From: Candidatus Heimdallarchaeota archaeon
Lineage (GTDB): Archaea > Asgardarchaeota > Heimdallarchaeia > Heimdallarchaeales > Heimdallarchaeaceae
Length of the DNA: 64,000 nucleotides
Direction of reading: 5' to 3'
Assembly (NCBI GenBank): GCA_019057375.1
Contig: DXJF01000011.1
Location: forward strand, 58,922 to 122,921
Shown: one piece after another, positions 1 through 64,000 of the stretch
How positions within the stretch are numbered: the first letter of the stretch is position 1
Layout of the letters: every line of letters starts with the position of its first letter
Program-made: the position numbers and the translations under genes
Notes under the pieces: generated by a model
Seen by the model: the letters and a program-made list of their open reading frames with translations, nothing else
Database searches by the model: none
What the model was told of the DNA's origin: nothing

Positions 1-230
1 GATAATGGTTTCGAATTATACTTGCAATTCTTTCTATCTTTGAAGCCCCTAAAAGATCATTAATGCTTGTAACCTTTTGCTGTTCTCTTTCTTCTTCAGC
101 TGGATCTGTTCCCTCAGATTTTCCTGTAACTAGAGCAAGTGTTGTCTTAAGACTCTCTGTATCTCCAGAAGGTATTCGTATGATCGTTCCATCAGGTAGT
201 TTGATTGTAACCTCTTTAGGCATATTACTC
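1..230 (-). CDS. hypothetical protein, N-terminal part (gene runs off the left edge)
   Basis: My own minus-strand translation from the ATG at 230-228 gives MPKEVTIKLPDGTIIRIPSGDTESLKTTLALVTGKSEG... and stays open to the window edge. The listed + ORF 63..299 is low-complexity and looks like its antisense shadow. Confidence 0.4.
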
Positions 231-455
231 ACTTTATTACTTACAATACTTTTTCAATCTAAGTTTATAAGGATAGATATCATGTTAGACTATTTATAAA
301 CCATTAAAAACTTTAGTAATATCTTAGATTTGTAAGGCAAATATATCTCCCACCCCATTTCTTCCAGTAGAACTGTTTATATTAAAAAATAGATATTTTC
401 CTAATTGAAAAACGAAACATTTATATAATTAGACATTTATTTTCATCTAGGACTA

Positions 456-542
456 TGTACAAATAATATATGTACACATATCTCCATAATATGTACAAAT
501 ATACCTTTTTCCAATAGAAACAAAGGGGGGCGAGTGTGTACA
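456..542 (+). promoter_or_regulatory. four direct TGTACAMAT boxes (candidate operator array)
   Basis: TGTACA occurs at 456, 471, 492 and 537, each followed by (A/C)AT. The array lies 60-150 bp upstream of the ATG at 605. Confidence 0.35.
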
Positions 543-604
543 AATTTTTCACATTCTAGCAGTTCCACAAGTTTAAAATATTTCAATTGTGAATTTTCGA
601 TATC

Positions 605-886
605 ATGGTTACACGAGTGCGTTTTTGTGCGAAGTGTGGAAGACCTGTTCCAAATAAAGCTAGTTACTGCGCAGATTGTACTGCTGATCTAACAGCAGGT
701 ATTCAAGATAGATGTGATATTTGTGGTAAAAGTAAACATATGTCTCCACTAACATACAATACTAGAATTAAGAAAGTTTATTGCAAAGATTGTCTTAACG
801 TCTTTGTTGCTGGACTTAGGAGTAAAGAAATACCTCAGAGAGAAATTAATAAGATGCTAACCAAGGATTTTGTCCCAATTACCTAA
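605..886 (+). CDS. small zinc-ribbon protein
   Basis: CxxC pairs are present: CAKCG...CADC, CDICG...CKDC. The frame is coding-like. Confidence 0.55.
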   Translation: MVTRVRFCAKCGRPVPNKASYCADCTADLTAGIQDRCDICGKSKHMSPLTYNTRIKKVYCKDCLNVFVAGLRSKEIPQREINKMLTKDFVPIT

Positions 887-912
887 TAAACCATAAAATA
901 GCATATTTTTAG

Positions 913-2772
913 TTATGTTCTTTTATTTTTGTAAAGTGAGTTATAAATTTGTTTTAATCCTTTTTTGCTTGCCATTGTTGACCCTATATACCCTGAAAGT
1001 ATAAACCAAACAATTATTCCAAAGAGAAATGCTAGATAATAACCCAATTTTGTGTATGGTACAAGGAAATATCTTGTTATTATTGATCCAAAATAGCTTC
1101 CAAACAATATTCCAGGGACTAGTTGCAGTAGTATTGAATTAACATTTATCTTTGAGATCTTCTTTTTCTCGATACCTAGCTTATACAAAAGTTCATAGTC
1201 TTTCTTATAAGTTAAATAATACAAGAATGCAAACACAATAATTTGAAAGGTAAAAATGCAAAATAGAATTATTCCCAGTATGTCAAACATATATGAAAAG
1301 TTGTCATATTCTTTGATGTTTTCTTCTCTTATTTCGGAAATTTCTCTCATCACGTATCCGTTTGTTTCTACTAAACTTACTATTGTTGAATAAGTAGTTG
1401 AATTAAGATCTTCTAGCAAGATCAGATTTGGACCATTTGATATGGATTCTGTATTCAATTTGCTTATTGGTACATAGACTGTAAAACCTGATGCAAATAC
1501 ATCTAAAGCAACCCCACTTATACCGTACTTACTCGAATTTTCAGTTAGTTCTATTTTCTGCATAGTACTGTTCTCAAAGATTAAGTTATCCAGAGAGTCA
1601 CCTATAACCACTTCACTTGAACCTGGTAAAGAACCCCAGAGCAGCAACTCATCAAAAATACTTGTTTCTTTATATCCTATAATTGTGGCATGAAAAGTTC
1701 TATTGGATCCTACTTGTACATATCCTTCCGGTGTAACATCTAGGGAAGCAACTTCTTGAACATCCAGTTTCGTAAGGAATAGTTTCTTCGCATCAATACC
1801 TGTGCCATCTACATCATTAAGAAAACTTATGTCAAATGAATTATTCTTAAAGAAATTAATATCCTCTAGTTCGCTTATGTATGATTCATTAACATACTCT
1901 TGAGCACCAAAATTTGAACTATAAAAATCTATTATTCCTTTTTGACCTATCACATAGGTACTGTCGTAAAATCTATTGTCTAGATAGTGATTGTACGTTT
2001 CTGCTATTGCAACAGGTCCCAGTGCGAAAGATATTGAGGAAAAAGCCAGAAAAAAACTGAATAGAAAACTTGCCAGGATCTTTCCTGATCTAAGATAATT
2101 CTTACTAGCCAGCTTTTTTACTACTTTAAATTTGCTTAATAACCCGTTAAATTCGAAGATACTCTTATAAGAACTCAGTCTGCTGGAGGAAACTTCGAAA
2201 TTTTTCTCTTCAATGAATTTAATTATTGTGTAATGAGATTTCAGATAAGAAATAATAATTATGGCTATATTTGCTCCTAAGACTGGTATGAACCTAATAT
2301 GATTAAAGAAGAAACTGAATTTGAATGAATAGAAAATTACCGCTAGTAAGATGAGAGCTAGGATTATACCTAATATTAGCATAATAATTGAGGTTAAAAT
2401 TTGATTAAAGATGAAATAACTATATATCCACTTGTTCTTCCCCCCTACGTTTTTCATTATAGCAATATCATCCTTTTGACTCATAAACTTCAAATCGATT
2501 GATCTTGCTGTGACAACTGCTCCGATAACAATACTTACTACAATAAACAGAATTCCCATTATAGTATAGGATTTGTAAAAAACACTGTTCACGGACCAAT
2601 TTAGATAAGGTTTCACTATTGAGAATATGGCAATACTTATCGTTATTGCTGAATATGTTACAATTTGGCTAATGAAAGAAAACATTGATGCAAGAAATGA
2701 TCTCTTAAAACCAATCCACGCAAATTTCATTTGACCTATCATAACATCAACTTCTGATACTTTCTTATTCAA
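913..2772 (-). CDS. ABC transporter permease, FtsX/MacB-like
   Basis: 619 aa with TM helices at both ends flanking a large extracytoplasmic domain. It overlaps the upstream ABC ATPase gene by 8 nt, which indicates an operon. Confidence 0.7.
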   Translation of the reverse strand: MNKKVSEVDVMIGQMKFAWIGFKRSFLASMFSFISQIVTYSAITISIAIFSIVKPYLNWSVNSVFYKSYTIMGILFIVVSIVIGAVVTARSIDLKFMSQKDDIAIMKNVGGKNKWIYSYFIFNQILTSIIMLILGIILALILLAVIFYSFKFSFFFNHIRFIPVLGANIAIIIISYLKSHYTIIKFIEEKNFEVSSSRLSSYKSIFEFNGLLSKFKVVKKLASKNYLRSGKILASFLFSFFLAFSSISFALGPVAIAETYNHYLDNRFYDSTYVIGQKGIIDFYSSNFGAQEYVNESYISELEDINFFKNNSFDISFLNDVDGTGIDAKKLFLTKLDVQEVASLDVTPEGYVQVGSNRTFHATIIGYKETSIFDELLLWGSLPGSSEVVIGDSLDNLIFENSTMQKIELTENSSKYGISGVALDVFASGFTVYVPISKLNTESISNGPNLILLEDLNSTTYSTIVSLVETNGYVMREISEIREENIKEYDNFSYMFDILGIILFCIFTFQIIVFAFLYYLTYKKDYELLYKLGIEKKKISKINVNSILLQLVPGILFGSYFGSIITRYFLVPYTKLGYYLAFLFGIIVWFILSGYIGSTMASKKGLKQIYNSLYKNKRT

Positions 2773-3565
2773 TTGGATCCAGTAATGCTTCTTCTATGAA
2801 TATGTCCTCTTTCCCTCTTTCTAGAGAATCTATTGGACGGTATTCAATTTCTTCACCTTTTCTTCTTTCTTCATGTTCTTCTTCTAGTTCAACTTGTTTC
2901 GATCCTACTCTATACACTAACGTTGCAATTTCATTCATCTTTTGATCATGAGAAGAAACAATAACTGTAATGTCTGTTGTTAAAAAGAGTTCCTCAATTA
3001 AATTACAGAGTTCATCTGCAGACTCTCTATCAAGATTTCCTGTTGGTTCATCTAAAATCAGTATATATGGATCATTTGATAATGCTCTAGCAATAGCGAC
3101 TCTCTTCTTTTCCCCCCCACTAAGTTGTACTGGAAAACTATCTTTTCTGTGGTCTATTCCAAGTTTTTTTAATAGTAAGTCAATTTTTTCCTCTTTACCC
3201 TCTACCTCATAACCACACAGTTCTTGAAAGAGTATAATATTCTCTTTTACTGTTAGAGTTGATACCAAGTTATTTTCTTGAAAAACTATTCCTAGGTAGT
3301 TTGATCTAAAGTCTGACTTCTCTTTTTCCGGTATTAAATCAACATACAATCCTGCTACTTGAATTTCTCCTTCATCAGGGTTCAGTAATCCGGTTAGCAA
3401 GTTGATTAGAGTAGTCTTTCCGCTTCCACTTGGACCATAGAAAAGCACTAATTCATTTCTTTCAATATCCAAATTTATCTTTTCGAAGATCACTATTTCT
3501 TCCCAGAACAATTGAAATTTCTTTGAAACATTACTGAATTTCACAATTAAATCCATATGAAGCAA
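2765..3565 (-). CDS. ABC transporter ATP-binding protein (MacB/LolD-like)
   Basis: Walker A GPSGSGKTT, ABC signature LSGGEKKRVAIARAL, Walker B ILILDEPT. Confidence 0.9.
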   Translation of the reverse strand: MLHMDLIVKFSNVSKKFQLFWEEIVIFEKINLDIERNELVLFYGPSGSGKTTLINLLTGLLNPDEGEIQVAGLYVDLIPEKEKSDFRSNYLGIVFQENNLVSTLTVKENIILFQELCGYEVEGKEEKIDLLLKKLGIDHRKDSFPVQLSGGEKKRVAIARALSNDPYILILDEPTGNLDRESADELCNLIEELFLTTDITVIVSSHDQKMNEIATLVYRVGSKQVELEEEHEERRKGEEIEYRPIDSLERGKEDIFIEEALLDPIE

Positions 3566-3787
3566 CCACTACTAAATCATCGTTAAACCTTTATGAAGAT
3601 ATTTATTTTGAGTAATAAGGCTAAGGAATAAAATGATAGCGAAGTTTCGAAGTGAGACTTTCATCCAAGGCTATATGCCATAAGTCTAGTCCCACACGAG
3701 AAAACTTCGCTGATATACTGTAGCTGTTATTCAATATAAATACATCTTTGAGATATACAAAAAGAAGTTTGTATATTGTTTTTACAA

Positions 3788-4600
3788 TCATACTGTGCTG
3801 AAATCTATGTTGATATGGATAACATTCAGAGTTAGATGAAATGTTTCAGGAGCAATAGGATAAACAATATTTTGAGAAAAATCACTCGTTAATGCAGTCA
3901 TACTCAAGTCGTCATTCCTATCTCCTAAATCATAAGTTTCTGTTATTTGGCTCTCTTTGGTAATCATAATTTTACTTGCTGTGTTAATTATGGGGAAATA
4001 TTCTCCTTGCCCCTCAGCTGTTCTAGTAGTTCTCAAATTAACAATCATGAAATTAATCTCAACTTTGGTATCTGATACCTTTTCAATATTTAAGTAAGCA
4101 CTATAGAATAATTTCAAAACCTTATACCCATCGAATGATTGATGGGCAATATTTGTGATTTGTGTGGTTCTATTAATAGAATAAACAAGTAAGATGGGAC
4201 TTCCAAAATCATAAATTAAACCGCCAGATCCTTTGAAATTTCCTTCAATTCTGTAAAGAACTTCTCCTGAAGAGTATGAATAATTTAGTAGATTATCCCC
4301 ACCTGAAGTAATTATTAGAAAATTTTCTCGTTCTTCTGTCAAATCTAAGACTCCACTATCTAAATTGTATCTAACCACACTTGATGAGTTATCAGGAGCT
4401 GAAATTAACCTTTTAATTTCAGAATCAAATGAGAGGAAAGAATTTGTTGCTGTAATCATATCGCTTTCTGTTTGAAATCTTTCTAGAGACGGAACTATTT
4501 GTGAAAAGGCTAGTCCCAAAGCACTTACCATTACAGTGAAAATAACCAGCGTAGATATAATGTTTGATACTCCTCGCTTTGATCTGATAAGTTTTTTCAT
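3788..4600 (-). CDS. archaeal type IV pilin-like protein (class III signal peptide)
   Basis: The N-terminus KRGVSNIISTLVIFTVMVSALGLAF matches the archaeal prepilin/archaellin-type signal plus hydrophobic helix. Confidence 0.6.
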   Translation of the reverse strand: MKKLIRSKRGVSNIISTLVIFTVMVSALGLAFSQIVPSLERFQTESDMITATNSFLSFDSEIKRLISAPDNSSSVVRYNLDSGVLDLTEERENFLIITSGGDNLLNYSYSSGEVLYRIEGNFKGSGGLIYDFGSPILLVYSINRTTQITNIAHQSFDGYKVLKLFYSAYLNIEKVSDTKVEINFMIVNLRTTRTAEGQGEYFPIINTASKIMITKESQITETYDLGDRNDDLSMTALTSDFSQNIVYPIAPETFHLTLNVIHINIDFSTV

Positions 4601-4663
4601 GTAAGAATAGTTTATTTCTTAGTCTTATTTAATTTTATGGAACTTCTCACTGAAATAATTTCT

Positions 4664-5197
4664 TCATTCTTCTAGTTCAGATATGGTTAGTGTTACCTTA
4701 TCCCCTTCTATCTTAACGAGTGAGTTATCAGCTAGAATTGGTAAAATCCTGTTTTTTAAAGTAACTGCTGGAATTGTAGTTTCCTTATGAAGCTTCTTGA
4801 AAGTTGATTCGTGATTTGGTGATGAAGCTAATGCAACAAGAACATCAATATTTTCTTTTTGACTTGGAATCCATTTTAATATTACTTTAATTGTGAATAT
4901 ATACCCTTCCCGTTCAAATTCTGATTTTTTGATTTGATCCTTTAATGAGTCACACTAATCTTCTAGTGGTTTGAGTTCATCATTTCTCTCTTGTAACTTT
5001 CCGCTTCTTTCCTTGAATAAGTATAACTCATTAGTTAGTTCTTTGACTTTCGAATGAATAGATGACAAATTCTCTTCTGAATCTTGAAACAGAAGAAGCT
5101 TTTCTTTTAGTTCATCTATTTGTTCTTCTGTTCTTCTTGATTCTGAGTCAACAATTTAATCAATTTTTTTTAGTAATTCTCTAATTTCTTCCAACAT
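4664..5197 (-). pseudogene. coiled-coil plus winged-helix protein interrupted by two in-frame stops
   Basis: A single 178-codon frame runs ATG 5197 to TGA 4664 and reads MLEEIRELLKKID*IVDSES...KPLED*CDSLKDQ...KETTIPAVTLKNRILPILADNSLVKIEGDKVTLTISELEE. There is a TAA at 5156-5158 and a TAG at 4955-4957. Confidence 0.55.
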
Positions 5198-5339
5198 TAA
5201 TTCATGTGGAAATATTAGAAGTAAAAAACTTATTGACAAAGAATATCCTGTATTAAACTAGAATTATAGATGTATTATATTTGTAATATGTACCTTTACA
5301 TTTCTTTCCTGAATGCATACTAAACTTTCCATAGTGACC

Positions 5340-6275
5340 TTAGAAGCATTTTACATTTTCACAGTAGTTTCTTATTGCAATAACATTATGAAGATACAAT
5401 TTTTCTATAACAGGCCTTCCAGGATACTCATAATTTTCTAATCTCAATGATCTTAATTTGTCACAAAAGTAACAGTCACATTTAGTTAAAGCATCATCAC
5501 TAAATCTATGTTTAACAAGATTTTTATCTACAAAGTATAGTTCAGAAGTTAAAGCTCTCGCAATTGTACTATCAAATGAATCAATGTTAGCACATCTACC
5601 ATAACATTTGATCTGATCAAGGTTCACTATTCCAAAAGCATGTAAGAAATTTTCCTTTGTAATTTGTCTAGAATATTTTATTGTTTCACAATACAGATTG
5701 TTTTTTCTTTTAATTGGTATGAGTCCTCCTCGAGCAAAAATGGTTATCCCATGATCTTTTTCAAAATCATATAAATTATCCATAGTTTTACTAGTTACTC
5801 CTTGGATTACTCCTATTACCTTGCTCTTTGGAAAGCGGTCTAGAGTTTTTATTACATTTTCTTTCATATTTTTTATTTTCTTTTTTACTATAGTATCAGA
5901 ATCCATGGGTAGAATAATTTCATCAGGGACTACTAGTAAATCAGGGTCCATTAATTCATATCCTTCAAGAACATCGTTAATTGGCAAAGTGATTTTGGAA
6001 TAATCTTGATTAAATGATTTTCCCTTAAAAAATTTAAACCATTCCAGCATGAATATTCCTGTATCCGCAAAAATTTTTGTTTTTTTGGGGAAACCATTTT
6101 CTCTCATTAATTCTTTTAATGTCATAGATTTGCTATGTAGATCATATATAATACTATCATTTCTTAATAGGTCAAAAGCTGTTAATAATATTGATTCAGT
6201 GTAATCCCATTCTATGAAAATTGGATCCCAAAACACTGGATTTGATAAAAAGTAGTGCTTTGGGACATATTCCAT
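5340..6275 (-). CDS. stand-alone tRNA-guanine-transglycosylase-fold protein (DpdA-like/TGT-like)
   Basis: It carries the TGT zinc motif CDCYFC-x25-H, a DTGIFM motif (compare DSGGFQ) and a DSFDS motif (compare FDCV). It is only 311 aa and has no PUA domain. Confidence 0.6.
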   Translation of the reverse strand: MEYVPKHYFLSNPVFWDPIFIEWDYTESILLTAFDLLRNDSIIYDLHSKSMTLKELMRENGFPKKTKIFADTGIFMLEWFKFFKGKSFNQDYSKITLPINDVLEGYELMDPDLLVVPDEIILPMDSDTIVKKKIKNMKENVIKTLDRFPKSKVIGVIQGVTSKTMDNLYDFEKDHGITIFARGGLIPIKRKNNLYCETIKYSRQITKENFLHAFGIVNLDQIKCYGRCANIDSFDSTIARALTSELYFVDKNLVKHRFSDDALTKCDCYFCDKLRSLRLENYEYPGRPVIEKLYLHNVIAIRNYCENVKCF

Positions 6276-6674
6276 AACATCTCACACAGACAGTTAAACC
6301 TGTTTAATACAGATTTTGTATTGCATAATACTGCCTAATTGAATATTTAAAGTTGAGAAAATACCTCTTTCGCCTTCTTTTATCTAGATACTTACTTATG
6401 GTTTGTTTAACTGTTTTTTTCATCTTTCCTAAAATGATATTATTAAGCTGAAAATTTGTTGATAGAATATCACTTTGTAAAACTCCCGACAAAAAATTTA
6501 TCTAACTTAGAATGTCGAAATTGAGCGATTACAGAATGAAATTTCACGTTTTTTGTCGGTGTAAAGCGTACTTTTCGATAGTTCAGCTGTTTCAGCAGAA
6601 AATAATGGTTTAAAAGCTAATTTTTACCGCATCTAGAATAAAAAATACAATAAAAAAACTGTTGAAAAAGTACT

Positions 6675-6890
6675 CTATCTTCTAATCATTTTGTATATTG
6701 AATAAGCTATTCCAAAACTCAGTAAACCAATAGCTGAGTATACAATAGCTGAATAGTTTATTAGAAGTCCTTTGGCTAGAAGTAGAATCAGAAAGGCAAT
6801 TGTAGGTATTCCAATAAAACAATTGAGAATAGCAAATTTACTGATTTTCTTTTTCTCCCTTTCATCTTCGTGATCATAGCTTGGAATCAA
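6675..6890 (-). CDS. small membrane protein (2 TM)
   Basis: Two hydrophobic helices follow an acidic/basic N-terminus. Confidence 0.35.
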   Translation of the reverse strand: MIPSYDHEDEREKKKISKFAILNCFIGIPTIAFLILLLAKGLLINYSAIVYSAIGLLSFGIAYSIYKMIRR

Positions 6891-6959
6891 TTATATCAGT
6901 ATTGCATCTCTTTTATCTTATATATTCCCCACAATTGTTCATACTCTTTGCTTGCTTGA

Positions 6960-8870
6960 TCAACCTTGGAAAAGAAATGGAGATATAACTTCTGTTCCAT
7001 ACTTTTCCTTGGCTTCCAATAATCTTTGTCGTTGTTGTTCTAACTCATTAAAGAATTCTTCAGGAACATCCTTTTCATTTTTGAATATTGCATCTATTCT
7101 TTCAATTTTCTTTAAGAATTTCTGAATTCTGATAGAGAATTCTGCTACATACCTTTCCTTACCATAATCAAAATCAAAAGCTTCTTTGAATAAAGCTTTA
7201 ATATCTTCATATTCTGGAATATGACCTATTGGCGTTTCTATTGCAGAATATTCGCCATGAACTCTCTTTTCTGCCCAAAGTAACCATATTTTTTTATCAA
7301 GAATTTCGTCATAGTATCGTCCCTTTTTATCCTTGAGGAAATAGTTTGTTGAGAATATTTTTGGAACCTTATTTTGTGCAATTCGTCTTCCAAAACCTAG
7401 ATGTGCTTCAAGATACTCTCCTAGAGGAACTACTATGAAATCGAGATTAGCCATTGGTTGATGTTTTCTAACACCTGCTTCCCCTAAAGTTGCAGCTGTT
7501 GTTTCAGATTCTACAGAAGCACCAATATAAACACCATGCTCCCAACTGAAAGATTCATAAACTGGAACAGATGTATCGCTGTCTCTTCCTCCATAAATAA
7601 TAGCTGAAACCTCTACTCCATTAGGATCATGTAATGCTTCATCAACATTTTCTAACTCCTCTAATCTTATTGTATAACGAGCATTTGGGTGTGAAAACTT
7701 GAATTCCTTTCCTTCCTCATTACAACAGAAACCTGCATGCCATTCACCAAGCTTAGACGAAGTCCAGTTCATTCCAGTATCTGGAATAGTTACTTGTTTA
7801 CCCATACCTAGCCAGTATGATTTTCCTTCTGAAACCAATATATTAGAAAAAATAGTTTCTCTTGGTGTCATTAAGCTGTTATAGATAACTGGATCATCTT
7901 TTGGACTAACATCCTTAATGATTCCAAAAATCCCTCTTTCAATATTGACAGCCCTAACCTCACCACTTTCATAGATTCTAAGATAAGCAATGTCATCTCC
8001 AATAATTGTGTTTCCTGGAACCATTGCTGTGCTTGTTTTTCCACATGCGCTTGGAAAAGCTCCAAGGAAGTAAGTTTTTCTACTTTTATCTAATGGCCAG
8101 ATGGCGCTAATGAACATATGTTCAGTTAACCAGTCTTCATGAATTGCTTTGTTTATAGCTAAACGAAGTGCAAGTTTTTTCAAACCTAAACTGTTTCCAG
8201 CATATTGATTGTTAACTGATAGAACTCGATTTTCTTGTAGATCAATGTAAATGCGTCTATTATCAACATTTTTTGTTACATATTTATCTGTTAACTCTCC
8301 TGCTGAGTGAATGAAGTAGAAAAAGTCTTCAGAGTCTTCTAATCTTTTAAATTCTTCATAACCTTGTCTATATAGTAAATCTTCAGAATGAGCTACGTAA
8401 GCTGAATCTGTAATTTGCAAAGCGCAAAGTGAAAATTTTGACTTAGTTGGACCTAGACTGAAGAATCTAATAATAGCAATCTTTCCTTCCATTGCTCCGT
8501 CCATAATTTCTAAAACTTCTTTTAGTCCTTCGTCACGATCAACTGTATTGATATGTTGACCATATTTTTCCTTCTCTCCAGCAGGCACTAAAAGTCGTGT
8601 ATTCTCTTTATCACGAGCTTGATCATAATAACCATCAAAATGTACTGTTTGTCCTTCTAGACCTAATTCTATTTCTTCTTTATTGTCAATCGCTAATTGA
8701 CGTACAAAAGCAATATCCTCTAGTGAATCATCTATAACTTTAGCTTTGGTAGGTTTACAGAGAGTAAGATACTCTTCAATAACTCTTTCAACTTCAGGGT
8801 TTTCTAAAGCTTTAAGCTTTTTCAAATCCTCTTTATCTATCCACTTTTCAAGACTCATTTTACAGTCCAT
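6960..8870 (-). CDS. pckG: phosphoenolpyruvate carboxykinase (GTP)
   Basis: 636 aa with the kinase-1a motif FPSACGKTS and PEPCK-GTP-like blocks throughout. Confidence 0.92.
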   Translation of the reverse strand: MDCKMSLEKWIDKEDLKKLKALENPEVERVIEEYLTLCKPTKAKVIDDSLEDIAFVRQLAIDNKEEIELGLEGQTVHFDGYYDQARDKENTRLLVPAGEKEKYGQHINTVDRDEGLKEVLEIMDGAMEGKIAIIRFFSLGPTKSKFSLCALQITDSAYVAHSEDLLYRQGYEEFKRLEDSEDFFYFIHSAGELTDKYVTKNVDNRRIYIDLQENRVLSVNNQYAGNSLGLKKLALRLAINKAIHEDWLTEHMFISAIWPLDKSRKTYFLGAFPSACGKTSTAMVPGNTIIGDDIAYLRIYESGEVRAVNIERGIFGIIKDVSPKDDPVIYNSLMTPRETIFSNILVSEGKSYWLGMGKQVTIPDTGMNWTSSKLGEWHAGFCCNEEGKEFKFSHPNARYTIRLEELENVDEALHDPNGVEVSAIIYGGRDSDTSVPVYESFSWEHGVYIGASVESETTAATLGEAGVRKHQPMANLDFIVVPLGEYLEAHLGFGRRIAQNKVPKIFSTNYFLKDKKGRYYDEILDKKIWLLWAEKRVHGEYSAIETPIGHIPEYEDIKALFKEAFDFDYGKERYVAEFSIRIQKFLKKIERIDAIFKNEKDVPEEFFNELEQQRQRLLEAKEKYGTEVISPFLFQG

Positions 8871-9002
8871 CTCCTTTAAAACTATATAGTTTCCAAATTA
8901 CCTTCAAATGAATTATGATTATAATTATTCCGCTATGACAACTAAAAAAGAAATTTAAAAAGATGCAATTCTAATTACATTTCGAACTTAACTAAGGATT
9001 AC

Positions 9003-9548
9003 TTATTCATCCTCAAATAGTTCTTTGTATAATTTCATCGAATGGCTTATTGTCTTAAATGCTTCTTCTTTTGAATCCCATCCAACAACTTCAACCTTTT
9101 TTCCATGTTCTAATCCTTTATAGGTTTTGAAGAATTCAGCAATTTCGTTCAGGGTGTGAGGGTATACATCATCTAAACAATAGACTCCATGGAAGAAAGG
9201 ATCCTTGGAAGCAACAGCTAAAATTTTGTCGTCGTGTCCTTTCTCATCTTTCATTCGTATAATACCTATAGGTCGAGAAGTTAGAACACATCCAGTAAAT
9301 GTGGGTTCAGAGATTAGTACTAGAATATCTAAAGCATCTCCATCTTCAAAGTATGTTTGTGGTATTAATCCGTAATCACCGGGAAAATGAACAGCTGAAT
9401 GTAACACACGATCTAAATATAGAATACCATCTTTACCTAATTCGTACTTGTTTCTGTTATTCTTAGGATTTTCAATGATAGCATATACTTCTTCAGGAGG
9501 ATTAGGTCCTGTTTCAATTTTATGCCAGAGAGAATCATTCTTCATCAT
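9003..9548 (-). CDS. ppa: inorganic pyrophosphatase, family I
   Basis: YELGKDG...DRVL...PGDYGLIPQT...DGDALDILVL motifs in a 181-aa protein. Confidence 0.92.
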   Translation of the reverse strand: MMKNDSLWHKIETGPNPPEEVYAIIENPKNNRNKYELGKDGILYLDRVLHSAVHFPGDYGLIPQTYFEDGDALDILVLISEPTFTGCVLTSRPIGIIRMKDEKGHDDKILAVASKDPFFHGVYCLDDVYPHTLNEIAEFFKTYKGLEHGKKVEVVGWDSKEEAFKTISHSMKLYKELFEDE

Positions 9549-9689
9549 ATCTTGTCATTTAACTTAAATTGATTTGAGATAAAAATCTTGCCAATGATAA
9601 GCAATAATTCTTACTTTGGCACATTATTCCTTGGGGCGTTTTAATAGTTTCTTTTAACTATTAGAGTAACCTTTCCTAAGAGTCGATGT

Positions 9690-9764
9690 ATGATGTACAA
9701 TGAAAAAAATGACCCGGATGAAGGAGACGGAGACATTCTCCCCCCAGCATGGTCTCCAGGTTAA
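9690..9764 (+). CDS. acidic mini-protein, family copy 1 (24 aa)
   Basis: MMYNEKNDPDEGDGDILPPAWSPG*. A conserved 58-nt upstream block (9631-9689) contains a GGGGCG-TTTAATAG BRE/TATA-like element. The ORF is below the track cutoff. Confidence 0.5.
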   Translation: MMYNEKNDPDEGDGDILPPAWSPG

Positions 9765-9975
9765 TCCTCCTTCCTTTTTTGTTTTTACTCACTAAACTGC
9801 AATTAAACAACTTCTAAATTGTATTCAATCTTTGTAGATTAAATCAATCGAAGTAAGACTTTATGACTAAAATCTTTCATTACTCACTTTATCATTCTTT
9901 TCTCTTGACATTTTTTCTTTGGGGTGTTTTAATAGTTTTGTTGAACTAGTAGAGTACCCTTTCCAAGAGTGAGAT

Positions 9976-10050
9976 ATGATGTACGAACCAAAATATGATC
10001 CTGAAGGCGGAGACGAAGGTATTTTACCACCTATGTGGTTCCCAAACTGA
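9976..10050 (+). CDS. acidic mini-protein, family copy 2 (24 aa)
   Basis: MMYEPKYDPEGGDEGILPPMWFPN*. The upstream block 9919-9975 is nearly identical to that of copy 1. Confidence 0.5.
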   Translation: MMYEPKYDPEGGDEGILPPMWFPN

Positions 10051-10054
10051 AAAA

Positions 10055-10153
10055 ATTTTAGTTGATGAACCTCTTTCTATAGCTAGCTTCAATATTTTTC
10101 TTAACAAGAATTTTTATTGTAAACTAAAATTAGCTGACAATAACTCTCCTAGA
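10055..10153. repeat. duplicate of the 23S rRNA 3' trailer/processing-stem half (97/99 identical to 20289-20387)
   Basis: Direct base-by-base comparison shows two mismatches. Confidence 0.9.
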
Positions 10154-10230
10154 TAAGGTATTTATTTTTGAGATGATTAACGGAAAAAGATAAATTTTGT
10201 CTTCTGTACTCTCAGTAACCATCTTAGTAT

Positions 10231-10842
10231 TTAATTCACTTGAGAGATTAATTCTTTTCTTTTAAATATTGAAGTATATTTATTTTGAATTCGAGAAGTT
10301 GGTTTCCAATCTGAATTGTTATTATGTCCCTTAAAACTACGGTATACTATGCGTTTTCTGCCTTTACCATCAATGAAATATCCATTAAACAATACTTTTC
10401 CAAATTTCCAGTCAGTTGAATCTTTTGGGATTATAACTGAAACTATTTGAACATTTCCATTATCGGATTTTATCGGAAATGCTTTCTCATCCTCATAATC
10501 TAGAGGAGGAGAACTCTCATAAGACGGATAGATTGCAATTTGTATCTGTAATTTAACTAAGATACTTATACTCCCAGGATTTTTAAAACTAATACGAAGA
10601 AAATGTGTAACAATATCTTCAGAATAACGAGATTGTTTAAGCCCACTTTCTACAAGTTTTATCCAAAATATTGCTAATTTTGGTTCATTGAATCTAGTTT
10701 TTCTTCTTGTATAATATAAGCTAATGAATGATGCTACTAATGCACAAATAGATATAATGTCCAAGCTTTCCATTGTTTTGAGATCCCTATTTAAATTAAT
10801 AGCATATATGAAATTTACAAATTGATTGAATGAAAGTAACAT
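10231..10842 (-). CDS. hypothetical membrane-anchored protein
   Basis: One N-terminal TM helix (LDIISICALVASFISLYY). The real start is probably the internal Met MESLD. Confidence 0.4.
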   Translation of the reverse strand: MLLSFNQFVNFIYAINLNRDLKTMESLDIISICALVASFISLYYTRRKTRFNEPKLAIFWIKLVESGLKQSRYSEDIVTHFLRISFKNPGSISILVKLQIQIAIYPSYESSPPLDYEDEKAFPIKSDNGNVQIVSVIIPKDSTDWKFGKVLFNGYFIDGKGRKRIVYRSFKGHNNNSDWKPTSRIQNKYTSIFKRKELISQVN

Positions 10843-10962
10843 GTTTCAGACAAACAATATATTACTCAAACGTATTTAAAACCCAAAAAAATTCTACTAT
10901 AACTAGCTTCAAAATTCACTTAACAACTATTTTTAGTTCACAAAAAATAGTTGTATATTAAC

Positions 10963-12534
10963 TCAGTCATCTAGAGTTATAAAATCCGTAAGAAGTTTCT
11001 GTTGAGTTGAAAATGTTCCATCTTTAAGTCTCTTAATATCATCTATTATTCTTGAAATTGTTTTTCTGTTTTGATTAGTAATTTTATGTTTTAATTGTTC
11101 AACAAGTTCGTCACTTGAAATTAAAACAAATTTCTTTTCAGAGTTATTCTTTGTTTGTGATTCTACGTACAAGCACCAGAATTTCACATTTTTGGCATAT
11201 TGAGGATAAATAACTAAGTCTTTATGTGTTAATGCTAAGGGGGATTTTTTGACTTCTATAATTTCTAATGAACCATCAGGCTCTTCTATAAGTATTTCGG
11301 GTAATATCCAATTTCTTTCTTCAACCTCTGGCGTCTCAATCTTTGGTTGCCACTCCCATTTTTTTCCCTTAAATAGTTGTTGCGCAATTCTGTGACAAAT
11401 CCTTTCCCATAGATATCCTATTATCTCTACACCACCCACTAGATTACAAGAAGGACACCCCGATTTGTTATGGACTCTATTGTTGATTCTTGCTACCCAC
11501 ACATGTTTAGAATTTTTCGAACATTGCCACCACACTTCTCTGTGAGAACCTCCAATTACTTCTTCTGGTGTCAATCCTTCATTTTTTGTTGGATGCCACT
11601 CTTTTGCTATTTCTGGATAAAGAGTTTGTAGTGAATTAAATGGAGATAATCTTCTATGAGAACATATTGGACAACCTGTTTTATATGGCCCAGTTCTATG
11701 ATATACTTTAGAATCCCACACATGTTTAGAATTTTTCGAACATTGCCACCACACTTCTTTATCAGATCCTGCTATTATTTTTTCAGCTGTAAGTTCTCCA
11801 TTTAGTGTTGGATGTAGTTCTTTAGCTATTTCAGGAAATTTTGTAGCAAGAGAATTCGTAACTGAGACTTTTTTATTTGCACAACAAGGACATCCATAAC
11901 CTCTTCTAGTTCTACTATCAATAACTGCTCTCCAAATATGATCTGGTCCTTTATCACAAATCCAATAAACTCTTCTTCCTGAACCAGGAGATACTTGATT
12001 TGGAAGAATCCCTCTATTCTTATCATAAAACCATTGAGCACCTATTTCTGGGAACAATGCTTCTAAAGATTCTTCTTCTAAAACTAGTTTTCCTGAACAA
12101 TATGGACATCCTGATTTATTTATACCGCTTCTATCATTTATTTTAGCAGGCCAGTTATGTTTAGGGTTTTTCAAACATTGCCACCACACTTTTTCACTAG
12201 ATTTCATAATTGCGTTTTCAGGAGTAAAATCTCCATTTTTTGTTGGATGCCATTCAGCTGCTACTTCTGGAAAGTTGATTGCTAATGAATTTGTAACTGA
12301 AACTCTTTTACTAGCACAAAATGGGCATCCTGTAATTTTTTTTACTCCGGTTCTGTTGTTTGGACTAGTTGGCCATTCATGGTCTGGTCCTTTCTCGCAT
12401 TTCCACCAAATTGGTTGTTTGGAACCATAGGAAATATTTTCGGGTTTTAAGTTTCCATTTTTTGTTGGATGCCATTGTTTAACTAGTTCAGGAAAATCAG
12501 CAATAGTTTTAGTTTCAATTTTATTCTTTGACAT
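10963..12534 (-). CDS. five-fold treble-clef zinc-ribbon repeat protein with C-terminal PD-(D/E)xK-like nuclease domain
   Basis: It has five repeats of WHPTKNG-x-L-x-PE...VWWxC...H-x-W...GCPxC, resembling the 'probable zinc-ribbon' DUF4379-type repeat. The C-terminus has EEPDGSLEIIEVKK, a PD...ExK pattern. Confidence 0.65.
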   Translation of the reverse strand: MSKNKIETKTIADFPELVKQWHPTKNGNLKPENISYGSKQPIWWKCEKGPDHEWPTSPNNRTGVKKITGCPFCASKRVSVTNSLAINFPEVAAEWHPTKNGDFTPENAIMKSSEKVWWQCLKNPKHNWPAKINDRSGINKSGCPYCSGKLVLEEESLEALFPEIGAQWFYDKNRGILPNQVSPGSGRRVYWICDKGPDHIWRAVIDSRTRRGYGCPCCANKKVSVTNSLATKFPEIAKELHPTLNGELTAEKIIAGSDKEVWWQCSKNSKHVWDSKVYHRTGPYKTGCPICSHRRLSPFNSLQTLYPEIAKEWHPTKNEGLTPEEVIGGSHREVWWQCSKNSKHVWVARINNRVHNKSGCPSCNLVGGVEIIGYLWERICHRIAQQLFKGKKWEWQPKIETPEVEERNWILPEILIEEPDGSLEIIEVKKSPLALTHKDLVIYPQYAKNVKFWCLYVESQTKNNSEKKFVLISSDELVEQLKHKITNQNRKTISRIIDDIKRLKDGTFSTQQKLLTDFITLDD

Positions 12535-12598
12535 CCAACCAGACCTTTCTTCTTCTTATTCCTGTATATCTAGAAGATTTTGCTTCTTAAAGTTAGTT

Positions 12599-12619
12599 TC
12601 TGATCGAACCAATTTCCAT
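12599..12619. repeat. second piece of the duplicated 23S trailer (matches 20389-20408 with one 1-nt indel)
   Basis: tctgatcgaaccaatttccat compared with tctgacgaaccaatttccat. Confidence 0.75.
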
Positions 12620-12830
12620 ACACATACTATGAAGCTCATCCAAGTTTATTATAACTTGAATAGTCTTGACGAGTAGTTATCTCGTTCCCCTCGTATGTGG
12701 AGAGGGGGAATTTGATTTTAACAATTGCTCACCCTTATCTTTTACATTTTTTGCTGCATTTATGTGAGTATTCACCATTTTACCACACTTTTTACATTTT
12801 GCGATGTCATAAGAACCAATTTTTCTTTCG
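12599..12830 (-). ncRNA. candidate omega-RNA (reRNA) of the TnpB-like gene, with its guide in 12599-12619
   Basis: By analogy with IS200/IS605 TnpB, the scaffold would overlap the gene's 3' end. Hairpins are CCCCTC/GAGGGG (12687-12707) and CAAGTT/AACTTG (12642-12659). Homology to the rRNA trailer begins abruptly at 12619. Confidence 0.3.
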
Positions 12831-14578
12831 ACTTTTCCTCCACAACCATTATGTTTTGTACTTGTTCCTCTTGGATTAACATAAACAAGTTTAACCTTAT
12901 ATCCAAGTATTGAAGACGCTAATAATACTGCTTTTTCAAATATTTCTTGATTATCAGGCATATTGTATATTGCTTTAGCTAAAGCTCCTCTTTTTCCTCT
13001 AGGATCTATTTGAAAGTCTTCGACACAAAGTAGATTACTCTTATTTTTTACAATTTCAGCAGCAATGAAATGAGTTGCAAAATTTTTAATTTCTTCAAGA
13101 ATGTTTTTCCTTCTTCTGTAGACTCTGTACAATTCTCCCTTAGTCTTAACATACCCTCTAGTGTCTTTCTTCTTTCCCTTATTCGTTAAACTATAGCTCA
13201 ACTGAGGGATAATAACATTTGATAGTTTATTGTATTTTCTAGCTAGAAGCAACAAATTCTTTGATAAGGGCTCTTTGTTAGAAAGCGCAATCATATGTTC
13301 ACTAACTCGGTTAATATCTACTCCTATGGATTTTACTTTCTTTGTACTCCCTTTCTTTGACAATTGCTTGAGAAGTTTTGTACTAAGAAACTTACTGGGA
13401 GTTCCTTCTATAATAACAGAAACTCTAACCTTATAGCTAGGTGAACTGTTGCTGCGAATGAGCAATGATCTAATTCGAGCTCCTTTGTTAAGATATTCTA
13501 AGATTTTCTTTGAAAAGATAAGCTTACATGTAATTCTAGGGAATCCTCTAAGAACGAATCCCAACTCGAAATACCCATCTTTTCTTGCAAGTTCCGTCAT
13601 AACTTTTGAACTACCAGGTCTGAGAACAACATGTTTTGGACACATAATTAGTTGGATAGGTAATCTTCCTTTCTTTTTCTTTCTAAATGGTGGATGAACA
13701 ATTTTAGTTGGGTGAGTTTTCTGAATTATTTCTATAACAGTCTTCTCTAATGTAGAGTAGAGTGCGAAGATCACTATTGCTCTTAAAGCAGAAAATAGTC
13801 TTCTATTTTTCTCACCTATTGATTCAGCAATTCTTTTACTTAAAAATTTCAAGCTTTTCCAACGAGAAGGATGTACAGTATTATTCCACGAAGTAAGAAG
13901 AGGTGCTACAATATCCGCCTTTAAAGCTAACAAACGTAAGTTTTCTAGAAACACATTTGTTTTTGAATTGATTGGTTTTGATGTTAGTTCTAGGCATTTG
14001 GACTTATTACACTTCTGTATCGCTCTTTCGAATTCTTTCTGTGCTAAAAGTGGAAGCATAGTGTTGAATTTTAATCGTTGATTGCAAAATTTGTCTATTT
14101 GCCTTCTTGTACTGGTTAGTACATTGATTACATATAATCTCTTTACCTTCCATCTGTAGATAAGAATACTTTCAATTCTAGGACTTCTTCCAAAAATATA
14201 CCATTCAATTGCTTGCTCTTTCCAATTCGACATTAAATCGAAAAATACTTCAACTTTCCTCTCTAAGGTAACTGTGCCTTTGGCTGCTAAAAATAAGTAA
14301 GTATATGCACTATCAGCAATACTAGGACTCTTCTTTGTGATTCTTTTGATGTTAGTTAAACCCACCATATTCGGCATTTTGGGTTCATTTCTTGCAATTG
14401 ATAATGCAGCGTTTATTGCCTTTTTATCATGAATTAAATCTTCTTGTCTGACTTGCAAACCTTTTACTCTTTGGTTAGCTTCTTTTTCTTGTATTCTACG
14501 TTTCTCTCTAGTACCCTCAAACCTAACACCCATTTGATAAGTGCGAGTGACTAATGTTTGCTTTGTTTGAGAGGACAT
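12677..14578 (-). CDS. tnpB: TnpB-like RuvC/zinc-ribbon protein with a long N-terminal extension (633 aa)
   Basis: RuvC-I is IGVDINR, RuvC-II is LLCVEDFQ, the zinc ribbon is CGGK...CKKCGK, and the C-terminal block is NTHINAAKNV. No tnpA is adjacent. Confidence 0.8.
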   Translation of the reverse strand: MSSQTKQTLVTRTYQMGVRFEGTREKRRIQEKEANQRVKGLQVRQEDLIHDKKAINAALSIARNEPKMPNMVGLTNIKRITKKSPSIADSAYTYLFLAAKGTVTLERKVEVFFDLMSNWKEQAIEWYIFGRSPRIESILIYRWKVKRLYVINVLTSTRRQIDKFCNQRLKFNTMLPLLAQKEFERAIQKCNKSKCLELTSKPINSKTNVFLENLRLLALKADIVAPLLTSWNNTVHPSRWKSLKFLSKRIAESIGEKNRRLFSALRAIVIFALYSTLEKTVIEIIQKTHPTKIVHPPFRKKKKGRLPIQLIMCPKHVVLRPGSSKVMTELARKDGYFELGFVLRGFPRITCKLIFSKKILEYLNKGARIRSLLIRSNSSPSYKVRVSVIIEGTPSKFLSTKLLKQLSKKGSTKKVKSIGVDINRVSEHMIALSNKEPLSKNLLLLARKYNKLSNVIIPQLSYSLTNKGKKKDTRGYVKTKGELYRVYRRRKNILEEIKNFATHFIAAEIVKNKSNLLCVEDFQIDPRGKRGALAKAIYNMPDNQEIFEKAVLLASSILGYKVKLVYVNPRGTSTKHNGCGGKVERKIGSYDIAKCKKCGKMVNTHINAAKNVKDKGEQLLKSNSPSPHTRGTR

Positions 14579-14712
14579 AGTGTAACTGTTAATATTATAT
14601 GTACTTTCATTTATAAACTGAGAAAAAAAGATGATTCTTCTTGAATTATTATTGTATTACTTCTGTACCATTTATTTTTGTTTTTTTACTCTTAATAAAC
14701 AGTACATATGTT

Positions 14713-17172
14713 CTATGATAATTTTAACCAGAATTCAAAATCATCTAAAACTTTGATGTGTTTGTCTCCTACGATTACATCTGCAAGAATTTCCAAAGGA
14801 ATTTCCTCGTTATGTCCTTGGCTTTTAGCTTGAATTATATTCAGAGTGAAATCCCAATCATATGACCTTTTATTATCTAATAACAGTTTCTTGATCTCCT
14901 TTAAACCTTTTATTCTAATCTCATCGTCATTTTCATGAGCATAAAGATAGAAGTAGTACTCTAATTCAATCGATTCTTTAAATCTTGATTTTTCTATGTA
15001 CTTCATAGCTTTATCTAGGTATTCAAACCCTTCTTCCCTTCCTTGAGAAAGAAGTAAAGATGCATAATTAATCAAGTTATTTGCATTTTCAGAATCTATC
15101 TCATTTGCTTTGTTAAAATACTTCTCAGACATTTCAAGATTCTTGAAATCATGATACATTAGCACTGCAAGTTGTCCCCAAATCTCTGCATTCTTAGGTT
15201 CAATTTTTATTGCTTTCTTCAAATGGGATTCAGCCTTTTTATAATCATTATAAATCTTAGACACGAAATATGAATAATTATAATGACCAAATGCATTGTT
15301 TGAATCTAACTCAAGTGCCTTCTTATACATCTTTTCTGATTCTGAATAGCGTTTCACTCTTTTCTGCAGGAATATAGCATAATAAACATAGTACGTAGAA
15401 TTTTCTGGAGATTTCTCAATTGCCTCTTTTAGGTATCTCTCCGCTTTTTTATAATCTCCTAATTTCTCTGAATAAAAATATCCTATATCTAGAATATATT
15501 CAGCATTTTCAGGATTCAAAACTAGTGCTTGATTATAATATGAATTAGCTTTTTTGATATCCTCTCTTGAATAAGCTAGAAACCTTGCATAATTTAAAAC
15601 TCCACGTGAATAATTAGGATTTGTATCAATTGTTTTTTCAAAATACTCCTCCGCTAGATTATAGTTTTTCCGAATTTTTTCTTGAAATAAAGCATAACCT
15701 TCTAAAATTGTTGGCATATTAGGAGATATTTCTAAGGCTCGTTTGTAATACTCTTCAGCCTTTTTATAGTTTTCATCATCCTTGACAATTTCCCATAAAA
15801 AGCCTGCGTAATTACTTAGGTTTGCAGAACTGTGTGGGTTCAATTCCAATGCTAATTTGTAGAATTCTTCTGCTAATGTGTGATTCCCCACTATTCTATG
15901 CAGGAAACTTGCATAATTTACTACTAAAGCTGGAAATTTTGGGGCAACAGATAGTGCTCTTTTGTATATTTTCTTTGCCTTTTCGATGTTTAATGTAGAC
16001 TGTAGGAAGAAAGCATAATTAGTTAAAAGATTGATATTATTTCCAAAGATTTTCAGACCACTTTCATAAATGTCAATGGCTTTATCAGGATTCTTCCATT
16101 TCCATTCGGCAGCCTTCAACTCAACGTATTTCCAAGCTAGTAATTCTTCGCTTAGTTCAGATAAAGCAAACGAAAAAGCTACTGAAAATTTCTTTTGTTC
16201 CTTCGGATTTTTTTGTTCAATATCTTTTGGTATCTCTCCTAATCGTTCATAAAATTGATTAATAAGTCCTTCAATTCTTTCTTTGTCTGGAAGTTTCAAA
16301 GAAAATTCCTTTAGAATCAATAGCATTAGTTCATCAAAATCTCTATGCTGTATCCATACACCATCCCTATCTTTAATCCAATTACCTAGTTTGGTGTTTG
16401 GAAACTCATTTCCTATCCAATAAACTCCCCATGGAAGAGCGCTTTCGGGGAGTTTTGAAAGAATTTCGGCTATGCTCCCGTCATTTCCACCATATCCCAT
16501 GAATATAAGTCCTGTATCAGAAAGAACCTTTTGAATAGCTACTTTAGTGTTTTTTGCAAGAGTCTTAGTTTCAATTTCTGTATTTTTTGGCTCAAGTCTA
16601 GCATCACCATGAAGTTTAATGACTAAAGGTTTCACCCTCGAAGATCTTACAAAACCTGCTAAAGTGTCATGCACAATTACAAGTGGTTTTTTATTTGTGT
16701 ATAGATATAATGCATCTGCAATTAAATCATCAAAATTGACAGTCAAAGCTACATTACAATGCTTTCCATATTTTTCATCTGACATTAAACAAGAAAGGAC
16801 ACCATAACCAAATCCTGGATCTTTTTTATCAATTATGTTCTCAATTTCCTTTTGCCTTTCTTCAGGTTTATGAAATAATAATTGAATTATTTTACCATAA
16901 AATAAAGCTGCTTGAGAGTCATCATAATTTGGGAGAATCTCTTTGATATTTTGAAGAGAATAATCTGCATCTTTTCCTTTTCTCTGCCTAATTAATCGAA
17001 AGAGCCATCTTTTTGCGAGTTCTCCTGCTGTTGGAATACCTGAAGAAACAGAACACCCCGCTCCAAGAAAGAACACATATTTGCATTCTTCATAATTATC
17101 CATATTGTATTTGATTTTTCTTATGAATTCTTCAATATCCATCTTTTTTATTTCTATATTTGCTCCTTCCAT
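14713..17172 (-). CDS. SIR2-family (SIR2_2-type) domain fused to about 11 TPR repeats
   Basis: The N-terminus has FFLGAGCSVSSGIPTAGELA, TVNFDDLIADAL, VIKLHGD and FMGYGGNDGSI. The C-terminal 450 aa consists of repeated A-x3-Y-x-K/R-AL-x3-P TPR units. Confidence 0.78.
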   Translation of the reverse strand: MEGANIEIKKMDIEEFIRKIKYNMDNYEECKYVFFLGAGCSVSSGIPTAGELAKRWLFRLIRQRKGKDADYSLQNIKEILPNYDDSQAALFYGKIIQLLFHKPEERQKEIENIIDKKDPGFGYGVLSCLMSDEKYGKHCNVALTVNFDDLIADALYLYTNKKPLVIVHDTLAGFVRSSRVKPLVIKLHGDARLEPKNTEIETKTLAKNTKVAIQKVLSDTGLIFMGYGGNDGSIAEILSKLPESALPWGVYWIGNEFPNTKLGNWIKDRDGVWIQHRDFDELMLLILKEFSLKLPDKERIEGLINQFYERLGEIPKDIEQKNPKEQKKFSVAFSFALSELSEELLAWKYVELKAAEWKWKNPDKAIDIYESGLKIFGNNINLLTNYAFFLQSTLNIEKAKKIYKRALSVAPKFPALVVNYASFLHRIVGNHTLAEEFYKLALELNPHSSANLSNYAGFLWEIVKDDENYKKAEEYYKRALEISPNMPTILEGYALFQEKIRKNYNLAEEYFEKTIDTNPNYSRGVLNYARFLAYSREDIKKANSYYNQALVLNPENAEYILDIGYFYSEKLGDYKKAERYLKEAIEKSPENSTYYVYYAIFLQKRVKRYSESEKMYKKALELDSNNAFGHYNYSYFVSKIYNDYKKAESHLKKAIKIEPKNAEIWGQLAVLMYHDFKNLEMSEKYFNKANEIDSENANNLINYASLLLSQGREEGFEYLDKAMKYIEKSRFKESIELEYYFYLYAHENDDEIRIKGLKEIKKLLLDNKRSYDWDFTLNIIQAKSQGHNEEIPLEILADVIVGDKHIKVLDDFEFWLKLS

Positions 17173-17219
17173 TAATAACAGATATTAATTTTCAGCTATA
17201 TAAATCTGTGATAATACTA

Positions 17220-19937
17220 TTAGAGATGTTTTATTGAATCTTCATTTATTTCTCTTTTACATTTGGGACAAATAGTTTTAACTTTCATCCATTCTTGAAG
17301 ATGATTGTTATGAAACGTATGACCACAATCTATTATGTAGACTAAATTTTCTTCTGCTACCATGTAATTCAAACATATTTCACACTTTCTTGTTTTCTTT
17401 CCACAGTTTAAACAAATAAGTGGTCCTCCATCCTTTACTCTTTCAAGCAAAGCATCGCAGAAGTAACAGAATAACTTTTCATCTTGCTTCTTAATATTGC
17501 CAACAGTGCTTTTCTCTTCAGTGATTTTTACCTCTTTCTTAGGATTTTCTTGTAGTCTACTCTGTTTAATTTTTCTGAGTACTACTCCTTGATTTGTGAA
17601 AAACTCTGCAAGTGAAGGTTTGCTCTGTTCCTTTTTCTGCTTTCCAAATCTCATATATCCTATAAACAATATGAAAAATAATCCAGAAACAATAACTGAC
17701 CACGGAAATAGCTTTCCAGAATTATTCTTCTTCAGATAGCTGAATAACAACCATCCAGATATAAAGAAAACATATTTTGCATATCTGAAAAGGAACTTGT
17801 TTTTACTATGAAGATCTTTGTAGAAGGTATTTGTAGAAGAGTTGACTACTACTGAAAACCAAAAGAAAGTAGAAGCAAATAGTATGGTTGTAAAAACATT
17901 GAACGAGATTTTACCCAAGATAACAAATTCAAACCCAGTATTATCACTGTTAGCTATTGAAACTAATCTCCCAAGAATCAGAAAGAATCCCACGTTCTTC
18001 AGGATTACAAAAACAGCTGCTAATCCCAGTAATACTTTTCTCATGTTACCTAAAATACTGAAATTGAAGAAACGCTCTGTTTTAATATATCCTCCATTGA
18101 ATTGAAGTTCGTATTCTTCATCATCAAGTTTTACTTTAGCATTCCTGTTTGTTTCTTTGTTTTTCTTTTCTAAATGTCTTACTAAAACAATTAATGCTAT
18201 TGCATCTAGAATGAGACTAATGCTCATTAGAGTTGGTAATGAAGGTTTGAAAGGTTTTGAGTCACTGCTTGGGTTAGGAAGTTCAAAGGGGTTCGTCGGT
18301 GTGACAACTTCTTCAGAAGTAGCTGCGAGTCTGTAGCTAAGCTCCCCTATTGTAACCGATAAACCTTCACCATAGATTGATAATATTATTTCTATTTCTT
18401 GATAACCTTGGTTAATTTCTATGATTACTCTATCATTGATCGTTTGTTTATCATTGAATGATTGAAAGAAAACCTGATTATCGTTTATCTTAATTCGCAG
18501 ATTGAATTGATCAACAGAAGAGTAAAATTCGTTGTATAAATTCAAGGAGAAAGAAAGATTGAAGGTAGTTGAAGAAGAATCAAAATAGAAAACATCTGTG
18601 AATTTAACTGTTAAAGGTCCTGTAATTGATGTTTCATAAGTTTTTGAGGAGACCATCGTTTTTTCTAGAGTGCTATTTTCATCAAGTATAGGAACGGGCT
18701 CTATTTCAATAGTACTGGTATTGAGTAGGTAAAAAATACCCTCTCCTGTTGCTATTCCATAAACCCGAAAAGCAATATTAGAGGAGTAATTTACAGTGTA
18801 GGTATCAATAATACTTTCAGGATAGCTGAAATGAATAGCCCCTGAATAGATGACATCGGAATCCGAAAGAATTTCATAATTTAAAATAGGTAAGATTGCT
18901 GAACCTATATAATCATAATATAACGAAATGAACAAATTCTGTTCACTAATGCTAGAAAAAGGTTTTAGTGATGATAAATCAAAGGAATGGTCTACTGAAG
19001 GGCCATCGCAGGAAAACCAATCAAAAGATTCTTCTGGAATTTCGTCTTCGAGAAGTTGGAGTTCTCCAAACAAAGCTATATTAGTAAACCATATCTCATC
19101 TACACCTAGGTTAACACAGAAATAGAAACGGATTATGTTCGTCCCCTGCTCTAACGGAATAGAAAAAGAGACAATAACAAAAGGAACTTTAGAAAAACTT
19201 GTAGTAGCGATGATTGTGTTATTTATTTCTACTTCTAAATATCGAGAAAGGGCACTAAAGGAATTTGTATTAAAAGAAAGAGTTACGTTTAAAGTGGTGG
19301 AACCATTGATTGAATAAACTGCTGTTTCAACATAATCACTTCTGACACCTGAAAGATCTCCATAATAGCCTATTTGACCAGGATTACAAGGAAGGGAGGT
19401 TAAATTCTTATCAAGAACAGGAATTGTAATTGGTTCTATTGTTGATGAACTTAATATTTGAATAGCGCCAGAATTAAGGATATTCGAAGTTTTACCTTCA
19501 CATGAAATAACAATAATCATTGAACCGATGAAGTTTTGAGGATAAGAAAATGATTTAGAAATAGAGTGTTCATTAGAATCCTGATAAATACGGTTAATGT
19601 TAATTTCTACTTCAGTAGTGTCCAAATACAAAATAATCGTTAATCCATTTGAGTCAGTCCTATCACCAGAAAAGAGAAAAAATATAGTTAAACTATTATA
19701 TTCTTGAAGTTCAAGATTGACTAGTTCAAAAGTAAAATTTTGTTTTACAGAAGTTGAGTCATAAGAATACAGTATATTTTCATCTATTATAGTAGAGCTA
19801 TAAATAGAAGGGGGATTAGGAACGTTATTTTGATTTCTTGCAATAGCTAAAGAACTAGTAAAACAAAAGAGTGTTAACACTAATAACATGTTTCTAGTTG
19901 TGTTTTTCATTATCAGTTTTATAATCCGAAAATTCAT
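17220..19937 (-). CDS. giant-family surface/membrane protein with cytoplasmic zinc ribbon plus RING-H2-like finger
   Basis: It has a signal peptide, an extracellular region of about 550 aa paralogous to 30317..35260, and multiple TM helices. The C-terminus reads CEICLNYMV-x-CGHTFHNNH-x-CPKC. Confidence 0.7.
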   Translation of the reverse strand: MNFRIIKLIMKNTTRNMLLVLTLFCFTSSLAIARNQNNVPNPPSIYSSTIIDENILYSYDSTSVKQNFTFELVNLELQEYNSLTIFFLFSGDRTDSNGLTIILYLDTTEVEININRIYQDSNEHSISKSFSYPQNFIGSMIIVISCEGKTSNILNSGAIQILSSSTIEPITIPVLDKNLTSLPCNPGQIGYYGDLSGVRSDYVETAVYSINGSTTLNVTLSFNTNSFSALSRYLEVEINNTIIATTSFSKVPFVIVSFSIPLEQGTNIIRFYFCVNLGVDEIWFTNIALFGELQLLEDEIPEESFDWFSCDGPSVDHSFDLSSLKPFSSISEQNLFISLYYDYIGSAILPILNYEILSDSDVIYSGAIHFSYPESIIDTYTVNYSSNIAFRVYGIATGEGIFYLLNTSTIEIEPVPILDENSTLEKTMVSSKTYETSITGPLTVKFTDVFYFDSSSTTFNLSFSLNLYNEFYSSVDQFNLRIKINDNQVFFQSFNDKQTINDRVIIEINQGYQEIEIILSIYGEGLSVTIGELSYRLAATSEEVVTPTNPFELPNPSSDSKPFKPSLPTLMSISLILDAIALIVLVRHLEKKNKETNRNAKVKLDDEEYELQFNGGYIKTERFFNFSILGNMRKVLLGLAAVFVILKNVGFFLILGRLVSIANSDNTGFEFVILGKISFNVFTTILFASTFFWFSVVVNSSTNTFYKDLHSKNKFLFRYAKYVFFISGWLLFSYLKKNNSGKLFPWSVIVSGLFFILFIGYMRFGKQKKEQSKPSLAEFFTNQGVVLRKIKQSRLQENPKKEVKITEEKSTVGNIKKQDEKLFCYFCDALLERVKDGGPLICLNCGKKTRKCEICLNYMVAEENLVYIIDCGHTFHNNHLQEWMKVKTICPKCKREINEDSIKHL

Positions 19938-20288
19938 TTATAAACTGAGTAAAACCATATTTACTATATCTGAATCTTGTTGGGTTTAAATAGATATTTT
20001 GCATTTCATTATTGAGATAGATGTTCGTAATTACATTCCTTAAGTCTTTAAGATCAAAGAAAAAAGGGGGACCTATTCTAGAAGAGATTCTACTTATTGG
20101 TATAGCAGTTCTTGTCTTTGCAATAATCTTTGCACTAATTTTTAGCTTAATAGATTGGTCTACATCTCCTTTTGAAGAACTTTTCAAGTGAAGAGTTTTT
20201 TCTTTCAATTTCAAGAAACTTAGACTTTTAGTGGGTTTATAAGGGGAATTACTATATTTTCTTTGAAGCTAGCAATACGCAAGATAAC

Positions 20289-20408
20289 ATTTTAGTCGAT
20301 GAACCTCTTTCTATAGCTAGCTTCAATATTTTTCTTAACAAGAATTTTTATTGTAAACCAAAATTAGCTGACAATAACTCTCCTAGAATCTGACGAACCA
20401 ATTTCCAT
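20289..20408. repeat. 23S rRNA 3' trailer (master copy of the repeats at 10055-10153 and 12599-12619)
   Basis: Direct comparison with the two repeat pieces. Confidence 0.9.
20364..20388 (-). promoter_or_regulatory. 23S processing-stem, 3' half
   Basis: Perfect 25-nt reverse complement of 24014-24038. Confidence 0.85.
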
Positions 20409-20749
20409 TTTTCCTAACTACGCTTGAGCAATTAGTGATTGTGGGCTAAACATCTCGCCGAAGCTCGACGCGTACACCCCAATTCTATCAACCGGATCTT
20501 CTTTCCGCGCTCTCATCTATATCGAAGGTTACTGTCACCAGTCCCCTTATAGTGATACAGAGTGGGTGACTCGTTTCGAGAGTAGCTTCGAGCGTTGATG
20601 CATTCCGCTCTTATCTACGAGGGCTTAGCTACCCGGCGATACCCTTTAGGATAACCGGTACACCAGAGGCCCCAGCCGCCTGTTCCTCTCGTACTGTGGA
20701 GACTTTACTCTCAATCACCCGCCAGCACCATCAGATAGAATCCAACCTG

Positions 20750-20904
20750 TTTTGCGTGAATTTAAGCCCGAGTATTGATCTTCGATAGAAGGGATTTCCC
20801 GTAAGGGGGGTTTACAACTATCAAAGACTTTTACATACTTGGATGAAGTTCAATTGAAGTATTACTACTATACTTCTACAGAACTCCACTATAGCTTAAA
20901 TCCA
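20750..20904 (-). other. about 155-nt AT-rich insertion (putative intron) in 23S, between GACCGTTGTGAGA and CAGGTTGG
   Basis: The universal GTGAGA|CAG junction is interrupted. The insertion ends pair with each other (ATTTAAGC/GCTTAAAT). Confidence 0.7.
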
Positions 20905-21052
20905 TCTCACAACGGTCTAAACCCAGCTCACGTTCCCTTTTAATGGGCGAACAACCCCACTCTTGGCGGCTGAATCACCACCAAGCTAGGAAGAGCCGAC
21001 ATCGAGGTAGCAAGCCGTGAGGTCGATGTGAACTCTTACCCACGACAACTCC

Positions 21053-21441
21053 GTTCAGGGCTGCGCTTGCGCTATGCGCACATCGGCTTTAAGGATCAGT
21101 TGTCACCTGGTATAACGACATAGGCAGTTACATAATCCTTAACCTTATCTTCATGTCCTCACGCTTATTTTTGGCTCTCCATCTTTCGTGTTTATTTAGG
21201 GATTTATCTATTCTAAATGGATTTGTGACAGAAATTAGATTCACTCTGCTCAAGTTTTGTAGCCTTTTAATGGCGAAAACTTTCGTTTCCTCACGTGGAA
21301 GAAAGACTGAAGCTATAATTAAATTCACTCAATTTTACTTTTCTGCCTCGGAAAAGATGGACTTTATCAATAAGCGTTACAGACAGAGAGCACTCTTTGT
21401 GATAAACAATCACTTCTTCGTGATAAACACTCAGAAGCGCA
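21053..21441 (-). other. about 389-nt insertion (putative intron) in 23S, after GGGGTAAC
   Basis: The universal GGGATAAC|AGG...AAGAGTTCACATCGAC block is interrupted. TGCGC/GCGCA pairing sits at the two junctions. Boundaries are accurate to within a few nt. Confidence 0.65.
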
Positions 21442-24013
21442 GTTACCCCTGGAGTAACTTTTCTGCCACCTCCGCCGCCTACTAATGGCACTGCGAAGGA
21501 TCGCTAGGCCCTGCGTTAACATCTGCGAACTGTATTGGTGAGTTCACAGTCAACCGAGCTTTTGCCCTTGCACTCTTCACCGGATTTCTGTCCCGGTTGA
21601 GCTCGGCTTTGGGCCCTCTTGATATCTTTTCAAGAGGCTACCGCCCCAGTGAAACTGCCAGGCAGGGGGTGTCCCCCTCGCAAGAGGTAAGTCGTACCAA
21701 TGCGCAAGGTCAGTATTTCAAGTTCGACTCCCCTACATCCCGGAGAATGTAGGATCAGCATCTCCTGACTATGCTATGCATGCACACCAATACAACAGCC
21801 CCTGACAGCAGTAAAGCTTCACAGGGTCTTCTCTTCCCGATGGTGCGCTCCAGACTGTTCGCTGGACTGTGGGTTCAGTAGGCTTCGGGTGGAGACAGTG
21901 GGCACCTCGTTGGTCCCTTCATGGACGTCTGTAATTAGCAGACAAGGCATTTGCCTACCTTAAGAAGCTCATAGTTAGCTCCGGCGTTTACTGGGTCTTA
22001 GCCTGGTTGAACCCAGGTTTCAATCACCAGCACCGGCCAGGATTCACTAACTGTACTAAGGCTTTCGCCCTTGCAGTTAGCTATGTTTTTATTAAACAGT
22101 CGGGTGCCCCTAGTCACTGCGACCTGGTAAGGCATACACCTTCCCAGGCATCCCTTATACCCAAGGTACGGGACTAATTTGCCGATTTCCTTCACCCGAG
22201 CTCCCCTAACACGCTTTAGCCTTCTAAGCTAGCCACACCTGTGTCGGTTCTGGGTACGGTCACGCGTAATCGTTCTCTTTGCTTTTTCATGGGCTGTTGG
22301 GGTTGATGGCAGCCAGCAACCTATGGCCGGCCTCTTCATCTATTCTTCTGGTTCTCACCTTAACGGTTCTTCCCAGAATTCTATAATTTAACTAGGATAT
22401 GCTCCTAGGCCACCTACCCACCAGCGTTAGCTCAGAGCTTGCGTCGCCGCGTCTATACGCGTGGTACAGGAATATGAACCTGTTTCCCTTTCGAACGACT
22501 CGTTTTAAGATCGTCCTTAGGACCGACTAACCCTTGGCTGACGAACAGTGCCAAGGAACCCTTGGGCTTTCAGCGATGAGGATTCTCACCTCACTATGCT
22601 CCTACTACCACCGAGATCTGCAAATCTAATCGGTCCACTGGGAATCACTCCCCAGCTTCTGCCCAACCAGATCGCCCCCCTACCTGAGACTCTTGCGGAG
22701 TCCAAATGGGTATCGGGACCCGGTTTAGCCCCGTCCATTTTCTGAGCCCAACAACTCGATGAGTAAGCTGTTACGCTTTTTTTAACGGATAGCTGCCTCT
22801 AAGCTTACCGCCTCATTGTCTTAGTCGTTGGACGTCATTCTGTTTAACATTTAACCGGGATTTAGGGCCCTTAACCCATTGTAGGGTTGTTCCCCTTTCG
22901 GCCATATCCCTTGCGGATACGCGCCCGTCTGTCGCCTTCTACAGCGCTTGCAAGTTCGGAGTTGGAAGGGAGGGTGAGGATTTCACTCCCCAGAACCTCC
23001 CGTCCGTAGCTCTACCTCACAAGCCGCCTTCAGCGACGCTATCCTGTGGTGATACTTCGGGGGGAACCAGCTATCAGCAGTTTAGATTGGTCTTTTGCCA
23101 CTATCCCCAACTCAGAGGAATGAATTGCATATCAATAACCCTTCAGGCCTCCACGCTCCTTTCGAAGCGCTTCACCTTGGTCAGGGATAGATCAACTGCT
23201 TTCGGGTCTTACACCTGTGACTTCACGCCCTTATCGGACGTCGCGCCTTGCCGAAGCTGCGCGCTGGTCGCTTTCGCTACGCCACCGTATTAACTTAGGC
23301 TTGCCACAGACATAAACTCCTCGGCCCGTGTTTCAAGACGGAACGGATAACTCTGGTCCTCTCAGCTCGTACTACCACCTCACGATGGGTTCCTTCACCG
23401 AGACTCTACCCTTTCAAGCCATCCACGTCTGTTACCATGTAGTTTCAGGGACTTTTCACTCTCGTATTTCGAATACTTTTCAACTTTCACTCACGTTACT
23501 AGTGCGCTATCGGTCTAGGGGAGTATTTAGGCTTGGGAGTTAGTCCTCCCATATTTGCGCGACAAATCCAAGCCACGCTAGTCTTGATACTACTAAGCCG
23601 AGCGCTTACGTTTACGGGGTTATTACCCTCTATGACGCCCCTTTCCAGGGGCCTTCAACTTCACGCTTTCGGTCTATGTTGTAGTCAAAACACCACATCT
23701 ACCTTAATTTTTCAAAAAAGGAATTCGGTTTGGCCTGTTCCGGTTTTACTCGCCGTTACTACCGGAATCACAATTGTTTTCTTTTCCTGCAGGTACTTGA
23801 ATGTTTTGGTTCCCTGCGTTCCCCGCCATTACTGGCTGTTACAGTTTATTAGACTGTAACCGGAAATCCGATTCGGGAATCTGTGGATCGTAGACTGTCT
23901 GCGTCTTCCCACAGCGTTTCGCCGCTTACCGCGCCCTTCATCGGCTCCCTAGCCGAGTCATCCACTACATGGCGTATGCATAGTGTAGGTTACTCTAGAA
24001 ATCAGTTTTCGCC

Positions 24014-24038
24014 TTCTAGGAGAGTTATTGTCAGCTAA
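24014..24038 (-). promoter_or_regulatory. 23S processing-stem, 5' half
   Basis: Perfect 25-nt reverse complement of 20364-20388. Confidence 0.85.
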
Positions 24039-24305
24039 CTAAACGTAATCGTTTAGGGATTATCATAAATCCTGGAGGTGATAAACACGCAAACTATTGC
24101 GCGAGTAGGGTTTTTATTCCCTTTGTTTATAATTGTTCCGTTTTTGAACATAATCGCAATCTTTCTGATCGCGTTCCTACCCGTTAAGGTAAGATACAAC
24201 AGATAAGCAAACATCGATAGATATTCACATTATCAACAAAATGAGCTATAGATAAAAAGGTATTGTTTTAAGATAAAATTTCCTTAAAGCTACGGAAGAT
24301 TTTTA

Positions 24306-24749
24306 GTGCTTGAGAACGACTCTTATTTGAGTTACATGAACCTTGATGAACATCTCTCCGAACTTAAACAACGTGCTGAAGAATCAAGTGTCAATGCTTT
24401 TGCTCCTTACAGTGATTTTATTATTGGTGCAGCTTTGCTAATGAAGAGTGGTAACATCTATACTGGATGTAATGTTGAGTTCTCAGATTATCTTGCTCTT
24501 CATGCTGAAGTTAATGCTATAGGGACAGCTATCAACAGTGGTGAAAATGATATTCAAGCTGTAGTAGTTTTTTCAAAAAGTTCACCACCTGTTCTACCTT
24601 GTGGATCATGTAGACAAAAATTATCTGAGTTCGCTCAGTTGAATAACCACGATATACAAGTGATTGCTTTTAACGATAAACAAGAGCAAATAGAGTTCTT
24701 ACTAAGTGAACTTTTACCAGGAGCTAAGATACAAGTAAATAAAAAATAA
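24306..24749 (+). CDS. cdd: cytidine deaminase
   Basis: CNVEF...HAEVNAI and PCGSCRQ zinc-binding motifs. The start is GTG at 24306 or ATG at 24333. Confidence 0.85.
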   Translation: MLENDSYLSYMNLDEHLSELKQRAEESSVNAFAPYSDFIIGAALLMKSGNIYTGCNVEFSDYLALHAEVNAIGTAINSGENDIQAVVVFSKSSPPVLPCGSCRQKLSEFAQLNNHDIQVIAFNDKQEQIEFLLSELLPGAKIQVNKK

Positions 24750-24754
24750 CTTAC

Positions 24755-24937
24755 CTATTCAATTATTTCGTAGTACATACAAGAGCCACATAACCAGAAT
24801 TTCTTAATTTCAGTTAAATTATAATCATCAGGAAGATAGTTCTCTCTTTTGATCATTAATGCCCCACATTTTGGACATTCTTTTTGTTCATCACTCATAG
24901 ACTTATCACATTCATCTAAACTTCTATACAAATGCAC
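24755..24937 (-). CDS. small zinc-ribbon protein
   Basis: CPKCG...CGSC in a 60-aa protein. Confidence 0.45.
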   Translation of the reverse strand: MHLYRSLDECDKSMSDEQKECPKCGALMIKRENYLPDDYNLTEIKKFWLCGSCMYYEIIE

Positions 24938-25511
24938 ATTAATATTTTACGAAAGTCCTAGCGGAATCATTTGATTTTTAGGCTAGTAAAAACCCATTCT
25001 AAGCCTAGGTTGAAGAATGAATATAATTGGATTTGAGATCTATATACTACGAGTGAAATAACCCTTTTCTTCCTTCCATTTGGATTTTAAAAGGGGCAGT
25101 CAAACATTATTAGAGACATACAAACAAAACATGATTATTAACAGAAATATAGAAGAAATTCAGAAGAGGAAATTAAAGGAAGGACCCTTTGTGTAAGATT
25201 AAAGCTGTCATTGCTTTAGTTTTTTCCCTTTTGATTTGTTTTGCGATTGTCTCAAGAGTTTTTGCGTTCTTTTCCATTTTTTGCACCTATCCTAACATAA
25301 GCTCTCCTTTTAAAATAGGTTAACCACAAGTTATGGTCACAAGTTGTGTCATAATCGCGAAAAAAATGATTGTAAAAAATCTTACCACACAATTATAATT
25401 TTCTGTGGTAAGATACATCTAATGACTTTTGGGGGGGTTAAATTCTGATTAACAAAACCCTCCTTTTCATCAATCCTTATAAATCGCTACTTCACACAAC
25501 ATGCGTTTATC

Positions 25512-25847
25512 ATGAAAGAAGTATTTCCGGAAGCAATAAGAAAACTACCTGAAGCAGATATTCCCATACAAGGACTTACAGCCTTTTTATCCCAAGATAA
25601 GAATCATCAAATTGTCTTTATGCATTTCAATCAAGATGTAGAAGTTCCCGCACACTCACATGGAGCTCAATGGGGAATTGTGCTAGAAGGGGAAATAGTA
25701 TTAACAATAGAGGACAATGAACAAAAATATACTAAAGGAGATCGTTTCTATATTTTGGAAGGAGAGACACATTCCGCAGAAATACATGCAGGATATGCTA
25801 GCATGGAATTTTTTGCAGATAACGATAGATACAAAGCTAAGGAATAG
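25512..25847 (+). CDS. cupin-domain protein
   Basis: HSHGAQWGIVLEGE...GETHSAE cupin motifs. Confidence 0.75.
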   Translation: MKEVFPEAIRKLPEADIPIQGLTAFLSQDKNHQIVFMHFNQDVEVPAHSHGAQWGIVLEGEIVLTIEDNEQKYTKGDRFYILEGETHSAEIHAGYASMEFFADNDRYKAKE

Positions 25848-25859
25848 AGATAAATTAAT

Positions 25860-25940
25860 TTAAGCTGGTGACCAAAATGGTGGAGTTATGCTTTCGTCGC
25901 CATCTTCAGGATCGTATTTCGGTTCATTCATCATGTTCAT
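25860..25940 (-). CDS. acidic mini-protein, family copy 3 (26 aa)
   Basis: MNMMNEPKYDPEDGDESITPPFWSPA*. The upstream block 25941-25998 aligns with those of copies 1 and 2 (ttggggtgctttaatagc...cctttcctgag). Confidence 0.5.
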   Translation of the reverse strand: MNMMNEPKYDPEDGDESITPPFWSPA

Positions 25941-26017
25941 CTCAGGAAAGGTTATCATTTTAGTTAGACAAAGCTATTAAAGCACCCCAAAGAAAAGACT
26001 GACAGTTACAGCTATTT

Positions 26018-26172
26018 CTGATTGGAAGAGTTGGCTAATAGATAATTGGCTTGATGAGTTTGAAAGATTAAAACCTTATTTTCTTAATTCAGAGCAATTA
26101 TGACAACTAAAAAACTCCAAGGAATACAAGAACCCCGAGAGAAAGATTCTACAGAAGTAGAGAAATAAGGGG
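26018..26172. repeat. degenerate copy A of [giant-ORF 3' end + 16S trailer stem half]
   Basis: Frame fragment ...DNWLDEFERLKPYFL compares with INWLEEFEKLKEYFF at 35213-35257. The core ccaaggaatacaagaaccccgagagaaagattctacagaagtagagaaataagggg compares with 35287-35345. Confidence 0.75.
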
Positions 26173-26264
26173 TGAAAGAACGAGTTTTATTAAATAGAAA
26201 TTGTAAAAGTTGTTTCAAATGTTGTGCTTAGAAACAATTTTGAAGATTATATAAAATATCAAGG

Positions 26265-29200
26265 TTAATTTATGTTTTCAACATATTTTATTATTTCATG
26301 ACTTATCATGTAACTTATTCTTTTTCCAATACCATCAATTAAATTTGACATAAAAATATCTCCTGCGTATGTATCCTCCATAATCTCAAGAATCAAAGAT
26401 GGATTTATATGGTGGAAGATATCCAATAGAATTTTTGGATTGTAATTGCTTTCTACATGGGTTGCTGCATATGTTAACCAAAGAACATCCTCTTTATTTC
26501 TGATTAATTGCACTAAATTTGGTATTAATTTTATAGCTATATCTTCTTCTAAGCCTGCAATTTCTAGAAAAGGATAAACTACCGTATCAAATGAATAATC
26601 ATAATTTAGTATAATTGATTCAGAATTAATTTTATCTATTAAAAATACAGTTAGATCTTTGTTAAATACACATAATCCTTTGATAAAATGAAACAAATCA
26701 ACAATATTCCATTTATCTTCTAGCTTATTTTTAATAAAATCAGAATCAAGTATAGAATTTATATCTAAAAGAAGATCGTTTTTTGCAATATATCTCAGAG
26801 AATACAAAGTAACACCAATGTCATGAAGATCTTTTTCCGTTTTTATTTTTTCATAAAGAACATCCTTATCTAGTAATACAAGTATTCGAGAAATTAAATC
26901 CTCAGAAAAAAGTGATGCACTACTCAAAAGACATTTAACACCAATTAAATCTTCAGAACAATTAACTTTTTCAACTAAATTCTTAATATTTTTCTTGTTC
27001 AATACAAGATTAATTGAGTCTGTTTCACCTAAAAAATCTAAAATTATCTCTATCTGAGACAAGTTTGTTTCAGAGTCAATTCTTTTCGTAAAATAATCAA
27101 AAATTCTTGTTTTTTTGATATTAAACTGTTTGTTTTTTCCTAAGTTATAATAAAAAAGTTTATTCATGAAATTAATAAGATGAATAAAATCTTCATGCTC
27201 TATTGTTTTACTCAAAATGATAGATTTTCCAATGATTCCAGAGGCTATCTTAGCTAGATTATAATTTTGGTTGATTATAGTACTAAGAAAAGAAAACGAA
27301 CTATCAGGCAATATCCAGTTTATTCTCTTCAAAATTTTTCTGATTTTAATTTTCCTAAGAAATATTCTTATATTTTTATTACTCATTTGCCAAAATAAAG
27401 ATTCAATACTTTGTACAAACATCTTGCAATCTATAACATTTTTGAATTTCTTAATAAGAATATTCAGATATTCTTTTTGGTACTTCGAAATGATGAATCT
27501 TTCATAAAGCATTGTTATAAAGTATAAATCTTCTTCGTACTTCATGCTTTCTAATAAATATTTCATAATCTCTCCGTCGCTAAGAAGATAATCAACAATA
27601 CCTTTGGTATTATCATTCATAAGAAATTTCAAAATTTTAATTTTATAATCCTCATTTGAGTGAAGTATGTACTCTTTGAAGAGATTAAAATCATCCTCGT
27701 ATCTTTCACCAAGTAAAAGTCGCAAATTATAGGAAATGCAATTTGAGAATTTTATTGCAGAATAATAGAGCTGTGCAACAGATTGATGTGACAGAATATA
27801 AGTAATCTGAAAATAAGCACTACCAATGTGATGAATGTTGTGTTTTTCGTATAAATTCCAAACGTTTGATATATGGACTATTTCTACTGGATAGTATAGC
27901 AAATGTTCAATTATTTCATGCTTTTCTAACAAATATTCAAGGATATGATTATGAATTTTTAAATTCTGAATTAGATAATTTTTCTCAACCCTAATATTAT
28001 GTTTGGAGAATACAGATAAAATAAATACACAATCATAAAATTGATCAAGCTCTTTATGATTAAAAACTTCATCTAGACTTTCAAGTATATATTGATAGAT
28101 TTCCTCTTCATGAACTTCACATTTTTCATGATCTATTGAGTTTAGAGCAAATTCTAACAACCACAAATCTTGCCAATACTTACTCAATTGAATTTGAAGT
28201 TTAGAAAAGTTATTATGATTTCGCAAATTAGAATCATTCGGTATATGTTTTTTTACGATTTCTTCAGCAATTTCTTCAGCTGTAATTTTTAATATGGGAT
28301 TTCTCTCAAATTCAGAATTTCCTCTTATTTTGAATTCAATAAGTCTTGTTCCTGCAAGTACCAAGCTTTTTGAAGACGCATTATGTAATTTACATATGTT
28401 ATTAAAAGAATTGAGATTTTCATGAATATCATCAAGAATTATTAATGGTTCTTTTCTATCATATAGAAGTATTTTGCAAAGTTCTTCTATTTTTTCACGA
28501 TTTTCTTCCTTAAAACTCAGATAATATACTGGTCGTTTTTTTGCCAATATAAAACCCACGTGCTTCAAGAATACAGATTTTCCTGATGCTGAATCACCTA
28601 AAACTATAGTTCTTTTCTGTTTTTCCAATTCTTGAATGCATTCTTTAAGTACTCTTCTTTCAACTATTTTTCCTTCCTCAAAATTTGACCAAACAGGTAT
28701 TTTTTGTTTACTTTCAAAAACCTGATCTTTCCTTAAAACATGCTCAATCGAGTTTTTTTCTATTTCCAAATATATGTATGAACTAGATCCCTTCTCTCTC
28801 AAGTAATCATGTATAATATGTTTCTTAATTGTCGTTCCTTTACAATAATTTTTAGAATTAATGTGACCAAGAAAGTATCTTATATTGCTTTTGTTTGTTT
28901 GATATCCATATTGTTCAGCAATTTCTATTATATGATCTTCTAGTGAATCAAGTTGGATACATTTGAATTCTACTTTTTTAATGAAATCTGATAGAATATC
29001 AACTGTTATTTTACTACCAAACATTTCAGAATAATTTTCCGGAATAATTTTACATATATCCGATAGTTCTTCTTTTGGTATTATAATTTTTGAATCTGAA
29101 AAAAACTCATCTTTGATAGGTATATTACTATAAAAAACGAAAGTCTCAACTCCTTTTGAACGAACCAATAATTGAAGCAAAGGACCTCTTTTTCCTGAAT

Positions 29201-29402
29201 AGAAAAGTTGTTTTGGAGTCCAGCTACTGCTGCTTTGGATACTTTTAGCTTCCCCAATGCAGATTTTTCTTCCGTTAGTATAAAAAGAACTGTCTTCATA
29301 GTTTTTTTCTATAGAAAATTCATCATATTTGTTTGATAGAATATGGTATAGTGCAGTTAAAATTTGGTAATTAAATTTATGTCCAAGATGCTCATCTATC
29401 AT
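26265..29402 (-). CDS. large P-loop NTPase (STAND-like) with N-terminal Cap4/DUF4297-like nuclease domain and helical C-terminal region
   Basis: The N-terminus has GHKFNYQ...FSIEKNYED...ICIGEAKS (D/E...E-x-K). Walker A is LGDSASGKSVF and Walker B is LIILDDIHE. The C-terminal region is about 600 aa and alpha-helical. Confidence 0.6.
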   Translation of the reverse strand: MIDEHLGHKFNYQILTALYHILSNKYDEFSIEKNYEDSSFYTNGRKICIGEAKSIQSSSSWTPKQLFYSGKRGPLLQLLVRSKGVETFVFYSNIPIKDEFFSDSKIIIPKEELSDICKIIPENYSEMFGSKITVDILSDFIKKVEFKCIQLDSLEDHIIEIAEQYGYQTNKSNIRYFLGHINSKNYCKGTTIKKHIIHDYLREKGSSSYIYLEIEKNSIEHVLRKDQVFESKQKIPVWSNFEEGKIVERRVLKECIQELEKQKRTIVLGDSASGKSVFLKHVGFILAKKRPVYYLSFKEENREKIEELCKILLYDRKEPLIILDDIHENLNSFNNICKLHNASSKSLVLAGTRLIEFKIRGNSEFERNPILKITAEEIAEEIVKKHIPNDSNLRNHNNFSKLQIQLSKYWQDLWLLEFALNSIDHEKCEVHEEEIYQYILESLDEVFNHKELDQFYDCVFILSVFSKHNIRVEKNYLIQNLKIHNHILEYLLEKHEIIEHLLYYPVEIVHISNVWNLYEKHNIHHIGSAYFQITYILSHQSVAQLYYSAIKFSNCISYNLRLLLGERYEDDFNLFKEYILHSNEDYKIKILKFLMNDNTKGIVDYLLSDGEIMKYLLESMKYEEDLYFITMLYERFIISKYQKEYLNILIKKFKNVIDCKMFVQSIESLFWQMSNKNIRIFLRKIKIRKILKRINWILPDSSFSFLSTIINQNYNLAKIASGIIGKSIILSKTIEHEDFIHLINFMNKLFYYNLGKNKQFNIKKTRIFDYFTKRIDSETNLSQIEIILDFLGETDSINLVLNKKNIKNLVEKVNCSEDLIGVKCLLSSASLFSEDLISRILVLLDKDVLYEKIKTEKDLHDIGVTLYSLRYIAKNDLLLDINSILDSDFIKNKLEDKWNIVDLFHFIKGLCVFNKDLTVFLIDKINSESIILNYDYSFDTVVYPFLEIAGLEEDIAIKLIPNLVQLIRNKEDVLWLTYAATHVESNYNPKILLDIFHHINPSLILEIMEDTYAGDIFMSNLIDGIGKRISYMISHEIIKYVENIN

Positions 29403-29670
29403 ACAAATATCATCTTTTTTGTTTATTTCAATAAAGTTTGAAATTAAATATCGAATTCAACTTAATCTATATGTTATTTTTTACAAAGCTACTTAAATGC
29501 TTTTTTTTCTATTGGTAAAGATGAAAAATTAATATTTATAGATAAATGGAAACCTTTTGAAGATTTTGAGAGAAATATGAATAAGTTGTTAGAAACTCTA
29601 GAAGTATTAATTTAAGATATCATATTGAGAGAAATATAAGTAAAACCTGAATAAGTTAATTATATAGATA

Positions 29671-29868
29671 TATGGATGAATGCTAATTTGTTGGAAGAAT
29701 TTACTTCAATTAAACATTATTTTTACTAAAATAAATTTCAAACTATGAAGAATAAATACCCCCAAATAATACAAGAACCCCGAGAATAAGATTCTACAGA
29801 AGTAGAGAATAAAGGGTTGGGGTTGGGAAGTCTTGAAAACTTCCGAACGTAGGAGGTGATCCATCAGC
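29671..29868. repeat. degenerate copy B of [giant-ORF 3' end + 16S trailer + last about 25 nt of 16S]
   Basis: It carries WMNANLLEEFTSIKHYFY*, the core ccccaaataatacaagaaccccgagaataagattctacagaagtagagaataaaggg, and ccgaacgtaggaggtgatccatcagc. The last compares with ccaaacgtaggaggtgatccatccgc at 35425-35450. Confidence 0.8.
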
Positions 29869-29911
29869 TTTGAATTAAAAATTCCTTGGGGTTTAACAAT
29901 GCAAGTTTATA

Positions 29912-30223
29912 TTAAATATCAATGTAACAGTTCCTGATAAGAAAATGCTTGGTAGTTGAGGTAATATGGATTCCAAAGGAAGTGCTAGACGTAATATTGT
30001 AGTTCTCAATCAAGTAAGGATCTTCATATGTACCTGAACCTGGAAAAGCTAAGAAATCTTCATCTGAAGTAATCTCTATAGGGTCATGGTTTGTAAGATA
30101 ATTAGTGTTATTAGATTGGTTAGCTTTAGTTTCTCCGTCAACAGTAATTGTTACAGAAACTAAAAAACAAAGTAGGATAAGTGTTCTTCTACATCTAGGG
30201 GACATAGTATTCTCTAGATTCAC
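29912..30223 (-). pseudogene. N-terminal fragment of a secreted right-handed beta-helix protein
   Basis: A signal-like N-terminus is followed by DPIEITSDEDFLAFPGSGTYEDPYLIENYNITS...GIHITSTTKHFLIRNCYI, which resembles the first coils of NosD/pectate-lyase-like proteins. The frame ends after 103 aa, next to repeat B. Confidence 0.4.
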
Positions 30224-30316
30224 TTAATTATTCTATATAAACCAGCAAGAAATTATTCAATACATTTTGGTTTTACCACGTTTTTAAGTCATTTTAATTA
30301 TAATAACTCAGAAACA

Positions 30317-33300
30317 ATGAGAAACAGAATTTGGCTTTGTAAAATCCTCTTATTGGCTAGCATACTTTGTGGAGGCTTTCTTCTAATTAACAGTGAGGTT
30401 GAAGCTGAACCAGGATTAAGAGATGTGACAACCAATGCTTTATTACCTTATGATATTAATTTTGAATTTAACTTCTCTGGCAGTGAAGAAGTTTATAATT
30501 TGCATTCAAATCAAATTGAATTAGGAGAACTAAATAAACTCACACTTTCTTTCCGAGTAAACGGTATGAGCGGTTCTCCAGGATTAAAAATAGTGTTCAT
30601 TTTCATGACTATTAAAGTTGGATTTGTTGTTGACCGAATTTTTAATGATGATACTTTACACAATTTAACTGAGACTTTTCTTTTTCCTCACAACTATTCA
30701 GGTAGTATGGATATTACTGTCATTTGTAGTGGTAGTTCAACTTCTACAAGAAATGGATTTCTTACCATATTTAATAGCACTAAAATAGAACAAATGAATA
30801 TTCCCACAATATCAGAGGATTCTTTTTCTCTTCCAACTTCCCAGGATTGGGTGATGTTCAAAGGTAATATATATTCTTGGAATAGAGGAGGAATTACATC
30901 TGCTTTTTACAATTACGATGAAATGGCACTAGTAAGTCTTAACATATCCTTCTCTTCAAATTATTTTCAGTCAATAGAAAATGTAGTTGAAATTTCTTTA
31001 AATGGTAATTTTGTTGCAGAAGATTATTTCATTGAAGATTTAAGTAATAATATTGATATTCAATTTCAACCTGAAATAGGTTTGAATCTCTTATCATTGA
31101 ATTTCTCTGTTTCTTATTCCTTTAATCCAATTTATATTTCAAATATCTCTCTTTTTGGCTCTCTTTTTAATTATGAATCTAGCAGTTCTACTTCAGATTC
31201 ATTTAGTTGGGAAAGTGGTTTTTTTTCCTACTCTTTTGATTTATCTACGTTAAAACCCCCTGGGTACTATTCAGAACAAGTTCTTCACTTAACAATCAAT
31301 TACCAATGTTTCGGAATGAAAATCTCTTCAGGAATAAACTATTTTCTAAAAATAGGGACATCTATTCTCGAGGAAGGAACCATAAGCTATCTCGAGCAAA
31401 TGTATGAGAATAATAGTTTAAAGATCGAGACCTTTACTACGGAATATCACAACCCTCTTACGTTTAAAATTTTCGGCACTTCGAATGGGGTGGGAGGACT
31501 TACTATTTTAAATTCAAGTACGATTGAAATATCTCACATAGGTGAGCTAACAAAACAACCTTTGAGTAGAACCATAGCAGATGAAAGAAGTGTTAATGGT
31601 CCTTCTCTTGCTGTTTCGCTTAGTTTTTATGATGTCTTTCAAACTTATAGGATTGCAGCTCCTGTACAATTAGCTGTTAATTTTAATACAGTTTCTACTT
31701 ATGAACATCCCTTTGATTTACTTACAGTAACAGTCAAAATTGATGGTGTAAGAGTAATATCAAAAAATGTTCATATTCTCGGTTTTGCAAATTTTAGTAA
31801 AGAATTTTCCTTAGAACATGGGTATCACGAAGTTAGAATAAATTTCCAATTTTCTGGCATTAATACTCCTCTCACAGTAGAACAATTGAAGTACCAACTA
31901 GCTTTACAAATTGAAGAAGAAATTACTGTCTCAACAGCACTCTCTTATGCTCGTCAATCAACATTCTATCTTCTAGCCTTTTACGCCCTCCTCTATGTCC
32001 TTCTAGATGTTAAAGAAATAAATCGAGAGAGAATCAAGGAAAAAGAAAGTTCTATTCGTGAAGATTCTATCGAAGATGCAAATGATGACTCTAGGAATTT
32101 ATTACGTACGGCTCTCATGGTTGTTGTAAATATATCTATTAATTTGACTCCTTCTGTTTTCTTCTTGTTGCATGGAATTAATTACTGGTTTATTTTACCC
32201 TTAAGCTTCTTTGTAGCTTTACATTTCAGTATCAAAATTCTCTTTTCGAATTTTTCGAAAGATGCAATAGTTGGGTTTTGGAACAAAACAAGAGACTTCT
32301 TTAGAGATATCTATTCCCTCTCAGGCTTTCTTAATAAAGTTACAAGATCATTCGGAAAACTCTCTTTTAGAAGCTTAACTAGATTATTGGTCTTCGCTAT
32401 AGCTTTTCTGAGCTTTGGCTTATTGTTTTTCTTGGCAGATAATATTCCTTCAAATGCTGTCAAGGAAGTCTGGATTGTCTATGCTCTTTTGCTAGTTTGT
32501 ATTGTTATATCCTCTCTTACTTTATTCTACACCCTTCATTTAGTTAGAGACATGGCTTTTATAGAGGACAATCTGAAAAGAATAAAGAGGTTAGGTTATG
32601 CTTCCATCACACTTGTTGCTGGTTTTCTATTTGTTCTTATCAGCATGTTAGGCACTAAACTCAGTCTTTCAAGCATCTGGGGTTTCCTTTCTCCAATCCT
32701 CCTTTTTGGTATTTTTCGTACAACAACTAAACTAGGAAAGATTTCTGCCAAAGAAGAAAAGCTCTCCTTTGACGATTTTCTGGATAAAGGAATGTTCTTC
32801 ACTGATAAGAAGGAGATGCGAAAAGCTGTCAGTTTTGGTATCAATACTCGCTCTACTTGGGAAAAGAAAGGGTATGAACTCCAGAAACATCAGATAAAAG
32901 GTGTTATCGCTTACGATTACAACCCTGGAGATAAGATCAATCTCTATGAACTGGCTGAGAAGATTAAACTCCCCTTTAAGAAAACAGAGGAACTTGTTCA
33001 GGAGATAGAAAAAGAAGTTCCTAGATTAGGAAAATATGACCCTCAATCTAAAATCTATACCAAGAGCAAAGAGAATATTATAGAAGCTCAGGAAATTCAG
33101 GAAAAAATTGTTCCAGATAAATATGAAAATGAAGAAAAGAATGTAGAGATGAGTAAAATACCAACAAAGAATATTTCTACAAAAGAAAGATTTCAGAAGC
33201 TGCTTGAAGAGGTAGTAGGAGAGAGTGACGAGGAGAAGAGGAGAACTCTAGAATATGTGAATCATTTGACAGCTAAAGAAGCGGAAGTATATCAAAAATT

Positions 33301-35260
33301 CTTGAAAAAGGGATTGGGAGACCAAGATATAGTCATAACTAATTCTGACAGAGAATTTTTACAAAGAGCATGGAAGAAGATACATGTTCAAGAAGATATT
33401 TTTCAAAGAAACAGTTCTAGCAATTTGCTGAGGGAATATTATGATAAGATATCAGATGCTCACAACGGTTTTGATGATGTTGTGTTTGAGATAAAAAAAG
33501 AATTATTCAAAATATCCTTTTTGGAGTATAAAGTAGGTGATCGTGCAACTTACTATCCTTGGGAGTATATTCCTAAATTTGGATATCATTTGCTACGTAG
33601 AGAATTAAATGAAAAACAACTTCTTAAGTACATAGAAAAAAACCCAATAGTTGAATCTCTTTTTTCATCTCAATCAAATTTGGGGAAAAAGAAAGTTCCT
33701 TTAATCATTAGAAAGCTATACTACGACAGAAACAGGCAGTATCATATCATTGGAAATGATTGGTTAGTCAAATTCATGAATGGAGACTTTCAGAATGCTC
33801 TTTCTCATTTAGTCACTAAAGGTCTACTAACAAACAAACAGAAAAAGAGAATTACTGTGGGATTATCGGAATTTAACCAATTGGTAGGTTTAGCTCAGAA
33901 TGGACACACTTTTCGAGTTTTCGATAATACGAAAAAAATACAATTAGAATCTTGTGCAGAAATAACATTAGGTGGAAAACAAATTATCTTATACCACGAT
34001 TTCTTTTTACCTAAGTTTGAGATTAATCAAGAAAAAATCAGCATAAGTCTTCAAGGTTTTAATAAGATAACAACTTCTAAACACAATCAATTGAACCTGC
34101 TAATTAAGAAAGAATACTTCCTCAGAGACGATCAAGAGGACAAGATTCTTGTTCTCTATGCTAAACTTAAAAGAGAATTTCTTTTAGATTTGATAAAATC
34201 TAAATTAATGGACCATTTACAGGTTTTATATGATAAAAGATATATTTCTGGACTTGATACAATTACATCATCAGATTTTATTCCGTCTATTGATAAATTA
34301 AAAAAGCAACCCACAAGACAGAGGGGTATAGTTTGGTTTTATGATGATATTCAAGTTTCACCTATTGATTTTCTTACTAACAAAAAATTCAAAGAAATTC
34401 TACAGGAAAAAGATGAAGAATTGCTATTTTCTAAATTAGCTTCATTACTAAGTGACACTGAAACTTTTTTTGAAGACGAAGGTAGAAAGCAATTTTCTAT
34501 AGCTTATGAAGCCTATAAGAATGGACATTTCGATTTCTTTCTTTTTAATCAAAGTGTTAATGAGATCTATAAACCTCCTACTTACTCTTTTAGGCAAGGT
34601 AATATTCCTAAAACTGGTGTTATATTAGTTGACCACAACAATAGAATAATCAACTTAATTTCCCCCTCAAAAGCTGTTAGTATTCTACTAGAAGAGGGTG
34701 ATATATTGCTTAACTTTCCTTTTAGATGGGATTCACACTATGGTTATTTTGCATTCACCCAAAAAGGAAATAGAATGAGTAATGTTGCCAAGTCTTGGTA
34801 TGATTGGTTGATTAAGGCAAATCTTCCCATTCCTTCAGGTTCCAGTGGTAGAATTCCTGATATATCAGTAATTGCAATGTTACTAGAGTGGTGGACAAGG
34901 CAAGAAAATTTTGTTATCAATAGGATTCTTTCAAACCAAGTTTTTATTGAGAGTTGTAGGAAACACAAAATTGTGGTTGATAAAGATTCTACAATGGTTA
35001 TTGATTCAAAAAAGAATTCTTACAAACTTGCACGAGTTTCTGTTACTCAAACAGGAAATATTAGACATAAAGAAAATTGGAAATATTACGCGTTTTATAA
35101 TGACAAAATACGCACAGTTATTGATGTTCTTAAAGCTGCAATTTTTGATTTAGTTTTACAGAAAGGCAATATTTCTTCCGCTCAAATACCTGATTTGAGA
35201 AATTGGTTGAAGATAAATTGGTTGGAAGAATTTGAAAAACTGAAAGAATATTTCTTTTGA
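30317..35260 (+). CDS. giant (1647 aa) surface/membrane protein, paralogue of 17220..19937, with a unique cytoplasmic region of about 800 aa
   Basis: It has a signal peptide. The homologous ectodomain shows SFDLSTLKP vs SFDLSSLKP and LNSSTIEISH vs LNTSTIEIEP. There are 8-10 TM helices. I recognised no domain in the C-terminal half. Confidence 0.7.
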   Translation: MRNRIWLCKILLLASILCGGFLLINSEVEAEPGLRDVTTNALLPYDINFEFNFSGSEEVYNLHSNQIELGELNKLTLSFRVNGMSGSPGLKIVFIFMTIKVGFVVDRIFNDDTLHNLTETFLFPHNYSGSMDITVICSGSSTSTRNGFLTIFNSTKIEQMNIPTISEDSFSLPTSQDWVMFKGNIYSWNRGGITSAFYNYDEMALVSLNISFSSNYFQSIENVVEISLNGNFVAEDYFIEDLSNNIDIQFQPEIGLNLLSLNFSVSYSFNPIYISNISLFGSLFNYESSSSTSDSFSWESGFFSYSFDLSTLKPPGYYSEQVLHLTINYQCFGMKISSGINYFLKIGTSILEEGTISYLEQMYENNSLKIETFTTEYHNPLTFKIFGTSNGVGGLTILNSSTIEISHIGELTKQPLSRTIADERSVNGPSLAVSLSFYDVFQTYRIAAPVQLAVNFNTVSTYEHPFDLLTVTVKIDGVRVISKNVHILGFANFSKEFSLEHGYHEVRINFQFSGINTPLTVEQLKYQLALQIEEEITVSTALSYARQSTFYLLAFYALLYVLLDVKEINRERIKEKESSIREDSIEDANDDSRNLLRTALMVVVNISINLTPSVFFLLHGINYWFILPLSFFVALHFSIKILFSNFSKDAIVGFWNKTRDFFRDIYSLSGFLNKVTRSFGKLSFRSLTRLLVFAIAFLSFGLLFFLADNIPSNAVKEVWIVYALLLVCIVISSLTLFYTLHLVRDMAFIEDNLKRIKRLGYASITLVAGFLFVLISMLGTKLSLSSIWGFLSPILLFGIFRTTTKLGKISAKEEKLSFDDFLDKGMFFTDKKEMRKAVSFGINTRSTWEKKGYELQKHQIKGVIAYDYNPGDKINLYELAEKIKLPFKKTEELVQEIEKEVPRLGKYDPQSKIYTKSKENIIEAQEIQEKIVPDKYENEEKNVEMSKIPTKNISTKERFQKLLEEVVGESDEEKRRTLEYVNHLTAKEAEVYQKFLKKGLGDQDIVITNSDREFLQRAWKKIHVQEDIFQRNSSSNLLREYYDKISDAHNGFDDVVFEIKKELFKISFLEYKVGDRATYYPWEYIPKFGYHLLRRELNEKQLLKYIEKNPIVESLFSSQSNLGKKKVPLIIRKLYYDRNRQYHIIGNDWLVKFMNGDFQNALSHLVTKGLLTNKQKKRITVGLSEFNQLVGLAQNGHTFRVFDNTKKIQLESCAEITLGGKQIILYHDFFLPKFEINQEKISISLQGFNKITTSKHNQLNLLIKKEYFLRDDQEDKILVLYAKLKREFLLDLIKSKLMDHLQVLYDKRYISGLDTITSSDFIPSIDKLKKQPTRQRGIVWFYDDIQVSPIDFLTNKKFKEILQEKDEELLFSKLASLLSDTETFFEDEGRKQFSIAYEAYKNGHFDFFLFNQSVNEIYKPPTYSFRQGNIPKTGVILVDHNNRIINLISPSKAVSILLEEGDILLNFPFRWDSHYGYFAFTQKGNRMSNVAKSWYDWLIKANLPIPSGSSGRIPDISVIAMLLEWWTRQENFVINRILSNQVFIESCRKHKIVVDKDSTMVIDSKKNSYKLARVSVTQTGNIRHKENWKYYAFYNDKIRTVIDVLKAAIFDLVLQKGNISSAQIPDLRNWLKINWLEEFEKLKEYFF

Positions 35261-35286
35261 TATTCAATTTGGGTGAAATAAAAAAG

Positions 35287-35338
35287 CCCCCAAAGAATAC
35301 AAGAACCCCGAGAGAATGACACTACAGAAATAGAGAAT
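35287..35338 (-). promoter_or_regulatory. 16S processing-stem, 3' (trailer) half
   Basis: Complementary, with an internal loop, to 37051-37106. Confidence 0.75.
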
Positions 35339-35431
35339 ATAAGGGGACTTCTTTCGAAGCCAGAGTTGGTCATAACAAGGCCTAAAAACAGGCCCTGCAT
35401 GATCAAGGAATCCTTGAAGGATTCCAAACGT

Positions 35432-36942
<1,511 letters not shown>

Positions 36943-37050
36943 CCTGATTCGATTATGATACGATCTATTTGCTATCTTCCATGAATTGAACTATTTTAGC
37001 GCACATACACGTACTAGTGTTTTTGTACATACTAAATTTTGTTCCTTAAA

Positions 37051-37106
37051 ATTCTCTAAATTTCTGTAGCATCAGAACATCTCGGAGTTCTTGTTTTCCT
37101 TGGAGG
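37051..37106 (-). promoter_or_regulatory. 16S processing-stem, 5' (leader) half
   Basis: Complementary to 35287-35338. Confidence 0.75.
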
Positions 37107-37739
37107 TGAGTGTAAAATTCATACAGTACTTTTTTATGTTTTGCAAGGGTTTTTTAAGTTATCGTTCGACGGCTTATTGTAGTCAGCCTACAATAACTAA
37201 TCTGCACTCTTACAATATGACTACTGTCTTTTCTCTTTTATTGGTTGCTATTTAAGAGTTTTTTGCCGCTATAAAAAATCAAACGTAAATTCAGAAGAAT
37301 CAGTAAACGTAAAGGAGCGGATTCTTTTAGCCGAACCCGCTCTAAAGACATGGCTTAACATCCACTCATCAGACGTGAGTCTGACTGTTCGTGGCAATAT
37401 ACTTAGAAGAAGTTCGATATATATACTTTGCTCTTTTTTCTGTTATACATCTTCCAGAGTATTCGTAGATTAGAGGCTTAAAGTCGGTAAAATAACTCTG
37501 AAAGTAATTGACACAATTTTTCTTTGGAAATTAATGATGATACTATAATATCAACTATGAGAAATAGAGGGTGGTGATAAGGAAAGGATAGTTTAGTTTT
37601 TTTTTAGCAAACGAGGAATCCCTATATTTCTTTTTTCCTCTGTTCTGATAGAAATTCTAGTTTAAGAGAAATTTAGCACAAAATTTCTTGTGAGGATATA
37701 CGATCTTGTAAAACATTAACTATAACCTAGCTTAAAGAG

Positions 37740-37807
37740 ATGAACCTAATGAGATATTATGACCAACAGATGATGACGACTGGTTACCCTCAGAATGGTT
37801 TCCTTAA
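37740..37807 (+). pseudogene. acidic mini-protein, family copy 4, with an apparent 1-nt deletion
   Basis: At the DNA level it aligns with copy 5 (atgagatattatgacc-aacagatgatgac...). Restoring one C gives MNLMRYYDPTDDDDWLPSEWFP*. As written, the frame reads MNLMRYYDQQMMTTGYPQNGFLKLF*. Confidence 0.45.
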
Positions 37808-37945
37808 ACTATTCTAATCTTACTTTTTTTATTCAGATAACCAATTTTAAGCGAAGATGTTTTATACCTTTTTCTCTTAAATTGTACAGAGTAAAACTAT
37901 CAATTGACATCAAACCTTTGAGGAAAGGTATTGTGGGGATAAAGT

Positions 37946-39622
37946 ATGCTAGATACTGAAGAGTTTCGAGAAAGAAAAGAAAGAATTTTTCAGAATATTG
38001 GAAGTCTTAATACTTTATCTGATCTTAGTGACCATGTCTTGGATTTAGAACTCGTTTGTGCAAACGAAAGATCTTTGGAATTAGCGAACATTCTGAAGAA
38101 GACTATAATTGTAGCGAAAGAAATTGAGAATAATAACCTTTTGTATAAGTCATATAGACTGTATTTTCAGCAAATATTTTCATATGTTCAGAGATTGGAT
38201 GAGGCTGAAGAAATAGTTAATTGCATGCAAACAATTGCAGAATCAAGTAATAACATAGAACATGAATCTCTTGTTTATTTTTCAAAAGCTCTTCTAATTA
38301 GAATTCATGGACTAATTGAAAAATCTGATGAACTTACAATTAAGGCAATGAGAAAAATAGAAAAAGGAAAGAAAATTTATCCCGATACATATTACCGTAT
38401 TCTTTTTACTTATAATATGTTTATGTGGTATCGTGATAATGATTTTCCAGATGTTTTTTCTAATGTAGAAAAATGTGTTTCCTATTGGAAAGATACGTAT
38501 CACACTTTACCTATGATTACAGGGATATTCAGATTACTTAGATTGTACATATTTTCAGGTAATAGTGAAAAATTTAATAATTTAATGCAATGGATATTTG
38601 AGAAGGAAAGAATACAAGATAATTTAATTGATTATCATTTCACATTACTATATTCCTTCATTGGTCGTATCCAAGCAATTCGATTGAATATCGACAAGGC
38701 TATAGATTTTTTATCTGAAGCATATCATAGAGTAATTTCTTCAAAATCTGAAGATATAATGATGTACGAATATATTGAAATTCAGAAGTTATTGTGTAGA
38801 AGCTATGCATTTAAAGGAGAATTTCAAAAATCTTATCAAATCCTTATTGAGTTTCTAAATTTCGTTGAAAGTGATTTTGTTAAGCAGAATTATCAAACTT
38901 CAATGGTAAAAAGACTGTATTTTGGTGTATATTATACCCTGTTGTTTATTTTTGCTCAACTTGATGTTAATATTGATAATATAGCAGATACTCAGCTAAA
39001 GAGAATACACAATTATACAAAGAATCTTCTTGAAAAATCAAGAATTTCAGAGGATTTACTAATAAGCAATTCTTTAGATGACAAACAATTGGATAAAATT
39101 AAAATAGAAAAAGATAAGAGACCTGTTGAGTTTGATTTATCTCTGTATCAACAGTTAAATTCTCTTAAGACACAAGCTGCTTCTGAAAATACAGTTAGTA
39201 ACATAGAGTATCTGAGAGGTTATGTTTACAACCCCTTATATGCTGACATAATTTTGGGAAAGATTCATCTTTCCATTGGTAATTTTAGAGAATTTAAGAG
39301 TATAGTTAAACAAATGGAAAATAAGGAAAAAGAAGCTGATACTCCTGTTTTGATTCTTTGGATAAAACTATATAGGTTGCTGTTTGAATACTTAGAAGAT
39401 CCTGGAAATAAAGTGATATTATCAGAGTTTAGAAAATTGGAATCTTACTGCAAGAAAAATAATTTCATCAAGATGTCAGAAGAAATTAACTTATACTTCA
39501 AACTAATAACTTCAACAAAAACAATCAATAACTTAACTCAAAAATTCCAACAAACAGCTTTTACTGATATTTATAATAAACAGTCAAAAAGAATGGTTGT
39601 TGAATATCTTGATAGTAAATAA
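37946..39622 (+). CDS. hypothetical all-helical (TPR-like) protein
   Basis: 558 aa with helical-repeat-like composition and no catalytic motif that I recognised. Confidence 0.55.
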   Translation: MLDTEEFRERKERIFQNIGSLNTLSDLSDHVLDLELVCANERSLELANILKKTIIVAKEIENNNLLYKSYRLYFQQIFSYVQRLDEAEEIVNCMQTIAESSNNIEHESLVYFSKALLIRIHGLIEKSDELTIKAMRKIEKGKKIYPDTYYRILFTYNMFMWYRDNDFPDVFSNVEKCVSYWKDTYHTLPMITGIFRLLRLYIFSGNSEKFNNLMQWIFEKERIQDNLIDYHFTLLYSFIGRIQAIRLNIDKAIDFLSEAYHRVISSKSEDIMMYEYIEIQKLLCRSYAFKGEFQKSYQILIEFLNFVESDFVKQNYQTSMVKRLYFGVYYTLLFIFAQLDVNIDNIADTQLKRIHNYTKNLLEKSRISEDLLISNSLDDKQLDKIKIEKDKRPVEFDLSLYQQLNSLKTQAASENTVSNIEYLRGYVYNPLYADIILGKIHLSIGNFREFKSIVKQMENKEKEADTPVLILWIKLYRLLFEYLEDPGNKVILSEFRKLESYCKKNNFIKMSEEINLYFKLITSTKTINNLTQKFQQTAFTDIYNKQSKRMVVEYLDSK

Positions 39623-39680
39623 AACTCTTTTATTGAAATAAAAAAAACAAAAGAAAAATTCCAAAATGGATTCTTTTTGC

Positions 39681-39749
39681 TTAAGGGTACCATTCTGGGG
39701 GGAGGAAATCATCGTCGTCTGTTGGGTCGTAATATCTCATCATGTTCAT
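39681..39749 (-). CDS. acidic mini-protein, family copy 5 (22 aa)
   Basis: MNMMRYYDPTDDDDFLPPEWYP*. Confidence 0.5.
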   Translation of the reverse strand: MNMMRYYDPTDDDDFLPPEWYP

Positions 39750-39928
39750 CTCGGATAGTTTTACTGATATTTACCTCAAGAAAAGATAATAAACAAATCA
39801 GAAATTTCGTGTCAGAATCTTTTTGAAAAAGTATGATTTTTCACACTTTTTTTGGTATTTTTATATCCTAAGGTAGTATCCCCCTTGATTATCTCTTGTA
39901 CTTTGAGTATTCTTAGAGAGGAAATACT

Positions 39929-42757
39929 ATGACTAAAAAGAAGAAATCTCAGTTTCGTTATAGTTCCAATAAACAACAGCAAACTAGAACTAGAAGGATT
40001 ATTAGAGCAATTCTTCCCTGGATCTGTGTAATTGTTCTTGGTTTTATTTCCTTTATATTTCTCTTTCCAGAGTTGGTGAAATTGTTTCCATCCGATTTTT
40101 TAATTTCTATAGCAGCATTCAGTGAAAATATAGCTCTTTTCTTGAAAGGTTTCTTTATTACTCTCTTTACTAATTTAGTTTTTATTTCCTCGATTTTAGC
40201 TCTTCTTATATTTTTCATTGCGGTTAAATTATTACCTTTCTACAACATTGATGATACAGAATTTTATACTCAGAAGAAATTGTTTTTACCCTTTTTTAGA
40301 AAGATTGGCGTAGTAATGGTTTCTTCCTCAACAGGAAACGGCAACAGTAATTACAGCAACAGTAGCTATGCTAATAAAATTCATGAATCTTTCATCAACT
40401 GTCTTTCATTGAGAACAAAAGATAGAATGTTAGCCATTTACAAACATACTACTGGAGTAAGCATATTTTTTCCAATTATTTCTAAAGGGTGGATAAAGAA
40501 CAGAACTAATCAACGTTTAAATCGAGATATTATTTTCATTTCTAATTCGATTGATAGTCATTATGATTGCAGAATCAAAACTTTGAATGGTGACCAGACT
40601 AAAGATCTTGTTCAAGCTCTGAATCAAATGAAAGCTAAGAGTAAAATTGAATCCTCTTCTGAGTTGATTACTCAATTTAATGTGACTGATCAAATGTATA
40701 ACATCTTTGTTAAGAATGAAATAAAGGATACTTGTTTTATCATTAAAACAGATAAGAAAAGGAGAGAATCTAAGAAAATTGTTTTTGATCTTCTTCTTTT
40801 ATCTGAAGACAATGCTACAGAATCATTTATTTTCAATGCCTCTGGTTTGTCTAAGAAGAAAAGAAAAGTTATAACACCTAACAAGAACTTTCATAGTCTA
40901 GTTTTCTCCCCAATTCGTAAGAAAGAATCTGTATTGATTGACGATATCGCTTCTTTAGTTCATGTGCCTATGGCTTATAGAGGTGGTTCTTTACCAATTA
41001 GTGCTAAAAGAGATGGTCTAAGTTCTTCTATACTGAAGGATGAAGATAATGTTATTGTTGTAGGTAGAGCAATAGATGAAAATGATATGGGAAAGGAGAT
41101 TTTTCTAAATGTGAAAGACCTCTTACTTAATGTTGAAATCCTAGGATCTATCGGCAGGGGGAAGACAAAACTAGTTTCATCAATTGTCGGTCAGCTATTT
41201 GAGAAGAAAATAAGTACACTAGTTTTTGACATTAAAGGTGAGTATGCTAGAACATTCACAGAAGACCCAAGAATCGAAATTTATACAATTGGAAAACCTC
41301 ATCCTCTTTGCATAAATATTTTCGAAACAGTTGATGAAGATGATATCCATAATACTTTACTGATTATAGAGGAAATGTTACTTTCTTCAAATCAAGAGTT
41401 TACACCTGCTATGAAGAATCTATTTGAAAGTGCTCTCTTACTTACTCATAAAGCACCCAAACGTAATTTACAAGTTTTTGTTGAAAACATTTTCAAGGTT
41501 TCAAGACAGCTGCAAGCTCATTCAAACATCACTTATTTACAACAAACTATTGATGCCGTTCTTAACAGATTAAATTTCATATTTAATCCAATAAATTTTG
41601 AAATCTTAGGTGCTATGAGAACAACTTTAGATCTTTCCCTTCTAGAAGGGGGTAGAAGTATCATTTTGGATTTAAGCCAGTTCCAGAGAAGAGCGGCAAG
41701 ACCTTCTGATATCTTTTTGGTATGCAATTTGGTACTTAAAATGCTCTATAGAAAAGCTTCTGCAAGAGAGATGACTAACAAATTACGATATGTAGTTGTT
41801 CTTGAAGAAGCCATCAATATTATTCCTAATTTCTATCATTCCGAAAGCTCTGCATCTTTGATTACATCTGAAAACAATTTCTTACTTGGAAGATCTCTCG
41901 GAATCGGGCACATTACTATTACTCAGATGTGGCAAAGTGTTAGTAATATAGTTCATGGTAACTCTGCTACAAAATTTGTATTCAGGTCAAGTGAAAAAAC
42001 AGATCTCATAGTCAAAGCTTTAAATCTAGAAGAGGACGAGATCACTAAAATACAGAGTTTACCAACACAACATTGTTTCTTATTCTTTGAAGGTTCAGAT
42101 TCAGCTATACAAATTCGAACACTAAACTTAGCGACAGATCCAATCAGCTTTACTGAATATCAAACGAAAATGTTGAAAAAATATGGTAGAAGCGTTTTTC
42201 CTCTGCTATTTAATAACTTCATAGATATGCGAACTTCTATCTATCAACAGAGTAACGCGAATATCGTTGGAAAAAACAAGAAATTTACTAGTAAAAGACA
42301 AGATTTAGCTCAAAACAAGTTAGATAATTTTCTGAAAGAAGAAGAATTGGAAATTGATTCTAATAAGAAAATGATTATTGAGAAGGACACTTTGGATTTC
42401 ATTACTTCAGCAGGATTATTACCTGAAAACTTAATCTGCGAACAATTGTGTTTTCAGGAGGATAGCGAGAAAAACTGCTTGAAGTATAATATGGGAGCAA
42501 AAGTTGTGAAATCTACTATACTCAATGAATGTTCCACTGAAGAGATTTCTATTATGCTTACTGATGTGAGAGAACTTCATTCCTTGGTTTCCGCAATATC
42601 TACAAAGAGAAACCTTGAGTTCGATGAAAATCTAGTCTTTTGTACAGTAAAAACTTTGGTTGTGGACTTTATTTCAGAGAATATCCTAACTCCAAACGAA
42701 GCTTATAGTATTCTTACAAGATTCTCTCTTAGGATTAAAGAGACAATAAATACTTAA
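39929..42757 (+). CDS. membrane-anchored HerA/FtsK-superfamily (DUF87/AAA_10-like) P-loop ATPase
   Basis: N-terminal TM helices, Walker A ILGSIGRGKTKLV followed by VFDIKGEY, and Walker B RYVVVLEEAINIIP. Confidence 0.6.
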   Translation: MTKKKKSQFRYSSNKQQQTRTRRIIRAILPWICVIVLGFISFIFLFPELVKLFPSDFLISIAAFSENIALFLKGFFITLFTNLVFISSILALLIFFIAVKLLPFYNIDDTEFYTQKKLFLPFFRKIGVVMVSSSTGNGNSNYSNSSYANKIHESFINCLSLRTKDRMLAIYKHTTGVSIFFPIISKGWIKNRTNQRLNRDIIFISNSIDSHYDCRIKTLNGDQTKDLVQALNQMKAKSKIESSSELITQFNVTDQMYNIFVKNEIKDTCFIIKTDKKRRESKKIVFDLLLLSEDNATESFIFNASGLSKKKRKVITPNKNFHSLVFSPIRKKESVLIDDIASLVHVPMAYRGGSLPISAKRDGLSSSILKDEDNVIVVGRAIDENDMGKEIFLNVKDLLLNVEILGSIGRGKTKLVSSIVGQLFEKKISTLVFDIKGEYARTFTEDPRIEIYTIGKPHPLCINIFETVDEDDIHNTLLIIEEMLLSSNQEFTPAMKNLFESALLLTHKAPKRNLQVFVENIFKVSRQLQAHSNITYLQQTIDAVLNRLNFIFNPINFEILGAMRTTLDLSLLEGGRSIILDLSQFQRRAARPSDIFLVCNLVLKMLYRKASAREMTNKLRYVVVLEEAINIIPNFYHSESSASLITSENNFLLGRSLGIGHITITQMWQSVSNIVHGNSATKFVFRSSEKTDLIVKALNLEEDEITKIQSLPTQHCFLFFEGSDSAIQIRTLNLATDPISFTEYQTKMLKKYGRSVFPLLFNNFIDMRTSIYQQSNANIVGKNKKFTSKRQDLAQNKLDNFLKEEELEIDSNKKMIIEKDTLDFITSAGLLPENLICEQLCFQEDSEKNCLKYNMGAKVVKSTILNECSTEEISIMLTDVRELHSLVSAISTKRNLEFDENLVFCTVKTLVVDFISENILTPNEAYSILTRFSLRIKETINT

Positions 42758-42870
42758 TCATACTCTCGCATTTGATAAGATTTAAAAGCAGACATTCTTT
42801 TCTTCTCCTAAGTTCTGACCACGCTGACCGTTGTCAATGGGCTTAACGGAAGTGGTAGAGGCTGATACTT

Positions 42871-43512
42871 ATGGTAGAACAAGAACTTAAAATTGCAATT
42901 GAAAAAATGAAAAAAGATTCACCTGCTCGTCAGTTCGTTGAATCAGTTGATATGGCAATCAATCTCAAAGATATCAATCTTCAAGATCCTTCAAAGAGGT
43001 TTCAGATGGATGTTAGACTCCCTCATCCTCTAGAGAAAGATATTAAGATTTGTGTGCTTGGAGAAGGGTCGCATCTAGTAGACGCTGAATCAGCAGGAGC
43101 AGCTAGAATCATCAATAAAGATGAATTGGACAACATTAGTAGAGAACCCAAGATAGCAAAGAAATTAGCCCAACAATATGATTTCTTTATCGCAACAGCT
43201 TCATTGATGCCAACTATTGGTAGAAGTTTGGGAAAATTCCTTGGTCCTCGCGGTAAAATGCCTAGACCTTTACCCCCAACTGCACCAATTGAACCACTCA
43301 TCAATAGCTTTCAAACGACAATACAAGTCCGTTTGAGACAATCCCCTGTTATTCATGCTAGGATTGCTACTATAGCTATGGAAAATGATTCTATAGTTGA
43401 GAATGCATTGACTGTAGTAAGAAACGTTGAAAACAGACTCGAAAAAGGGGAAAATAACATACGCACAATCTACATTAAAACTACAATGGGTCCCGCAATA
43501 AAAGTCAAGTAG
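42871..43512 (+). CDS. rpl1: 50S ribosomal protein L1
   Basis: 213 aa, L1-like throughout, and positioned before P0. Confidence 0.9.
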   Translation: MVEQELKIAIEKMKKDSPARQFVESVDMAINLKDINLQDPSKRFQMDVRLPHPLEKDIKICVLGEGSHLVDAESAGAARIINKDELDNISREPKIAKKLAQQYDFFIATASLMPTIGRSLGKFLGPRGKMPRPLPPTAPIEPLINSFQTTIQVRLRQSPVIHARIATIAMENDSIVENALTVVRNVENRLEKGENNIRTIYIKTTMGPAIKVK

Positions 43513-43520
43513 GTGACAAG

Positions 43521-44525
43521 ATGTCAACTGTAAAAGTTTCTGAAAAGAAAAAACAAATAGTTGAGAAACTGAAGAACGATCTCATATCCTATCCCATTAT
43601 TGGACTCGTTAGGATTGATAATATCAATGCAAGCATTGTTCAAAGAATGAGAAAAGATTTACGAAAGGATGCTAAAATTGTTATGGCTAGAAACAGCTTA
43701 ATGAGAATCGCTATTTCTGATTTAAAGAAAAAGGTTCCAGGCATTGAAAAACTATTAGAATACATTGTTGGTTCCTGCGCATTCTTGCTAAGTGAAACAA
43801 ATCCCTACAAATTAGCGACTTTCATGGATGAGAATAAAGTACCCGCACCAGCAAAAGCTGGACAATATGCACCTAATGATGTCATAATTAGACCAATGAA
43901 TACAGGAATCCCTCCTGGACCTGTCATTGCTGAATTACAGTCATTAGGACTCAAAACAAGGATTGAAGGAGGACAAATACGTATCGCAGAGGAAGCGGTT
44001 GTAACTAAAGAAGGTGACCGTGTAAATAGAACCGTTGCTCTTCTTTTAAGAAGATTAGACATCAATCCCTTTCAAACTGGTTTGAGTTTTGTTGTTGCTT
44101 TTGAAGACGGGGAAATCCTTCCTGGCGACGCTTTATTACTCGATTATGAGCAATATAGAGCAAACGTTCAATGGGCTTACAATTCTGCTTTGAATCTAGC
44201 GGTTAATGCTGGATTTGTAACAAAACAAAGCTTATTGTTGATACTTTCAAATGCTCATCAATTAGCTCTCAATCTTTCAGTTAATGCTGGATTTCTAACT
44301 AAGAAATCTCTGTCATTAATTCTCACAAAAGCAGTTCAAGGATCTCTTTCTGTCGCAACTTTTGTAGCAGAAAAAGATTCAAGAGCTTTGTCAAACAAAG
44401 CTCAGGCCAAACTTTCTGAAGCTCCAAAACTTCAACAGACTGAAACCATTGTAGCTGAAGAAAAAGAGGAAGAACCCGAGGAAGAACCCGAGGAAGATCT
44501 AGGGTTAGGATCGTTATTTGGATAG
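43521..44525 (+). CDS. rplP0: 50S ribosomal stalk protein P0 (L10)
   Basis: 334 aa with an acidic C-terminal tail EEKEEEPEEEPEEDLGLGSLFG. Confidence 0.9.
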   Translation: MSTVKVSEKKKQIVEKLKNDLISYPIIGLVRIDNINASIVQRMRKDLRKDAKIVMARNSLMRIAISDLKKKVPGIEKLLEYIVGSCAFLLSETNPYKLATFMDENKVPAPAKAGQYAPNDVIIRPMNTGIPPGPVIAELQSLGLKTRIEGGQIRIAEEAVVTKEGDRVNRTVALLLRRLDINPFQTGLSFVVAFEDGEILPGDALLLDYEQYRANVQWAYNSALNLAVNAGFVTKQSLLLILSNAHQLALNLSVNAGFLTKKSLSLILTKAVQGSLSVATFVAEKDSRALSNKAQAKLSEAPKLQQTETIVAEEKEEEPEEEPEEDLGLGSLFG

Positions 44526-44535
44526 GTGAAAAAAT

Positions 44536-44841
44536 ATGGAATATGTATATGCAGCATTAATACTTCATGAATTAGGTGAAAATATTACTCAAACAAAGGT
44601 AAAAGGAATACTCGAAGCCGCTGGAGCAAAAATAGATGAATCTCGAATTAAAGCTTTAGTAGCAGCCTTAAAAGAAGTTAATATTGAAGAAGCTTTGAAA
44701 GCTACTGTTATGGCTGCTGCACCAGCTGCAGCATCTCCTGGAGCTGCAAGTGATAAAGCAGCGCCTGCAGAAGCTAAAGAAGAAAAAGAAGAAGAACCAG
44801 AAGAAGATGCCGATTTAGGTCTAAGTGCTCTATTCGGTTAG
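44536..44841 (+). CDS. rpl12: 50S ribosomal stalk protein P1 (L12)
   Basis: MEYVYAALILHE... with the tail EEKEEEPEEDADLGLSALFG. Confidence 0.9.
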   Translation: MEYVYAALILHELGENITQTKVKGILEAAGAKIDESRIKALVAALKEVNIEEALKATVMAAAPAAASPGAASDKAAPAEAKEEKEEEPEEDADLGLSALFG

Positions 44842-44881
44842 AATTTTCTATTTCCTTCTTATTTTCTTTTTCAATATCTTT

Positions 44882-45199
44882 TTATTTATTTTTTAAAAAA
44901 ACATTAAAGGCATCGATAATATTGTCACATTTTTCTAAAGCGTGGTAAATTTCTAGATCAGAAAATTCAGTTTCTTGAACAGCACTGGAACTAAGTGATG
45001 CTATCCTTGATCTTCTAATTTCACCTCTACCGTCAATTGAAACGATTAATGTATGATCATCTGCGTGCATTAAAACAAAGTTAAACAACTGACTATCTCT
45101 TAAATTTTCCAATTGCTTTCTTTCAATTTTACATTCAAGCATTTTTCCACAATGATCACAACTGAATGTTTTGTGAATAAATTTGTCATTCTTTCTCAT
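44882..45199 (-). CDS. hypothetical protein, last gene of the GTPase operon
   Basis: 105 aa, starting 24 nt downstream of the GTPase gene on the same strand. Confidence 0.45.
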   Translation of the reverse strand: MRKNDKFIHKTFSCDHCGKMLECKIERKQLENLRDSQLFNFVLMHADDHTLIVSIDGRGEIRRSRIASLSSSAVQETEFSDLEIYHALEKCDNIIDAFNVFLKNK

Positions 45200-45223
45200 C
45201 TGATTACCTATCTTTCTATTTGA

Positions 45224-45835
45224 CTAGAAGCTTTGATATTTTGATACTAGCTCATCAGCTAGACTTTGTTCTTTGTTTATTATCTGGTCAACAATATACT
45301 CAAAGGGTTCTGAAACATTGCCTGATAAAAGACCGCTCACGAGAAAATGCTTTTTGATGTTATAACTCTTCATGAAATCGTGGATATCTTCTATGGATAT
45401 TTCCGCATCTTCCAAGTCAAGCTTGTTTCCAACTAAAACTTCTGGAATTTTAGGATAGAAGTGGTTAGCTAAATAATTACGAGTTAGATCAACAAATTCA
45501 TTCAAATAGGCTAGGGTTTCTATATCAGTAATATCATAAACATACATTACACCTTTAACTCCACGTAGGAAAACATCAATCATGAATCGGAATTGTTTTT
45601 GCCCTGCAAAATCCCAAATCTGTATAGTTACTGTACGACCTTGGTAAACTATTCTTTTCACTGTAATGTCTACACCTTTTGTCATTGAAATTTGGTTTGG
45701 ATCATCAAGTTCTCCTGAATAGCTTTTAGATATAGTAGTTTTTCCCACTGAACCTAATCCCAATACGGCAACTTTCAATATATTGTCATGTTTTGAGTTT
45801 TGAGGGAGTACTGTATTCATCATAATCATATCCAA
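45224..45835 (-). CDS. Ras-superfamily small GTPase (Rab/Arf-like)
   Basis: G1 GLGSVGKTT, G3 WDFAGQ, G4 GNKLD. Confidence 0.85.
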   Translation of the reverse strand: MDMIMMNTVLPQNSKHDNILKVAVLGLGSVGKTTISKSYSGELDDPNQISMTKGVDITVKRIVYQGRTVTIQIWDFAGQKQFRFMIDVFLRGVKGVMYVYDITDIETLAYLNEFVDLTRNYLANHFYPKIPEVLVGNKLDLEDAEISIEDIHDFMKSYNIKKHFLVSGLLSGNVSEPFEYIVDQIINKEQSLADELVSKYQSF

Positions 45836-45843
45836 AAAAATAT

Positions 45844-47202
45844 TTAAAGCACCACATTTTTTTGTGGTGAACTGTTATATCCTGCTACCAGCCCATGTAC
45901 AGAAACCGAGGAGTAGATTGGCTTGTTTTTAATTATGGAAAATTCTCCTCCCGAATATAAGGTCATAAAAGGTACATCTGTTCCTATTGCTTCTTTGACC
46001 ATCTTGTTTTCTTCTTCAATTTTATCACCAGCAATGAGCAATCTATTGCTACAGTTAATAAAAAGGCCAAAAATTGGATGGTCAATTTCCTGTGCTGCTG
46101 TATTTGCACATTCATATGCAGATTTTTGCACTCCTAAACCAGATTGTGTAAAAAATTCCGCAATTTTTTCGCTCTCATCTAAAATTTCCTCTGGAATTGT
46201 TGAAATTACTCCTTTCAAAGTTGGATGACATACAGATACAAATGGTAGATTCCCTTGATTCTCTGATTTCAATGTAGAAAGATACAACAATGAAGCATAA
46301 GCCATATTTTTGAAAGCCTCTTCATAGAGATCTTTAGACATACCTAGTAATTCAAGAAATTCTTCCTGGGCGGGTCTTTCATTTATCTCATGGATATAAC
46401 TGCTGCTTTTGAGTCCCTTTGATAGCTCAAAGTTTTTAGTCTTTTGTGATTTATCAAATGTCCAATTATGTTCAAAGTTCAAGGTATCAGAAGAAAAGAC
46501 TGTTCCAACCATTGCATTTTGAAAAACATTTTTTCCTTGAAATTGATAACAAGAAAGCATGTCTAAATCAATAGTAGCTCCTCCTAGGGCATTCTCTACG
46601 TTATTTTCCAGTAATTTCATCAGCATCTTGTATGCAAACGATGTTACACCATAACCATTCTTCCCCATATTTCGATTAATGAGTTTTCCAATCATATTGA
46701 ACATTCTCCTAAATTTATGTGCGAAGATGGTATCCAATATTTTCATGTCCTCGAAAGCATCAGGTGGAAAGAACGGACCAGGTGTGAGGAAGAAACCTGT
46801 TTTGAATTTATTTTGATCATCTTTGAAGAGTTGAATTAGTTTATTTATTCCTTTATCGGGGTTTATTCTAATATTTGAATAGGAAACTGAAGAATGAATA
46901 TTCAATTCTGATGATTTGAAAGCCATTGCAGAACAACCTTGAGTAGTTGGTATATCATTCGATGTAGCAACAGCTGGAAATGTTCCTCCGATTACATTCT
47001 GTGTTCCGCTTTCCTCACAAATTTTTGATATAGCTTGCTCATATTCTCTTTTTTCACGGTAATTTGGGGTATACGCAATAAGGATAAAATCAGGTGTGCC
47101 GTTAATATCACCAATAACATCTTTGATGATATGTTTTGTAGTTGTATGGATAGATCTGTGGCTAGTTGTCCTTGTAGCTATCTGCATAAAGAAATCCCTC
47201 AC
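45844..47202 (-). CDS. FIST-domain sensor protein
   Basis: It has an N-terminal FIST_N-like pattern (PDFILIAYT...VIGGT). Its C-terminus is FIST_C-like (FINCSNR...EEENKMVKEAIGTDVPFMTLYSGGEF). Confidence 0.6.
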   Translation of the reverse strand: MRDFFMQIATRTTSHRSIHTTTKHIIKDVIGDINGTPDFILIAYTPNYREKREYEQAISKICEESGTQNVIGGTFPAVATSNDIPTTQGCSAMAFKSSELNIHSSVSYSNIRINPDKGINKLIQLFKDDQNKFKTGFFLTPGPFFPPDAFEDMKILDTIFAHKFRRMFNMIGKLINRNMGKNGYGVTSFAYKMLMKLLENNVENALGGATIDLDMLSCYQFQGKNVFQNAMVGTVFSSDTLNFEHNWTFDKSQKTKNFELSKGLKSSSYIHEINERPAQEEFLELLGMSKDLYEEAFKNMAYASLLYLSTLKSENQGNLPFVSVCHPTLKGVISTIPEEILDESEKIAEFFTQSGLGVQKSAYECANTAAQEIDHPIFGLFINCSNRLLIAGDKIEEENKMVKEAIGTDVPFMTLYSGGEFSIIKNKPIYSSVSVHGLVAGYNSSPQKNVVL

Positions 47203-47558
47203 AAATAATTAGATATTAAGAGAGCTTTTCTCTTAGATTCTATAGATAACAAACTAAGATTAGCATTTTTGCTTGCAATAGTTGTTAGGATTGTTATGCT
47301 ATTTACAACATAGAAGATTACACAGAATTCATTTAATTCGTAAGTTACTTTATTGAGGTTGTTGGATTTCATTTCTAAAGAAACTTTGTCAACATTTGCT
47401 TTACACCACTGAATTGTTCTTAATAAATTGTGAGAATATTCTTCCTTAAATGATGAATCAACAACATCCCCATCAATTCGGAAGAGTATCGCTGCTTCTA
47501 CTTCATCTAAGTGATTCAAATCCATTAATTCAGAACCAATTCCTTGGCTAAAATTCAT
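47199..47558 (-). CDS. Roadblock/LC7 (MglB-like) protein
   Basis: 119 aa with a pattern like VEAAILFRIDGDVVDS...NLSLL. It shares 4-nt overlaps with both neighbours. Confidence 0.55.
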   Translation of the reverse strand: MNFSQGIGSELMDLNHLDEVEAAILFRIDGDVVDSSFKEEYSHNLLRTIQWCKANVDKVSLEMKSNNLNKVTYELNEFCVIFYVVNSITILTTIASKNANLSLLSIESKRKALLISNYL

Positions 47559-48487
47559 TTTCTTACCTCTTGTAATATCTGCTTATCTGTTAATGCTTCC
47601 ACAAGTTCCATATTCTGAGAGCCATCCCTATTCTCTCTCTCGCCAAGAAGGTTCTTTGCAATTTGAGCGATTACTCTTTTCTTTGGATCTTTATCTTTGG
47701 AGAGTTCTTTCACTCTTTTCATTAATTCTTGGTATCTTATATCGTTAATAACTGGATTAGATGTAACATTCTGAATTGAGCTAGTATCTATTACTAGACC
47801 TGGTCCATTAACGAAATTAAGCGGATAGATTCCTTCGTGATGGGGTGTTTTTCTAGATTTAACAACCTTACAAGTTCTGTTGTATTTTCCCCCCAAACCT
47901 AGATTTTGTATGTGAATAACACTATCAGATAAGTAAATAGGTACTCTTGTTTCTTTGGCACCAATATCTGTTTGGCCAAAAGCATTAGGTTCTTCAACAG
48001 TTTGCAATACTGTACCTAGAGAGCTCAAATGGTGATAAATTTTAGTTAGAACCTTTCGTTGCTCTTTCTCTGAAGGAAATTCCCACAATATTGGAGTAAG
48101 TGGATCTAAAATGATTCTTGTGTGTTTAACATTTCGATGTTTCAATTTTTGTGCTAAGGCTGGGAGTATATTTGTCATAAACTCTACAATCTTCTCACTT
48201 TCAACTAAATGAATTAGGTCTTCAGCATCATTTGTCATTTCATTAATGTTAATTCCCAAAGATTCGGCTTCCCCAATCAATTTTGATGGGGTTTCTTCAA
48301 AGGACAAATAAAGGGTATGATCTTCTTCTAAAAGTCCTTGATATAAGTAAGCTAAGGCAACAGTAGTTTTTCCTGTTCCACTACTACCTACTATGGAATT
48401 AATAGAATTCTTGATTATTCCACCATTCATTAGAACATCAAGACCTTCTATCCCCGAAGATATTCTTTCGTGGTTTATCATAGACAT
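47555..48487 (-). CDS. KaiC-like/RecA-superfamily single-domain ATPase
   Basis: ISSGIEGLDVLMNGGI...VGSSGTGKTTVALAYL...LYLSFEE. Confidence 0.8.
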   Translation of the reverse strand: MSMINHERISSGIEGLDVLMNGGIIKNSINSIVGSSGTGKTTVALAYLYQGLLEEDHTLYLSFEETPSKLIGEAESLGININEMTNDAEDLIHLVESEKIVEFMTNILPALAQKLKHRNVKHTRIILDPLTPILWEFPSEKEQRKVLTKIYHHLSSLGTVLQTVEEPNAFGQTDIGAKETRVPIYLSDSVIHIQNLGLGGKYNRTCKVVKSRKTPHHEGIYPLNFVNGPGLVIDTSSIQNVTSNPVINDIRYQELMKRVKELSKDKDPKKRVIAQIAKNLLGERENRDGSQNMELVEALTDKQILQEVRK

Positions 48488-48643
48488 CTATAGTTATACA
48501 CTAACAACCTAAATAAACTCCACAATTTCTAATTGGGAGTAAATTATTATATCAATCGCTCTAAGCTTTAATTAGTTTAATATGCGAATGAACACAAAGA
48601 GTAACATTTTAGAAAAGAAACAAAATTATCATTCTAGAGTATA

Positions 48644-49402
48644 ATGAGTTCATTTTTACAAAAGATAAAAGATCTATTTGCTTCTGAGGAAAAAAAATTC
48701 ACCAAAACACTATTAGAAGAGTTAGAAACAACAAACTTCATCAATATAAGAAAGATTCAATCAAACCTTTCTTTGGAAAAACGCTATGTAGCGATTAGTA
48801 ACTTACTTTCAAACAGAAAAATGGCAGGTATTTTTCTTCCGGAGAAATTTCACTTCTTTTCCATTTCAGATGAGGAATTATCGGAAATCAGGAATTCACT
48901 TAAAAAACAAGGGGTTGTAGAAATGTCCTTAATCAAGAATCGCTGGACTGTAACAGAAAAAACCTTACTTCCACTGTTGAATCATCTAGAAAAAGGAATT
49001 ATTGGTGATAAGAAATATTTCACAATTACTTATCTTCAAAATGCTATAAGTTCCTCCTTAACAAATGTCCCAGAATATGAGATTCAGAAGTTTGAGAAAA
49101 AATTTGGGATAGAAGTGGACACTTTTGCTCAGATTATTATTAGTATGATTAAAGATGAAATACTTAAAGGTGTATTAAGAAATAATTTGGTATTTTTAAG
49201 TTCAGAAACCTTTGAAAATATTGTTACTGAGTTTCTAGAGGATAAATTGGATAGTGAAAAAGAACTATCTTTTGATGAAATCTCCTCTGAACTAGAAGTA
49301 CCTTCAACGAATATTGAACCTTTTCTTGTAAGTTATGTTAATAAAAATCCAGCTAGTTTAGTTATTTATCCGTTGGAGAAAAAGATAATCTTCAAGGGAT
49401 AA
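48644..49402 (+). CDS. hypothetical protein (possible tandem winged-helix)
   Basis: 252-aa coding-like frame with no motif that I recognised. Confidence 0.45.
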   Translation: MSSFLQKIKDLFASEEKKFTKTLLEELETTNFINIRKIQSNLSLEKRYVAISNLLSNRKMAGIFLPEKFHFFSISDEELSEIRNSLKKQGVVEMSLIKNRWTVTEKTLLPLLNHLEKGIIGDKKYFTITYLQNAISSSLTNVPEYEIQKFEKKFGIEVDTFAQIIISMIKDEILKGVLRNNLVFLSSETFENIVTEFLEDKLDSEKELSFDEISSELEVPSTNIEPFLVSYVNKNPASLVIYPLEKKIIFKG

Positions 49403-49493
49403 TTAATACAATTAAAGAAACTTAAGGAATTTCTTTACTCTTATATGTCGAAATCTTTAAAATAGTATGTTGTAACCCGAACTTTAGATAAGA

Positions 49494-49919
49494 ATGGCTA
49501 GAAGATTACCGTGGTTACTACCTGGAATTCGCAGACCTAATTTCAATCTACATCAAATATCAATTCGTATGCCAAAACGAATTCCCAGAAGTTTAATTTA
49601 CGTTCTCATATATGGGATTGTATTCTATATCTTTGGTGGTGGAGCATATATGGTTGTAAATCAGGATGTTCTGATAAGTATAGGTCAATTTGGTAATAGC
49701 CCTCTTTTCATCGCACGTTCATTACATACACAATATCTAATTGAAGGATTGGTTATAGGATTTATATTGGTTTTCGGAGCAGTAAGTCTATATTTGCTTG
49801 ATTATGCAACAAAATTTGCTTTTGATGTTGGAACTGCTCAAAAAGTTGAGCTGATTGGAACAGTCTTAGTAATTGTATGGTACATTGCTGTGTTATTGAT
49901 TTTTAGAGCTAAATTATAA
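49494..49919 (+). CDS. three-TM protein resembling the eukaryotic oligosaccharyltransferase subunit OSTC/DC2
   Basis: It matches my recollection of human OSTC in length, topology and motifs. The motifs are P-x-L-x...MP, FGGGAYMVV vs ITGGIIYDVI, and TQYLIEGL vs GQYIMEGL, followed by LLD vs ILD. Confidence 0.45.
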   Translation: MARRLPWLLPGIRRPNFNLHQISIRMPKRIPRSLIYVLIYGIVFYIFGGGAYMVVNQDVLISIGQFGNSPLFIARSLHTQYLIEGLVIGFILVFGAVSLYLLDYATKFAFDVGTAQKVELIGTVLVIVWYIAVLLIFRAKL

Positions 49920-49924
49920 GTAGA

Positions 49925-50563
49925 TTAATACCTACTTTTGATTGTTTCAATACCATTATTAGTTATTTTATAAAAAATTTCCTCTTTTTCTTGCTGTGCT
50001 TTCCACAGTGTTTTATTAACATGTCTTAGATTAATTATTCTGTCTGAATAATTCATTATAGCTGAATTTGCTACAGGTCTAATAATTCTCTTATCCTTTT
50101 CTCTGAAAGCTGTGACTTGATTTGTTATTAAAACAGGAACCTGGTATTCTTTGCTAATCATGTTTAGGTATGCCATTTGCAATGTTAGTAGTTTATATAA
50201 ACTCATTTCATTGATATCTGAGCTTCTAAATCTAAAATGATCCGTTATCCCATTAATGGCCATGAATGCGTAATCTGTGTTTGAAATAAAATTATGAACT
50301 TTCATCAATGTTTTAATTTGTTGACTCTTGTTAAATAAGCTAATAACGGTGATATTTTTTAGTTCCACCTTGTAATTCAGATTAACTTCCATTAATCTCT
50401 GTGCACTAAAATTTATCTCACAATCAAAAAATAGAGCTTTCTTCCCTTTTAGACCTCTACATGTATGATAAATTAATGTTGTTTTTCCTGAATTTGGAGG
50501 ACCCGCTATATGAGTTATACCTTGAGGAATTGTTCCGTATTCCAGTAAATCTCGAAACGCCAA
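49925..50563 (-). CDS. RadB-like RecA-superfamily ATPase
   Basis: Walker A GPPNSGKTTL in a 212-aa protein, with hydrophobic strands preceding D/N as in RadB. Confidence 0.6.
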   Translation of the reverse strand: MAFRDLLEYGTIPQGITHIAGPPNSGKTTLIYHTCRGLKGKKALFFDCEINFSAQRLMEVNLNYKVELKNITVISLFNKSQQIKTLMKVHNFISNTDYAFMAINGITDHFRFRSSDINEMSLYKLLTLQMAYLNMISKEYQVPVLITNQVTAFREKDKRIIRPVANSAIMNYSDRIINLRHVNKTLWKAQQEKEEIFYKITNNGIETIKSRY

Positions 50564-50646
50564 ATCTAATCACTGATATTAGAGAATATCAATTTACTTT
50601 AATTTCATTATATATTAAAGCTTTGAAAAAAAGATAATTTTCTTAT

Positions 50647-50871
50647 CTAAATCAGTAATAGGTAAATTATCAAGGAGAAAATAATAATTCCGATACCTTT
50701 TCCAATTTTGTTTAAGTTATAACCTAGATTCCTTTGAATTAATCCCTTACTTGTTTTTTCAGTTGTAATCATTAAACCGATCCAAATTCCTGTTTTAGAG
50801 GCATAAAGAAGAATCAATAGAACCACATCGAGAATATATTGAAGGGTTACTTCTCCAATTTCTGCTGCCAT
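50647..50871 (-). CDS. small membrane protein
   Basis: Two or three hydrophobic helices. Confidence 0.35.
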   Translation of the reverse strand: MAAEIGEVTLQYILDVVLLILLYASKTGIWIGLMITTEKTSKGLIQRNLGYNLNKIGKGIGIIIFSLIIYLLLI

Positions 50872-50942
50872 TTCTTCTCAAATATTAAAACATAGTTTAA
50901 GTTAAATACTCCACGAAAATCAAGGAAAGATTTTTTCTGTTA

Positions 50943-51725
50943 CTACCTTTGAATCTTTAGCATTTCAGGCATCATACTTTTGTGTTTATTATTTTTTATT
51001 AATCTCTTTATTCTATCTACTTGATTTTTCTTTAATCCAATTGTTTTAATTAACTCCTTTTCACTCAATCCATTTTCTAAACCAAGGAGTAATAGATCTA
51101 GCTTTTTATAAGAAATCCCTATTTCTTCCTCATCGGTTTGCTTAACCCAAAGCCCTGCAGTTGGAGGTTTTGTTATGATTTTTGGATTCACATTAAGTTT
51201 TTCAGCTATTCTATACAATTCTGTTTTGTAAATGTCTCCTACAGGCCATATATCTGCAGCTAAATCGCCGAATTTAGTTCCATAGCCTATTAAAATCTCG
51301 GATTTATTTGACGTTCCTATTACTAATTTGTTTTCAAGATTAGATATTGTGTAAAGGTTAACTCCTCTTAATCGAGCTTTCAAATTTCCTTTGGCTAACC
51401 GATTCTCTTTCAATTCTGAATGTACTGTTATCATTTCCTTTACCAAAGATGAAATATCAATGATTTGGAGAGGAATGTCTAATTGTTTAGCTGTTAATTG
51501 AGCATCTTGAGTATGAATTGGATCGAGTTCTTTTTCAGGTAAATGAATAAGTGATATCTTTTCTTTACCAATAGTAAGGGCTGTTAAGTGTGCAATAACT
51601 GCAGAATCAATTCCACCACTGAGACCAATTACTGCCCCTTTTGTTTTTGAAATTTCAATTTTTTGCCTTATAAACTTTTTAATTTCTTCAATTATGACGT
51701 TTTCATCTTTAAGGAAACCTTTCAT
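50943..51725 (-). CDS. nadE: NH3-dependent NAD+ synthetase
   Basis: PP-loop GLSGGIDSAV in a 260-aa protein. Confidence 0.88.
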   Translation of the reverse strand: MKGFLKDENVIIEEIKKFIRQKIEISKTKGAVIGLSGGIDSAVIAHLTALTIGKEKISLIHLPEKELDPIHTQDAQLTAKQLDIPLQIIDISSLVKEMITVHSELKENRLAKGNLKARLRGVNLYTISNLENKLVIGTSNKSEILIGYGTKFGDLAADIWPVGDIYKTELYRIAEKLNVNPKIITKPPTAGLWVKQTDEEEIGISYKKLDLLLLGLENGLSEKELIKTIGLKKNQVDRIKRLIKNNKHKSMMPEMLKIQR

Positions 51726-51797
51726 TTAACTCATAATATCTAAATAATTGAGCTTAATAATTCTTTCAATACGAATATATGAATACAAAACAGTCTA

Positions 51798-51873
51798 TGG
51801 AGCCCCGAAGGGGGTTTGAACCCCTGACCTTTACCTTACCAAGGTAACGCTCTACCAGCTGAGCTATCGAGGC
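51798..51873 (-). tRNA. tRNA-Thr (anticodon GGU), CCA encoded
   Basis: The hand-folded cloverleaf is GCCTCGA-TA-GCTC-AGCTGGTA-GAGC-G-TTACC-TTGGTAA-GGTAA-AGGTC-AGGGG-TTCAAAC-CCCCT-TCGGGGC-T-CCA. Confidence 0.85.
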
Positions 51874-52071
51874 AAATTCAATAAAATCCTTTTTATATAA
51901 TTTTTAAAGATTCTGATTCAATGTTATAATTATAAGAAAAAACCCTATAAATTTTCCATACTCTTTCAACAAATCCTCTATTTTCGAAATTAGAAATAAA
52001 AATCCACAAAGGGCGAAAAGTCTAAATATACTTTCTTTAATTTCCTAACAAATTACTTAATAAGGGATAAT

Positions 52072-53169
52072 ATGAAAAATCGCACTTTAGCATTCTTATT
52101 GCTCTGCTTGGTAACAGTAACGAATGTACCCTACGTATATGATATTTCTGGTCAACAGGCACTGAATTATGTAATTCTTTTTGATGAATCACATGGACAA
52201 GTTTTCAATAGGACTTTTATGGACACTGCTTTAAGCTCCCTTACTAATATTACAATTGAAGATCCTGACACTGAGCTTGTAATTAAACTTTTATTCCAGA
52301 CTGAATCAAGATTTAATTCTACAAACCTTCAAGGTGTAAATCTGCTCATTTTTACAAACCCTGGACTTGGAGACGATGATGGCTTAGACCAAACAGAGAA
52401 AGATGCAATCCTTGATTACGTAGAACTTGGTGGATCTTTATTTCTACTTTGCAATCCATTGACTCAACAGGATAATATAACAGGTCATCCTACCACAATG
52501 AATGAATTACTAAATGAGAGAGACAATTGGTTAACATCTGCAAGATTCATGTTTGGAGCAAACCAGTCACTTTCTAGAGTAATTGTAGATGATTTCAATA
52601 GTACATATGGAAATACAACTCATGTAACATTTAATGAGTATAATTCAACAAGGACAATTTTCAATGAAAACATAGATTTTTTCTGGCAGGAAACAAAAAT
52701 TGACAATGTTACAATTTACTCAGACTCTATTTCATTAGGAAATGAAAGACTGGAGGACGAGTCATTGGAAAAAATAGTTCAAGTTGGAAGAACACCCATT
52801 ACATCATACGCAATTAATGAAGAATATGATATATTTAGAGATCCAACCAAGGGTTTCCTTACTTGGCTTTTTGCAAAAAAAACCAGAAGCACCAGATTAG
52901 TCATGTCAGGTTCAACAATAATGTTCAGTGACTTAGAGATTGCAGAAAATTCAACTTGGATTGAACAGAATCAGAATCTCGAACTATGGAACAATCTCAT
53001 TCTCTGGCTCCTGAAATATACCCCTCATCCAGAAAGAGATCCTCCTGCAATATGGGTTTTCGAGAATTATGCTTTGCTTGTTTTTGCTCTTTCTGCTGTA
53101 ATTTTTGGCATTTCAATTTTTGTTTTCAAATATAGAAATAAAAGAAGAACCACTGTTAAAATCAAGTGA
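52072..53169 (+). CDS. secreted protein with C-terminal TM anchor (DUF4350/GldG-like fold possible)
   Basis: It has a signal peptide, many N-x-S/T sequons, and a C-terminal hydrophobic helix plus basic tail. Confidence 0.55.
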   Translation: MKNRTLAFLLLCLVTVTNVPYVYDISGQQALNYVILFDESHGQVFNRTFMDTALSSLTNITIEDPDTELVIKLLFQTESRFNSTNLQGVNLLIFTNPGLGDDDGLDQTEKDAILDYVELGGSLFLLCNPLTQQDNITGHPTTMNELLNERDNWLTSARFMFGANQSLSRVIVDDFNSTYGNTTHVTFNEYNSTRTIFNENIDFFWQETKIDNVTIYSDSISLGNERLEDESLEKIVQVGRTPITSYAINEEYDIFRDPTKGFLTWLFAKKTRSTRLVMSGSTIMFSDLEIAENSTWIEQNQNLELWNNLILWLLKYTPHPERDPPAIWVFENYALLVFALSAVIFGISIFVFKYRNKRRTTVKIK

Positions 53170-53248
53170 TTACAAAGTTCTCTTCATATTTTTTGTTTTT
53201 TCTCTTTTACAAAAAGTGGTGTATAAATATTCAAATTTCTTTATTTTT

Positions 53249-54514
53249 ATGATGAATGTTCAGAGAACGCATGATGCTAGTACGGAAGTTCTTAGGTTGC
53301 TAAAATCATTATTTAATGGTGAAATAGATATAGTTGACTTTAGATTTGAAATTAGTGAATATTCCCAAACTATGGCTAAGAATCTTTTCAGAGACAGCTT
53401 CCCTAGATTTAATCAGAATTTGAGAGATAAGCTTACTAATATTTTCCTAAGATATTGTTATAATGAAAAAAATGTTCAAATGAATGAATTTTGGAAGTTT
53501 ACTAGTTATAAAGATTTTTGGATTGAAATAAAGAACTTTCATGATTGTATATATTCAAGAAGAATGAATTTAAGTGAGGTCGTTCAATTTTTTGAGATAA
53601 ATCTATTAACAAATAAGAGAAAAGTAAAACTAGACTTTGTGGAAAGAAAAGTAATAGAAAAACTTGATAAAAACCCCAATATTCTCAATAAGGATTTGGC
53701 AAACGAGCTGAATATTTCAGAGAAAAGAATAAGTAATGTAATTAATTCCCTGAAATCAAGAGGAGTTTTTCTTGGTTGTTTTGCCGATTATTCTCAAATA
53801 GATGCTTATGAATTCTTTGGTTTCACTGAAATTGAGAATTCTAGTAATGAGCTTAAATTCTTAGATAAAATAATTTTGTTTCCAGATTTCAAACTCTTTC
53901 ATGGTTTATCTTTTCAAGAAATTAAACAGCCTTACATCTATCAAGTTGTAAATAAAAAAATAGTTTGTAACACAGAAGTGTTGAACCGTGGTCTTTCGTT
54001 TCAGGATTGGATTTCTATAAATAGCTCTAAGAAAACTTCGAAAAGCTTGGATCAAGAGAAAGATTCCGATGATTTTTATGTTCCTACATCAAGTAAAAAT
54101 CACGTGCTACAACTCATGAAGAACTGTGAAACAGATTTTAGAAGACCAAATATTAAAAAAATAGCAGAAGAAAACAATGTTTCCATTAGAACATTATTTA
54201 GAATTAAATCTAAACTTAAAGATAGAGGATTAATCCAACCCCAAATCATTGTGGAAAATGATGAATTGATGACTTTAGTAATTATCTCCTCAAAAGAACT
54301 TCTTGAGTTTTACAACAAAGTACCATTTGTTAAATCATATGAAGTCCAAAACATGGAAACCAATAGTAAATGGTTTTCTTTCATATCTATTTTTGCTAGT
54401 GATTTTACCCTTATTTATTCAAAACTTAAGAATCACTCAGAGATTTTCCTAGTTGTAGGAAAAAAAGCAGTAAATTTAATATCACAATCCAATCAAAAGA
54501 TTTATACAAATTAA
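53249..54514 (+). CDS. transcription regulator with two wHTH modules
   Basis: The HTH motifs are KVIEKLDKNPNILNKDLANELNISEKRISNVINSLKSRGVF and KIAEENNVSIRTLFRIKSKLKDRGLI. I prefer a start at MMNVQ (53249) to the track start 53105, which overlaps the previous gene. Confidence 0.6.
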   Translation: MMNVQRTHDASTEVLRLLKSLFNGEIDIVDFRFEISEYSQTMAKNLFRDSFPRFNQNLRDKLTNIFLRYCYNEKNVQMNEFWKFTSYKDFWIEIKNFHDCIYSRRMNLSEVVQFFEINLLTNKRKVKLDFVERKVIEKLDKNPNILNKDLANELNISEKRISNVINSLKSRGVFLGCFADYSQIDAYEFFGFTEIENSSNELKFLDKIILFPDFKLFHGLSFQEIKQPYIYQVVNKKIVCNTEVLNRGLSFQDWISINSSKKTSKSLDQEKDSDDFYVPTSSKNHVLQLMKNCETDFRRPNIKKIAEENNVSIRTLFRIKSKLKDRGLIQPQIIVENDELMTLVIISSKELLEFYNKVPFVKSYEVQNMETNSKWFSFISIFASDFTLIYSKLKNHSEIFLVVGKKAVNLISQSNQKIYTN

Positions 54515-54531
54515 ATAAGGAAGTTTGTTGC

Positions 54532-56652
54532 ATGTCAAGTCAACGCTCATTAAAGGAAATAGTTGATATAATTTCAACTGAAACAGGTATGGGAAAAGAA
54601 GAGATTCATCAACTTATCAATGATAAGATGGAAGAACTAGGGGAGTTTGTGACACAGCTTGGGGCTGTTCATATTGTAGCAAGGGAAATGGGTGTTGACC
54701 TATCTTCAGAACCCCCAATTCAAGTACAAACCACTTTAAGTATCAATCAATTAGTTCCAGAAATAACCAATGTCAATCTATTAGGTCGTATTTATAGAAT
54801 TTACAACCAACATAATTTCAAGAAAAAAGATGGTTCCGATGGAGTTTTGCAATCGGTTCTCATTGAGGATAAAACTGGTAAAATTCGTGTTGTGTTTTGG
54901 GATCAGAAAGTAGTTGAGTTACAAGACACTAACTGCAAAGTAGGAGATCCAATAAGAATTTTAAATAGCTATACAAGAGCAGGGCGAGATGAATCTGTAG
55001 AGGTACACTTAGGAATAAGGAGCCAAATTCAAATTAGACCCTCAGGTATTGATGATTCTGAATTACCTGTATTTGAATCTGTATTTTCCAAAATTAAGAA
55101 TATTAGAGGAAATGAGATTGATCTTTCCTTAATTGGTAAGATAACTCAAAAAGATGATATCCTTGAATTTGAAAGGTCTGATGGTTCAAAAGGTAATAAA
55201 CAAGGTTTAGTCCTTGGTGATGAAACCGGAGAGATTTATGTTAATTTTTGGAATGAAAAAGCTGATGATGTTCAAGATATCGGTTTAGGAGATATTATTG
55301 AAGTTGTGGGGTTAGCTGCAAAAGTAGGACTAAAGGGACATCTAGAATTACATTCAAGCAAATACACAAATATTGTTAAGAGGGACAATTTGGCTGACAT
55401 AATTGTGAAAAAAGGTTTTGTTGGCTCAGGAACAGATATTGGTGCTCAATTATTACTGATAGATCAGATTACTGAGTTAAATTCTCTTATATCAACAAAA
55501 GGTTTGATAATTAATGTAAATCCCTTACATGAATTTTCTAGAGAAAATGGATCCCAAGGTAAAGTAAGAGACGTTACAATTTCTGATAGTACAGGGATTA
55601 TTCGTGTTGTTTTATGGGATGATAAAACTCAATTAGTAAATGAAAATGACATAAACAAAATTATTCCTATAATTAATGGTTTTACAAGAAAAGGAAAATA
55701 TTCAGACATTGAGATTCATTGTGGAAATCAAACACGAGTAGATGTTGAGAGCATAGATCCTAATTCAATTAGCCAATACCAGTTAGATTTTACAAACATT
55801 AAAGATGTCACTGACGAAATGAAGGAAGCACACATACAAGGTATTGTAAGTGATTTAAGTCCAATTCAAGATATAAAAACCAAAGAAGATGAAATCATTC
55901 AACTAAGAAACTTAAGAGTTGAAGATCAATCAGGTACCATTCGCATTACTTGTTGGCGTGAAAATGTAATTAAGATCTCTGAAGTAAGTATTGGTGATAG
56001 TATTGAAATTTATAATGCGGGTGTTAAAGAAGACGCTGGTTATGGCACTGAATTATTAATTAATAAAAATTCAATTGTAAGAAAATCATTAAATAATTCT
56101 TCTGATCCTCAAGGTTTTGTATCTAGCTTAAAGGTTTCTCCACTTAAAATTGACTTGGAAAAAATTAAAGATATAGAGGATATTGAAGAAGGAGATGAAG
56201 TTTCTATTCAAGCAACTGTAGTGAAACTCATAGAGAAACAATTTGTTTATCCATTATGTCCTGAATGTAAAAAGAAGATGAAAAAGGAAAATGGCAATTA
56301 CAATTGTGCAGTGCATGGAGATACTGATAAGCCATTAAATCGTATTCTTTTTACTTTCGTTGCTAATGATGGAACAGGAAACATCAATGTACTATGCGCA
56401 GGTAAATTGGCTGAAATTGTCTTAGAAATGTCTGCTGACTCTGCAGCAAGAATGGTGGAGGAAAATGAATCAGAAAAAGCTCCTTATTCCTTTTTAAAAG
56501 CTAAGAGTTTTGTTAATTCAGAATTGATAATAAGTGGCAAAGTAAATCAAAATCTTTATCTCAAAAGCTTAGAATTAATTGCAAACTCAATAGAGAAGGT
56601 TAGATATGCTGAAACAACCAAAAACATGGTAAAGCAGATTTATACTGAATAA
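54532..56652 (+). CDS. replication protein A (multi-OB-fold ssDNA-binding protein with zinc finger)
   Basis: Repeated OB-fold blocks (G-x-IRVV-x-WD), a zinc finger CPECKKKM...CAVHG, and an N-terminal helical domain typical of archaeal RPA. Confidence 0.8.
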   Translation: MSSQRSLKEIVDIISTETGMGKEEIHQLINDKMEELGEFVTQLGAVHIVAREMGVDLSSEPPIQVQTTLSINQLVPEITNVNLLGRIYRIYNQHNFKKKDGSDGVLQSVLIEDKTGKIRVVFWDQKVVELQDTNCKVGDPIRILNSYTRAGRDESVEVHLGIRSQIQIRPSGIDDSELPVFESVFSKIKNIRGNEIDLSLIGKITQKDDILEFERSDGSKGNKQGLVLGDETGEIYVNFWNEKADDVQDIGLGDIIEVVGLAAKVGLKGHLELHSSKYTNIVKRDNLADIIVKKGFVGSGTDIGAQLLLIDQITELNSLISTKGLIINVNPLHEFSRENGSQGKVRDVTISDSTGIIRVVLWDDKTQLVNENDINKIIPIINGFTRKGKYSDIEIHCGNQTRVDVESIDPNSISQYQLDFTNIKDVTDEMKEAHIQGIVSDLSPIQDIKTKEDEIIQLRNLRVEDQSGTIRITCWRENVIKISEVSIGDSIEIYNAGVKEDAGYGTELLINKNSIVRKSLNNSSDPQGFVSSLKVSPLKIDLEKIKDIEDIEEGDEVSIQATVVKLIEKQFVYPLCPECKKKMKKENGNYNCAVHGDTDKPLNRILFTFVANDGTGNINVLCAGKLAEIVLEMSADSAARMVEENESEKAPYSFLKAKSFVNSELIISGKVNQNLYLKSLELIANSIEKVRYAETTKNMVKQIYTE

Positions 56653-56837
56653 AGATACTTATTTTTTTTGCAATTGGTCGAAAAGCTTATTAATAAACAA
56701 AATGCAGCTTCAACCGGTTAGTATGGATTTCACTATAATAAAAACCGTGATAATTATTGTAATTATATTTGCCGTCATTTTTGCACTGTTTTACCATGCA
56801 TTTAGTGTAGGAAAAGAGGAAGAAACAATTTAGATGC

Positions 56838-59726
56838 TTAAATTTCGAGAACCATTCCTTTTTTCTTCTTGTAGACTTTAATTATAGCAGTCATTGCACC
56901 AAGTAGCACCCCTGAACTTGATACTAATGGTACTACTACGTTTGTTATAGACCTTGTATTTGAAGCCTTGGTCCCCACCAAATCAAGCATTAATACACTT
57001 CCCTTTGTAATTTGCAGATTTGTTACATAAATGTAAAGATCGTTTACTTGTAATTCATAAAAACTAGTTACATCATCCTGACCATTTGATAAAAGCTTCC
57101 ACTCATATTTCGAAGTAGAATAACTTTCATTCAAATAATATAACATGGAAACATTAGAATAGCTTCTAACCTCAGAATTAATAATAAAGTGTATTGAAAT
57201 CATATCATCATTCTCTTCTATCGTAGCTAATAAACTAGGACCAACTGTAGTTATTTTTAATTTGTGGCCATCTACACTGGAATCTGCTTGAATATGCCAA
57301 AAGAGTGCATCTGAATCCATATGAACAGGAATTTGTAAGGTATTTGTTTCAACATAAGCATCTAAAAGAGGCATCATATCATCATTAATGTAATATACCC
57401 ACCTATCGTGTGTAGACGGATAAGTAATATTATATGTAAGTGTAATATTCTCTGCAATTATTACATCTTCATTTCCTTTTTCAGCCGTTATAAGTAAATT
57501 CTCTAACATAATCTGAAATGTCTTTGTTACAATTGGTGTATAAGCTTTGAAAATTGAGCTGTTAATGTTGACAGTCAGGAGATCTTGAGGTAAAGAAATT
57601 ACATATGTATAAAGTCCATATTCGTCTGTAACTCCTGTGTGAGCTCCATATTCATTGATTTCAATTGTGATTGGTACTAGACCAACCGGTGAATTATTGG
57701 AGGTTACATTAAAGTGTAAAAGAAAATCTGATGAAATCTCTGCATTTTCATACTCGAAATCTATATTTATTTCACTGTCATATATCAAAATGTTAACGGT
57801 TTTTCGAATTGTTGCATGAGAAGAAGACTCAGCTTGAATCTCCAATGTATAGTTATTTTCTGTCAGATAGAAAGAAGAAATTCTAAAAATATACTGATTC
57901 TCTATTATGAAACTAGGAAGAACTTCATTGTCTAAAATCCCATATATGATAGCATTTTCAATTTCCACTAAATGATTAAGGCTGAGGTAAGACACACTTA
58001 TTTCTTTCAACGCATATTTTGGAATATTAATTTCTTGTTCAACAATTAATTCCGAAGCCTCTCTCGTTAGAGTTACAGTGGTATTTTCAAACCCTATTAG
58101 ATTGTTTTCGATTATAAGAAATGTTATTTCAACACTTCCACTTGTAATCCTAGGTGGAAAGGTAAATTCTAATTCATCATTTACTAACTCACCCATTGCA
58201 CTTCCATTTTCAGCACCAATCCAGAACAATTCAATTAAATTGTTTTGAAGTGTTTCTCGAAAAATAAATGTAACATTTAGAGTTTCAAAAATAGTTAAAC
58301 TTTCAATACTTGTAGCCATTATTTGGTTCGGAAGAGTGAACTGAAAATTAATATCATAGATTCCAGCTTTTCTTGCTAATGAGAGATTCCGATATCCTCC
58401 CCCTATATCAATATCACTCAAAATATCTGCACCTTGTAGGCTTCCTGTCATTAACCAATTATTGGAATACGAAAAATTGACTGGGTTTACAAGTAGTGAA
58501 AGATTACTGATTGAAATAGAAAGTAGAATAGATGTTTCATTCTGAAAAGAGATTTGTTTTTCATATGGTATGGATACTACACCTGATGCCCTTACTGTGA
58601 AATTAGCACTTATACTATGATTTGAATTGTGATACCAACCTATATTATATTCATAGGGTGCTATTCCCTCAAATAAGATGTCTGCATTAAAATTCCCTTC
58701 TCCCATGTTAGCAGAACTTATCTGTATGTCATTTAATCTTAGATTAATATCTGAGGGCGTTAATGAGGTTTCGAGTTTTAAATCATCAAATAGAATTGTA
58801 CAATCGGAAACCTCAGGAGATATTACATAAATTCCAAATGATTTTAGCATTGTGGGTATCAAAGGATCCTCTTCAGAAAAGAGATCACTTATATAAAGCG
58901 TATTATCGTTCCACTGATTGTCCCAACTACTGTTTTGTAATAGCCTATATACTATGAAAGGAGATGTTGTATTATCTCCAATTGATGGTGGTTCTACATT
59001 TGTGTAGTGCCAATGAATCACCATAATACGACAAGTATCAAAAACAAAATCAAAAATTAAAGATGAATTCAACACATACTGTAAGCTTGAGTTTGATGCT
59101 AAAAGATAATTATAAGATATCTTTGTATCCGTATTGTATAAGCTTATGTCTTTTTGATAAAGTGCATACATTATGGACTCTGAATTGTAAGAATAGAATT
59201 TCCACACATACTCCCCATCCCAGCTTCCGGAATAATGCAATCTTTCAACTTCTACTCCGGCTTTAATAGTGCCTTCTGAATAGAATTCTTGACTATCCTC
59301 CGCCCCTGGATTATTAATGTATTGAGATTGTAAATCAGTAACATTTCCTTCTAGTGAATACTGTCCGTTGCTAGGTAAGAAAATGCTTGAGTTTTCATCT
59401 TCAAGATTCCCTTCTAAAGATTCCCCCACATAATTTCCCGTCGAGCTCATATTTGGAGTGAAACCATTTAACGCCTCCTCTATTAAATTTTCCTCACCGT
59501 TTACTGATATTTCCTCCTCTAACTCAGCTTGACTATTTTTTAGAAGTCCAGAACTATCAGTGGGTTCAATTCCTTTCTTTTCCTCTTCTTCATTTAGATT
59601 TTTCATGATTTCATTGCCATTAATATCAACAATAGATGTGGAATCATTAATATTAACTAAAGGAGATTTAAGAGATATTATCAGATAGAATAGAAATATT
59701 ACTGGAATTATTTTTTTGTGTCTCAT
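56838..59726 (-). CDS. large surface protein with C-terminal TM anchor
   Basis: Signal peptide, many sequons, and a C-terminal helix plus KKKKG tail. Confidence 0.6.
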   Translation of the reverse strand: MRHKKIIPVIFLFYLIISLKSPLVNINDSTSIVDINGNEIMKNLNEEEEKKGIEPTDSSGLLKNSQAELEEEISVNGEENLIEEALNGFTPNMSSTGNYVGESLEGNLEDENSSIFLPSNGQYSLEGNVTDLQSQYINNPGAEDSQEFYSEGTIKAGVEVERLHYSGSWDGEYVWKFYSYNSESIMYALYQKDISLYNTDTKISYNYLLASNSSLQYVLNSSLIFDFVFDTCRIMVIHWHYTNVEPPSIGDNTTSPFIVYRLLQNSSWDNQWNDNTLYISDLFSEEDPLIPTMLKSFGIYVISPEVSDCTILFDDLKLETSLTPSDINLRLNDIQISSANMGEGNFNADILFEGIAPYEYNIGWYHNSNHSISANFTVRASGVVSIPYEKQISFQNETSILLSISISNLSLLVNPVNFSYSNNWLMTGSLQGADILSDIDIGGGYRNLSLARKAGIYDINFQFTLPNQIMATSIESLTIFETLNVTFIFRETLQNNLIELFWIGAENGSAMGELVNDELEFTFPPRITSGSVEITFLIIENNLIGFENTTVTLTREASELIVEQEINIPKYALKEISVSYLSLNHLVEIENAIIYGILDNEVLPSFIIENQYIFRISSFYLTENNYTLEIQAESSSHATIRKTVNILIYDSEINIDFEYENAEISSDFLLHFNVTSNNSPVGLVPITIEINEYGAHTGVTDEYGLYTYVISLPQDLLTVNINSSIFKAYTPIVTKTFQIMLENLLITAEKGNEDVIIAENITLTYNITYPSTHDRWVYYINDDMMPLLDAYVETNTLQIPVHMDSDALFWHIQADSSVDGHKLKITTVGPSLLATIEENDDMISIHFIINSEVRSYSNVSMLYYLNESYSTSKYEWKLLSNGQDDVTSFYELQVNDLYIYVTNLQITKGSVLMLDLVGTKASNTRSITNVVVPLVSSSGVLLGAMTAIIKVYKKKKGMVLEI

Positions 59727-60041
59727 TCTATTCTTATATACTAACTATATTTTAAAAACAGCACAATTTTCAATAGGTTTGAGTAGCCTAAAACATACTC
59801 TTTTTTGTATTTGTAGATTTTATAATTCTTATATTAGTTTCATTCTAGTAAAAAAGCGTTTAAACACACAAGAACGATTTTTTACTGTGGACTGAATACT
59901 TTCAACCCTCTGCCTCTTCTTTCTTTTAAAGTCAAACAAAAATACCAAACATAGTACTGAATCGTACATGAAATAGTTCATAGCTTTGTTTTAATCTTAA
60001 CAATTTTCAATAGTTTCGGGAAGGTTATTTTTCTGAGTAAA

Positions 60042-61073
60042 ATGGAAAGCTGCTTATGTGATGAATGCGGTTCTAGAATTATTCAAGAAAATGGTCTAAA
60101 CGTGTGCCAAAAATGTGGTCTTGTACATGATTCCGTTCTTGAATCATCGTCTTTTCAACTGGGTACAATGTCCCGGGATGGAACTCGAAGAAATCAACAA
60201 TACACATCAATTAATAATAATCTAGCCGTTGTAAGTTCTTTGGGTTCTTCGATTGGTTCAGTTGAGGAATACATGTTTAGAGATGCTAATGGGTCTCTAT
60301 TGGATGAAACAAATCAATATAAATTTCGAAAATTCAAAAATTATTATCATATTCCAGGAGCTATAAAAGGAAAAGAAACGGATTTTAGAACTATTAAAAT
60401 TTTAAATGAAGTGTTTTCACGACTTCAAGTTCCCACTAAGATAAGAGATCGAACACTCTTTCTTTATCATAAGTATAAATCTGAACATAAGAAGAAAATA
60501 ACAAACCATGTTCTTTTATCTGCAATGGCTTTACTTCTAAGTGTTCGTGAATGTGGTCATAATTGTCCCCTTACCTTAAAAGAGATTGTTGGAACTTATA
60601 GAGAACTAGGACATAGAGTTCTTGGTAAAAACTTACTAAGTCTCATGCAAGATTTGAATATTAAGCCCTCTATAAGTGGGATTAGGAGAAGTGAAGACTA
60701 TGTTTTTAGAATTTGTTCTCTAATCTGTCGTTCTGAAGCAATAAAAGAAAGAATAGAGAAAAAATATTCAATAGATGTTTATGTTTATGAAAAAATACTT
60801 CAACTTCTTTGCTTAAAAATACTTGAAAGAATTCCTTATCCTGATCGTGGAGGAAGAAGACCTTATCCCCTTTCTGCTGCCTCAGCTTATGTGGCTGATA
60901 AACTTCTATCACGAAAGATAAAACATTCCTCTGCTTTAACCCAGAAGTTGGTTGCACAGTCTGCGAATGTTGCTGAATTCACAATTCGGGATCATGCGGA
61001 GTTCATGTTTTCCTACGATTATGAGGAGATAATTACAGAAATCAGCGAAAGATTATCATCTAGCTTCGAATAA
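60042..61073 (+). CDS. tfb: transcription initiation factor IIB (TFB) paralogue
   Basis: N-terminal zinc ribbon CDECGS...CQKCGLV followed by two cyclin-like repeats. Confidence 0.75.
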   Translation: MESCLCDECGSRIIQENGLNVCQKCGLVHDSVLESSSFQLGTMSRDGTRRNQQYTSINNNLAVVSSLGSSIGSVEEYMFRDANGSLLDETNQYKFRKFKNYYHIPGAIKGKETDFRTIKILNEVFSRLQVPTKIRDRTLFLYHKYKSEHKKKITNHVLLSAMALLLSVRECGHNCPLTLKEIVGTYRELGHRVLGKNLLSLMQDLNIKPSISGIRRSEDYVFRICSLICRSEAIKERIEKKYSIDVYVYEKILQLLCLKILERIPYPDRGGRRPYPLSAASAYVADKLLSRKIKHSSALTQKLVAQSANVAEFTIRDHAEFMFSYDYEEIITEISERLSSSFE

Positions 61074-61120
61074 TTTCAAAAAATATCTACAGAAATAACT
61101 AGGATATTGAAGTTTTTTTT

Positions 61121-61750
61121 CTAAATAGGGATAAGATTTAGTATGAAAAATCTGACACCCACAACTATTGCTGAATGTAACAAAATCACAGGAATAAGCC
61201 TGAGCTTTATTCCTTCTTCATTACCCATTTTAAGTAAGTAATAATTATTTAGTAAATTTATAATAAGAAATGATACAGATAGTATTGACCAAACAGAAAA
61301 AGAACTGGTAAATTCCCCTGTACTAATAAAACTATACAGATTTGAGAATATAGGAGAAAAACCTGCAATCATCGCAATAGTAAACATAGTTACATAACGT
61401 ATAATTTTTAGTCTCCTTCTATGAATTTTCAAAGATGATTCCTTTTCTTTAAGAACCTCTTCACGCATTCTAATTAATTTGGATGTAATTTTTACTCGTT
61501 CAAGAATTTCCGTTTCATCAGCGTAGTCAACAGAGGAAAAAAGATTTCTTAAAGCAGGATAACTGAAATCAATAGAAGAAATTGTTTCTAGTAAATTTTC
61601 TCCTAATTGCAATCTAGTAAGAATTTCTTCTGGTACATTTTCAGATAGAAAGAAAGATCTTTCCAGATTTTCACCATTTTCAAGTTTCAAAGCAATATTG
61701 TTAAGAAAGTTAAAGTCTGTGCAATTTAATCTTATCATATTATTCACCAA
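61121..61750 (-). CDS. FlaJ/TadC-like membrane protein, C-terminal half-size unit
   Basis: Cytoplasmic helical domain plus 3 TM. It overlaps the upstream gene. Confidence 0.45.
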   Translation of the reverse strand: MVNNMIRLNCTDFNFLNNIALKLENGENLERSFFLSENVPEEILTRLQLGENLLETISSIDFSYPALRNLFSSVDYADETEILERVKITSKLIRMREEVLKEKESSLKIHRRRLKIIRYVTMFTIAMIAGFSPIFSNLYSFISTGEFTSSFSVWSILSVSFLIINLLNNYYLLKMGNEEGIKLRLIPVILLHSAIVVGVRFFILNLIPI

Positions 61751-62543
61751 TATTCTTATTGTTCATGAAACGAAGAATTAGAGTTCCAAAGACTGCATAA
61801 AGAAGAGGGAAAATGAATATTGTAGGAGAGTTTGATGGTAACAGGAATGATAGAACCATACTTAGTACTAGTGGTAATAGACAAGAAACTGCGATAAAAA
61901 TTACTATATTATCTTCTATTAGTTTGATTCCTTTTCTTACATACAATATAAATTCTGGATCAGATTCAATGAATGCATTTTCGTTTTTTATATTTTGGAA
62001 TGATGTTTCATACTGTTTATTTAAGAAAATTTTTCCGCTATTATTGATTATCTCATCTTCATTTTCCCCTAGATTCAAACTGTAAAGCATATCTTGAAAA
62101 TATTTAGTATAATATTTGTCTTTGATTCCTTTAGTCAACAGAAGCTCAACAGAATGTGGAAAGGATTGAGTTGCAACCATATTGATTGATAACGAATTAA
62201 TTATTAGAAAAGCTGTTTCCTCAAATTTTTGATGACGGTTTAGTATTTTGGTGCGAATATAATCACTTAACACAAAAAGAAATGATATACTTGCTATTGA
62301 ACTGATAAGTAAAGCAATTGGAACATTAATTAGAGTAACACAGTGAAAAAGCACAAACGAAATTACAAAAAACAGCAAAGATGAATTTCCAATTAACCTT
62401 ATGTTCCTATAATCCTTTTCAGAAATAAAGAATTTGGAATGTTTCTCAATTTTTCCTAGTGCCAATCTATATAATATTACCTTTGGAAAGATACTGAATT
62501 GAGTAACTTTGGAATTGGATTTAACATAATTTATTGTTTTCAT
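61740..62543 (-). CDS. FlaJ/TadC-like membrane protein, N-terminal half-size unit
   Basis: TM, cytoplasmic domain, TM pattern. It overlaps the ATPase gene by 4 nt. Confidence 0.45.
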   Translation of the reverse strand: MKTINYVKSNSKVTQFSIFPKVILYRLALGKIEKHSKFFISEKDYRNIRLIGNSSLLFFVISFVLFHCVTLINVPIALLISSIASISFLFVLSDYIRTKILNRHQKFEETAFLIINSLSINMVATQSFPHSVELLLTKGIKDKYYTKYFQDMLYSLNLGENEDEIINNSGKIFLNKQYETSFQNIKNENAFIESDPEFILYVRKGIKLIEDNIVIFIAVSCLLPLVLSMVLSFLLPSNSPTIFIFPLLYAVFGTLILRFMNNKNIGE

Positions 62544-63982
62544 AAATAATCTTTCTCACTTTTATTTGAGATATTATTCTCAAGCTTTAATCCCCATTTC
62601 TCTGCTTGCATACTTCTGAAAAAATGATTTCTCTCTAGAATTGAATTAATTTTACTACTTAGCCTTGATTTGTTTTTTATTATTTGAAACATTTGATTTT
62701 CATTCATTTCTTCATCATATATCTTAGTTAAGAAACCATAATCATTTTCTTTACTAACGTTGTTAGGATTTACTTCATAGACATCAACTATCTTTCGAAT
62801 GAAAGTGCTTTCTGTTATTTCCCTCCTCATTATTATGATAATATCTAAAGAAAGAAAATCTGAACGAGCAATTTTATGAAGATTCTCCCACCTTCTAAGG
62901 ATTTTTTCAACTGAATCTGCATGGGCTGTCTGTATTCCTTTCAAACCAGCATTAAGAGCTTCAAACATTGCTTGAGTGTGTTCCCTAGATTGAATTTCCC
63001 CCAAATATATCCAATCTGGAGATCTGTGTAACAGTTTTAAGATTTCAGATGTTTTGGTATGGTTACTTTTGTTTGATTCAAAAGAATCTACTTGAATAGA
63101 TAGATGCTTAAAACCCATTGCTGCTTGGTTGGTTGATTCTATTGCATCCTCAATTGCTATTTTTCTCCAGTGCTTAGGAGTGTATAAATCAATAGCATTT
63201 GCCAAGGTTGTTTTTCCCGCATTAGGTTCTCCTATAATAGTGATATTTTGTCTGTTGATTACAGCCTCTACTAAGTAAGATCCTAAGGATGTAGGTAAAG
63301 TATTAAGATTGATTAAGTCTAATAATTCGAGTGGTTTTCTTTTTAGTTTTCTAATATTAAAAGTAGGTCCATTTGGTGAAAGAGGAGGAAAGTCCATTGA
63401 AATACGTGAATGAAATCTTTGTGTTTGAAATTCAATTTTCAATGATGGTTTCTTAGCTGAAATAGTAATTGGGTGTTCAAGCTTGATTCTAGTAATCAGT
63501 GCTTCTAACTCCTCCTCATCAAGGATTACTTTAGTATTACACCTTCCAAAGGTCTGATGATCTAAATACAAGGCAGATCCTTTTTGATCCATATAAATTT
63601 CATTTACATAATGATCTAATAAAGCAGGAATTAATCTGTCTAATTTAATTAATCTGTAAATAAAAAGTTCTGTAAATACTTCTGGATCTATTTCAAGCCC
63701 ATCTATTTCTAAAACCTTCCACATACACACTGATTTAATTGTATCAACTAGATCGTCGAATCTTAGAATCTCTTTTCCAAGTCTATCCTTATTCTTATTG
63801 ACTAAAGCAAACAGTTCAGCAAATAATAATGGATCCGTTTGAAAGGCAAACAATGGTTTTGCTGTATAGTAGACTGTTCTGTCTTCCTCGTGAATAATAA
63901 TTTTGAATCCTTGTATGGTATATTCACTGATAACCTTTTTTTCAGCGTGTTTTCCTTGTTGTACACTATTACAACTAGTCAT
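62540..63982 (-). CDS. type IV pilus/archaellum assembly ATPase (FlaI/PilB/VirB11 family)
   Basis: Walker A GEPNAGKTTLANA, an Asp box, IYLGEIQSREH, and the His box GIQTAHAD. Confidence 0.85.
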   Translation of the reverse strand: MTSCNSVQQGKHAEKKVISEYTIQGFKIIIHEEDRTVYYTAKPLFAFQTDPLLFAELFALVNKNKDRLGKEILRFDDLVDTIKSVCMWKVLEIDGLEIDPEVFTELFIYRLIKLDRLIPALLDHYVNEIYMDQKGSALYLDHQTFGRCNTKVILDEEELEALITRIKLEHPITISAKKPSLKIEFQTQRFHSRISMDFPPLSPNGPTFNIRKLKRKPLELLDLINLNTLPTSLGSYLVEAVINRQNITIIGEPNAGKTTLANAIDLYTPKHWRKIAIEDAIESTNQAAMGFKHLSIQVDSFESNKSNHTKTSEILKLLHRSPDWIYLGEIQSREHTQAMFEALNAGLKGIQTAHADSVEKILRRWENLHKIARSDFLSLDIIIIMRREITESTFIRKIVDVYEVNPNNVSKENDYGFLTKIYDEEMNENQMFQIIKNKSRLSSKINSILERNHFFRSMQAEKWGLKLENNISNKSEKDYL

Positions 63983-64000
63983 CTCTATCAGCTTTTTTTT

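Follow-up and report, generated by a model that had tools for sequence, protein, structure and literature searches.

The stretch of DNA analysed here (the window; 64,000 nt from a Candidatus Heimdallarchaeota archaeon) carries a 23S rRNA gene (20412-23989, minus strand; full-length match to Rfam LSU_rRNA_archaea, 2462 bits), which at 3578 nt runs ~590 nt beyond the length of the Rfam archaeal model, and a 16S rRNA gene (35432-36942, minus strand). Accessory genes fill ~10 kb directly downstream of the 23S rRNA gene, where two copies of the rRNA tail bracket them. The interval between the 23S and pyrophosphatase (PPase) genes is a hypervariable spot in the Heimdallarchaeial clade, occupied here by a 7.7-kb cassette (12620-20324) and a 2.4-kb insertion (10154-12598), of which the insertion probably came later.

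The original prediction held that the 23S trailer is duplicated in direct orientation, and this was confirmed: copy A (10055-10153) and copy B (20289-20387) are identical at 97 of 99 positions (blastn; 97.98% over 99 nt, E = 4e-45), and a repeat search extends the match to 10049-10153 and 20283-20387 at 96% identity. On the 23S side, the first 21 nt past the gene (t1; 20388-20408, minus strand) are kept in all relatives and form, according to cofolding, the trailer strand of an inner processing helix, pairing with leader GGCGAAAACTGATTTC. The adjoining segment (c; 20325-20387, minus strand) is the true trailer core and holds the 3' strand of the outer 25-bp helix, whose leader strand (24014-24038, minus strand) is fully complementary to 20364-20388, making the predicted stem perfect over 25 bp; the two helices are parted by a 3-nt bulge in the cofold. 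Copy A retains this complementarity (10130-10153 against 24014-24038, 24/24), and the copy B trailer (t1-c) is the functional one serving the 23S gene. The counterparts on the copy A side are c' (10091-10153) and, as the predicted second piece of the duplicate, t1' (12599-12619), both read on the minus strand. The t1' piece (TCTGATCGAACCAATTTCCAT) has one base more than 20389-20408 (TCTGACGAACCAATTTCCAT), the window has exactly two copies of the 15-mer CGAACCAATTTCCAT, where 0.01 would be expected, and t1 and t1' both carry an A where all relatives have G (CGAACCGATTTCCAT). Since both copies have this allele (AATTGG), which is private to this genome, 12599-12619 is a true paralogue rather than a chance match.

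The repeat is not purely rRNA trailer, as had been assumed, but a composite of 63 nt of real trailer and a 36-nt arm of the cassette's terminal hairpin (20289-20324 and 10055-10090), and this arm accompanies the cassette in genomes without a nearby rRNA gene; homology to these genomes ends at 20324-20333. In copy B the arm (d; 20289-20324, minus strand) constitutes the first 36 nt of the cassette, namely hairpin arm GAAGCTAGC and part of the loop, with the cassette allele CGAC also found in L045, L060, and L063. In copy A its equivalent (d'; 10055-10090, minus strand), fused to the 3' end of a mini-ORF, is a scar, a relic of an earlier, truncated cassette on trailer copy t1'-c', with the allele CAAC shared with the closest relative (L008). 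The mini-ORF itself (24 aa, MMYEPKYDPEGGDEGILPPMWFPN; 9976-10050, plus strand) has a stop codon abutting copy A, two paralogues in the window (9627-9729, plus strand; 25893-25996, minus strand), and copies in relatives.

The 2445-bp insertion, I2 (10154-12598, minus strand), splits copy A, as predicted, and does so exactly between t1' and c', a position that corresponds to the bulge between the two processing helices in the cofold. It encodes a 203-aa ORFan (10231-10842, minus strand) and a 523-aa protein with five DUF4379 zinc-ribbon repeats (10963-12534, minus strand; Pfam); the zinc-ribbon half of the predicted "zinc-ribbon nuclease" therefore stands, while the nuclease half comes from a by-eye reading of a PD-(D/E)xK-like motif in a C-terminus that found no match in Pfam or PDB sequence searches. 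In agreement with the original prediction, Pfam detected no integrase, and likewise no TnpA, among the window ORFs of at least 120 aa, all of which were scanned except five near the window ends (913-2772, 2765-3565, 3788-4600, 5340-6275, and 62540-63982); in the identical ENA contig, Pfam labels mark four of these five as housekeeping genes. No recombinase domain was found in the 203-aa, DUF4379, TnpB-like, SIR2-TPR, RING, 56-aa, or overlapping 106-aa ORFs, or in scanned neighbours.

Contigs from ENA, JGI, NCBI, and Logan are 100% identical to the window, except for the tandem DUF4379 repeats in the NCBI version, and both repeat junctions were recovered among them. As all of these contigs derive from a single sample, and the Logan contig is interrupted within copy A, at 10093, the 99-nt repeat might have been mis-resolved, the truth being a 10.2-kb circle apart from an empty 23S-PPase site (formally, the alternative resolution is an empty site and a 10,234-bp circle) or a second strain. 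We consider such an artefact very improbable: the ENA, JGI, and NCBI assemblies cross copy A with the same flanks, ENA and JGI also cross copy B (the NCBI contig stops before it), and the two repeat SNPs and both flanks fall within ~110 nt, so that single ordinary reads can phase them. Moreover, a trailer copy beside the 203-aa gene is required under any resolution. The arrangement is nonetheless known from one sample only.

Cassette U (7705 nt, minus strand) consists of a hairpin, a small membrane protein gene, and genes for RING, SIR2-TPR, and TnpB-like proteins, followed by an omegaRNA scaffold. The left-end hairpin (GAAGCTAGC...GCTAGCTTC; 9-bp stem, loop of ~42 nt) follows the gene for the 56-aa membrane protein (20021-20191, plus strand), which is annotated as a gene in L058, L060, and L063 and shares 86%, 70%, and 50% amino acid identity with its counterparts in L045, L060, and L058, respectively. 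The 905-aa protein (17220-19937, minus strand) bears a C-terminal RING finger (Pfam zf-RING_2) and is 63% identical to that of L060 at the amino acid level and 84% identical to that of L063 at the nucleotide level. The 819-aa protein (14713-17172, minus strand) combines SIR2_2 and TPR domains (Pfam), matches pAgo-associated SIR2 (PADLOC, E = 2e-35), and is 80% identical to the AB_125-type homologue P0023.

Sequence comparison delimits 12620-20324 as a discrete cassette. It is collinear with L060 over 7659 nt, gap-free across the four genes at 72.5% nucleotide identity, and this order has persisted while the encoded proteins diverged to 56-80% identity. In the AB_125-type contigs (L059-L062) the same four-gene block lies between a PLD-like gene and tRNA-Cys, LactB, and ribosomal protein genes, and flanking repeats are absent around it. 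The left boundary falls on the identical hairpin base in three contexts, with d heading the cassette beside a 142-aa gene in L060/L061 and beside a tRNA-Cys fragment in L063. The likeness between left-end AGCTTCAAAG and right-end tail AGCTTCATAG is only suggestive. Given that TnpA is missing from the scanned ORFs and that the sole left hairpin has a long loop and is inverted relative to the TnpB-like gene in L058, the 7.7-kb block is not a proven transposon.

Relatives supply the empty site that the original prediction had pointed to, in which one trailer is directly followed by mini-ORFs and PPase. In L008, PPase, mini-ORF, a single trailer, and 23S follow in direct succession, so that a single repeat directly joins what in the window are the left flank of copy A and the right flank of copy B. 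Adjacent 23S and PPase genes are the rule, as seen in more than 12 related genomes and metagenome contigs (L008-L014, L021, L026, L045, and L051-L055). Cassette U is absent from all related 23S-PPase loci, none of which contains a homologue of the 203-aa, DUF4379, SIR2-TPR, or RING genes; of the remaining genes, the small membrane protein gene is retained in L045 alone, and a TnpB-like copy is present in L044. The sole repeat copy of L008 has the identical scar and junction, and in L055 the trailer is of the same type and the contig runs out after the start of the scar. Because the scar-type copy is the only copy in these genomes, the two copies in the window are not to be read simply as attL and attR from one event, although the repeat-cargo-repeat layout itself is real.

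The 633-aa protein at the right end (12677-14578, minus strand) is TnpB/Cas12f-like: it contains a Pfam TNB domain (E = 9e-8), aligns to positions 12-388 of the 389 in NCBIfam guided_TnpB with 32.8 bits (E = 4.5e-8), below the curated cutoff of 100, and matches TnpB and Cas12f in PDB profile searches (E ~1e-6). RuvC residues D421 and E520 are conserved, but motif III (VNTHINAA, aligned to NADYNAA) is without the canonical Asp, which makes present-day nuclease activity, and hence homing, doubtful.

Overlapping the 3' end of this gene is an omegaRNA-like scaffold (12620-12710, minus strand), conserved in 7 homologous loci. A covariance model built from six homologues only, with the window left out, matches it over its full length and ends at 12620 (70.3 bits, E = 4e-17), matches all homologues at E <= 4.5e-16, and retrieves an eighth copy (E = 1.2e-15) in L023, which did not contribute to the model. 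The scaffold has two covarying stems, with compensatory changes in 8 of 15 consensus pairs, and a conserved tail, AGCTTCATAGTATGCGA, after every homologue, exactly past which the loci diverge in sequence. Homology to the trailer begins at 12619, the nucleotide directly after the scaffold end, which places the 21-nt piece 12599-12619, matching the first 15 nt after the 23S gene, in the guide position; we regard it as a putative omegaRNA guide. Elsewhere, a family member splits the PPase gene of HM4_B41, with PPase sequence resuming at the base after the scaffold, and in L044/L032 PPase coding sequence continues directly past the scaffold, which fits a flanking-DNA guide and no target duplication. 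The TnpB-like family is thus mobile, with a right end that coincides with the scaffold end. It is not highly mobile, since the TnpB-like gene keeps a conserved position beside tRNA-Cys in L056, L058, L059-L062, and L064; L057 retains it beside the same LactB gene, and L063 has the same guide start before its contig ends.

This boundary changes how the association with the trailer is to be read. The original prediction saw the trailer as an attachment or landing site; the association holds, but a 21-nt piece that starts right after the scaffold indicates an IS200/IS605-type right-end joint rather than a recombinase attachment site. At the 23S end, t1 has GAAAA on its 5' side, whereas the bases 5' of the cassette left end are ATATT, ATAAT, and ATGGG (too few independent insertions for a motif to be defined), so canonical insertion that depends on a target-adjacent motif (TAM) at the 23S boundary is not demonstrated. 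The boundary also bears on an origin without any mobile element, in which unequal exchange made a tandem of [trailer + cassette], the second cassette was mostly deleted, and recombination between the repeats removed the rest in relatives. Such decay would leave a truncated cassette left end after a trailer, as d' is, and the stepwise shorter remnants in L008, L009, and L011 form a graded series. We nevertheless find this origin unlikely, as a random breakpoint would hardly fall within 1 nt of the scaffold end, the private t1 allele in both copies would require gene conversion, and the cassette is present at another locus in other lineages.

To the nucleotide, the right end of the cassette is joined to the first base of trailer copy t1'-c', and its left end, d, to the end of the second, complete trailer t1-c. 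Every scenario for this layout requires at least two events. A TnpB-type element fits it better than a virus-like integrase, and we lean, with moderate confidence, towards a right-end joint of IS200/IS605 style, formed at the 3' boundary of 23S and combined with homologous exchange. The cassette, or its TnpB right end, would have been joined to that boundary by cleavage and joining of the kind carried out by IS200/IS605-type transposases, a right-end reaction that leaves no target duplication. Homologous exchange with a scar-type copy of the chromosome (polyploidy is frequent in archaea), across the 36-120 nt in common, would then have preserved or re-created the 23S-adjacent trailer, and RadA-mediated loop-out across the 99-120-nt repeats could produce the single-copy scar of the closest relative. 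As in all known TnpB elements, the guide part of the omegaRNA would be read from the DNA that flanks the right end, so the ribonucleoprotein here would be directed by the 15-21 nt that come first after the 23S gene. A guide taken from the 23S flank would give a reason for the association with the rRNA trailer that needs no integrase.

Alternatively, a circle comprising the cassette and an 84-nt trailer copy may have recombined with the chromosomal trailer in Campbell fashion, homologously or through an integrase encoded elsewhere, leaving trailers on both sides. We rate this as possible but clearly less probable. Consistent with it, direct repeats flank the cargo at both ends and the empty site of relatives has one copy, and the SNP pattern is compatible with one crossover between SNP2 and SNP1; an analogous repeat-cargo-repeat array lies at the 16S trailer, a tRNA-Cys 3' fragment adjoins the cassette in L063, and the mobile elements HeimM2/HeimV2 adjoin the single 16S gene in Ca. 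Heimdallarchaeum (PMC8813620). Against it, 36 nt of the supposed att site are the cassette's own end, no integrase was found among the scanned window ORFs, and the joint between the TnpB right end and the trailer must already exist in the circle, itself calling for an IS-type event. The original proposal of circle integration within the trailer agrees with the layout and the empty site but would presuppose this joint. The excised circle it implied was likewise not encountered: same-sample contigs contain no circle-type junction, viral and metagenome collections no other trailer-bearing element, and a trailer 27-mer hit no viral contigs and five metagenome contigs, all ordinary 23S-PPase loci. 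Nor was the same element found free with its attP, or at the same att in other genomes; the AB_125-type cassette sits at a different locus without repeats.

With integrative elements at stable-RNA 3' ends (tRNA-targeting archaeal elements; HeimM2/HeimV2), the locus shares accessory or defence-like cargo directly downstream of a stable-RNA gene, brackets made of a full and a partial copy of the gene's 3' region, and empty sites in relatives. It differs in that no recognised family of integrase or homing endonuclease is represented, the repeat is partly cargo, and one repeat boundary is the TnpB right end. The locus also compares with IS200/IS605 TnpB elements with omegaRNA (for example ISDra2 and the IS1341-type, TnpB-only elements); they have in common a RuvC/zinc-finger TnpB-like protein, a structured RNA over the gene's 3' end that terminates at the right end, flanking DNA as guide, no target-site duplication, and clean interruption of a gene at the scaffold end by a family member. 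Here, however, the protein is ~640 aa rather than ~400 and only distantly similar, RuvC motif III has His/Asn instead of Asp, the recurring unit is the four-gene block and not the TnpB gene alone, and guide-matched sequence persists 7.7 kb away at the 23S 3' boundary. TnpA accompanied by matching subterminal hairpins at both ends was not found among the scanned window ORFs and cassette ends.

TldR-type proteins are nuclease-dead TnpB derivatives that act as RNA-guided transcription factors. The locus resembles them in that a RuvC catalytic residue is possibly lost, the chromosomal position stays fixed across several genomes, and the putative guide matches nearby host sequence; it differs in that the RuvC and zinc-finger region is mostly intact and the presumed target is an rRNA trailer, not a promoter. 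It is conceivable, though improbable, that the block, instead of being a transposon in decay, works as an RNA-guided system, with the TnpB-like protein a nuclease-impaired, guide-directed DNA binder. In this genome, which has a single 23S rRNA gene, the guide would then be directed at the 3' boundary of that gene; there the binder might stop or insulate read-through of rRNA, or link the SIR2 effector to a selected site in the DNA. This reading draws on the gap-free collinearity of the four genes in the face of the divergence of their proteins.

The window has a low GC content (~31%) and comes from a Heimdall-group Asgard archaeon, the Asgard archaea being the archaeal group nearest to eukaryotes. 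Its 16S (35432-36942) and 23S (20412-23989) rRNA genes are both minus-strand and lie 11 kb apart; a 5S rRNA was not detected within the window. The 23S gene exceeds the Rfam archaeal model by ~590 nt, which fits expansion segments or an insertion. Genes for PEPCK (6960-8870) and inorganic pyrophosphatase (PPase; 9003-9548), both on the minus strand, are separated from the 23S gene by minus-strand genes encoding a 203-aa ORFan (10231-10842), a 523-aa protein with five DUF4379 zinc ribbons (10963-12534), a 633-aa TnpB/Cas12f-like protein (12677-14578), an 819-aa SIR2+TPR protein whose SIR2 part is similar to pAgo-associated SIR2 (14713-17172), and a 905-aa RING-finger protein (17220-19937), together with a plus-strand gene for a 56-aa membrane protein (20021-20191). 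The 203-aa protein had 0 homologues among 5.8 billion proteins. Describing the DUF4379 protein as a nuclease is a guess based on a PD...E-x-K-like motif, since its C-terminal domain gave no significant match in a PDB sequence search. As had been claimed, no integrase occurs among the window ORFs scanned, and Pfam, NCBIfam and PADLOC detected no recombinases among them.

The direct repeat reported at the 23S trailer is real: copy A (10055-10153) and copy B (20289-20387), the latter next to the 23S gene, show 97.98% identity across 99 nt (E = 4e-45), and neither matched an RNA family in Rfam at the gathering threshold. The 25-bp processing helix is also perfect, with 20364-20388 pairing with 24014-24038. 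The short second piece (12599-12619) corresponds to 20389-20408 but is one base longer; a 15-mer from it occurs at two sites only in the window, one in each piece, against 0.01 expected, and it is a genuine paralogue because an A found in both pieces is a G in all relatives. ENA, JGI, NCBI and Logan contigs are identical in window sequence and contain both junctions, all being derived from one sample (ERZ6006181 / JGI 3300032170 / SRR5036727); a misassembly creating the arrangement is given lower weight. In the tandem DUF4379 repeats (10963-12534; loci L002/L007) the NCBI assembly is ~620 nt longer than those of ENA and JGI from the same sample, so repeat number there is uncertain.

A repeat-cargo-repeat layout is thus present, although not as a pure duplication of the trailer: 36 of the 99 nt (20289-20324) are the cassette's own end, only the other 63 (20325-20387) are genuine trailer, and copy A, in which trailer and truncated cassette end are fused to a mini-ORF, is an old scar. 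The cassette core (12620-20324) is, on sequence comparison, a discrete unit, its limits being set by homology that ends at the same base, the first of the hairpin stem GAAGCTAGC, in three contexts. An 80% identical homologue of the SIR2-TPR protein is found in AB_125-type Heimdallarchaeia, whose contigs L059-L062 contain all four genes of the block, those for the small protein and for the RING, SIR2-TPR and TnpB-like proteins. The match to window 20333-12689 is collinear, extends across 7659 nt with 72.5% nucleotide identity and is gap-free across the four genes. There the block has a PLD-like gene on one side, tRNA-Cys, a metallo-beta-lactamase-fold gene and ribosomal protein genes on the other, and no flanking repeats. 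A variant, L063, lacks SIR2-TPR and has a RING gene with 84% nucleotide identity to that of the window; within its region 150-201, a 27-nt fragment of a tRNA-Cys 3' half lies 24 nt outside the cassette left end. The hairpin was also considered as the left end of a canonical IS, a reading that was dropped because in L058 the hairpin-small-protein-RING module is inverted relative to the TnpB-like gene.

The right end of the cassette was defined from seven TnpB-like homologues (42-59% amino acid identity to the window protein), whose 3' flanks share two stems with compensatory changes in 8 of 15 pairs, a variable hairpin, and the tail AGCTTCATAGTATGCGA, after which the sequences are unrelated. 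A covariance model built from six homologues, with the window sequence left out, matched 12620-12710 at full length (70.3 bits, E = 4e-17). In the Heimdall MAG HM4_B41 the PPase gene is broken by a member of the family, and PPase sequence restarts directly after the scaffold, which places the element's right end at the scaffold end; the interruption (L044 10001-10260, L032 1-590) falls at about codon 59, with the scaffold abutting coding sequence. As the window scaffold ends at 12620 and trailer homology starts directly after it at 12619, the guide position holds a piece of trailer, ATGGAAATTGGTTCGATCAGA, the first 15 nt of which are the 15 nt after the 23S gene. The 21-nt piece at 12599-12619 is therefore the predicted omegaRNA guide, and the live 23S trailer, at a distance of 7.7 kb, still contains the sequence it matches. 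The cell would have to tolerate such a self-targeting configuration or make use of it, and a 'memory' of an rRNA boundary would be kept as a guide by an RNA-guided, transposon-derived protein.

Twenty proteins of this family were found, with named members from Heimdall- and Thor-group genomes, and they align with TnpB and Cas12f structures across the RuvC/zinc-finger region, D421 and E520 being conserved. RuvC motif III reads V(D/N)THxNAA in the family and VNTHINAA in the window protein (residues 598-612; N603, H605); AsCas12f and 8hr5 have NADYNAA, such that the canonical Asp aligns with His, and the Asp two residues earlier is also absent in about half of the family. Because of this substitution, nuclease activity of the TnpB-like protein is uncertain. 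The closest known kind is the TnpB/omegaRNA element of the IS200/IS605 family, which is alike in its RNA and guide logic; no TnpA was detected among the window ORFs scanned. Mobile elements integrated beside the single 16S gene have been described in Ca. Heimdallarchaeum (PMC8813620); the literature searched contained no description of the 23S-trailer case or of the present protein/RNA family. What is defined here thus appears to be a previously undescribed Asgard family, consisting of TnpB-like proteins of ~640 aa that come with an omegaRNA supported by covariation and with a recurring gene cassette. Some homologues lie directly downstream of tRNA-Asn (L046 163-239 / L057 4801-4877) or ~90 nt from a convergent tRNA-Cys (L056 2624-2697, L058 6967-7040).

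A PPase search of species-representative genomes gave 38 loci, among which the predicted empty site was found. In L008, whose PPase is 99% identical to that of the window, the PPase gene is followed by a mini-ORF, a single trailer and the 23S gene, and the flanks that in the window lie left of copy A and right of copy B are contiguous; since this site exists, the window arrangement is best read as an insertion/deletion polymorphism at a hot spot. The sole L008 repeat copy is the same scar with the same junction as copy A, and L055 shows the same trailer and the beginning of the scar up to the point where its contig stops. Adjacency of 23S and PPase also occurs in L009-L014, L021, L026, L045 and five metagenome contigs, with a variable spacer that is empty, holds one to three mini-ORFs, or holds a ~530-aa helical-repeat gene. 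In L009 and L011 the site seems to have undergone additional small deletions or precise loss. L045 keeps the hairpin and the small membrane protein gene, and a TnpB-like copy lies in L044; the 203-aa ORFan, DUF4379, SIR2-TPR and RING genes have no homologue in related 23S-PPase loci. The ~530-aa gene, convergent with 23S, is conserved at the cassette's spot between trailer and PPase in L009, L010, L013 and L026, and its product has only a weak MalT-like TPR match. In another subclade (L015, L017, L020, L022, L025) PPase and the cupin gene (25512-25847 in the window) lie ~2.4 kb apart with no 23S between, and the block of 23S and cytidine deaminase is hence itself variably placed. Three paralogous mini-genes (9627-9729 and 9913-10050, plus strand; 25860-25996, minus strand) have a conserved promoter-like upstream region and encode ~24-aa peptides (consensus EPKYDPE.GDE..PP.W.P); many related genomes likewise have copies adjoining rRNA trailers and the variable spacer.

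Every history of the window, including tandem duplication followed by decay, to which we assign lower weight, must join the cassette right end to the first trailer base. That the break coincides with the scaffold end within 1 nt argues for IS200/IS605-style right-end cleavage and joining and against either an att crossover or a breakpoint placed at random. The right end would have been cleaved and joined to the first trailer base; the trailer beside the 23S gene would then derive from homologous exchange through the 36-120 nt common to a scar-type chromosome copy or, equivalently, from integration of a cassette-plus-trailer circle. The alleles fit this reading: within the cassette-end part of the repeat, a cassette-type allele is common to copy B, L045, L060 and L063 and a scar-type allele to copy A and L008, and the unique allele in the 21 nt after the 23S gene is present in both window copies. 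Cofolding of leader and trailer shows that these 21 nt form an inner processing helix, separated by a 3-nt bulge from the 25-bp outer helix, and the 2445-bp insertion is located exactly at this bulge, 21 nt from the cassette right end. No target-adjacent motif was derivable; 'GAAAA|AT', common to the 23S end and near the cassette left flank, is weak.

The original prediction had the trailer act as an attachment site for a circular element, the Campbell model of recombination within the trailer. Its layout is present as described, yet repeat-cargo-repeat beside stable-RNA genes does not alone prove att-site integration, because here the cargo's terminus makes up part of the repeat, and one of the two copies is an old scar. 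No viral contig carries the trailer, and all five metagenome matches to it are ordinary rRNA-PPase loci. A search of same-sample contigs for excised circular junctions (small-protein gene, C..C haplotype, TAAGGTATT) and for the loop-out or empty type (mini-ORF, T..T haplotype, the 21 nt, 23S) found none, and the model is given lower weight. Right-end joining would provide an integrase-free route by which accessory, defence-like genes could reach the 3' end of an rRNA gene in Asgard archaea.

The window has one scaffold only, with none beside the repeats at the 16S trailer, which is present in three direct copies (26096-26174, 29741-29868, 35269-35449), the middle one taking in the 16S gene's final 18 nt. 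These copies flank genes for a 1045-aa STAND NTPase and a 1647-aa protein (30317-35260), a homologue of which adjoins the 16S gene on the HM4_B41 contig. The RING protein on the 23S trailer side (17220-19937) and the 1647-aa protein on the 16S side are probably paralogous, as each is 33-34% identical, in its N-terminal ~400 residues, to one and the same L058 protein. An ~80-nt unit of the 16S trailer recurs in four copies each in L022 and L025, spaced roughly 1-2 kb apart and often with an adjacent mini-ORF.

Follow-up and report, generated by a model that had tools for sequence, protein, structure and literature searches.

A solo TnpB-like gene of a Heimdall-group archaeon with a predicted guide that copies part of the 23S rRNA processing stem

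TnpB is the ancestor of both Cas12 and Fanzor, and its known fates range from selfish restorative homing, through service as CRISPR effectors, to the dead repressors of bacteria termed TldRs. These last lose their RuvC catalytic residues or are truncated at the C terminus, their guides are directed to a conserved host site that is typically a promoter, and conserved guide together with fixed synteny is the hallmark by which they are recognised. Cas12k of the type V-K CRISPR-associated transposons reportedly homes to tRNA genes via a short delocalised guide, and in 'cleave and rescue' (ClvR) there is a synthetic gene-drive design whose layout also deserves attention here. Like free-standing homing endonucleases such as SegB of phage T4, which belongs to a tRNA gene region (PMC13565253 treats both SegB and intronless homing), that design has the nuclease gene adjoining its target gene, a resident allele that differs at the recognition site, and a target that is essential and conserved.

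How does a TnpB-like gene in 64 kb of Heimdall-group DNA, the whole of that stretch being called the window below, compare with these? With the TnpBs of IS607 and IS200/IS605 elements (ISDra2, ISFba1) it shares the fold, WED-REC-RuvC-zinc ribbon, a predicted scaffold that extends over the gene's 3' end and has a pseudoknot beside the guide, and a guide that would be the right-end flank. It differs from them in being without transposase, in single copy and in conserved synteny, in having a guide conserved between genomes, in its 633 aa with a REC lobe of ~270 aa, and in the His that replaces the third Asp. The ORF with RuvC-I, RuvC-II and zinc ribbon that a sequence-only reading had described is indeed present (Table 1), with D421 in the RuvC-I motif GVDINR, E520 in the RuvC-II motif CVEDF, and a complete HCCC ribbon, H576-x2-C579...C595-x2-C598. 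Its sole Pfam match is PF07282, Cas12f1-like TNB (E 9e-8, 32.6 bits vs a gathering cut-off of 26.3). The NCBIfam cut-offs were missed (guided_TnpB 32.8 vs 100, IS607_TnpB 22.3 vs 350, IS200_TnpB 32.1 vs 425 bits) because the family is too divergent for those models. The AlphaFold model (pLDDT 85.4, pTM 0.70) has as its top Foldseek matches Cas12f, ISFba1 TnpB, ISDra2 TnpB and Fanzor2 (E 3e-9 to 1e-4), and, going by this modelled fold, the protein is a very divergent TnpB/Cas12f-fold member of the TnpB / OMEGA superfamily. In the same model a WED strand (aa 10-20) is followed by a helical REC (helices from aa 24 to 293), the rest of WED (aa 308-392), RuvC and the zinc ribbon, so that of the ~230 extra N-terminal residues noted earlier the size stands but not the N-terminal add-on, the excess being an enlarged REC between WED strands. 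The last fifth of the protein is a little nearer another subfamily, which may faintly point to recombination among paralogous elements. Ahead of the gene, the TATA-like box TTTATAAAT is kept among homologues (upstream regions of 18 loci were compared) and is its putative promoter.

Table 1. Features of the locus, with positions in the window
Feature	Positions	Strand	Basis or remark
TnpB-like gene, 633 aa	12677..14578	-	ORF, Pfam, family alignment, AlphaFold model
Putative promoter, archaeal TATA-like box TTTATAAAT	14609..14617	-	~31-39 nt 5' of ATG
Stem P1: CCCCTC 12702-12707 / GAGGGG 12687-12692	12687..12707	-	alignment and pair counts
Stem P2: ACGAG 12681-12685 / CTCGT 12669-12673	12669..12685	-	16-locus pair counts
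Hairpin P3: TTCAAGTT / AACTTGGA	12639..12660	-	alignment and pair counts
Conserved scaffold 3' tail GCTTCATAGTATGTGT, right end of element	12620..12635	-	19 loci
Predicted guide segment ATGGAAATTGGTTCGATCAGA, DNA just past right end	12599..12619	-	boundary from homologous loci
Resident near-cognate site ATGGAAATTGGTTCG-TCAGA, 5' neighbour GTTAGGAAAA	20389..20408	-	sequence, leader/trailer cofold
23S (LSU) rRNA gene, 3578 nt	20412..23989	-	Rfam RF02540, 2462 bits
25-bp outer helix of 23S processing stem, trailer strand; leader partner 24014-24038	20364..20388	-	cofold
Genes from resident site to TnpB gene	14713..19937	-	Pfam, synteny
RING-finger membrane protein, 905 aa	17220-19937	-	syntenic with TnpB gene in 10 loci
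SIR2-TPR protein	14713-17172	-	also present in L003
58-nt conserved hairpin: GAAGCTAGC, ~40 nt, GCTAGCTTC	20266..20323	-	recurs in relatives' loci
Tentative left junction GTTAAGAAAAAT, near copy of GTTAGGAAAAAT at 23S end (20407-20418)	20328..20339	-	9/10 core match

At the RuvC-III position the protein reads NTH604-I-NAAKNV, and phmmer aligns H604 with the corresponding Asp of CnCas12f1 (8hr5; vnthinaaknv / vnadynaarni), which bears out the His first seen by eye; the canonical D-E-D triad is thus absent from the 633-aa protein, the series being D421, E520, then H604. Does this signify an impaired nuclease, as was at first thought conceivable? The family argues otherwise. His stands there in 106 of 112 clade representatives, His or Gln in 111 of the 112, and it is there too in relatives that adjoin an IS607-type serine recombinase, while D421, E520, H604 and the full zinc ribbon are conserved to an equal degree in the immobile subfamily and in transposase-carrying relatives. 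TnpB branches with a D-to-H 'rearranged RuvC-III' are already published, and their authors infer retained activity (PMC10691335), so the clade-wide His counts against 'canonical' status and not against superfamily membership. The published RIIIr (D-to-H) and archaeal Ser-/RIIIr- branches likewise have a clade-wide His and are largely archaeal, while the largest His branch, RIIIr-4, is without the zinc finger that the window family keeps, a comparison made with the family mapped onto no named branch (PMC10691335). Guides related to tRNA or rRNA are not mentioned in that paper (Altae-Tran et al. 2023), in which 'trna' occurs 0 times. With His clade-wide, published as presumably active, and accompanied by D421 and E520, a dead binder in the style of TldR loses its main argument; and since the three RuvC positions are under selection in a subfamily lacking transposase, the protein is probably still an active RNA-guided nuclease.

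Hairpins over and after the stop codon had also been pointed out, and covariance folding of homologous 3' regions bears them out. The scaffold is made up of the last ~30 nt of coding sequence and the 57 nt past the stop, with its 3' limit at 12620; both its covariation and the scaffold/guide boundary were defined over 16 homologous loci. P1 (helix 1; 96.9% paired, with 2 pairs changed on both sides) falls within codons of the conserved C-terminal peptide PSPHTRG, and its loop strand CACATAC (12693-12699) is the partner of GTATGTG (12621-12627) in the tail, the resulting pseudoknot lying next to the guide with pair counts over the loci of AU 7, GC 7, GU 2 for 126-196 and GC 9, AU 2, GU 3 for 122-200. 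The stop codon (12677-12679) sits in the loop of P2, all 6 of whose pairs have both-sided changes over the 16 loci; P3 (helix 4; 85.7% paired, with 3 both-sided changes) is variable and missing from four homologues. Taken together, P1, P2, P3 and the pseudoknot have 92% paired cells vs 35-46% in slid controls, and 14 both-sided pair changes vs 2-5. The tail motif GCTTCATAGTATGTGT occurs once per locus in 19 loci and once in the window. What overlaps the 3' end of the gene is a structured guide RNA, a predicted omega-RNA, with a sharp boundary where conserved sequence gives way to variable and a guide starting 1 nt past the pseudoknot. An abrupt switch of sequence 57 nt past the stop had caught the eye earlier, and it equals this boundary, which the 16 homologous loci set independently.

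That the DNA just outside the right end is the guide, as was proposed, is consistent both with the boundary so placed and with what the flank copies. Within 12619-12599 a guide of 16-21 nt would have 12605-12619 identical to 20394-20408, 15/15 from its nt 1, followed by an extra A in the flank and then TCAGA, as at 20393-20389, and so the supposed copy of the 23S trailer is real down to its 1-nt indel. The match begins 4 nt past the mature 23S end (the Rfam LSU model ends at 20412) and lies 7.8 kb from the guide on the same strand. The leader/trailer cofold places the matched piece on the trailer side of the 23S processing stem, in its inner, bulged part, as the exact segment from the mature end to the 25-bp outer helix, whose own trailer strand, 20364-20388, has no duplicate at the TnpB flank; similarity in the window is confined to the ~20 nt that a guide would span. 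RGAAAA stands directly before each of the two copies. A prefix match of >=15 nt elsewhere in the window is found for 0.6% of random window positions, an empirical p of 0.006 that was computed before taking the rRNA-boundary position into account. The guide is identical in four assemblies of one strain, the only carrier of the 23S-type guide.

Neither tnpA nor a CRISPR array is present in the window by inspection of ORFs and by Tandem Repeats Finder, which gives only four tiny repeats, just as the first reading had it; tnpA is missing from every close-subfamily locus too, and tblastn found no second TnpB copy in the 64 kb. Several known classes can be set aside on such grounds. A complete IS607 would have its serine-recombinase tnpA at the locus, where there is none, and the gene is single copy in the window; the right end lacks the terminal GG, and the context is not the TAM reported for IS607, AGGAG/GAGGG (PMC13565253). 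Type V CRISPR-Cas (Cas12) is rejected with the lack of an array in 64 kb and with neighbours that are unrelated genes. Type V-K has in common with the window family a TnpB-derived protein and a short guide matching a tRNA gene beside the element, and differs in that the family is without Tn7-like tnsB/tnsC/tniQ and CRISPR repeat and keeps its RuvC residues. Fanzor, for which the criteria are a host that is a eukaryote or giant virus and a RuvC-II Glu relocated beside the zinc finger (PMC13565253), is rejected as the host is archaeal (its rRNAs are) and E520 has the place usual in prokaryotic TnpB, ~56 residues ahead of the zinc ribbon.

The neighbours are, by Pfam, a DUF4379 protein, the SIR2-TPR protein and the RING protein. 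A 58-nt hairpin, for which there is no Rfam family, opens the syntenic block hairpin-RING-SIR2/TPR-TnpB; in L003 and L058 it lies upstream of the RING gene, whereas L012, L013, L015, L020 and L023 have it upstream of the TnpB gene. The tentative left junction is a weak match (p about 0.01-0.09) 4-5 nt ahead of the hairpin, where L003 synteny starts, and left-flank paralogy was not found at the corresponding place in L003. Genomes with more than one recovered locus have one or two paralogous copies, each in conserved synteny. RING synteny in 10 loci, tRNA-Cys downstream of TnpB in 9 loci and the lack of tnpA mean that the gene is immobilised and vertically inherited; by these comparisons of loci it is orthologous to, and in synteny with, solo genes elsewhere among Heimdall genomes, which disposes of a recent homing into the trailer. 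The window departs from its orthologues exactly at the scaffold end, and only the sequence past the scaffold differs.

The more distant relatives give the ancestry. Directly upstream of TnpB in at least nine of their loci is a protein with MerR-HTH and Resolvase, the domains being Pfam-confirmed for two of these, so that IS607 replaces IS200/IS605, at first thought the relevant family; on gene order the clade is an IS607-type lineage, of which the window copy is no complete IS. Several copies in differing flanks are evidence of recent movement, and four of the relatives (L028, L039, L040, L052), in contrast to the window gene, have near-identical proteins, judged by inspecting the last 130 residues, with four different flanks. 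Are relatives likewise associated with rRNA flanks? With structural-RNA genes they are, strikingly, but instead of rRNA these are tRNA-Cys, tRNA-Asn and tRNA-Pro, with guides that copy the tRNA-Cys D-arm, the tRNA-Pro anticodon arm and the tRNA-Asn T-arm, five independent lineages in all having guides that copy essential structural-RNA genes. Pairwise identity of guide nt 1-16 is 75% in one set (9 loci) and 96% in another (3 loci), compared with 28-34% for nt 21-60, and the proteins of these guide-conserving orthologues are only 56-86% identical; we infer purifying selection on the guide within orthologous groups. An intact copy of the tRNA gene is near TnpB, adjoining in most loci and 638 nt off in L018, and this neighbour matches the guide at 12-15/19, the TAM-proximal stretch of identity being in most loci no longer than 4 nt. 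In the tRNA-Cys group the guide fits its own tRNA-Cys at 13.3/19 and foreign ones at 14.2/19, with the best foreign allele at 16-18/19 (permutation p = 0.036, which is weak and ignores phylogeny). Searching +/-10 kb around the loci gave no perfect target for the conserved tRNA-like guides, and the 5' contexts of candidate sites vary by subfamily (CAGACCGN, AAGCTT, AAAAGA, GGAAAA), with no common TAM seen. Short duplications recur: L035 splits one duplicate, and its empty paralogue is 80% identical over 158 nt; in L014, L026 and L003 a short duplication has one copy split by the element and the other intact nearby; the tRNA-Asn group splits one copy of a direct repeat of ~50 nt; and in the window such splitting is only tentative. 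At two further loci a tRNA-Cys copy is broken, again no more than a few nt from the anticodon-stem/D-arm junction. By reading of its sequence, the tRNA-Pro site of L026 begins at an apparent exon/intron junction.

What might such a gene be for? Our tentative preference, held at somewhat short of an even chance, is for an immobilised, probably active nuclease whose guide is fixed and directed at the sequence of an essential RNA gene, acting in homing or in a manner like 'cleave and rescue'. It is the conserved guide, the intact RNA gene nearby and the poorer fit to the own than to the foreign tRNA-Cys that lead to it. A landing of the element or block in a short tandem duplicate of the target would have made the right-end flank into the original guide. 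Protein and omega-RNA would then form an RNP that recognises double-stranded DNA with ATGGAAATTGGTTCGATCAG beside a short 5' motif, and would cut the structural-RNA locus wherever a sensitive allele occurs, on other copies of the chromosome or on incoming DNA. The own chromosome would be spared by a mismatched allele, which in the window is the 1-nt deletion past 15 matched nt, and recombinational repair would copy the module. On this reading the module would do by guide RNA what a free-standing homing endonuclease does by protein recognition, in a naturally occurring 'cleave-and-rescue' arrangement, with cleavage, allele polymorphism and drive all predictions from sequence. The fuller version, a natural Asgard (Heimdall-group) RNA-guided 'cleave-and-rescue'/homing system with a competent His-variant TnpB, a selected guide and a linked immune copy, is decidedly doubtful. 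It would need selection to keep the guide matched to wild-type alleles (tRNA D-, T- or anticodon arm, or 23S processing stem), a linked structural-RNA copy immune because mismatched, and a module that spreads or persists by destroying module-free chromosome copies. Two counterpoints come from the window itself. Its resident 23S trailer retains a perfect 15-nt TAM-proximal match, and if that suffices for cleavage the genome targets itself, which favours binding only or no action; and the 'rescue' is 7.8 kb from the nuclease, not adjoining as at the tRNA loci.

Unlikely, yet deserving serious attention, is that the RNP is functional and the 23S-like flank a mere record of a rearrangement or insertion that joined the right end to a decayed trailer duplicate, with no present contact with the rRNA locus and with the module persisting otherwise, for example by restorative homing among chromosome copies. 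The divergence of the window from its orthologues right at the scaffold end is what a right-end-specific rearrangement predicts, and in the mobile-type relatives L030 and L035 the flank is interrupted host sequence whose paralogue happens to be nearby; the slight nearness of the C-terminal fifth to another subfamily and the lack of a common TAM also accord with it. What it leaves unexplained is conservation of the guide amid randomised adjacent flank, and five independent lineages with structural-RNA-copying guides, while the restriction of similarity in the window to ~20 nt of guide length is predicted by guide selection and not by uniform decay.

More improbable is a domesticated binder like TldR, an RNP holding the 23S 3' boundary by a 15-nt seed without cutting and so modulating transcription, for example by blocking rRNA read-through into the hairpin-RING-SIR2-TnpB genes in an autoregulatory loop; its guide, of the same sense as the rRNA, would have the template strand as its pairing partner. 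The likeness is considerable, the gene being a transposase-less tnpB descendant in fixed context with a guide that is conserved among orthologues and matches host sequence elsewhere, which is the TldR hallmark. Four assemblies have guide and near-cognate site stably together on a single chromosome, the two match only in part (15 nt and a bulge), and the target is upstream of the module's own genes in the same orientation. Against that, TldR by residue loss is rejected, since D421, E520, H604 and the full zinc ribbon are as conserved as in transposase-linked relatives, with the catalytic positions and C-terminal domain intact and the host archaeal. No promoter target was found for the guides, the matched sites being tRNA gene bodies or the 23S trailer, and imperfect; and the site in question is a processing stem at a gene's 3' end, where a tight roadblock would deprive pre-23S of its trailer helix. 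At the tRNA loci, 12-15/19 with a TAM-proximal run of mostly 4 nt is too little for binding.

Coincidence in an AT-rich genome is a very improbable source of the 15+5-nt identity to the trailer: further 14-16-mers of the 2.5-kb region do recur in the window, and a 19-mer of the trailer version is found within coding sequence of two viral contigs, but the match starts from guide nt 1, which 16 homologous loci place independently of it, the empirical p for such a prefix match anywhere in the window is the 0.006 given above, the partner is within 4 nt of an rRNA gene end, and all this fits the family-wide pattern of guides copying pieces of structural-RNA genes. Scarcely credible is action on RNA, with the guide mimicking the trailer strand and pairing with the 23S 5' leader in pre-rRNA, or with tRNA-Cys or tRNA-Pro, so as to interfere with or exploit splicing endonuclease processing at bulge-helix-bulge sites, for although the match falls in the bulged inner part of the processing stem, the L026 site starts at an apparent exon/intron junction and the guides at tRNA-Cys and tRNA-Pro run antisense to the tRNA, the orientation is inconsistent, being sense at the 23S and tRNA-Asn loci, G-U pairs lift guide/tRNA complementarity only from 13 to 15 of 19 (a hand count for L002 only), and characterised TnpBs, with most Cas12 relatives among the fold-search matches, act on DNA.

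Returning to the nuclease with a fixed guide, an archaeal lineage of the group closest to eukaryotes has long kept solo tnpB genes with catalytic positions intact, omega-RNA covarying and guides that are conserved between genomes and copy tRNA pieces or, in the window, part of the 23S processing stem. This suggests an RNA-guided system that resides in the host and is aimed at its essential structural-RNA genes. If true, it would account for the short duplications and the broken copies of tRNA genes that recur around the loci. The enzyme, a compact and divergent His-variant with a defined scaffold/guide boundary, is directly testable, and if its guides are used they would represent a new natural use of RNA-guided nucleases, as a drive, an addiction module or a regulator.

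Where does the guide of this solo TnpB-like gene begin, and what does it copy? Sixteen homologous loci have in common, 3′ of the stop codon, the motif (A)GCTTCATAG(T/C)ATG(C/T)G(A/T), past which the sequences of different groups are unrelated. An alignment of the final 170 nt up to the end of this motif in the 16 loci supports four helices: P1, within the codons for a conserved C-terminal peptide, P2, whose loop in the window holds the stop codon, P3, a variable hairpin, and a pseudoknot between the P1 loop (CACATAC in the window) and the last scaffold bases (GTATGTG). Paired cells amount to 92%, against 35–46% with the partners slid, two-sided changes affect 14 pairs, against 2–5 in controls, and a single pseudoknot pair is AU in seven loci and GC in seven. 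The omega-RNA hairpins of an earlier, sequence-only reading are accordingly real, covarying in four helices across 16 loci, and the right-end boundary it drew is in the same place as the scaffold end that those loci set, 12620, with the guide starting at 12619, 57 nt past the stop. No Rfam family fits the scaffold (RAGATH-18 included, if it is in Rfam 15), only chance-level hits being returned. All compared loci have a TATA-like box ~35 nt upstream of the start codon.

The match of this flank to the 23S trailer that had been noticed, with one 1-nt indel, is there. The fully guide-matching sequence, with the extra A, is ATGGAAATTGGTTCGATCAG, and the resident trailer allele has that one base deleted after 15 matches. 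Similarity is limited to ~20 nt, either side, and folding of the 23S leader and trailer yields a 25-bp outer helix. What the guide matches is precisely the bulged inner part of the stem, from the mature 23S 3′ end to that helix; the window guide, on this comparison, copies the inner strand of the 23S processing stem. An exhaustive ungapped scan of both strands of each locus with guide nt 1–16 found no perfect local target, the best local matches being 11–15/16 in the close subfamily and in the mobile-type locus L035. Nor was a common TAM found, as the 5′ contexts of candidate sites vary by subfamily and comparison of left-end flanks was uninformative. A 19-mer of the trailer version is present in two IMG/VR viral contigs; a viral target was nevertheless set aside, as on inspection the 19-mer is inside a seemingly terminase-like coding sequence with no RNA gene, and was judged chance.

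Positions of features in the window and in homologous loci (L numbers)
Feature	Sequence	Position	Strand	Particulars
TnpB gene	window	12677-14578	-	633 aa
Guide	window	12619-12599	-	ATGGAAATTGGTTCG-A-TCAGA
Trailer copy	window	20408-20389	-	ATGGAAATTGGTTCG-TCAGA; begins 4 nt past LSU model end
Outer helix	window	24014-24038 x 20364-20388		25 bp
Left junction, tentative	window	20339-20328		GTTAAGAAAAAT
LSU rRNA gene	window	20412-23989	-	3578 nt
SSU rRNA gene	window	35432-36942	-	
RING-finger membrane protein	window	17220-19937		905 aa; upstream of TnpB gene
SIR2-TPR protein	window	14713-17172	-	819 aa
DUF4379 protein	window	10963-12534	-	
DUF4379 repeat difference	L065 vs L066/L067	~5840-6680		~620 nt
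58-nt hairpin	window	20266-20323		GAAGCTAGC, ~40-nt loop, GCTAGCTTC
58-nt hairpin	L003	4251-4308		
58-nt hairpin	L058	251-308		
58-nt hairpin	L012	9836-9892		
58-nt hairpin	L013	1273-1329		
58-nt hairpin	L015	9872-9928		
58-nt hairpin	L020	9858-9914		
58-nt hairpin	L023	1449-1504		
Scaffold remnant	L015	3640-3810		
Scaffold remnant	L020	4840-4976		
tRNA-Pro(TGG)	L026	4948-5047	-	intron-containing
tRNA-Pro(TGG)	L008	4827-4926	-	same gene as in L026; contig ends 4938
~50-nt block	L011	12105-12153		consensus with L014 and L025: AAGCTTGyTGTTTAGTGGwCmTTATT..AAGGGArTGCTTGCCTTAC
~50-nt block	L014	7299-7347		
~50-nt block	L025	3311-3360		
Mobile-type right end and paralogue	L030	7990 vs 13150		also L031, L041

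The surroundings are AT-rich (33% G+C) and archaeal, with the 16S and 23S genes unlinked, 11.4 kb apart. Against a 2987-position archaeal model the LSU rRNA has ~590 nt of insertions (expansion segments). Between the RING and TnpB genes, in the window and in the homologous locus L003, is inserted a gene whose product has an N-terminal SIR2 domain like those that accompany short prokaryotic Argonautes (PADLOC Aga_SIR2, E 2e-35) and a long TPR array. Given its position, the gene probably encodes a defence-type NADase and is carried along in the block of hairpin, RING, SIR2-TPR and TnpB. In the DUF4379 protein five treble-clef zinc-finger repeats precede a C-terminal domain; same-strain assemblies that are identical elsewhere differ in the copy number of its repeat unit, and gene callers overlooked the ORF in assemblies with altered repeat number. 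The conserved 58-nt hairpin, in the window 65 nt past the guide-like trailer site, is in several Heimdall genomes 5′ of the RING gene or directly 5′ of the TnpB gene, with an AT-rich TATA-like stretch ~25–30 nt upstream in L012, L013, L015 and L020 and a weaker one in the window. It fits no Rfam family, hits being at chance level, and may represent either a gene for a small RNA or a left-end structure of the block. Upstream of L012, L013 and L015 its 5′ arm had at first been taken for the 5′ part of a tRNA-Cys gene in sense orientation, a reading that was dropped.

Are other guides of the family also derived from structural RNA genes? It had been expected that homologues would sit at rRNA flanks, and the expectation held in that structural-RNA genes adjoin them, but these are genes for tRNA-Cys, tRNA-Asn and tRNA-Pro and not for rRNA. 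In nine loci of one orthologous group a tRNA-Cys gene is present on the opposite strand, 44–74 nt past the guide start in the seven measured, about as far in L023 judging by coordinates, and at 638 nt in L018. Other groups adjoin tRNA-Asn or an intron-containing tRNA-Pro, and in L011, L014 and L025 the neighbour is a conserved ~50-nt block. Pairwise identity over guide nt 1–16 is 75% in the tRNA-Cys group and 96% in the three loci of L011 type, while over nt 21–60 it is down to 30–34% and 28–30% respectively, with protein identity of 56–86% and 60–68%; the L011-type sequences are unrelated beyond guide nt 16. This conservation of the guide where what follows it has diverged argues that, in the orthologue groups, it is under purifying selection, which ordinary restorative homing does not predict since there the guide is any flank of the element.

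The orthologue guides, so conserved, are by these alignments derived from structural RNA. That of the tRNA-Cys group, xGCAT...TTGCTAA, is antisense of the D-arm, that of the tRNA-Pro locus is antisense of the anticodon arm and starts, by sequence reading, at the exon/intron junction, and for tRNA-Asn loci the flank, counted from guide nt 2, is a direct ~50-nt copy of T-arm, acceptor end and trailer. An antisense tRNA-Asn guide was considered and dropped for that reason, the T-loop palindrome TTCGAA being misleading. A short duplication (period ~50–110 nt) surrounds the element, which interrupts one of its copies and has the intact gene close by; left-flank similarity is significant in L014, L026 and L003 and clear in L035. 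For the window the left junction is tentative: GTTAAGAAAAAT is similar to GTTAGGAAAAAT from the end of the 23S gene (p ~0.01–0.09) and directly precedes the conserved hairpin where L003 synteny starts, and the equivalent place in L003 has no such similarity. With this left-junction similarity weak in the window and absent from L003, the idea that the whole 7.7-kb block was inserted as a single unit is at most tentative. In the nine tRNA-Cys loci a guide matches its own tRNA-Cys at 12–15 of 19 positions (mean 13.3) and foreign ones at a mean of 14.2, the best foreign allele reaching 16–18; a diagonal this low arises in 3.6% of random-pairing permutations, a weak signal with phylogeny ignored. 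The differences are mostly at D-loop positions, where the tRNA may vary.

Some further features of these loci deserve record. In both L015 and L020 a solo scaffold remnant carries a guide resembling tRNA-Cys, followed by a spacer and by the 3′ half of a tRNA-Cys gene in antisense, cut off no more than a few nt from the anticodon-stem/D-arm junction at which guide-like sequence would start. Both loci resemble scars left by breakage or insertion occurring there more than once. The tRNA-Pro(TGG) gene of L026 and L008 goes unreported by ARAGORN and, in L008, also by Rfam at gathering score; partial copies of its 3′ end (TGGTGGCCGGACCGTGATT) are 2.2 kb and 4.8 kb upstream. The ~50-nt block, 90–150 nt downstream of the guide, matches it at 14/16 positions, with no match in Rfam (L011, L014) or in a tRNA search.

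Among 5.8 billion proteins searched there are 20 close homologues, 45–59% identical and all ~640 aa, almost solely from Heimdallarchaeota MAGs with one labelled Thorarchaeota, and an exhaustive profile search gave 580 representatives. More distant members, at 32–45% identity, were recovered from metagenomes. Six representatives (P0041, P0044, P0050, P0060, P0064, P0067) are of 1200–1800 aa with the TnpB-like part C-terminal or in several matched stretches, and may be fusions, read-through tandem genes or non-archaeal relatives. At least nine distant-member loci have a 190–210-aa gene immediately upstream, for two of which Pfam MerR-HTH and Resolvase domains (IS607-type tnpA) were confirmed; four proteins that look near-identical by eye, as compared over the final 130 residues, each have a different flank, unrelated to the others; and the solo element of L035, set against an empty paralogous site, is seen to be a clean insertion of 2.1 kb, whose left flank has 80% identity over 158 nt and whose right flank opens with the guide. 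These features place the family, by comparison of loci, in an IS607 lineage with mobile members. In the mobile-type L030 the right end meets an antisense gene at its codon 23, and 5.2 kb downstream is an intact paralogue of that gene (89% identical over 198 nt), a further case of an element in one of two nearby paralogues. As had been claimed, the 64-kb window has no tnpA and no CRISPR array, nor a second TnpB copy. The protein is unchanged in four public assemblies, the RING gene is upstream of the TnpB homologue in nine other loci, synteny with orthologous loci ends exactly at the scaffold end, and the window copy is an immobilised, vertically inherited one. A chimeric origin of the gene was rejected, as sliding-window identity drifts only slightly towards another subfamily over the last ~120 residues, insufficient for recombination.

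The 633-aa ORF was confirmed. Pfam recognises in it only the Cas12f1-like TNB zinc-ribbon domain, NCBIfam TnpB models score far under their cut-offs and PADLOC gives weak Cas12f matches. A confident AlphaFold model was obtained (20 homologues as input; pLDDT 85.4, pTM 0.70), whose top structural matches are Cas12f, ISFba1 and ISDra2 TnpB, Cas12p, Fanzor2 and other type V effectors. A WED strand (aa 10–20) is followed by an all-helical lobe (24–293), further WED strands (308–392) and RuvC with the inserted zinc ribbon. As the helical lobe lies between WED strands, the extra residues, earlier taken for an N-terminal appendage, are instead an enlarged REC lobe. This predicted TnpB-fold protein, of IS607 lineage and without transposase, goes with a covarying scaffold and a precise guide boundary.

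D421 (GVDINR) is invariant across the family and E520 nearly so. The His said to replace the RuvC-III Asp does so, His604 aligning with that Asp of CnCas12f1, but the nuclease impairment suggested from it does not follow. N-T-H-x-N-A is in all the IS607-lineage relatives discussed here, transposase-linked ones included; among 112 representatives with the motif locatable the position is His in 106 and Gln in five; and the same change is known in a number of large TnpB branches, of which some are nearly all archaeal, where it was read as a rearranged yet active site (PMC10691335). His604 is thus a clade hallmark, and no mark of impairment in the window copy.

What could such a protein and guide be for? 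The RNP would recognise DNA bearing the guide sequence. It is possible, if doubtful, that the match is purely a historical flank, the record of a past rearrangement or insertion with no present role at the rRNA locus, but this leaves the conserved guides of the orthologue groups unexplained. That the RNP binds, in the manner of a TldR, at the 3′ boundary of the 23S is unlikely, even if a roadblock to read-through into the module's genes is conceivable; an active nuclease is preferred to a dead binder, since the immobile subfamily retains the zinc ribbon and all three RuvC positions, just as transposase-linked relatives do. Chance identity of guide and trailer is very improbable: a prefix match of ≥15 nt elsewhere in the window is found for 0.6% of random window positions, and the match begins at the boundary set independently by homologues. 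Pairing at the RNA level with the 23S leader or tRNAs, for which the antisense guides might speak and the direct tRNA-Asn copy does not, is hardly credible. The idea of a BHB intron or a circular omega-RNA was also discarded, published archaeal circular omega-RNAs having no BHB motif (PMC12558985) and guide orientation here being inconsistent across loci.

The TnpB fold, the omega-RNA principle, the His variant and exapted TnpBs are known already. The literature searched described, for archaea, no match between TnpB guides and tRNA or rRNA loci; nor did it contain any archaeal transposase-less TnpB lineage with conserved guides, any guides drawn from tRNA genes or rRNA processing stems, or a recurrent layout of split duplicate plus intact mismatched copy. 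A nuclease beside a mismatched target copy is also the layout of the synthetic cleave-and-rescue drive. The favoured active nuclease, its guide fixed on a constrained part of an essential gene and a mismatched copy of that gene beside it, would have the layout of a free-standing homing endonuclease, as in the intronless homing of T4 SegB at tRNA genes, where the nuclease is beside its target gene (PMC13565253). This reading is weakest for the window itself, where the resident site is 7.8 kb from the TnpB gene and retains the 15-nt seed, and one strain is known. Under it, module-free chromosome copies or incoming DNA would be cut and then repaired from a module-bearing copy, and homing or cleave-and-rescue of this kind would explain guide conservation, tight gene linkage, the mismatch in the resident allele and the presence of copies that are broken or duplicated.

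Follow-up and report, generated by a model that had tools for sequence, protein, structure and literature searches.

The 3′ ends of tRNA genes serve genomic islands as attachment sites. In archaea, the leader and trailer of the pre-rRNA form a helix that is cut by the splicing endonuclease, and the pre-rRNA passes through circular intermediates. Asgard rRNAs are reported to circularise (PMC12918454), and two elements of Ca. Heimdallarchaeum, HeimM2 and HeimV2, are inserted precisely at the junction of the 16S gene with the gene after it (Wu et al. 2022, PMC8813620). The locus described here lies in a 64,000-nucleotide stretch of a Heimdallarchaeial genome, referred to as the window, which has a GC content of ~31%. 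The arrangement suggests that DNA bearing its own 16S flank has twice been inserted beside the rRNA gene of an Asgard genome.

The 16S flank and its copies

The window contains a single 16S rRNA gene (35432..36942, minus strand), identified as archaeal SSU by Rfam (RF01959, 1294 bits). Self-blastn and alignment scores bear out the claim of an earlier sequence-only reading that its 3′ flank is present in three direct copies, A, B and C. In self-blastn, copies A and C match at 75% over 161 nt (26018-26172 and 35190-35346, E 2e-16), A and B at 82% over 79 nt (E 2e-15), and B and C at 84% over 69 nt and again at 84% over 43 nt (29826-29868 and 35407-35449). The overall likeness among the copies is 71-89%, with cores conserved at 86-89% compared with 64-70% for the adjacent tails. 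Local-alignment scores between the copies are 57-65, as against a mean of 11 and a maximum of 20 in mononucleotide shuffles (z 28-34) and no more than 22 in ~500 random windows from the same low-GC sequence. The similarity thus stays significant against low-GC composition, a possible source of it that had been raised with the original proposal. The 18-mer AAWACAAGAACYCCGAGA occurs four times (in A, B, C and the 16S leader) where 0.03 occurrences are expected.

Copy C is the working copy. Its core (35286..35347, minus) is the working 3′ strand of the 16S processing helix with a predicted duplex energy of -75.3 kcal/mol against the leader, and it is followed in the rRNA sense by a T-run (35280-35285). 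Its inner trailer (35348..35431, minus) consists of 6 nt, the conserved hairpin GGAATCCTTSAAGGATTCC (35407-35425) and a 59-nt long-form insert (35348-35406) that is absent from copy B and from the orphan copies of relatives. Copy B (29673..29868, minus; duplex -63.4 kcal/mol) is an orphan that reads, in the rRNA sense, as the 3′-terminal 15-20 nt of the 16S gene (29851-29868, containing AGGAGGTGATCCATC), ACGTTC, the hairpin (29826-29844), the core (29760-29819), a degenerate T-run and tail B (29673-29729, WMNANLLEEFTSIKHYFY and stop). Copy A (25981..26174, minus; duplex -68.6 kcal/mol), an orphan and the putative ancestral flank, is composed of a core (26115-26174), a T-run and tail A (open frame 25981-26103, ending in SDWKSWLIDNWLDEFERLKPYFLNSEQL and stop). 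The boundaries are therefore not uniform, as B retains 15-20 nt of the 16S gene while A has neither the hairpin nor the 16S end and lacks the inner trailer altogether. A 22-nt inner segment, AAGATTCTACAGAAGTAGAGAA, is the same in A and B even though their tails differ. Five assembly records drawn from at least three datasets (ENA, JGI, NCBI and two Logan runs) agree on the arrangement with 99.6-100% identity; of these, the ENA and JGI contigs have the same coordinates and may be one assembly.

The leader strand (37045..37105, minus) is an inverted repeat that pairs with the cores of C, A and B. It is complementary to 35288-35347 at -73 to -75 kcal/mol, compared with about -25 to -35 kcal/mol in shuffles. 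The leader and trailer fold at -73 kcal/mol (z -9.9) and compensatory changes on both sides are found at 20 of the 49 helix pairs across eight genomes; this fold and covariation identify the repeated core as the trailer-side (3′) strand of the pre-16S processing helix. The predicted minimum-energy fold has an asymmetric internal loop (leader UGUUC, trailer UU) at the expected bulge-helix-bulge site, and the canonical 3-4-3 form (3-nt bulges and a 4-bp spacer) is not evident in that fold. Orphans A and B are predicted to pair with the window leader at -69 and -63 kcal/mol respectively, compared with -75 kcal/mol for C, and in genomes HMA_bin2.96 and 8H_bin2 the orphan cores match or almost match the working copy in pairing with their own leaders. 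At helix column 50/99, A and B carry a C residue that matches the G-type leaders of L036, L118, L107 and HMA, whereas the leader and working trailer of the window form an A:U pair. This base of the other leader type, together with the short trailer of B and the missing inner trailer of A, indicates that neither orphan was copied from the trailer that is now copy C.

The convergent gene that ends in the flank (30317..35260, plus) encodes a 1647-aa membrane protein with no match in Pfam. Its N-terminal 550 aa are homologous to a 905-aa gene beside the 23S trailer, and N-terminal homologues of the protein (P0006-P0008) end, as judged by eye, in a LAGLIDADG-like double motif. Tail C is formed by the last 18 codons and stop of this gene (35204..35260, plus; WLKINWLEEFEKLKEYFF). 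Over 26 codons, tails A and C have eight identical codons, six synonymous differences (including Leu TTG/CTA, TTG/CTT and CTG/TTA) and 12 non-synonymous ones. The frame of tail B is open for only ~20 codons, and similarity over an 80-codon extension is weak (24% identity, E 0.013, with stop codons). In other metagenomes, the 1647-aa gene has intact alleles that terminate in either tail A (P0002) or tail B (P0003 and P0005). The P0002 protein (contig L117) has 74% amino acid identity to the window protein. Over its first 3.6 kb, the P0002 gene exhibits 95.7% nucleotide identity to the giant gene of the window, yet it terminates in tail A, after which comes the core, and L117 5467-5584 matches window 26012-26128 at 95%. 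P0003 (L119) and P0005 (L118) have B-type tails and adjoin a working trailer and 16S gene. Judging from these alleles, coding tails A and B are true C-termini belonging to real alleles of the giant gene. The short coding tail noticed in the sequence-only reading is thus genuine; of its description of a giant ORF repeated with each copy, the presence of one gene family in every copy holds, but what A and B enclose is an unrelated NTPase gene.

Cargo genes and the 23S flank

As first proposed, A and B bracket a gene for a 1045-aa STAND NTPase (26265..29402, minus), and B and C bracket a beta-helix fragment together with the 1647-aa gene. At 25-28%, the GC content of the NTPase block is below the roughly 31-33% seen elsewhere, and a k-mer-prefiltered search of 5.8e9 proteins yielded no homologue, which gives this cargo a foreign look. 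The beta-helix fragment (29912..30223, minus) is a 103-aa remnant of a NosD/beta-helix gene. This gene is full length (385 aa) in contig L051, where the giant gene is preceded by a peptidase gene and by 470-, 305-, 269- and 385-aa genes, so about 6 kb has been lost from the window at this point. The A-B and B-C cargoes are unrelated and not paralogous. Domains of an integrase, recombinase, transposase or endonuclease were not identified by Pfam or PADLOC in either cassette or in the tested ORFs of L051, L048 and L009, and a TnpB/Cas12f-like ORF, located in the 23S cassette, is the sole nuclease-like gene in the vicinity.

Outside copy A, a small ORF (25860..25958, minus; 24-32 aa, MMNEPKYDPEDGDESITPPFWSPA) truncates tail A; in relatives, it directly follows the 16S trailer. 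The conserved neighbours cytidine deaminase (24306-24749, plus) and cupin (25512-25847, plus) form the old downstream edge of the site (24306..25847). On the other side of the rRNA gene, beside the 16S leader, is a gene for a 558-aa protein without a Pfam match, a remote relative (23% identity, E 1e-6) of the 530-aa family found in the arrays of relatives. The next gene beyond it encodes a HerA-like ATPase.

The 23S trailer mirrors the 16S pattern, as the sequence-only reading had pointed out. The working 23S trailer (20283..20411, minus) pairs through 20364-20388 with the 23S leader at 24014-24038. By self-blastn, its distal direct copy (10049..10153, minus) is 96% identical to 20283-20387 over 105 nt, and repeats of this length and identity are still a good substrate for homologous recombination. 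A third, partial copy (10897..10964, minus; 76%) lies between genes of 523 and 203 aa. The 10.1-kb co-oriented block between the two larger copies encodes proteins of 106 aa, 905 aa (RING), 819 aa (SIR2-TPR), 633 aa (TnpB/Cas12f-like), 523 aa (DUF4379) and 203 aa.

Relatives and the origin of the copies

The unoccupied state of the site, which had been proposed as a check, was found in three related contigs. L110 has the order 16S, trailer, small ORF, broken 530-aa gene and cupin, with 92.5% identity to window 25002-25850; L111 likewise runs from 16S and trailer to the cupin; and in L107, the 16S, trailer, small ORF, deaminase and 23S follow one another with only about 1.7 kb between the rRNA genes. 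These empty sites identify copy A as the old flank, with about 9.3 kb added between A and the 16S gene in two layers. The earlier proposal that the rRNA 3′ flank is reiterated around cargo is backed both by them and by the tail A and B alleles beside the 16S trailer in L117-L119.

Extra trailer copies are found on at least nine related contigs, with up to five copies at a period of about 2 kb (five in L048, four in L091, three in L009, and two each in L109 and L095); orphans also occur in L051, L028/L078 and L104. In most of these orphans, the preceding gene's stop codon is immediately followed by 2-22 nt of 16S 3′ end, and most also have the post-16S hairpin. In L048, L109, L091 and L095, tandem units of 16S end, hairpin, core, small ORF and 530-aa gene have a common boundary, (G)GATCACCTCCT, which lies 11-12 nt from the 16S 3′ end. 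Gene ends and trailer copies have been homogenised within such arrays, in contrast to the gene bodies, which show only 41-43% identity. Neighbouring units are paralogous in L048 and L009 but not in the window. In L009, tail A recurs with 100% identity over 105 nt in the second unit, which is not the outermost one, and the orphans retain just 22 nt of core. Contig L121 has the 22-nt outer core and T-run after 530-aa genes even away from a 16S gene. L104, a contig of 2,191 nt whose two ends overlap exactly over 123 nt, gives a 2,068-bp unit of one 620-aa ORF followed by 22 nt of 16S, hairpin, core and T-run; this may be a circle, or a collapsed tandem repeat instead.

Copies A and B are best read as fossil copies of the 16S 3′ flank, consisting of the 3′ strand of the processing helix, the T-run terminator and the last codons of the convergent ~1650-aa gene. 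Their serial accretion, as diverged alleles of one junction joined by recombination within the conserved rRNA flank, has about an even chance of being correct. The ancestor would have had the order 16S, hairpin, core, T-run, giant-gene tail (possibly), small ORF, cupin, deaminase and 23S, with copy A as its remnant. A B-type junction (16S 3′ end, hairpin, core and tail B) would then have been placed between the 16S body and flank A, and its giant gene later replaced by the NTPase gene or lost. A further module would have entered between the 16S gene and B, bringing with it the beta-helix gene, today's giant gene and long-form trailer C. Each joining may have been the Campbell-style integration of a circularised fragment or cassette with a flank copy by host homologous recombination, which would regenerate the working trailer beside the 16S gene and push the old copy outwards. 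The order of these events, the circular intermediate and the use of host recombination are inferred from the layout of the copies. As the processing helix is conserved across the clade, it would offer a common landing pad for foreign or allelic DNA, and HeimM2 and HeimV2 are a precedent for insertion after the 16S gene (PMC8813620). Several observations weigh against accretion. No excision or integration product was found for this window, all five assembly records showing one arrangement, and the copies are too diverged at 71-89% for the crossovers to be placed. The 22-nt segment identical in A and B needs gene conversion or a shared origin, and the inner position of the tail A unit in L009 means that stacking with the newest unit next to the 16S gene fails in places. 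The arrays of paralogous 530-aa genes are better explained by unequal crossing-over, L104 has its alternative as a collapsed repeat, and the orphan pairing in HMA_bin2.96 and 8H_bin2 fits recent copying, gene conversion or selection equally.

Tandem duplication in situ of the giant gene 3′ end, trailer and 16S end, by illegitimate recombination or unequal crossing-over, is a less likely origin, put at rather better than one chance in five. It would have been followed by divergence, by gene conversion that kept the cores alike and by the deletion or overwriting of two giant-gene bodies. The ~2 kb arrays with a common boundary, their homogenised ends around diverged bodies and the 22-nt identity of A and B are consistent with duplication, but the window cargoes are not paralogous, the tails have many synonymous and non-synonymous differences and occur as alleles at the 16S flank elsewhere, and the L117 gene looks like an allele exchange at one locus. 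The state of A and B, which have the base for the other leader and, in B, the short trailer form, likewise argues against duplication. The serial duplication and decay of the present unit, one of the two origins offered in the sequence-only reading, is disfavoured by the trailer form and leader-type base of A and B and by the occurrence of their tails as alleles in other lineages.

The other origin offered there, repeated site-specific integration, is disfavoured as well. Dedicated mobile elements resembling aloposons or HeimM2, with an attachment site at the 16S 3′ end or trailer and a tyrosine recombinase or homing endonuclease since lost, are improbable. Copy B, L051 and L104 all start 15-22 nt inside the 16S 3′ end with different adjoining cargo, relatives have 31 nt inserted at a point 13 nt from the 16S 3′ end, and the LAGLIDADG-like motif of P0006-P0008 would also suit such elements. 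PMC8813620 further places the giant-gene 3′ end of aloposons at the attachment side at tRNA genes, and both HeimV2 and HeimM2, the latter with a homing-endonuclease homologue, exactly after the 16S gene. Against these points, the cassettes and tested ORFs lack the domains searched for, the 16S copies are alike at 71-89% where attachment cores would be identical, the length of 16S end at the boundaries varies (15-22 nt, about 15, 11-12, 2-5, and none in copy A), and neither tandem 3000-6000-aa genes nor a four-gene block with ParA, both hallmarks of aloposons, are present.

A speculative possibility, no more probable than dedicated elements, is an integrase-free cassette system on rRNA flanks in Heimdallarchaeia. 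Its units, each made up of one or a few genes and a mimic of ~100-130 nt, would loop out as circles, of which the 2,068-bp L104 unit may be an example, and re-enter at the conserved rRNA trailer of the same or a related cell. The mimic would combine a processing-helix strand with the hairpin and the 3′ end of the 16S (or 23S) gene. If so, the array behind each rRNA gene would gather defence and surface genes, and pairing of the orphan strands with the rRNA leader might persist and so link the RNA of the cassettes to the processing or circularisation of rRNA.

It is quite unlikely that the orphans are kept as RNA or DNA elements, whether as transcription terminators or insulators that serve the co-oriented gene upstream, or as alternative partners or decoys of the 16S leader; this would concern maintenance, not origin, and can be combined with any other explanation. 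The conserved cores, the T-run after each of them (degenerate in B), the strong predicted leader pairing, the hairpin of most orphans and the L121 elements away from a 16S gene are in keeping with a function. Constraint before orphaning together with gene conversion explains the conservation equally, and B lacks a proper T-run and has pairing-breaking changes, A lacks the hairpin, and the L009 orphans hold very little core. The last reading, chance similarity in AT-rich DNA or an assembly artefact, is extremely unlikely in spite of the low GC content and the tendency of repeats to mislead short-read assemblers, since the shuffle z-scores and 18-mer count rule out chance, and the five assembly records agree and include Logan contigs that cross the repeats.

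Comparison with known systems

The core is the 3′ strand of an archaeal processing stem around the 16S gene, and 20364-20388 with 24014-24038 do the same around the 23S gene. Known stems of this kind occur once per rRNA gene, whereas the 3′ strand is repeated here up to 9 kb away without a partner leader. Islands at tRNA and tmRNA genes with tandem accretion are alike in having direct repeats made of the 3′ part of a stable-RNA gene and downstream sequence, a working copy beside the gene body with displaced copies outward, accessory or defence-like cargo, and empty sites in relatives. They differ in that the target here is the last ~20 nt of an rRNA gene plus the trailer, there is no integrase, and the repeats are long (100-200 nt) and diverged with boundaries that are not uniform.

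HeimM2, HeimV2 and the aloposons belong to the same archaeal class, and Wu et al. 2022 (PMC8813620) describe both insertion exactly after the single 16S gene and giant genes with the 3′ end toward the RNA-gene attachment side. The window comes from another clade (AB_125 relatives) and has one 1647-aa gene in place of the tandem giant genes. Aloposons have four upstream genes including a MinD/ParA ATPase, while ParA is absent from the window and from the L051 upstream genes; they target a tRNA gene, whereas the giant gene 3′ end here abuts the 16S trailer. The homing endonuclease of HeimM2 has no counterpart in the window cassettes, and the available text of PMC8813620 holds no mention of a reiterated rRNA trailer.

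Integrons resemble the mostly co-oriented single-gene units of the relatives, each with one structured repeat (hairpin and core) beside a fixed platform, and one unit (L104) may close on itself. Unlike integrons, there is no IntI-type recombinase beside the platform, the repeat is an rRNA-flank copy and not attC, many units are paralogous, which suggests duplication, and the window cassettes are multi-gene or anti-oriented. To our knowledge, homology-driven integration at archaeal rRNA trailers has not been described, and it is put forward here as a proposal. Homology-facilitated illegitimate recombination and Campbell-type integration would be alike in that a conserved rRNA anchor admits diverged DNA, duplicates the anchor region and needs no enzyme of the element itself.

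Three copies of the 16S flank and the processing helix

The window (GC content of ~31%, archaeal) carries a 23S gene (20412–23989) and a 16S gene (35432–36942), both on the minus strand. Three direct copies of the 16S 3′ flank had been described in the sequence-only reading: C, the working trailer beside the 16S gene, and the orphan repeats A and B, each composed of a core and a short coding tail belonging to the end of a giant (1647-aa) gene. Alignment of the three confirmed this arrangement. By self-blastn, A matches C at 75% over 161 nt (E 2e-16) and B at 82% over 79 nt, and B matches C at 84% over 69 nt and again at 84% over 43 nt. The copy-to-copy alignment scores of 57–65 are well above those of low-GC random windows of the same sequence (at most 22) and of shuffles (at most 20), and the central 18-mer occurs four times versus 0.03 expected. 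As had also been claimed, a 1045-aa STAND NTPase gene lies between A and B, and the interval from B to C holds a 103-aa beta-helix fragment together with the 1647-aa gene.

The same arrangement is present at 99.6–100% identity in five assembly records drawn from at least three datasets, the ENA and JGI contigs among them sharing coordinates and possibly being one assembly. Logan contigs cross the repeats and break elsewhere. One Logan contig (L126) ends within a 23S trailer copy, and contig ends lie near the 16S trailer in several MAGs (L051, L061, L117). Exact-protein look-ups with the deaminase, the giant protein and the pyrophosphatase returned the same arrangement only, with no variant lacking the cassettes. 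The repeat 18-mer matches ~20 Heimdallarchaeial MAG contigs, and the window 16S gene is 92–96% identical to that of these MAGs, AB_125 included, which identifies the organism as a Heimdallarchaeion (Asgard).

The fourth occurrence of the 18-mer is on the opposite strand within the 16S leader (37080–37097), and the entire core of C (35288–35347) is complementary to 37045–37105. Leader and trailer are predicted to fold together at −73 kcal/mol (z −9.9), and pairing is kept by changes on both sides at 20 of 49 pairs across eight genomes. The complementarity, the fold and the two-sided changes identify the core as the 3′ strand of the pre-16S processing helix. The predicted fold shows no evident bulge-helix-bulge of the canonical type. 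In the rRNA sense, a T-run comes after the core, and a hairpin that separates the core from the 16S 3′ end covaries among lineages and is retained by most orphan copies. Copy C contains an additional 59-nt insert (the long form), copy B combines the short form with AGGAGGTGATCCATC, the final 15–20 nt of the 16S gene, and copy A consists of core and T-run only. At the gathering threshold, Rfam matched the 23S gene, the 16S gene and one tRNA, and no RNA family matched A or B.

Two further features lie near this 16S 3′ end. Over 17 nt (35390–35406), the long-form trailer C nearly repeats (88%) the 16S 5′ end at 36919–36935 (TTGATCATGCMGG...), and in maturation this segment might compete with the 16S 5′ end for its partner. 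The 16S gene itself has a ~31-nt insertion inside helix 45 (35445–35490). A different 31-nt hairpin insertion is found in seven related loci (L016, L033, L036, L054, L106, L111 and L118) between CTGCGGA and TGGATCACCTCCT, 13 nt from the 16S 3′ end, the place of the 11–12-nt orphan boundary in the 2-kb arrays of relatives.

Allelic tails, empty sites and the origin of the orphan copies

The tails of A and C differ at 6 of 26 codons by synonymous changes only, including switches between Leu codon families, and hence diverged as coding DNA. Homologues of the 1647-aa protein carry the other tails. In its first 3.6 kb, the gene for P0002 (locus L117) has 95.7% nucleotide identity to the window gene; its product ends in ...SDWKSWLMDNWLDEFERLKSYFFNSEQL*, the sequence of tail A, and the core comes next (95% to window 26012–26128). 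P0003 (L119), ending ...NWLEEFSTIKHYFY.., and P0005 (L118), ending ...NWLEEFNSIKKYFY*, have tails of the B type, and behind both genes come a working trailer and then the 16S gene. Direct reading of L009 and L110 places the codons KHYFY* right behind the working trailer. These ends show that a single genome has stacked up three alleles of the same chromosomal junction, namely A, B and C. An extension of tail B to 80 codons was dropped as too weak and interrupted by stop codons; ~20 codons were counted.

Unoccupied sites were sought in relatives and found in three loci. The order is 16S–trailer–small ORF–(broken 530-aa gene)–cupin in L110, 16S–trailer–...–cupin in L111, and 16S–trailer–small ORF–deaminase–23S leader in L107. 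The small ORF, cupin and deaminase, which follow the 16S trailer in relatives, come after copy A in the window, which makes copy A the old flank and 26175–35431 (~9.3 kb) added material. The rRNA genes, ~1.7 kb apart in relatives such as L107, are here separated by 11.4 kb of accreted cassettes, offering a concrete route to their unlinking in this lineage. Compared with L107, the block from the 558-aa gene through 16S to 23S is inverted relative to the pyrophosphatase and PEPCK genes (window 9003–45000), and small-ORF copies lie at both borders of the inverted block.

A longer version of the B–C module is present in L051 (C4.bin.14), where an orphan trailer with ~20 nt of 16S is followed by an S8 peptidase, three unknown genes, a 385-aa NosD/beta-helix gene and the giant gene (79% identity). 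Given the full 385-aa gene there, the 103-aa fragment of the window is the product of a later ~6-kb deletion.

A and B differ from C in form: B has the short trailer and A lacks the inner trailer wholly, and both contain AAGATTCTACAGAAGTAGAGAA, which is in no working copy of the set compared. Column 50/99 of the helix is A:U in the window leader and copy C; A and B have a C, able to pair with the G in the leaders of L036, L118, L107 and the related MAG HMA_bin2.96, and L118 is also a lineage with a B-type tail on its giant gene. The predicted duplex with the window leader is −75.3 kcal/mol for C, −68.6 for A and −63.4 for B. The NTPase block has a GC content of 25–28%, and a k-mer-prefiltered search of 5.8 billion proteins for NTPase homologues returned only the query itself. 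By these features neither A nor B was made from C, and they speak for imported, diverged junctions, or for very old ones, rather than for a recent duplication of the present unit. Core identity was discarded as a gauge of age because the cores were constrained before being orphaned and gene conversion is possible. A 23-nt AT-rich match (87%) between 26243–26265 and 29903–29925, over the stop codons of the genes preceding A and B in the rRNA sense, may be due to chance.

Trailer arrays in relatives and the 23S flank

The search of related genomes recovered extra trailer copies in at least nine contigs. L048 has five with a period of ~2 kb, L091 four, L009 three, and L109 and L095 two each; L051 and L028/L078 contain orphan copies and L104 a single one. 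The unit in most arrays is composed of 2–12 nt of the 16S end, the hairpin, core and T-run, a 24-aa small ORF and a 520–535-aa TPR-like gene. The paralogues within arrays are 41–43% identical, with the final ~70 codons and the repeat nearly invariant, and the arrays look like the result of unequal crossing-over and gene conversion. The TPR-like family has at least 138 members; all named matches are from Heimdall or Asgard MAGs, one of them filed as Thorarchaeota. Some members are not beside the 16S gene, and behind these, too, come the outer 22 nt of the core and a T-run. The two ends of the 2,191-nt metagenome contig L104 (Ga0114922_10125192) overlap exactly over 123 nt. The resulting 2,068-bp unit has one 620-aa ORF (HD-like motif), 22 nt of 16S, hairpin, core and T-run, and represents either a circle or a tandem repeat that was collapsed.

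The tiny ORFs form a 24-aa family (MMYEPKYDPE[DG]GDE.I.PP.W.P) with a ~60-nt conserved upstream region, and in relatives they lie upstream of most 520–535-aa family members. The window retains tiny ORFs at 9690–9764 (+), 9976–10050 (+) and 25860–25958 (−) and has no 530-aa gene, the 558-aa ORF at 37946–39622 being a distant paralogue.

The parallel that had been drawn with the 23S flank also held. The segment 20364–20388 is perfectly paired with the 23S leader (24014–24038), and 105 nt of 20283–20387 is repeated at 10049–10153 (96%), with a partial recurrence at 10897–10964 (76%). The 10.1 kb bounded by these repeats (block 10049–20411) contains six co-oriented genes, including those for a DUF4379 zinc-finger repeat protein (10963–12534), a 633-aa TnpB/Cas12f-like protein (12677–14578) and a SIR2-TPR protein related to pAgo-associated SIR2 (14713–17172). 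A 905-aa RING-finger protein of the same block is homologous over its N-terminal 550 aa to the 1647-aa protein.

Joining of cassettes and comparison with known hotspots

The suggestion that the flanks were reiterated around cargo stands as far as accretion of cassettes is concerned, which is well supported by the empty sites and allelic tails; how they were joined we infer. Pfam and PADLOC identified no integrase, transposase or homing endonuclease among all window cassette ORFs and the ORFs in L051, L048 and L009. The 16S end kept by orphans varies, from 15–22 nt in window B, L051 and L104 to ~15 nt in L028, 11–12 nt in the arrays and none in A. Since the cassettes examined encode no recombinase and the boundaries vary, recombination inside the conserved flank itself is the favoured joining step. 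A circular fragment or cassette with its own flank copy would enter in a Campbell-type event through host recombination, regenerating the working trailer and displacing the old copy outwards, so orphan copies would begin with a 16S piece right behind the preceding gene. Site-specific elements whose enzyme has since been lost may also account for the repeats, as may in-situ duplication, of which the recent copying of the present unit is the version disfavoured by the features of A and B.

The 558-aa neighbour of the 16S leader was considered as an integron-like recombinase and rejected, having no Pfam hit and being only distantly paralogous to the 530-aa family. P0006–P0008 (e.g. L120 10001–14380; other Heimdall MAGs) are N-terminal homologues of the 1647-aa protein with two LAGLIDADG-like motifs, recognised by eye, in the C-terminal region (YFGCYYADGT and LFGILEGDG).

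In the literature on rRNA-trailer repeats and rRNA-flank islands in Asgard archaea, the only precedent found is HeimM2 and HeimV2, which in Ca. Heimdallarchaeum are located exactly behind the 16S gene; the passages on them do not mention reiterated trailers (PMC8813620). The cargo in the window is defence-like (STAND NTPase, SIR2-TPR protein, TnpB/Cas12f-like protein), and an orphan trailer is readily misread as an assembly error, a small RNA or an attachment site. Islands classically land at stable-RNA genes. To our knowledge, no repeat-bounded hotspot has been recognised at rRNA trailers, or more precisely at one strand of the processing helix. The hotspot described here is such a strand, a variation on the theme of the island at a stable-RNA gene, and it recurs within a clade of Asgard archaea, at both rRNA genes of the window and in the related contigs.
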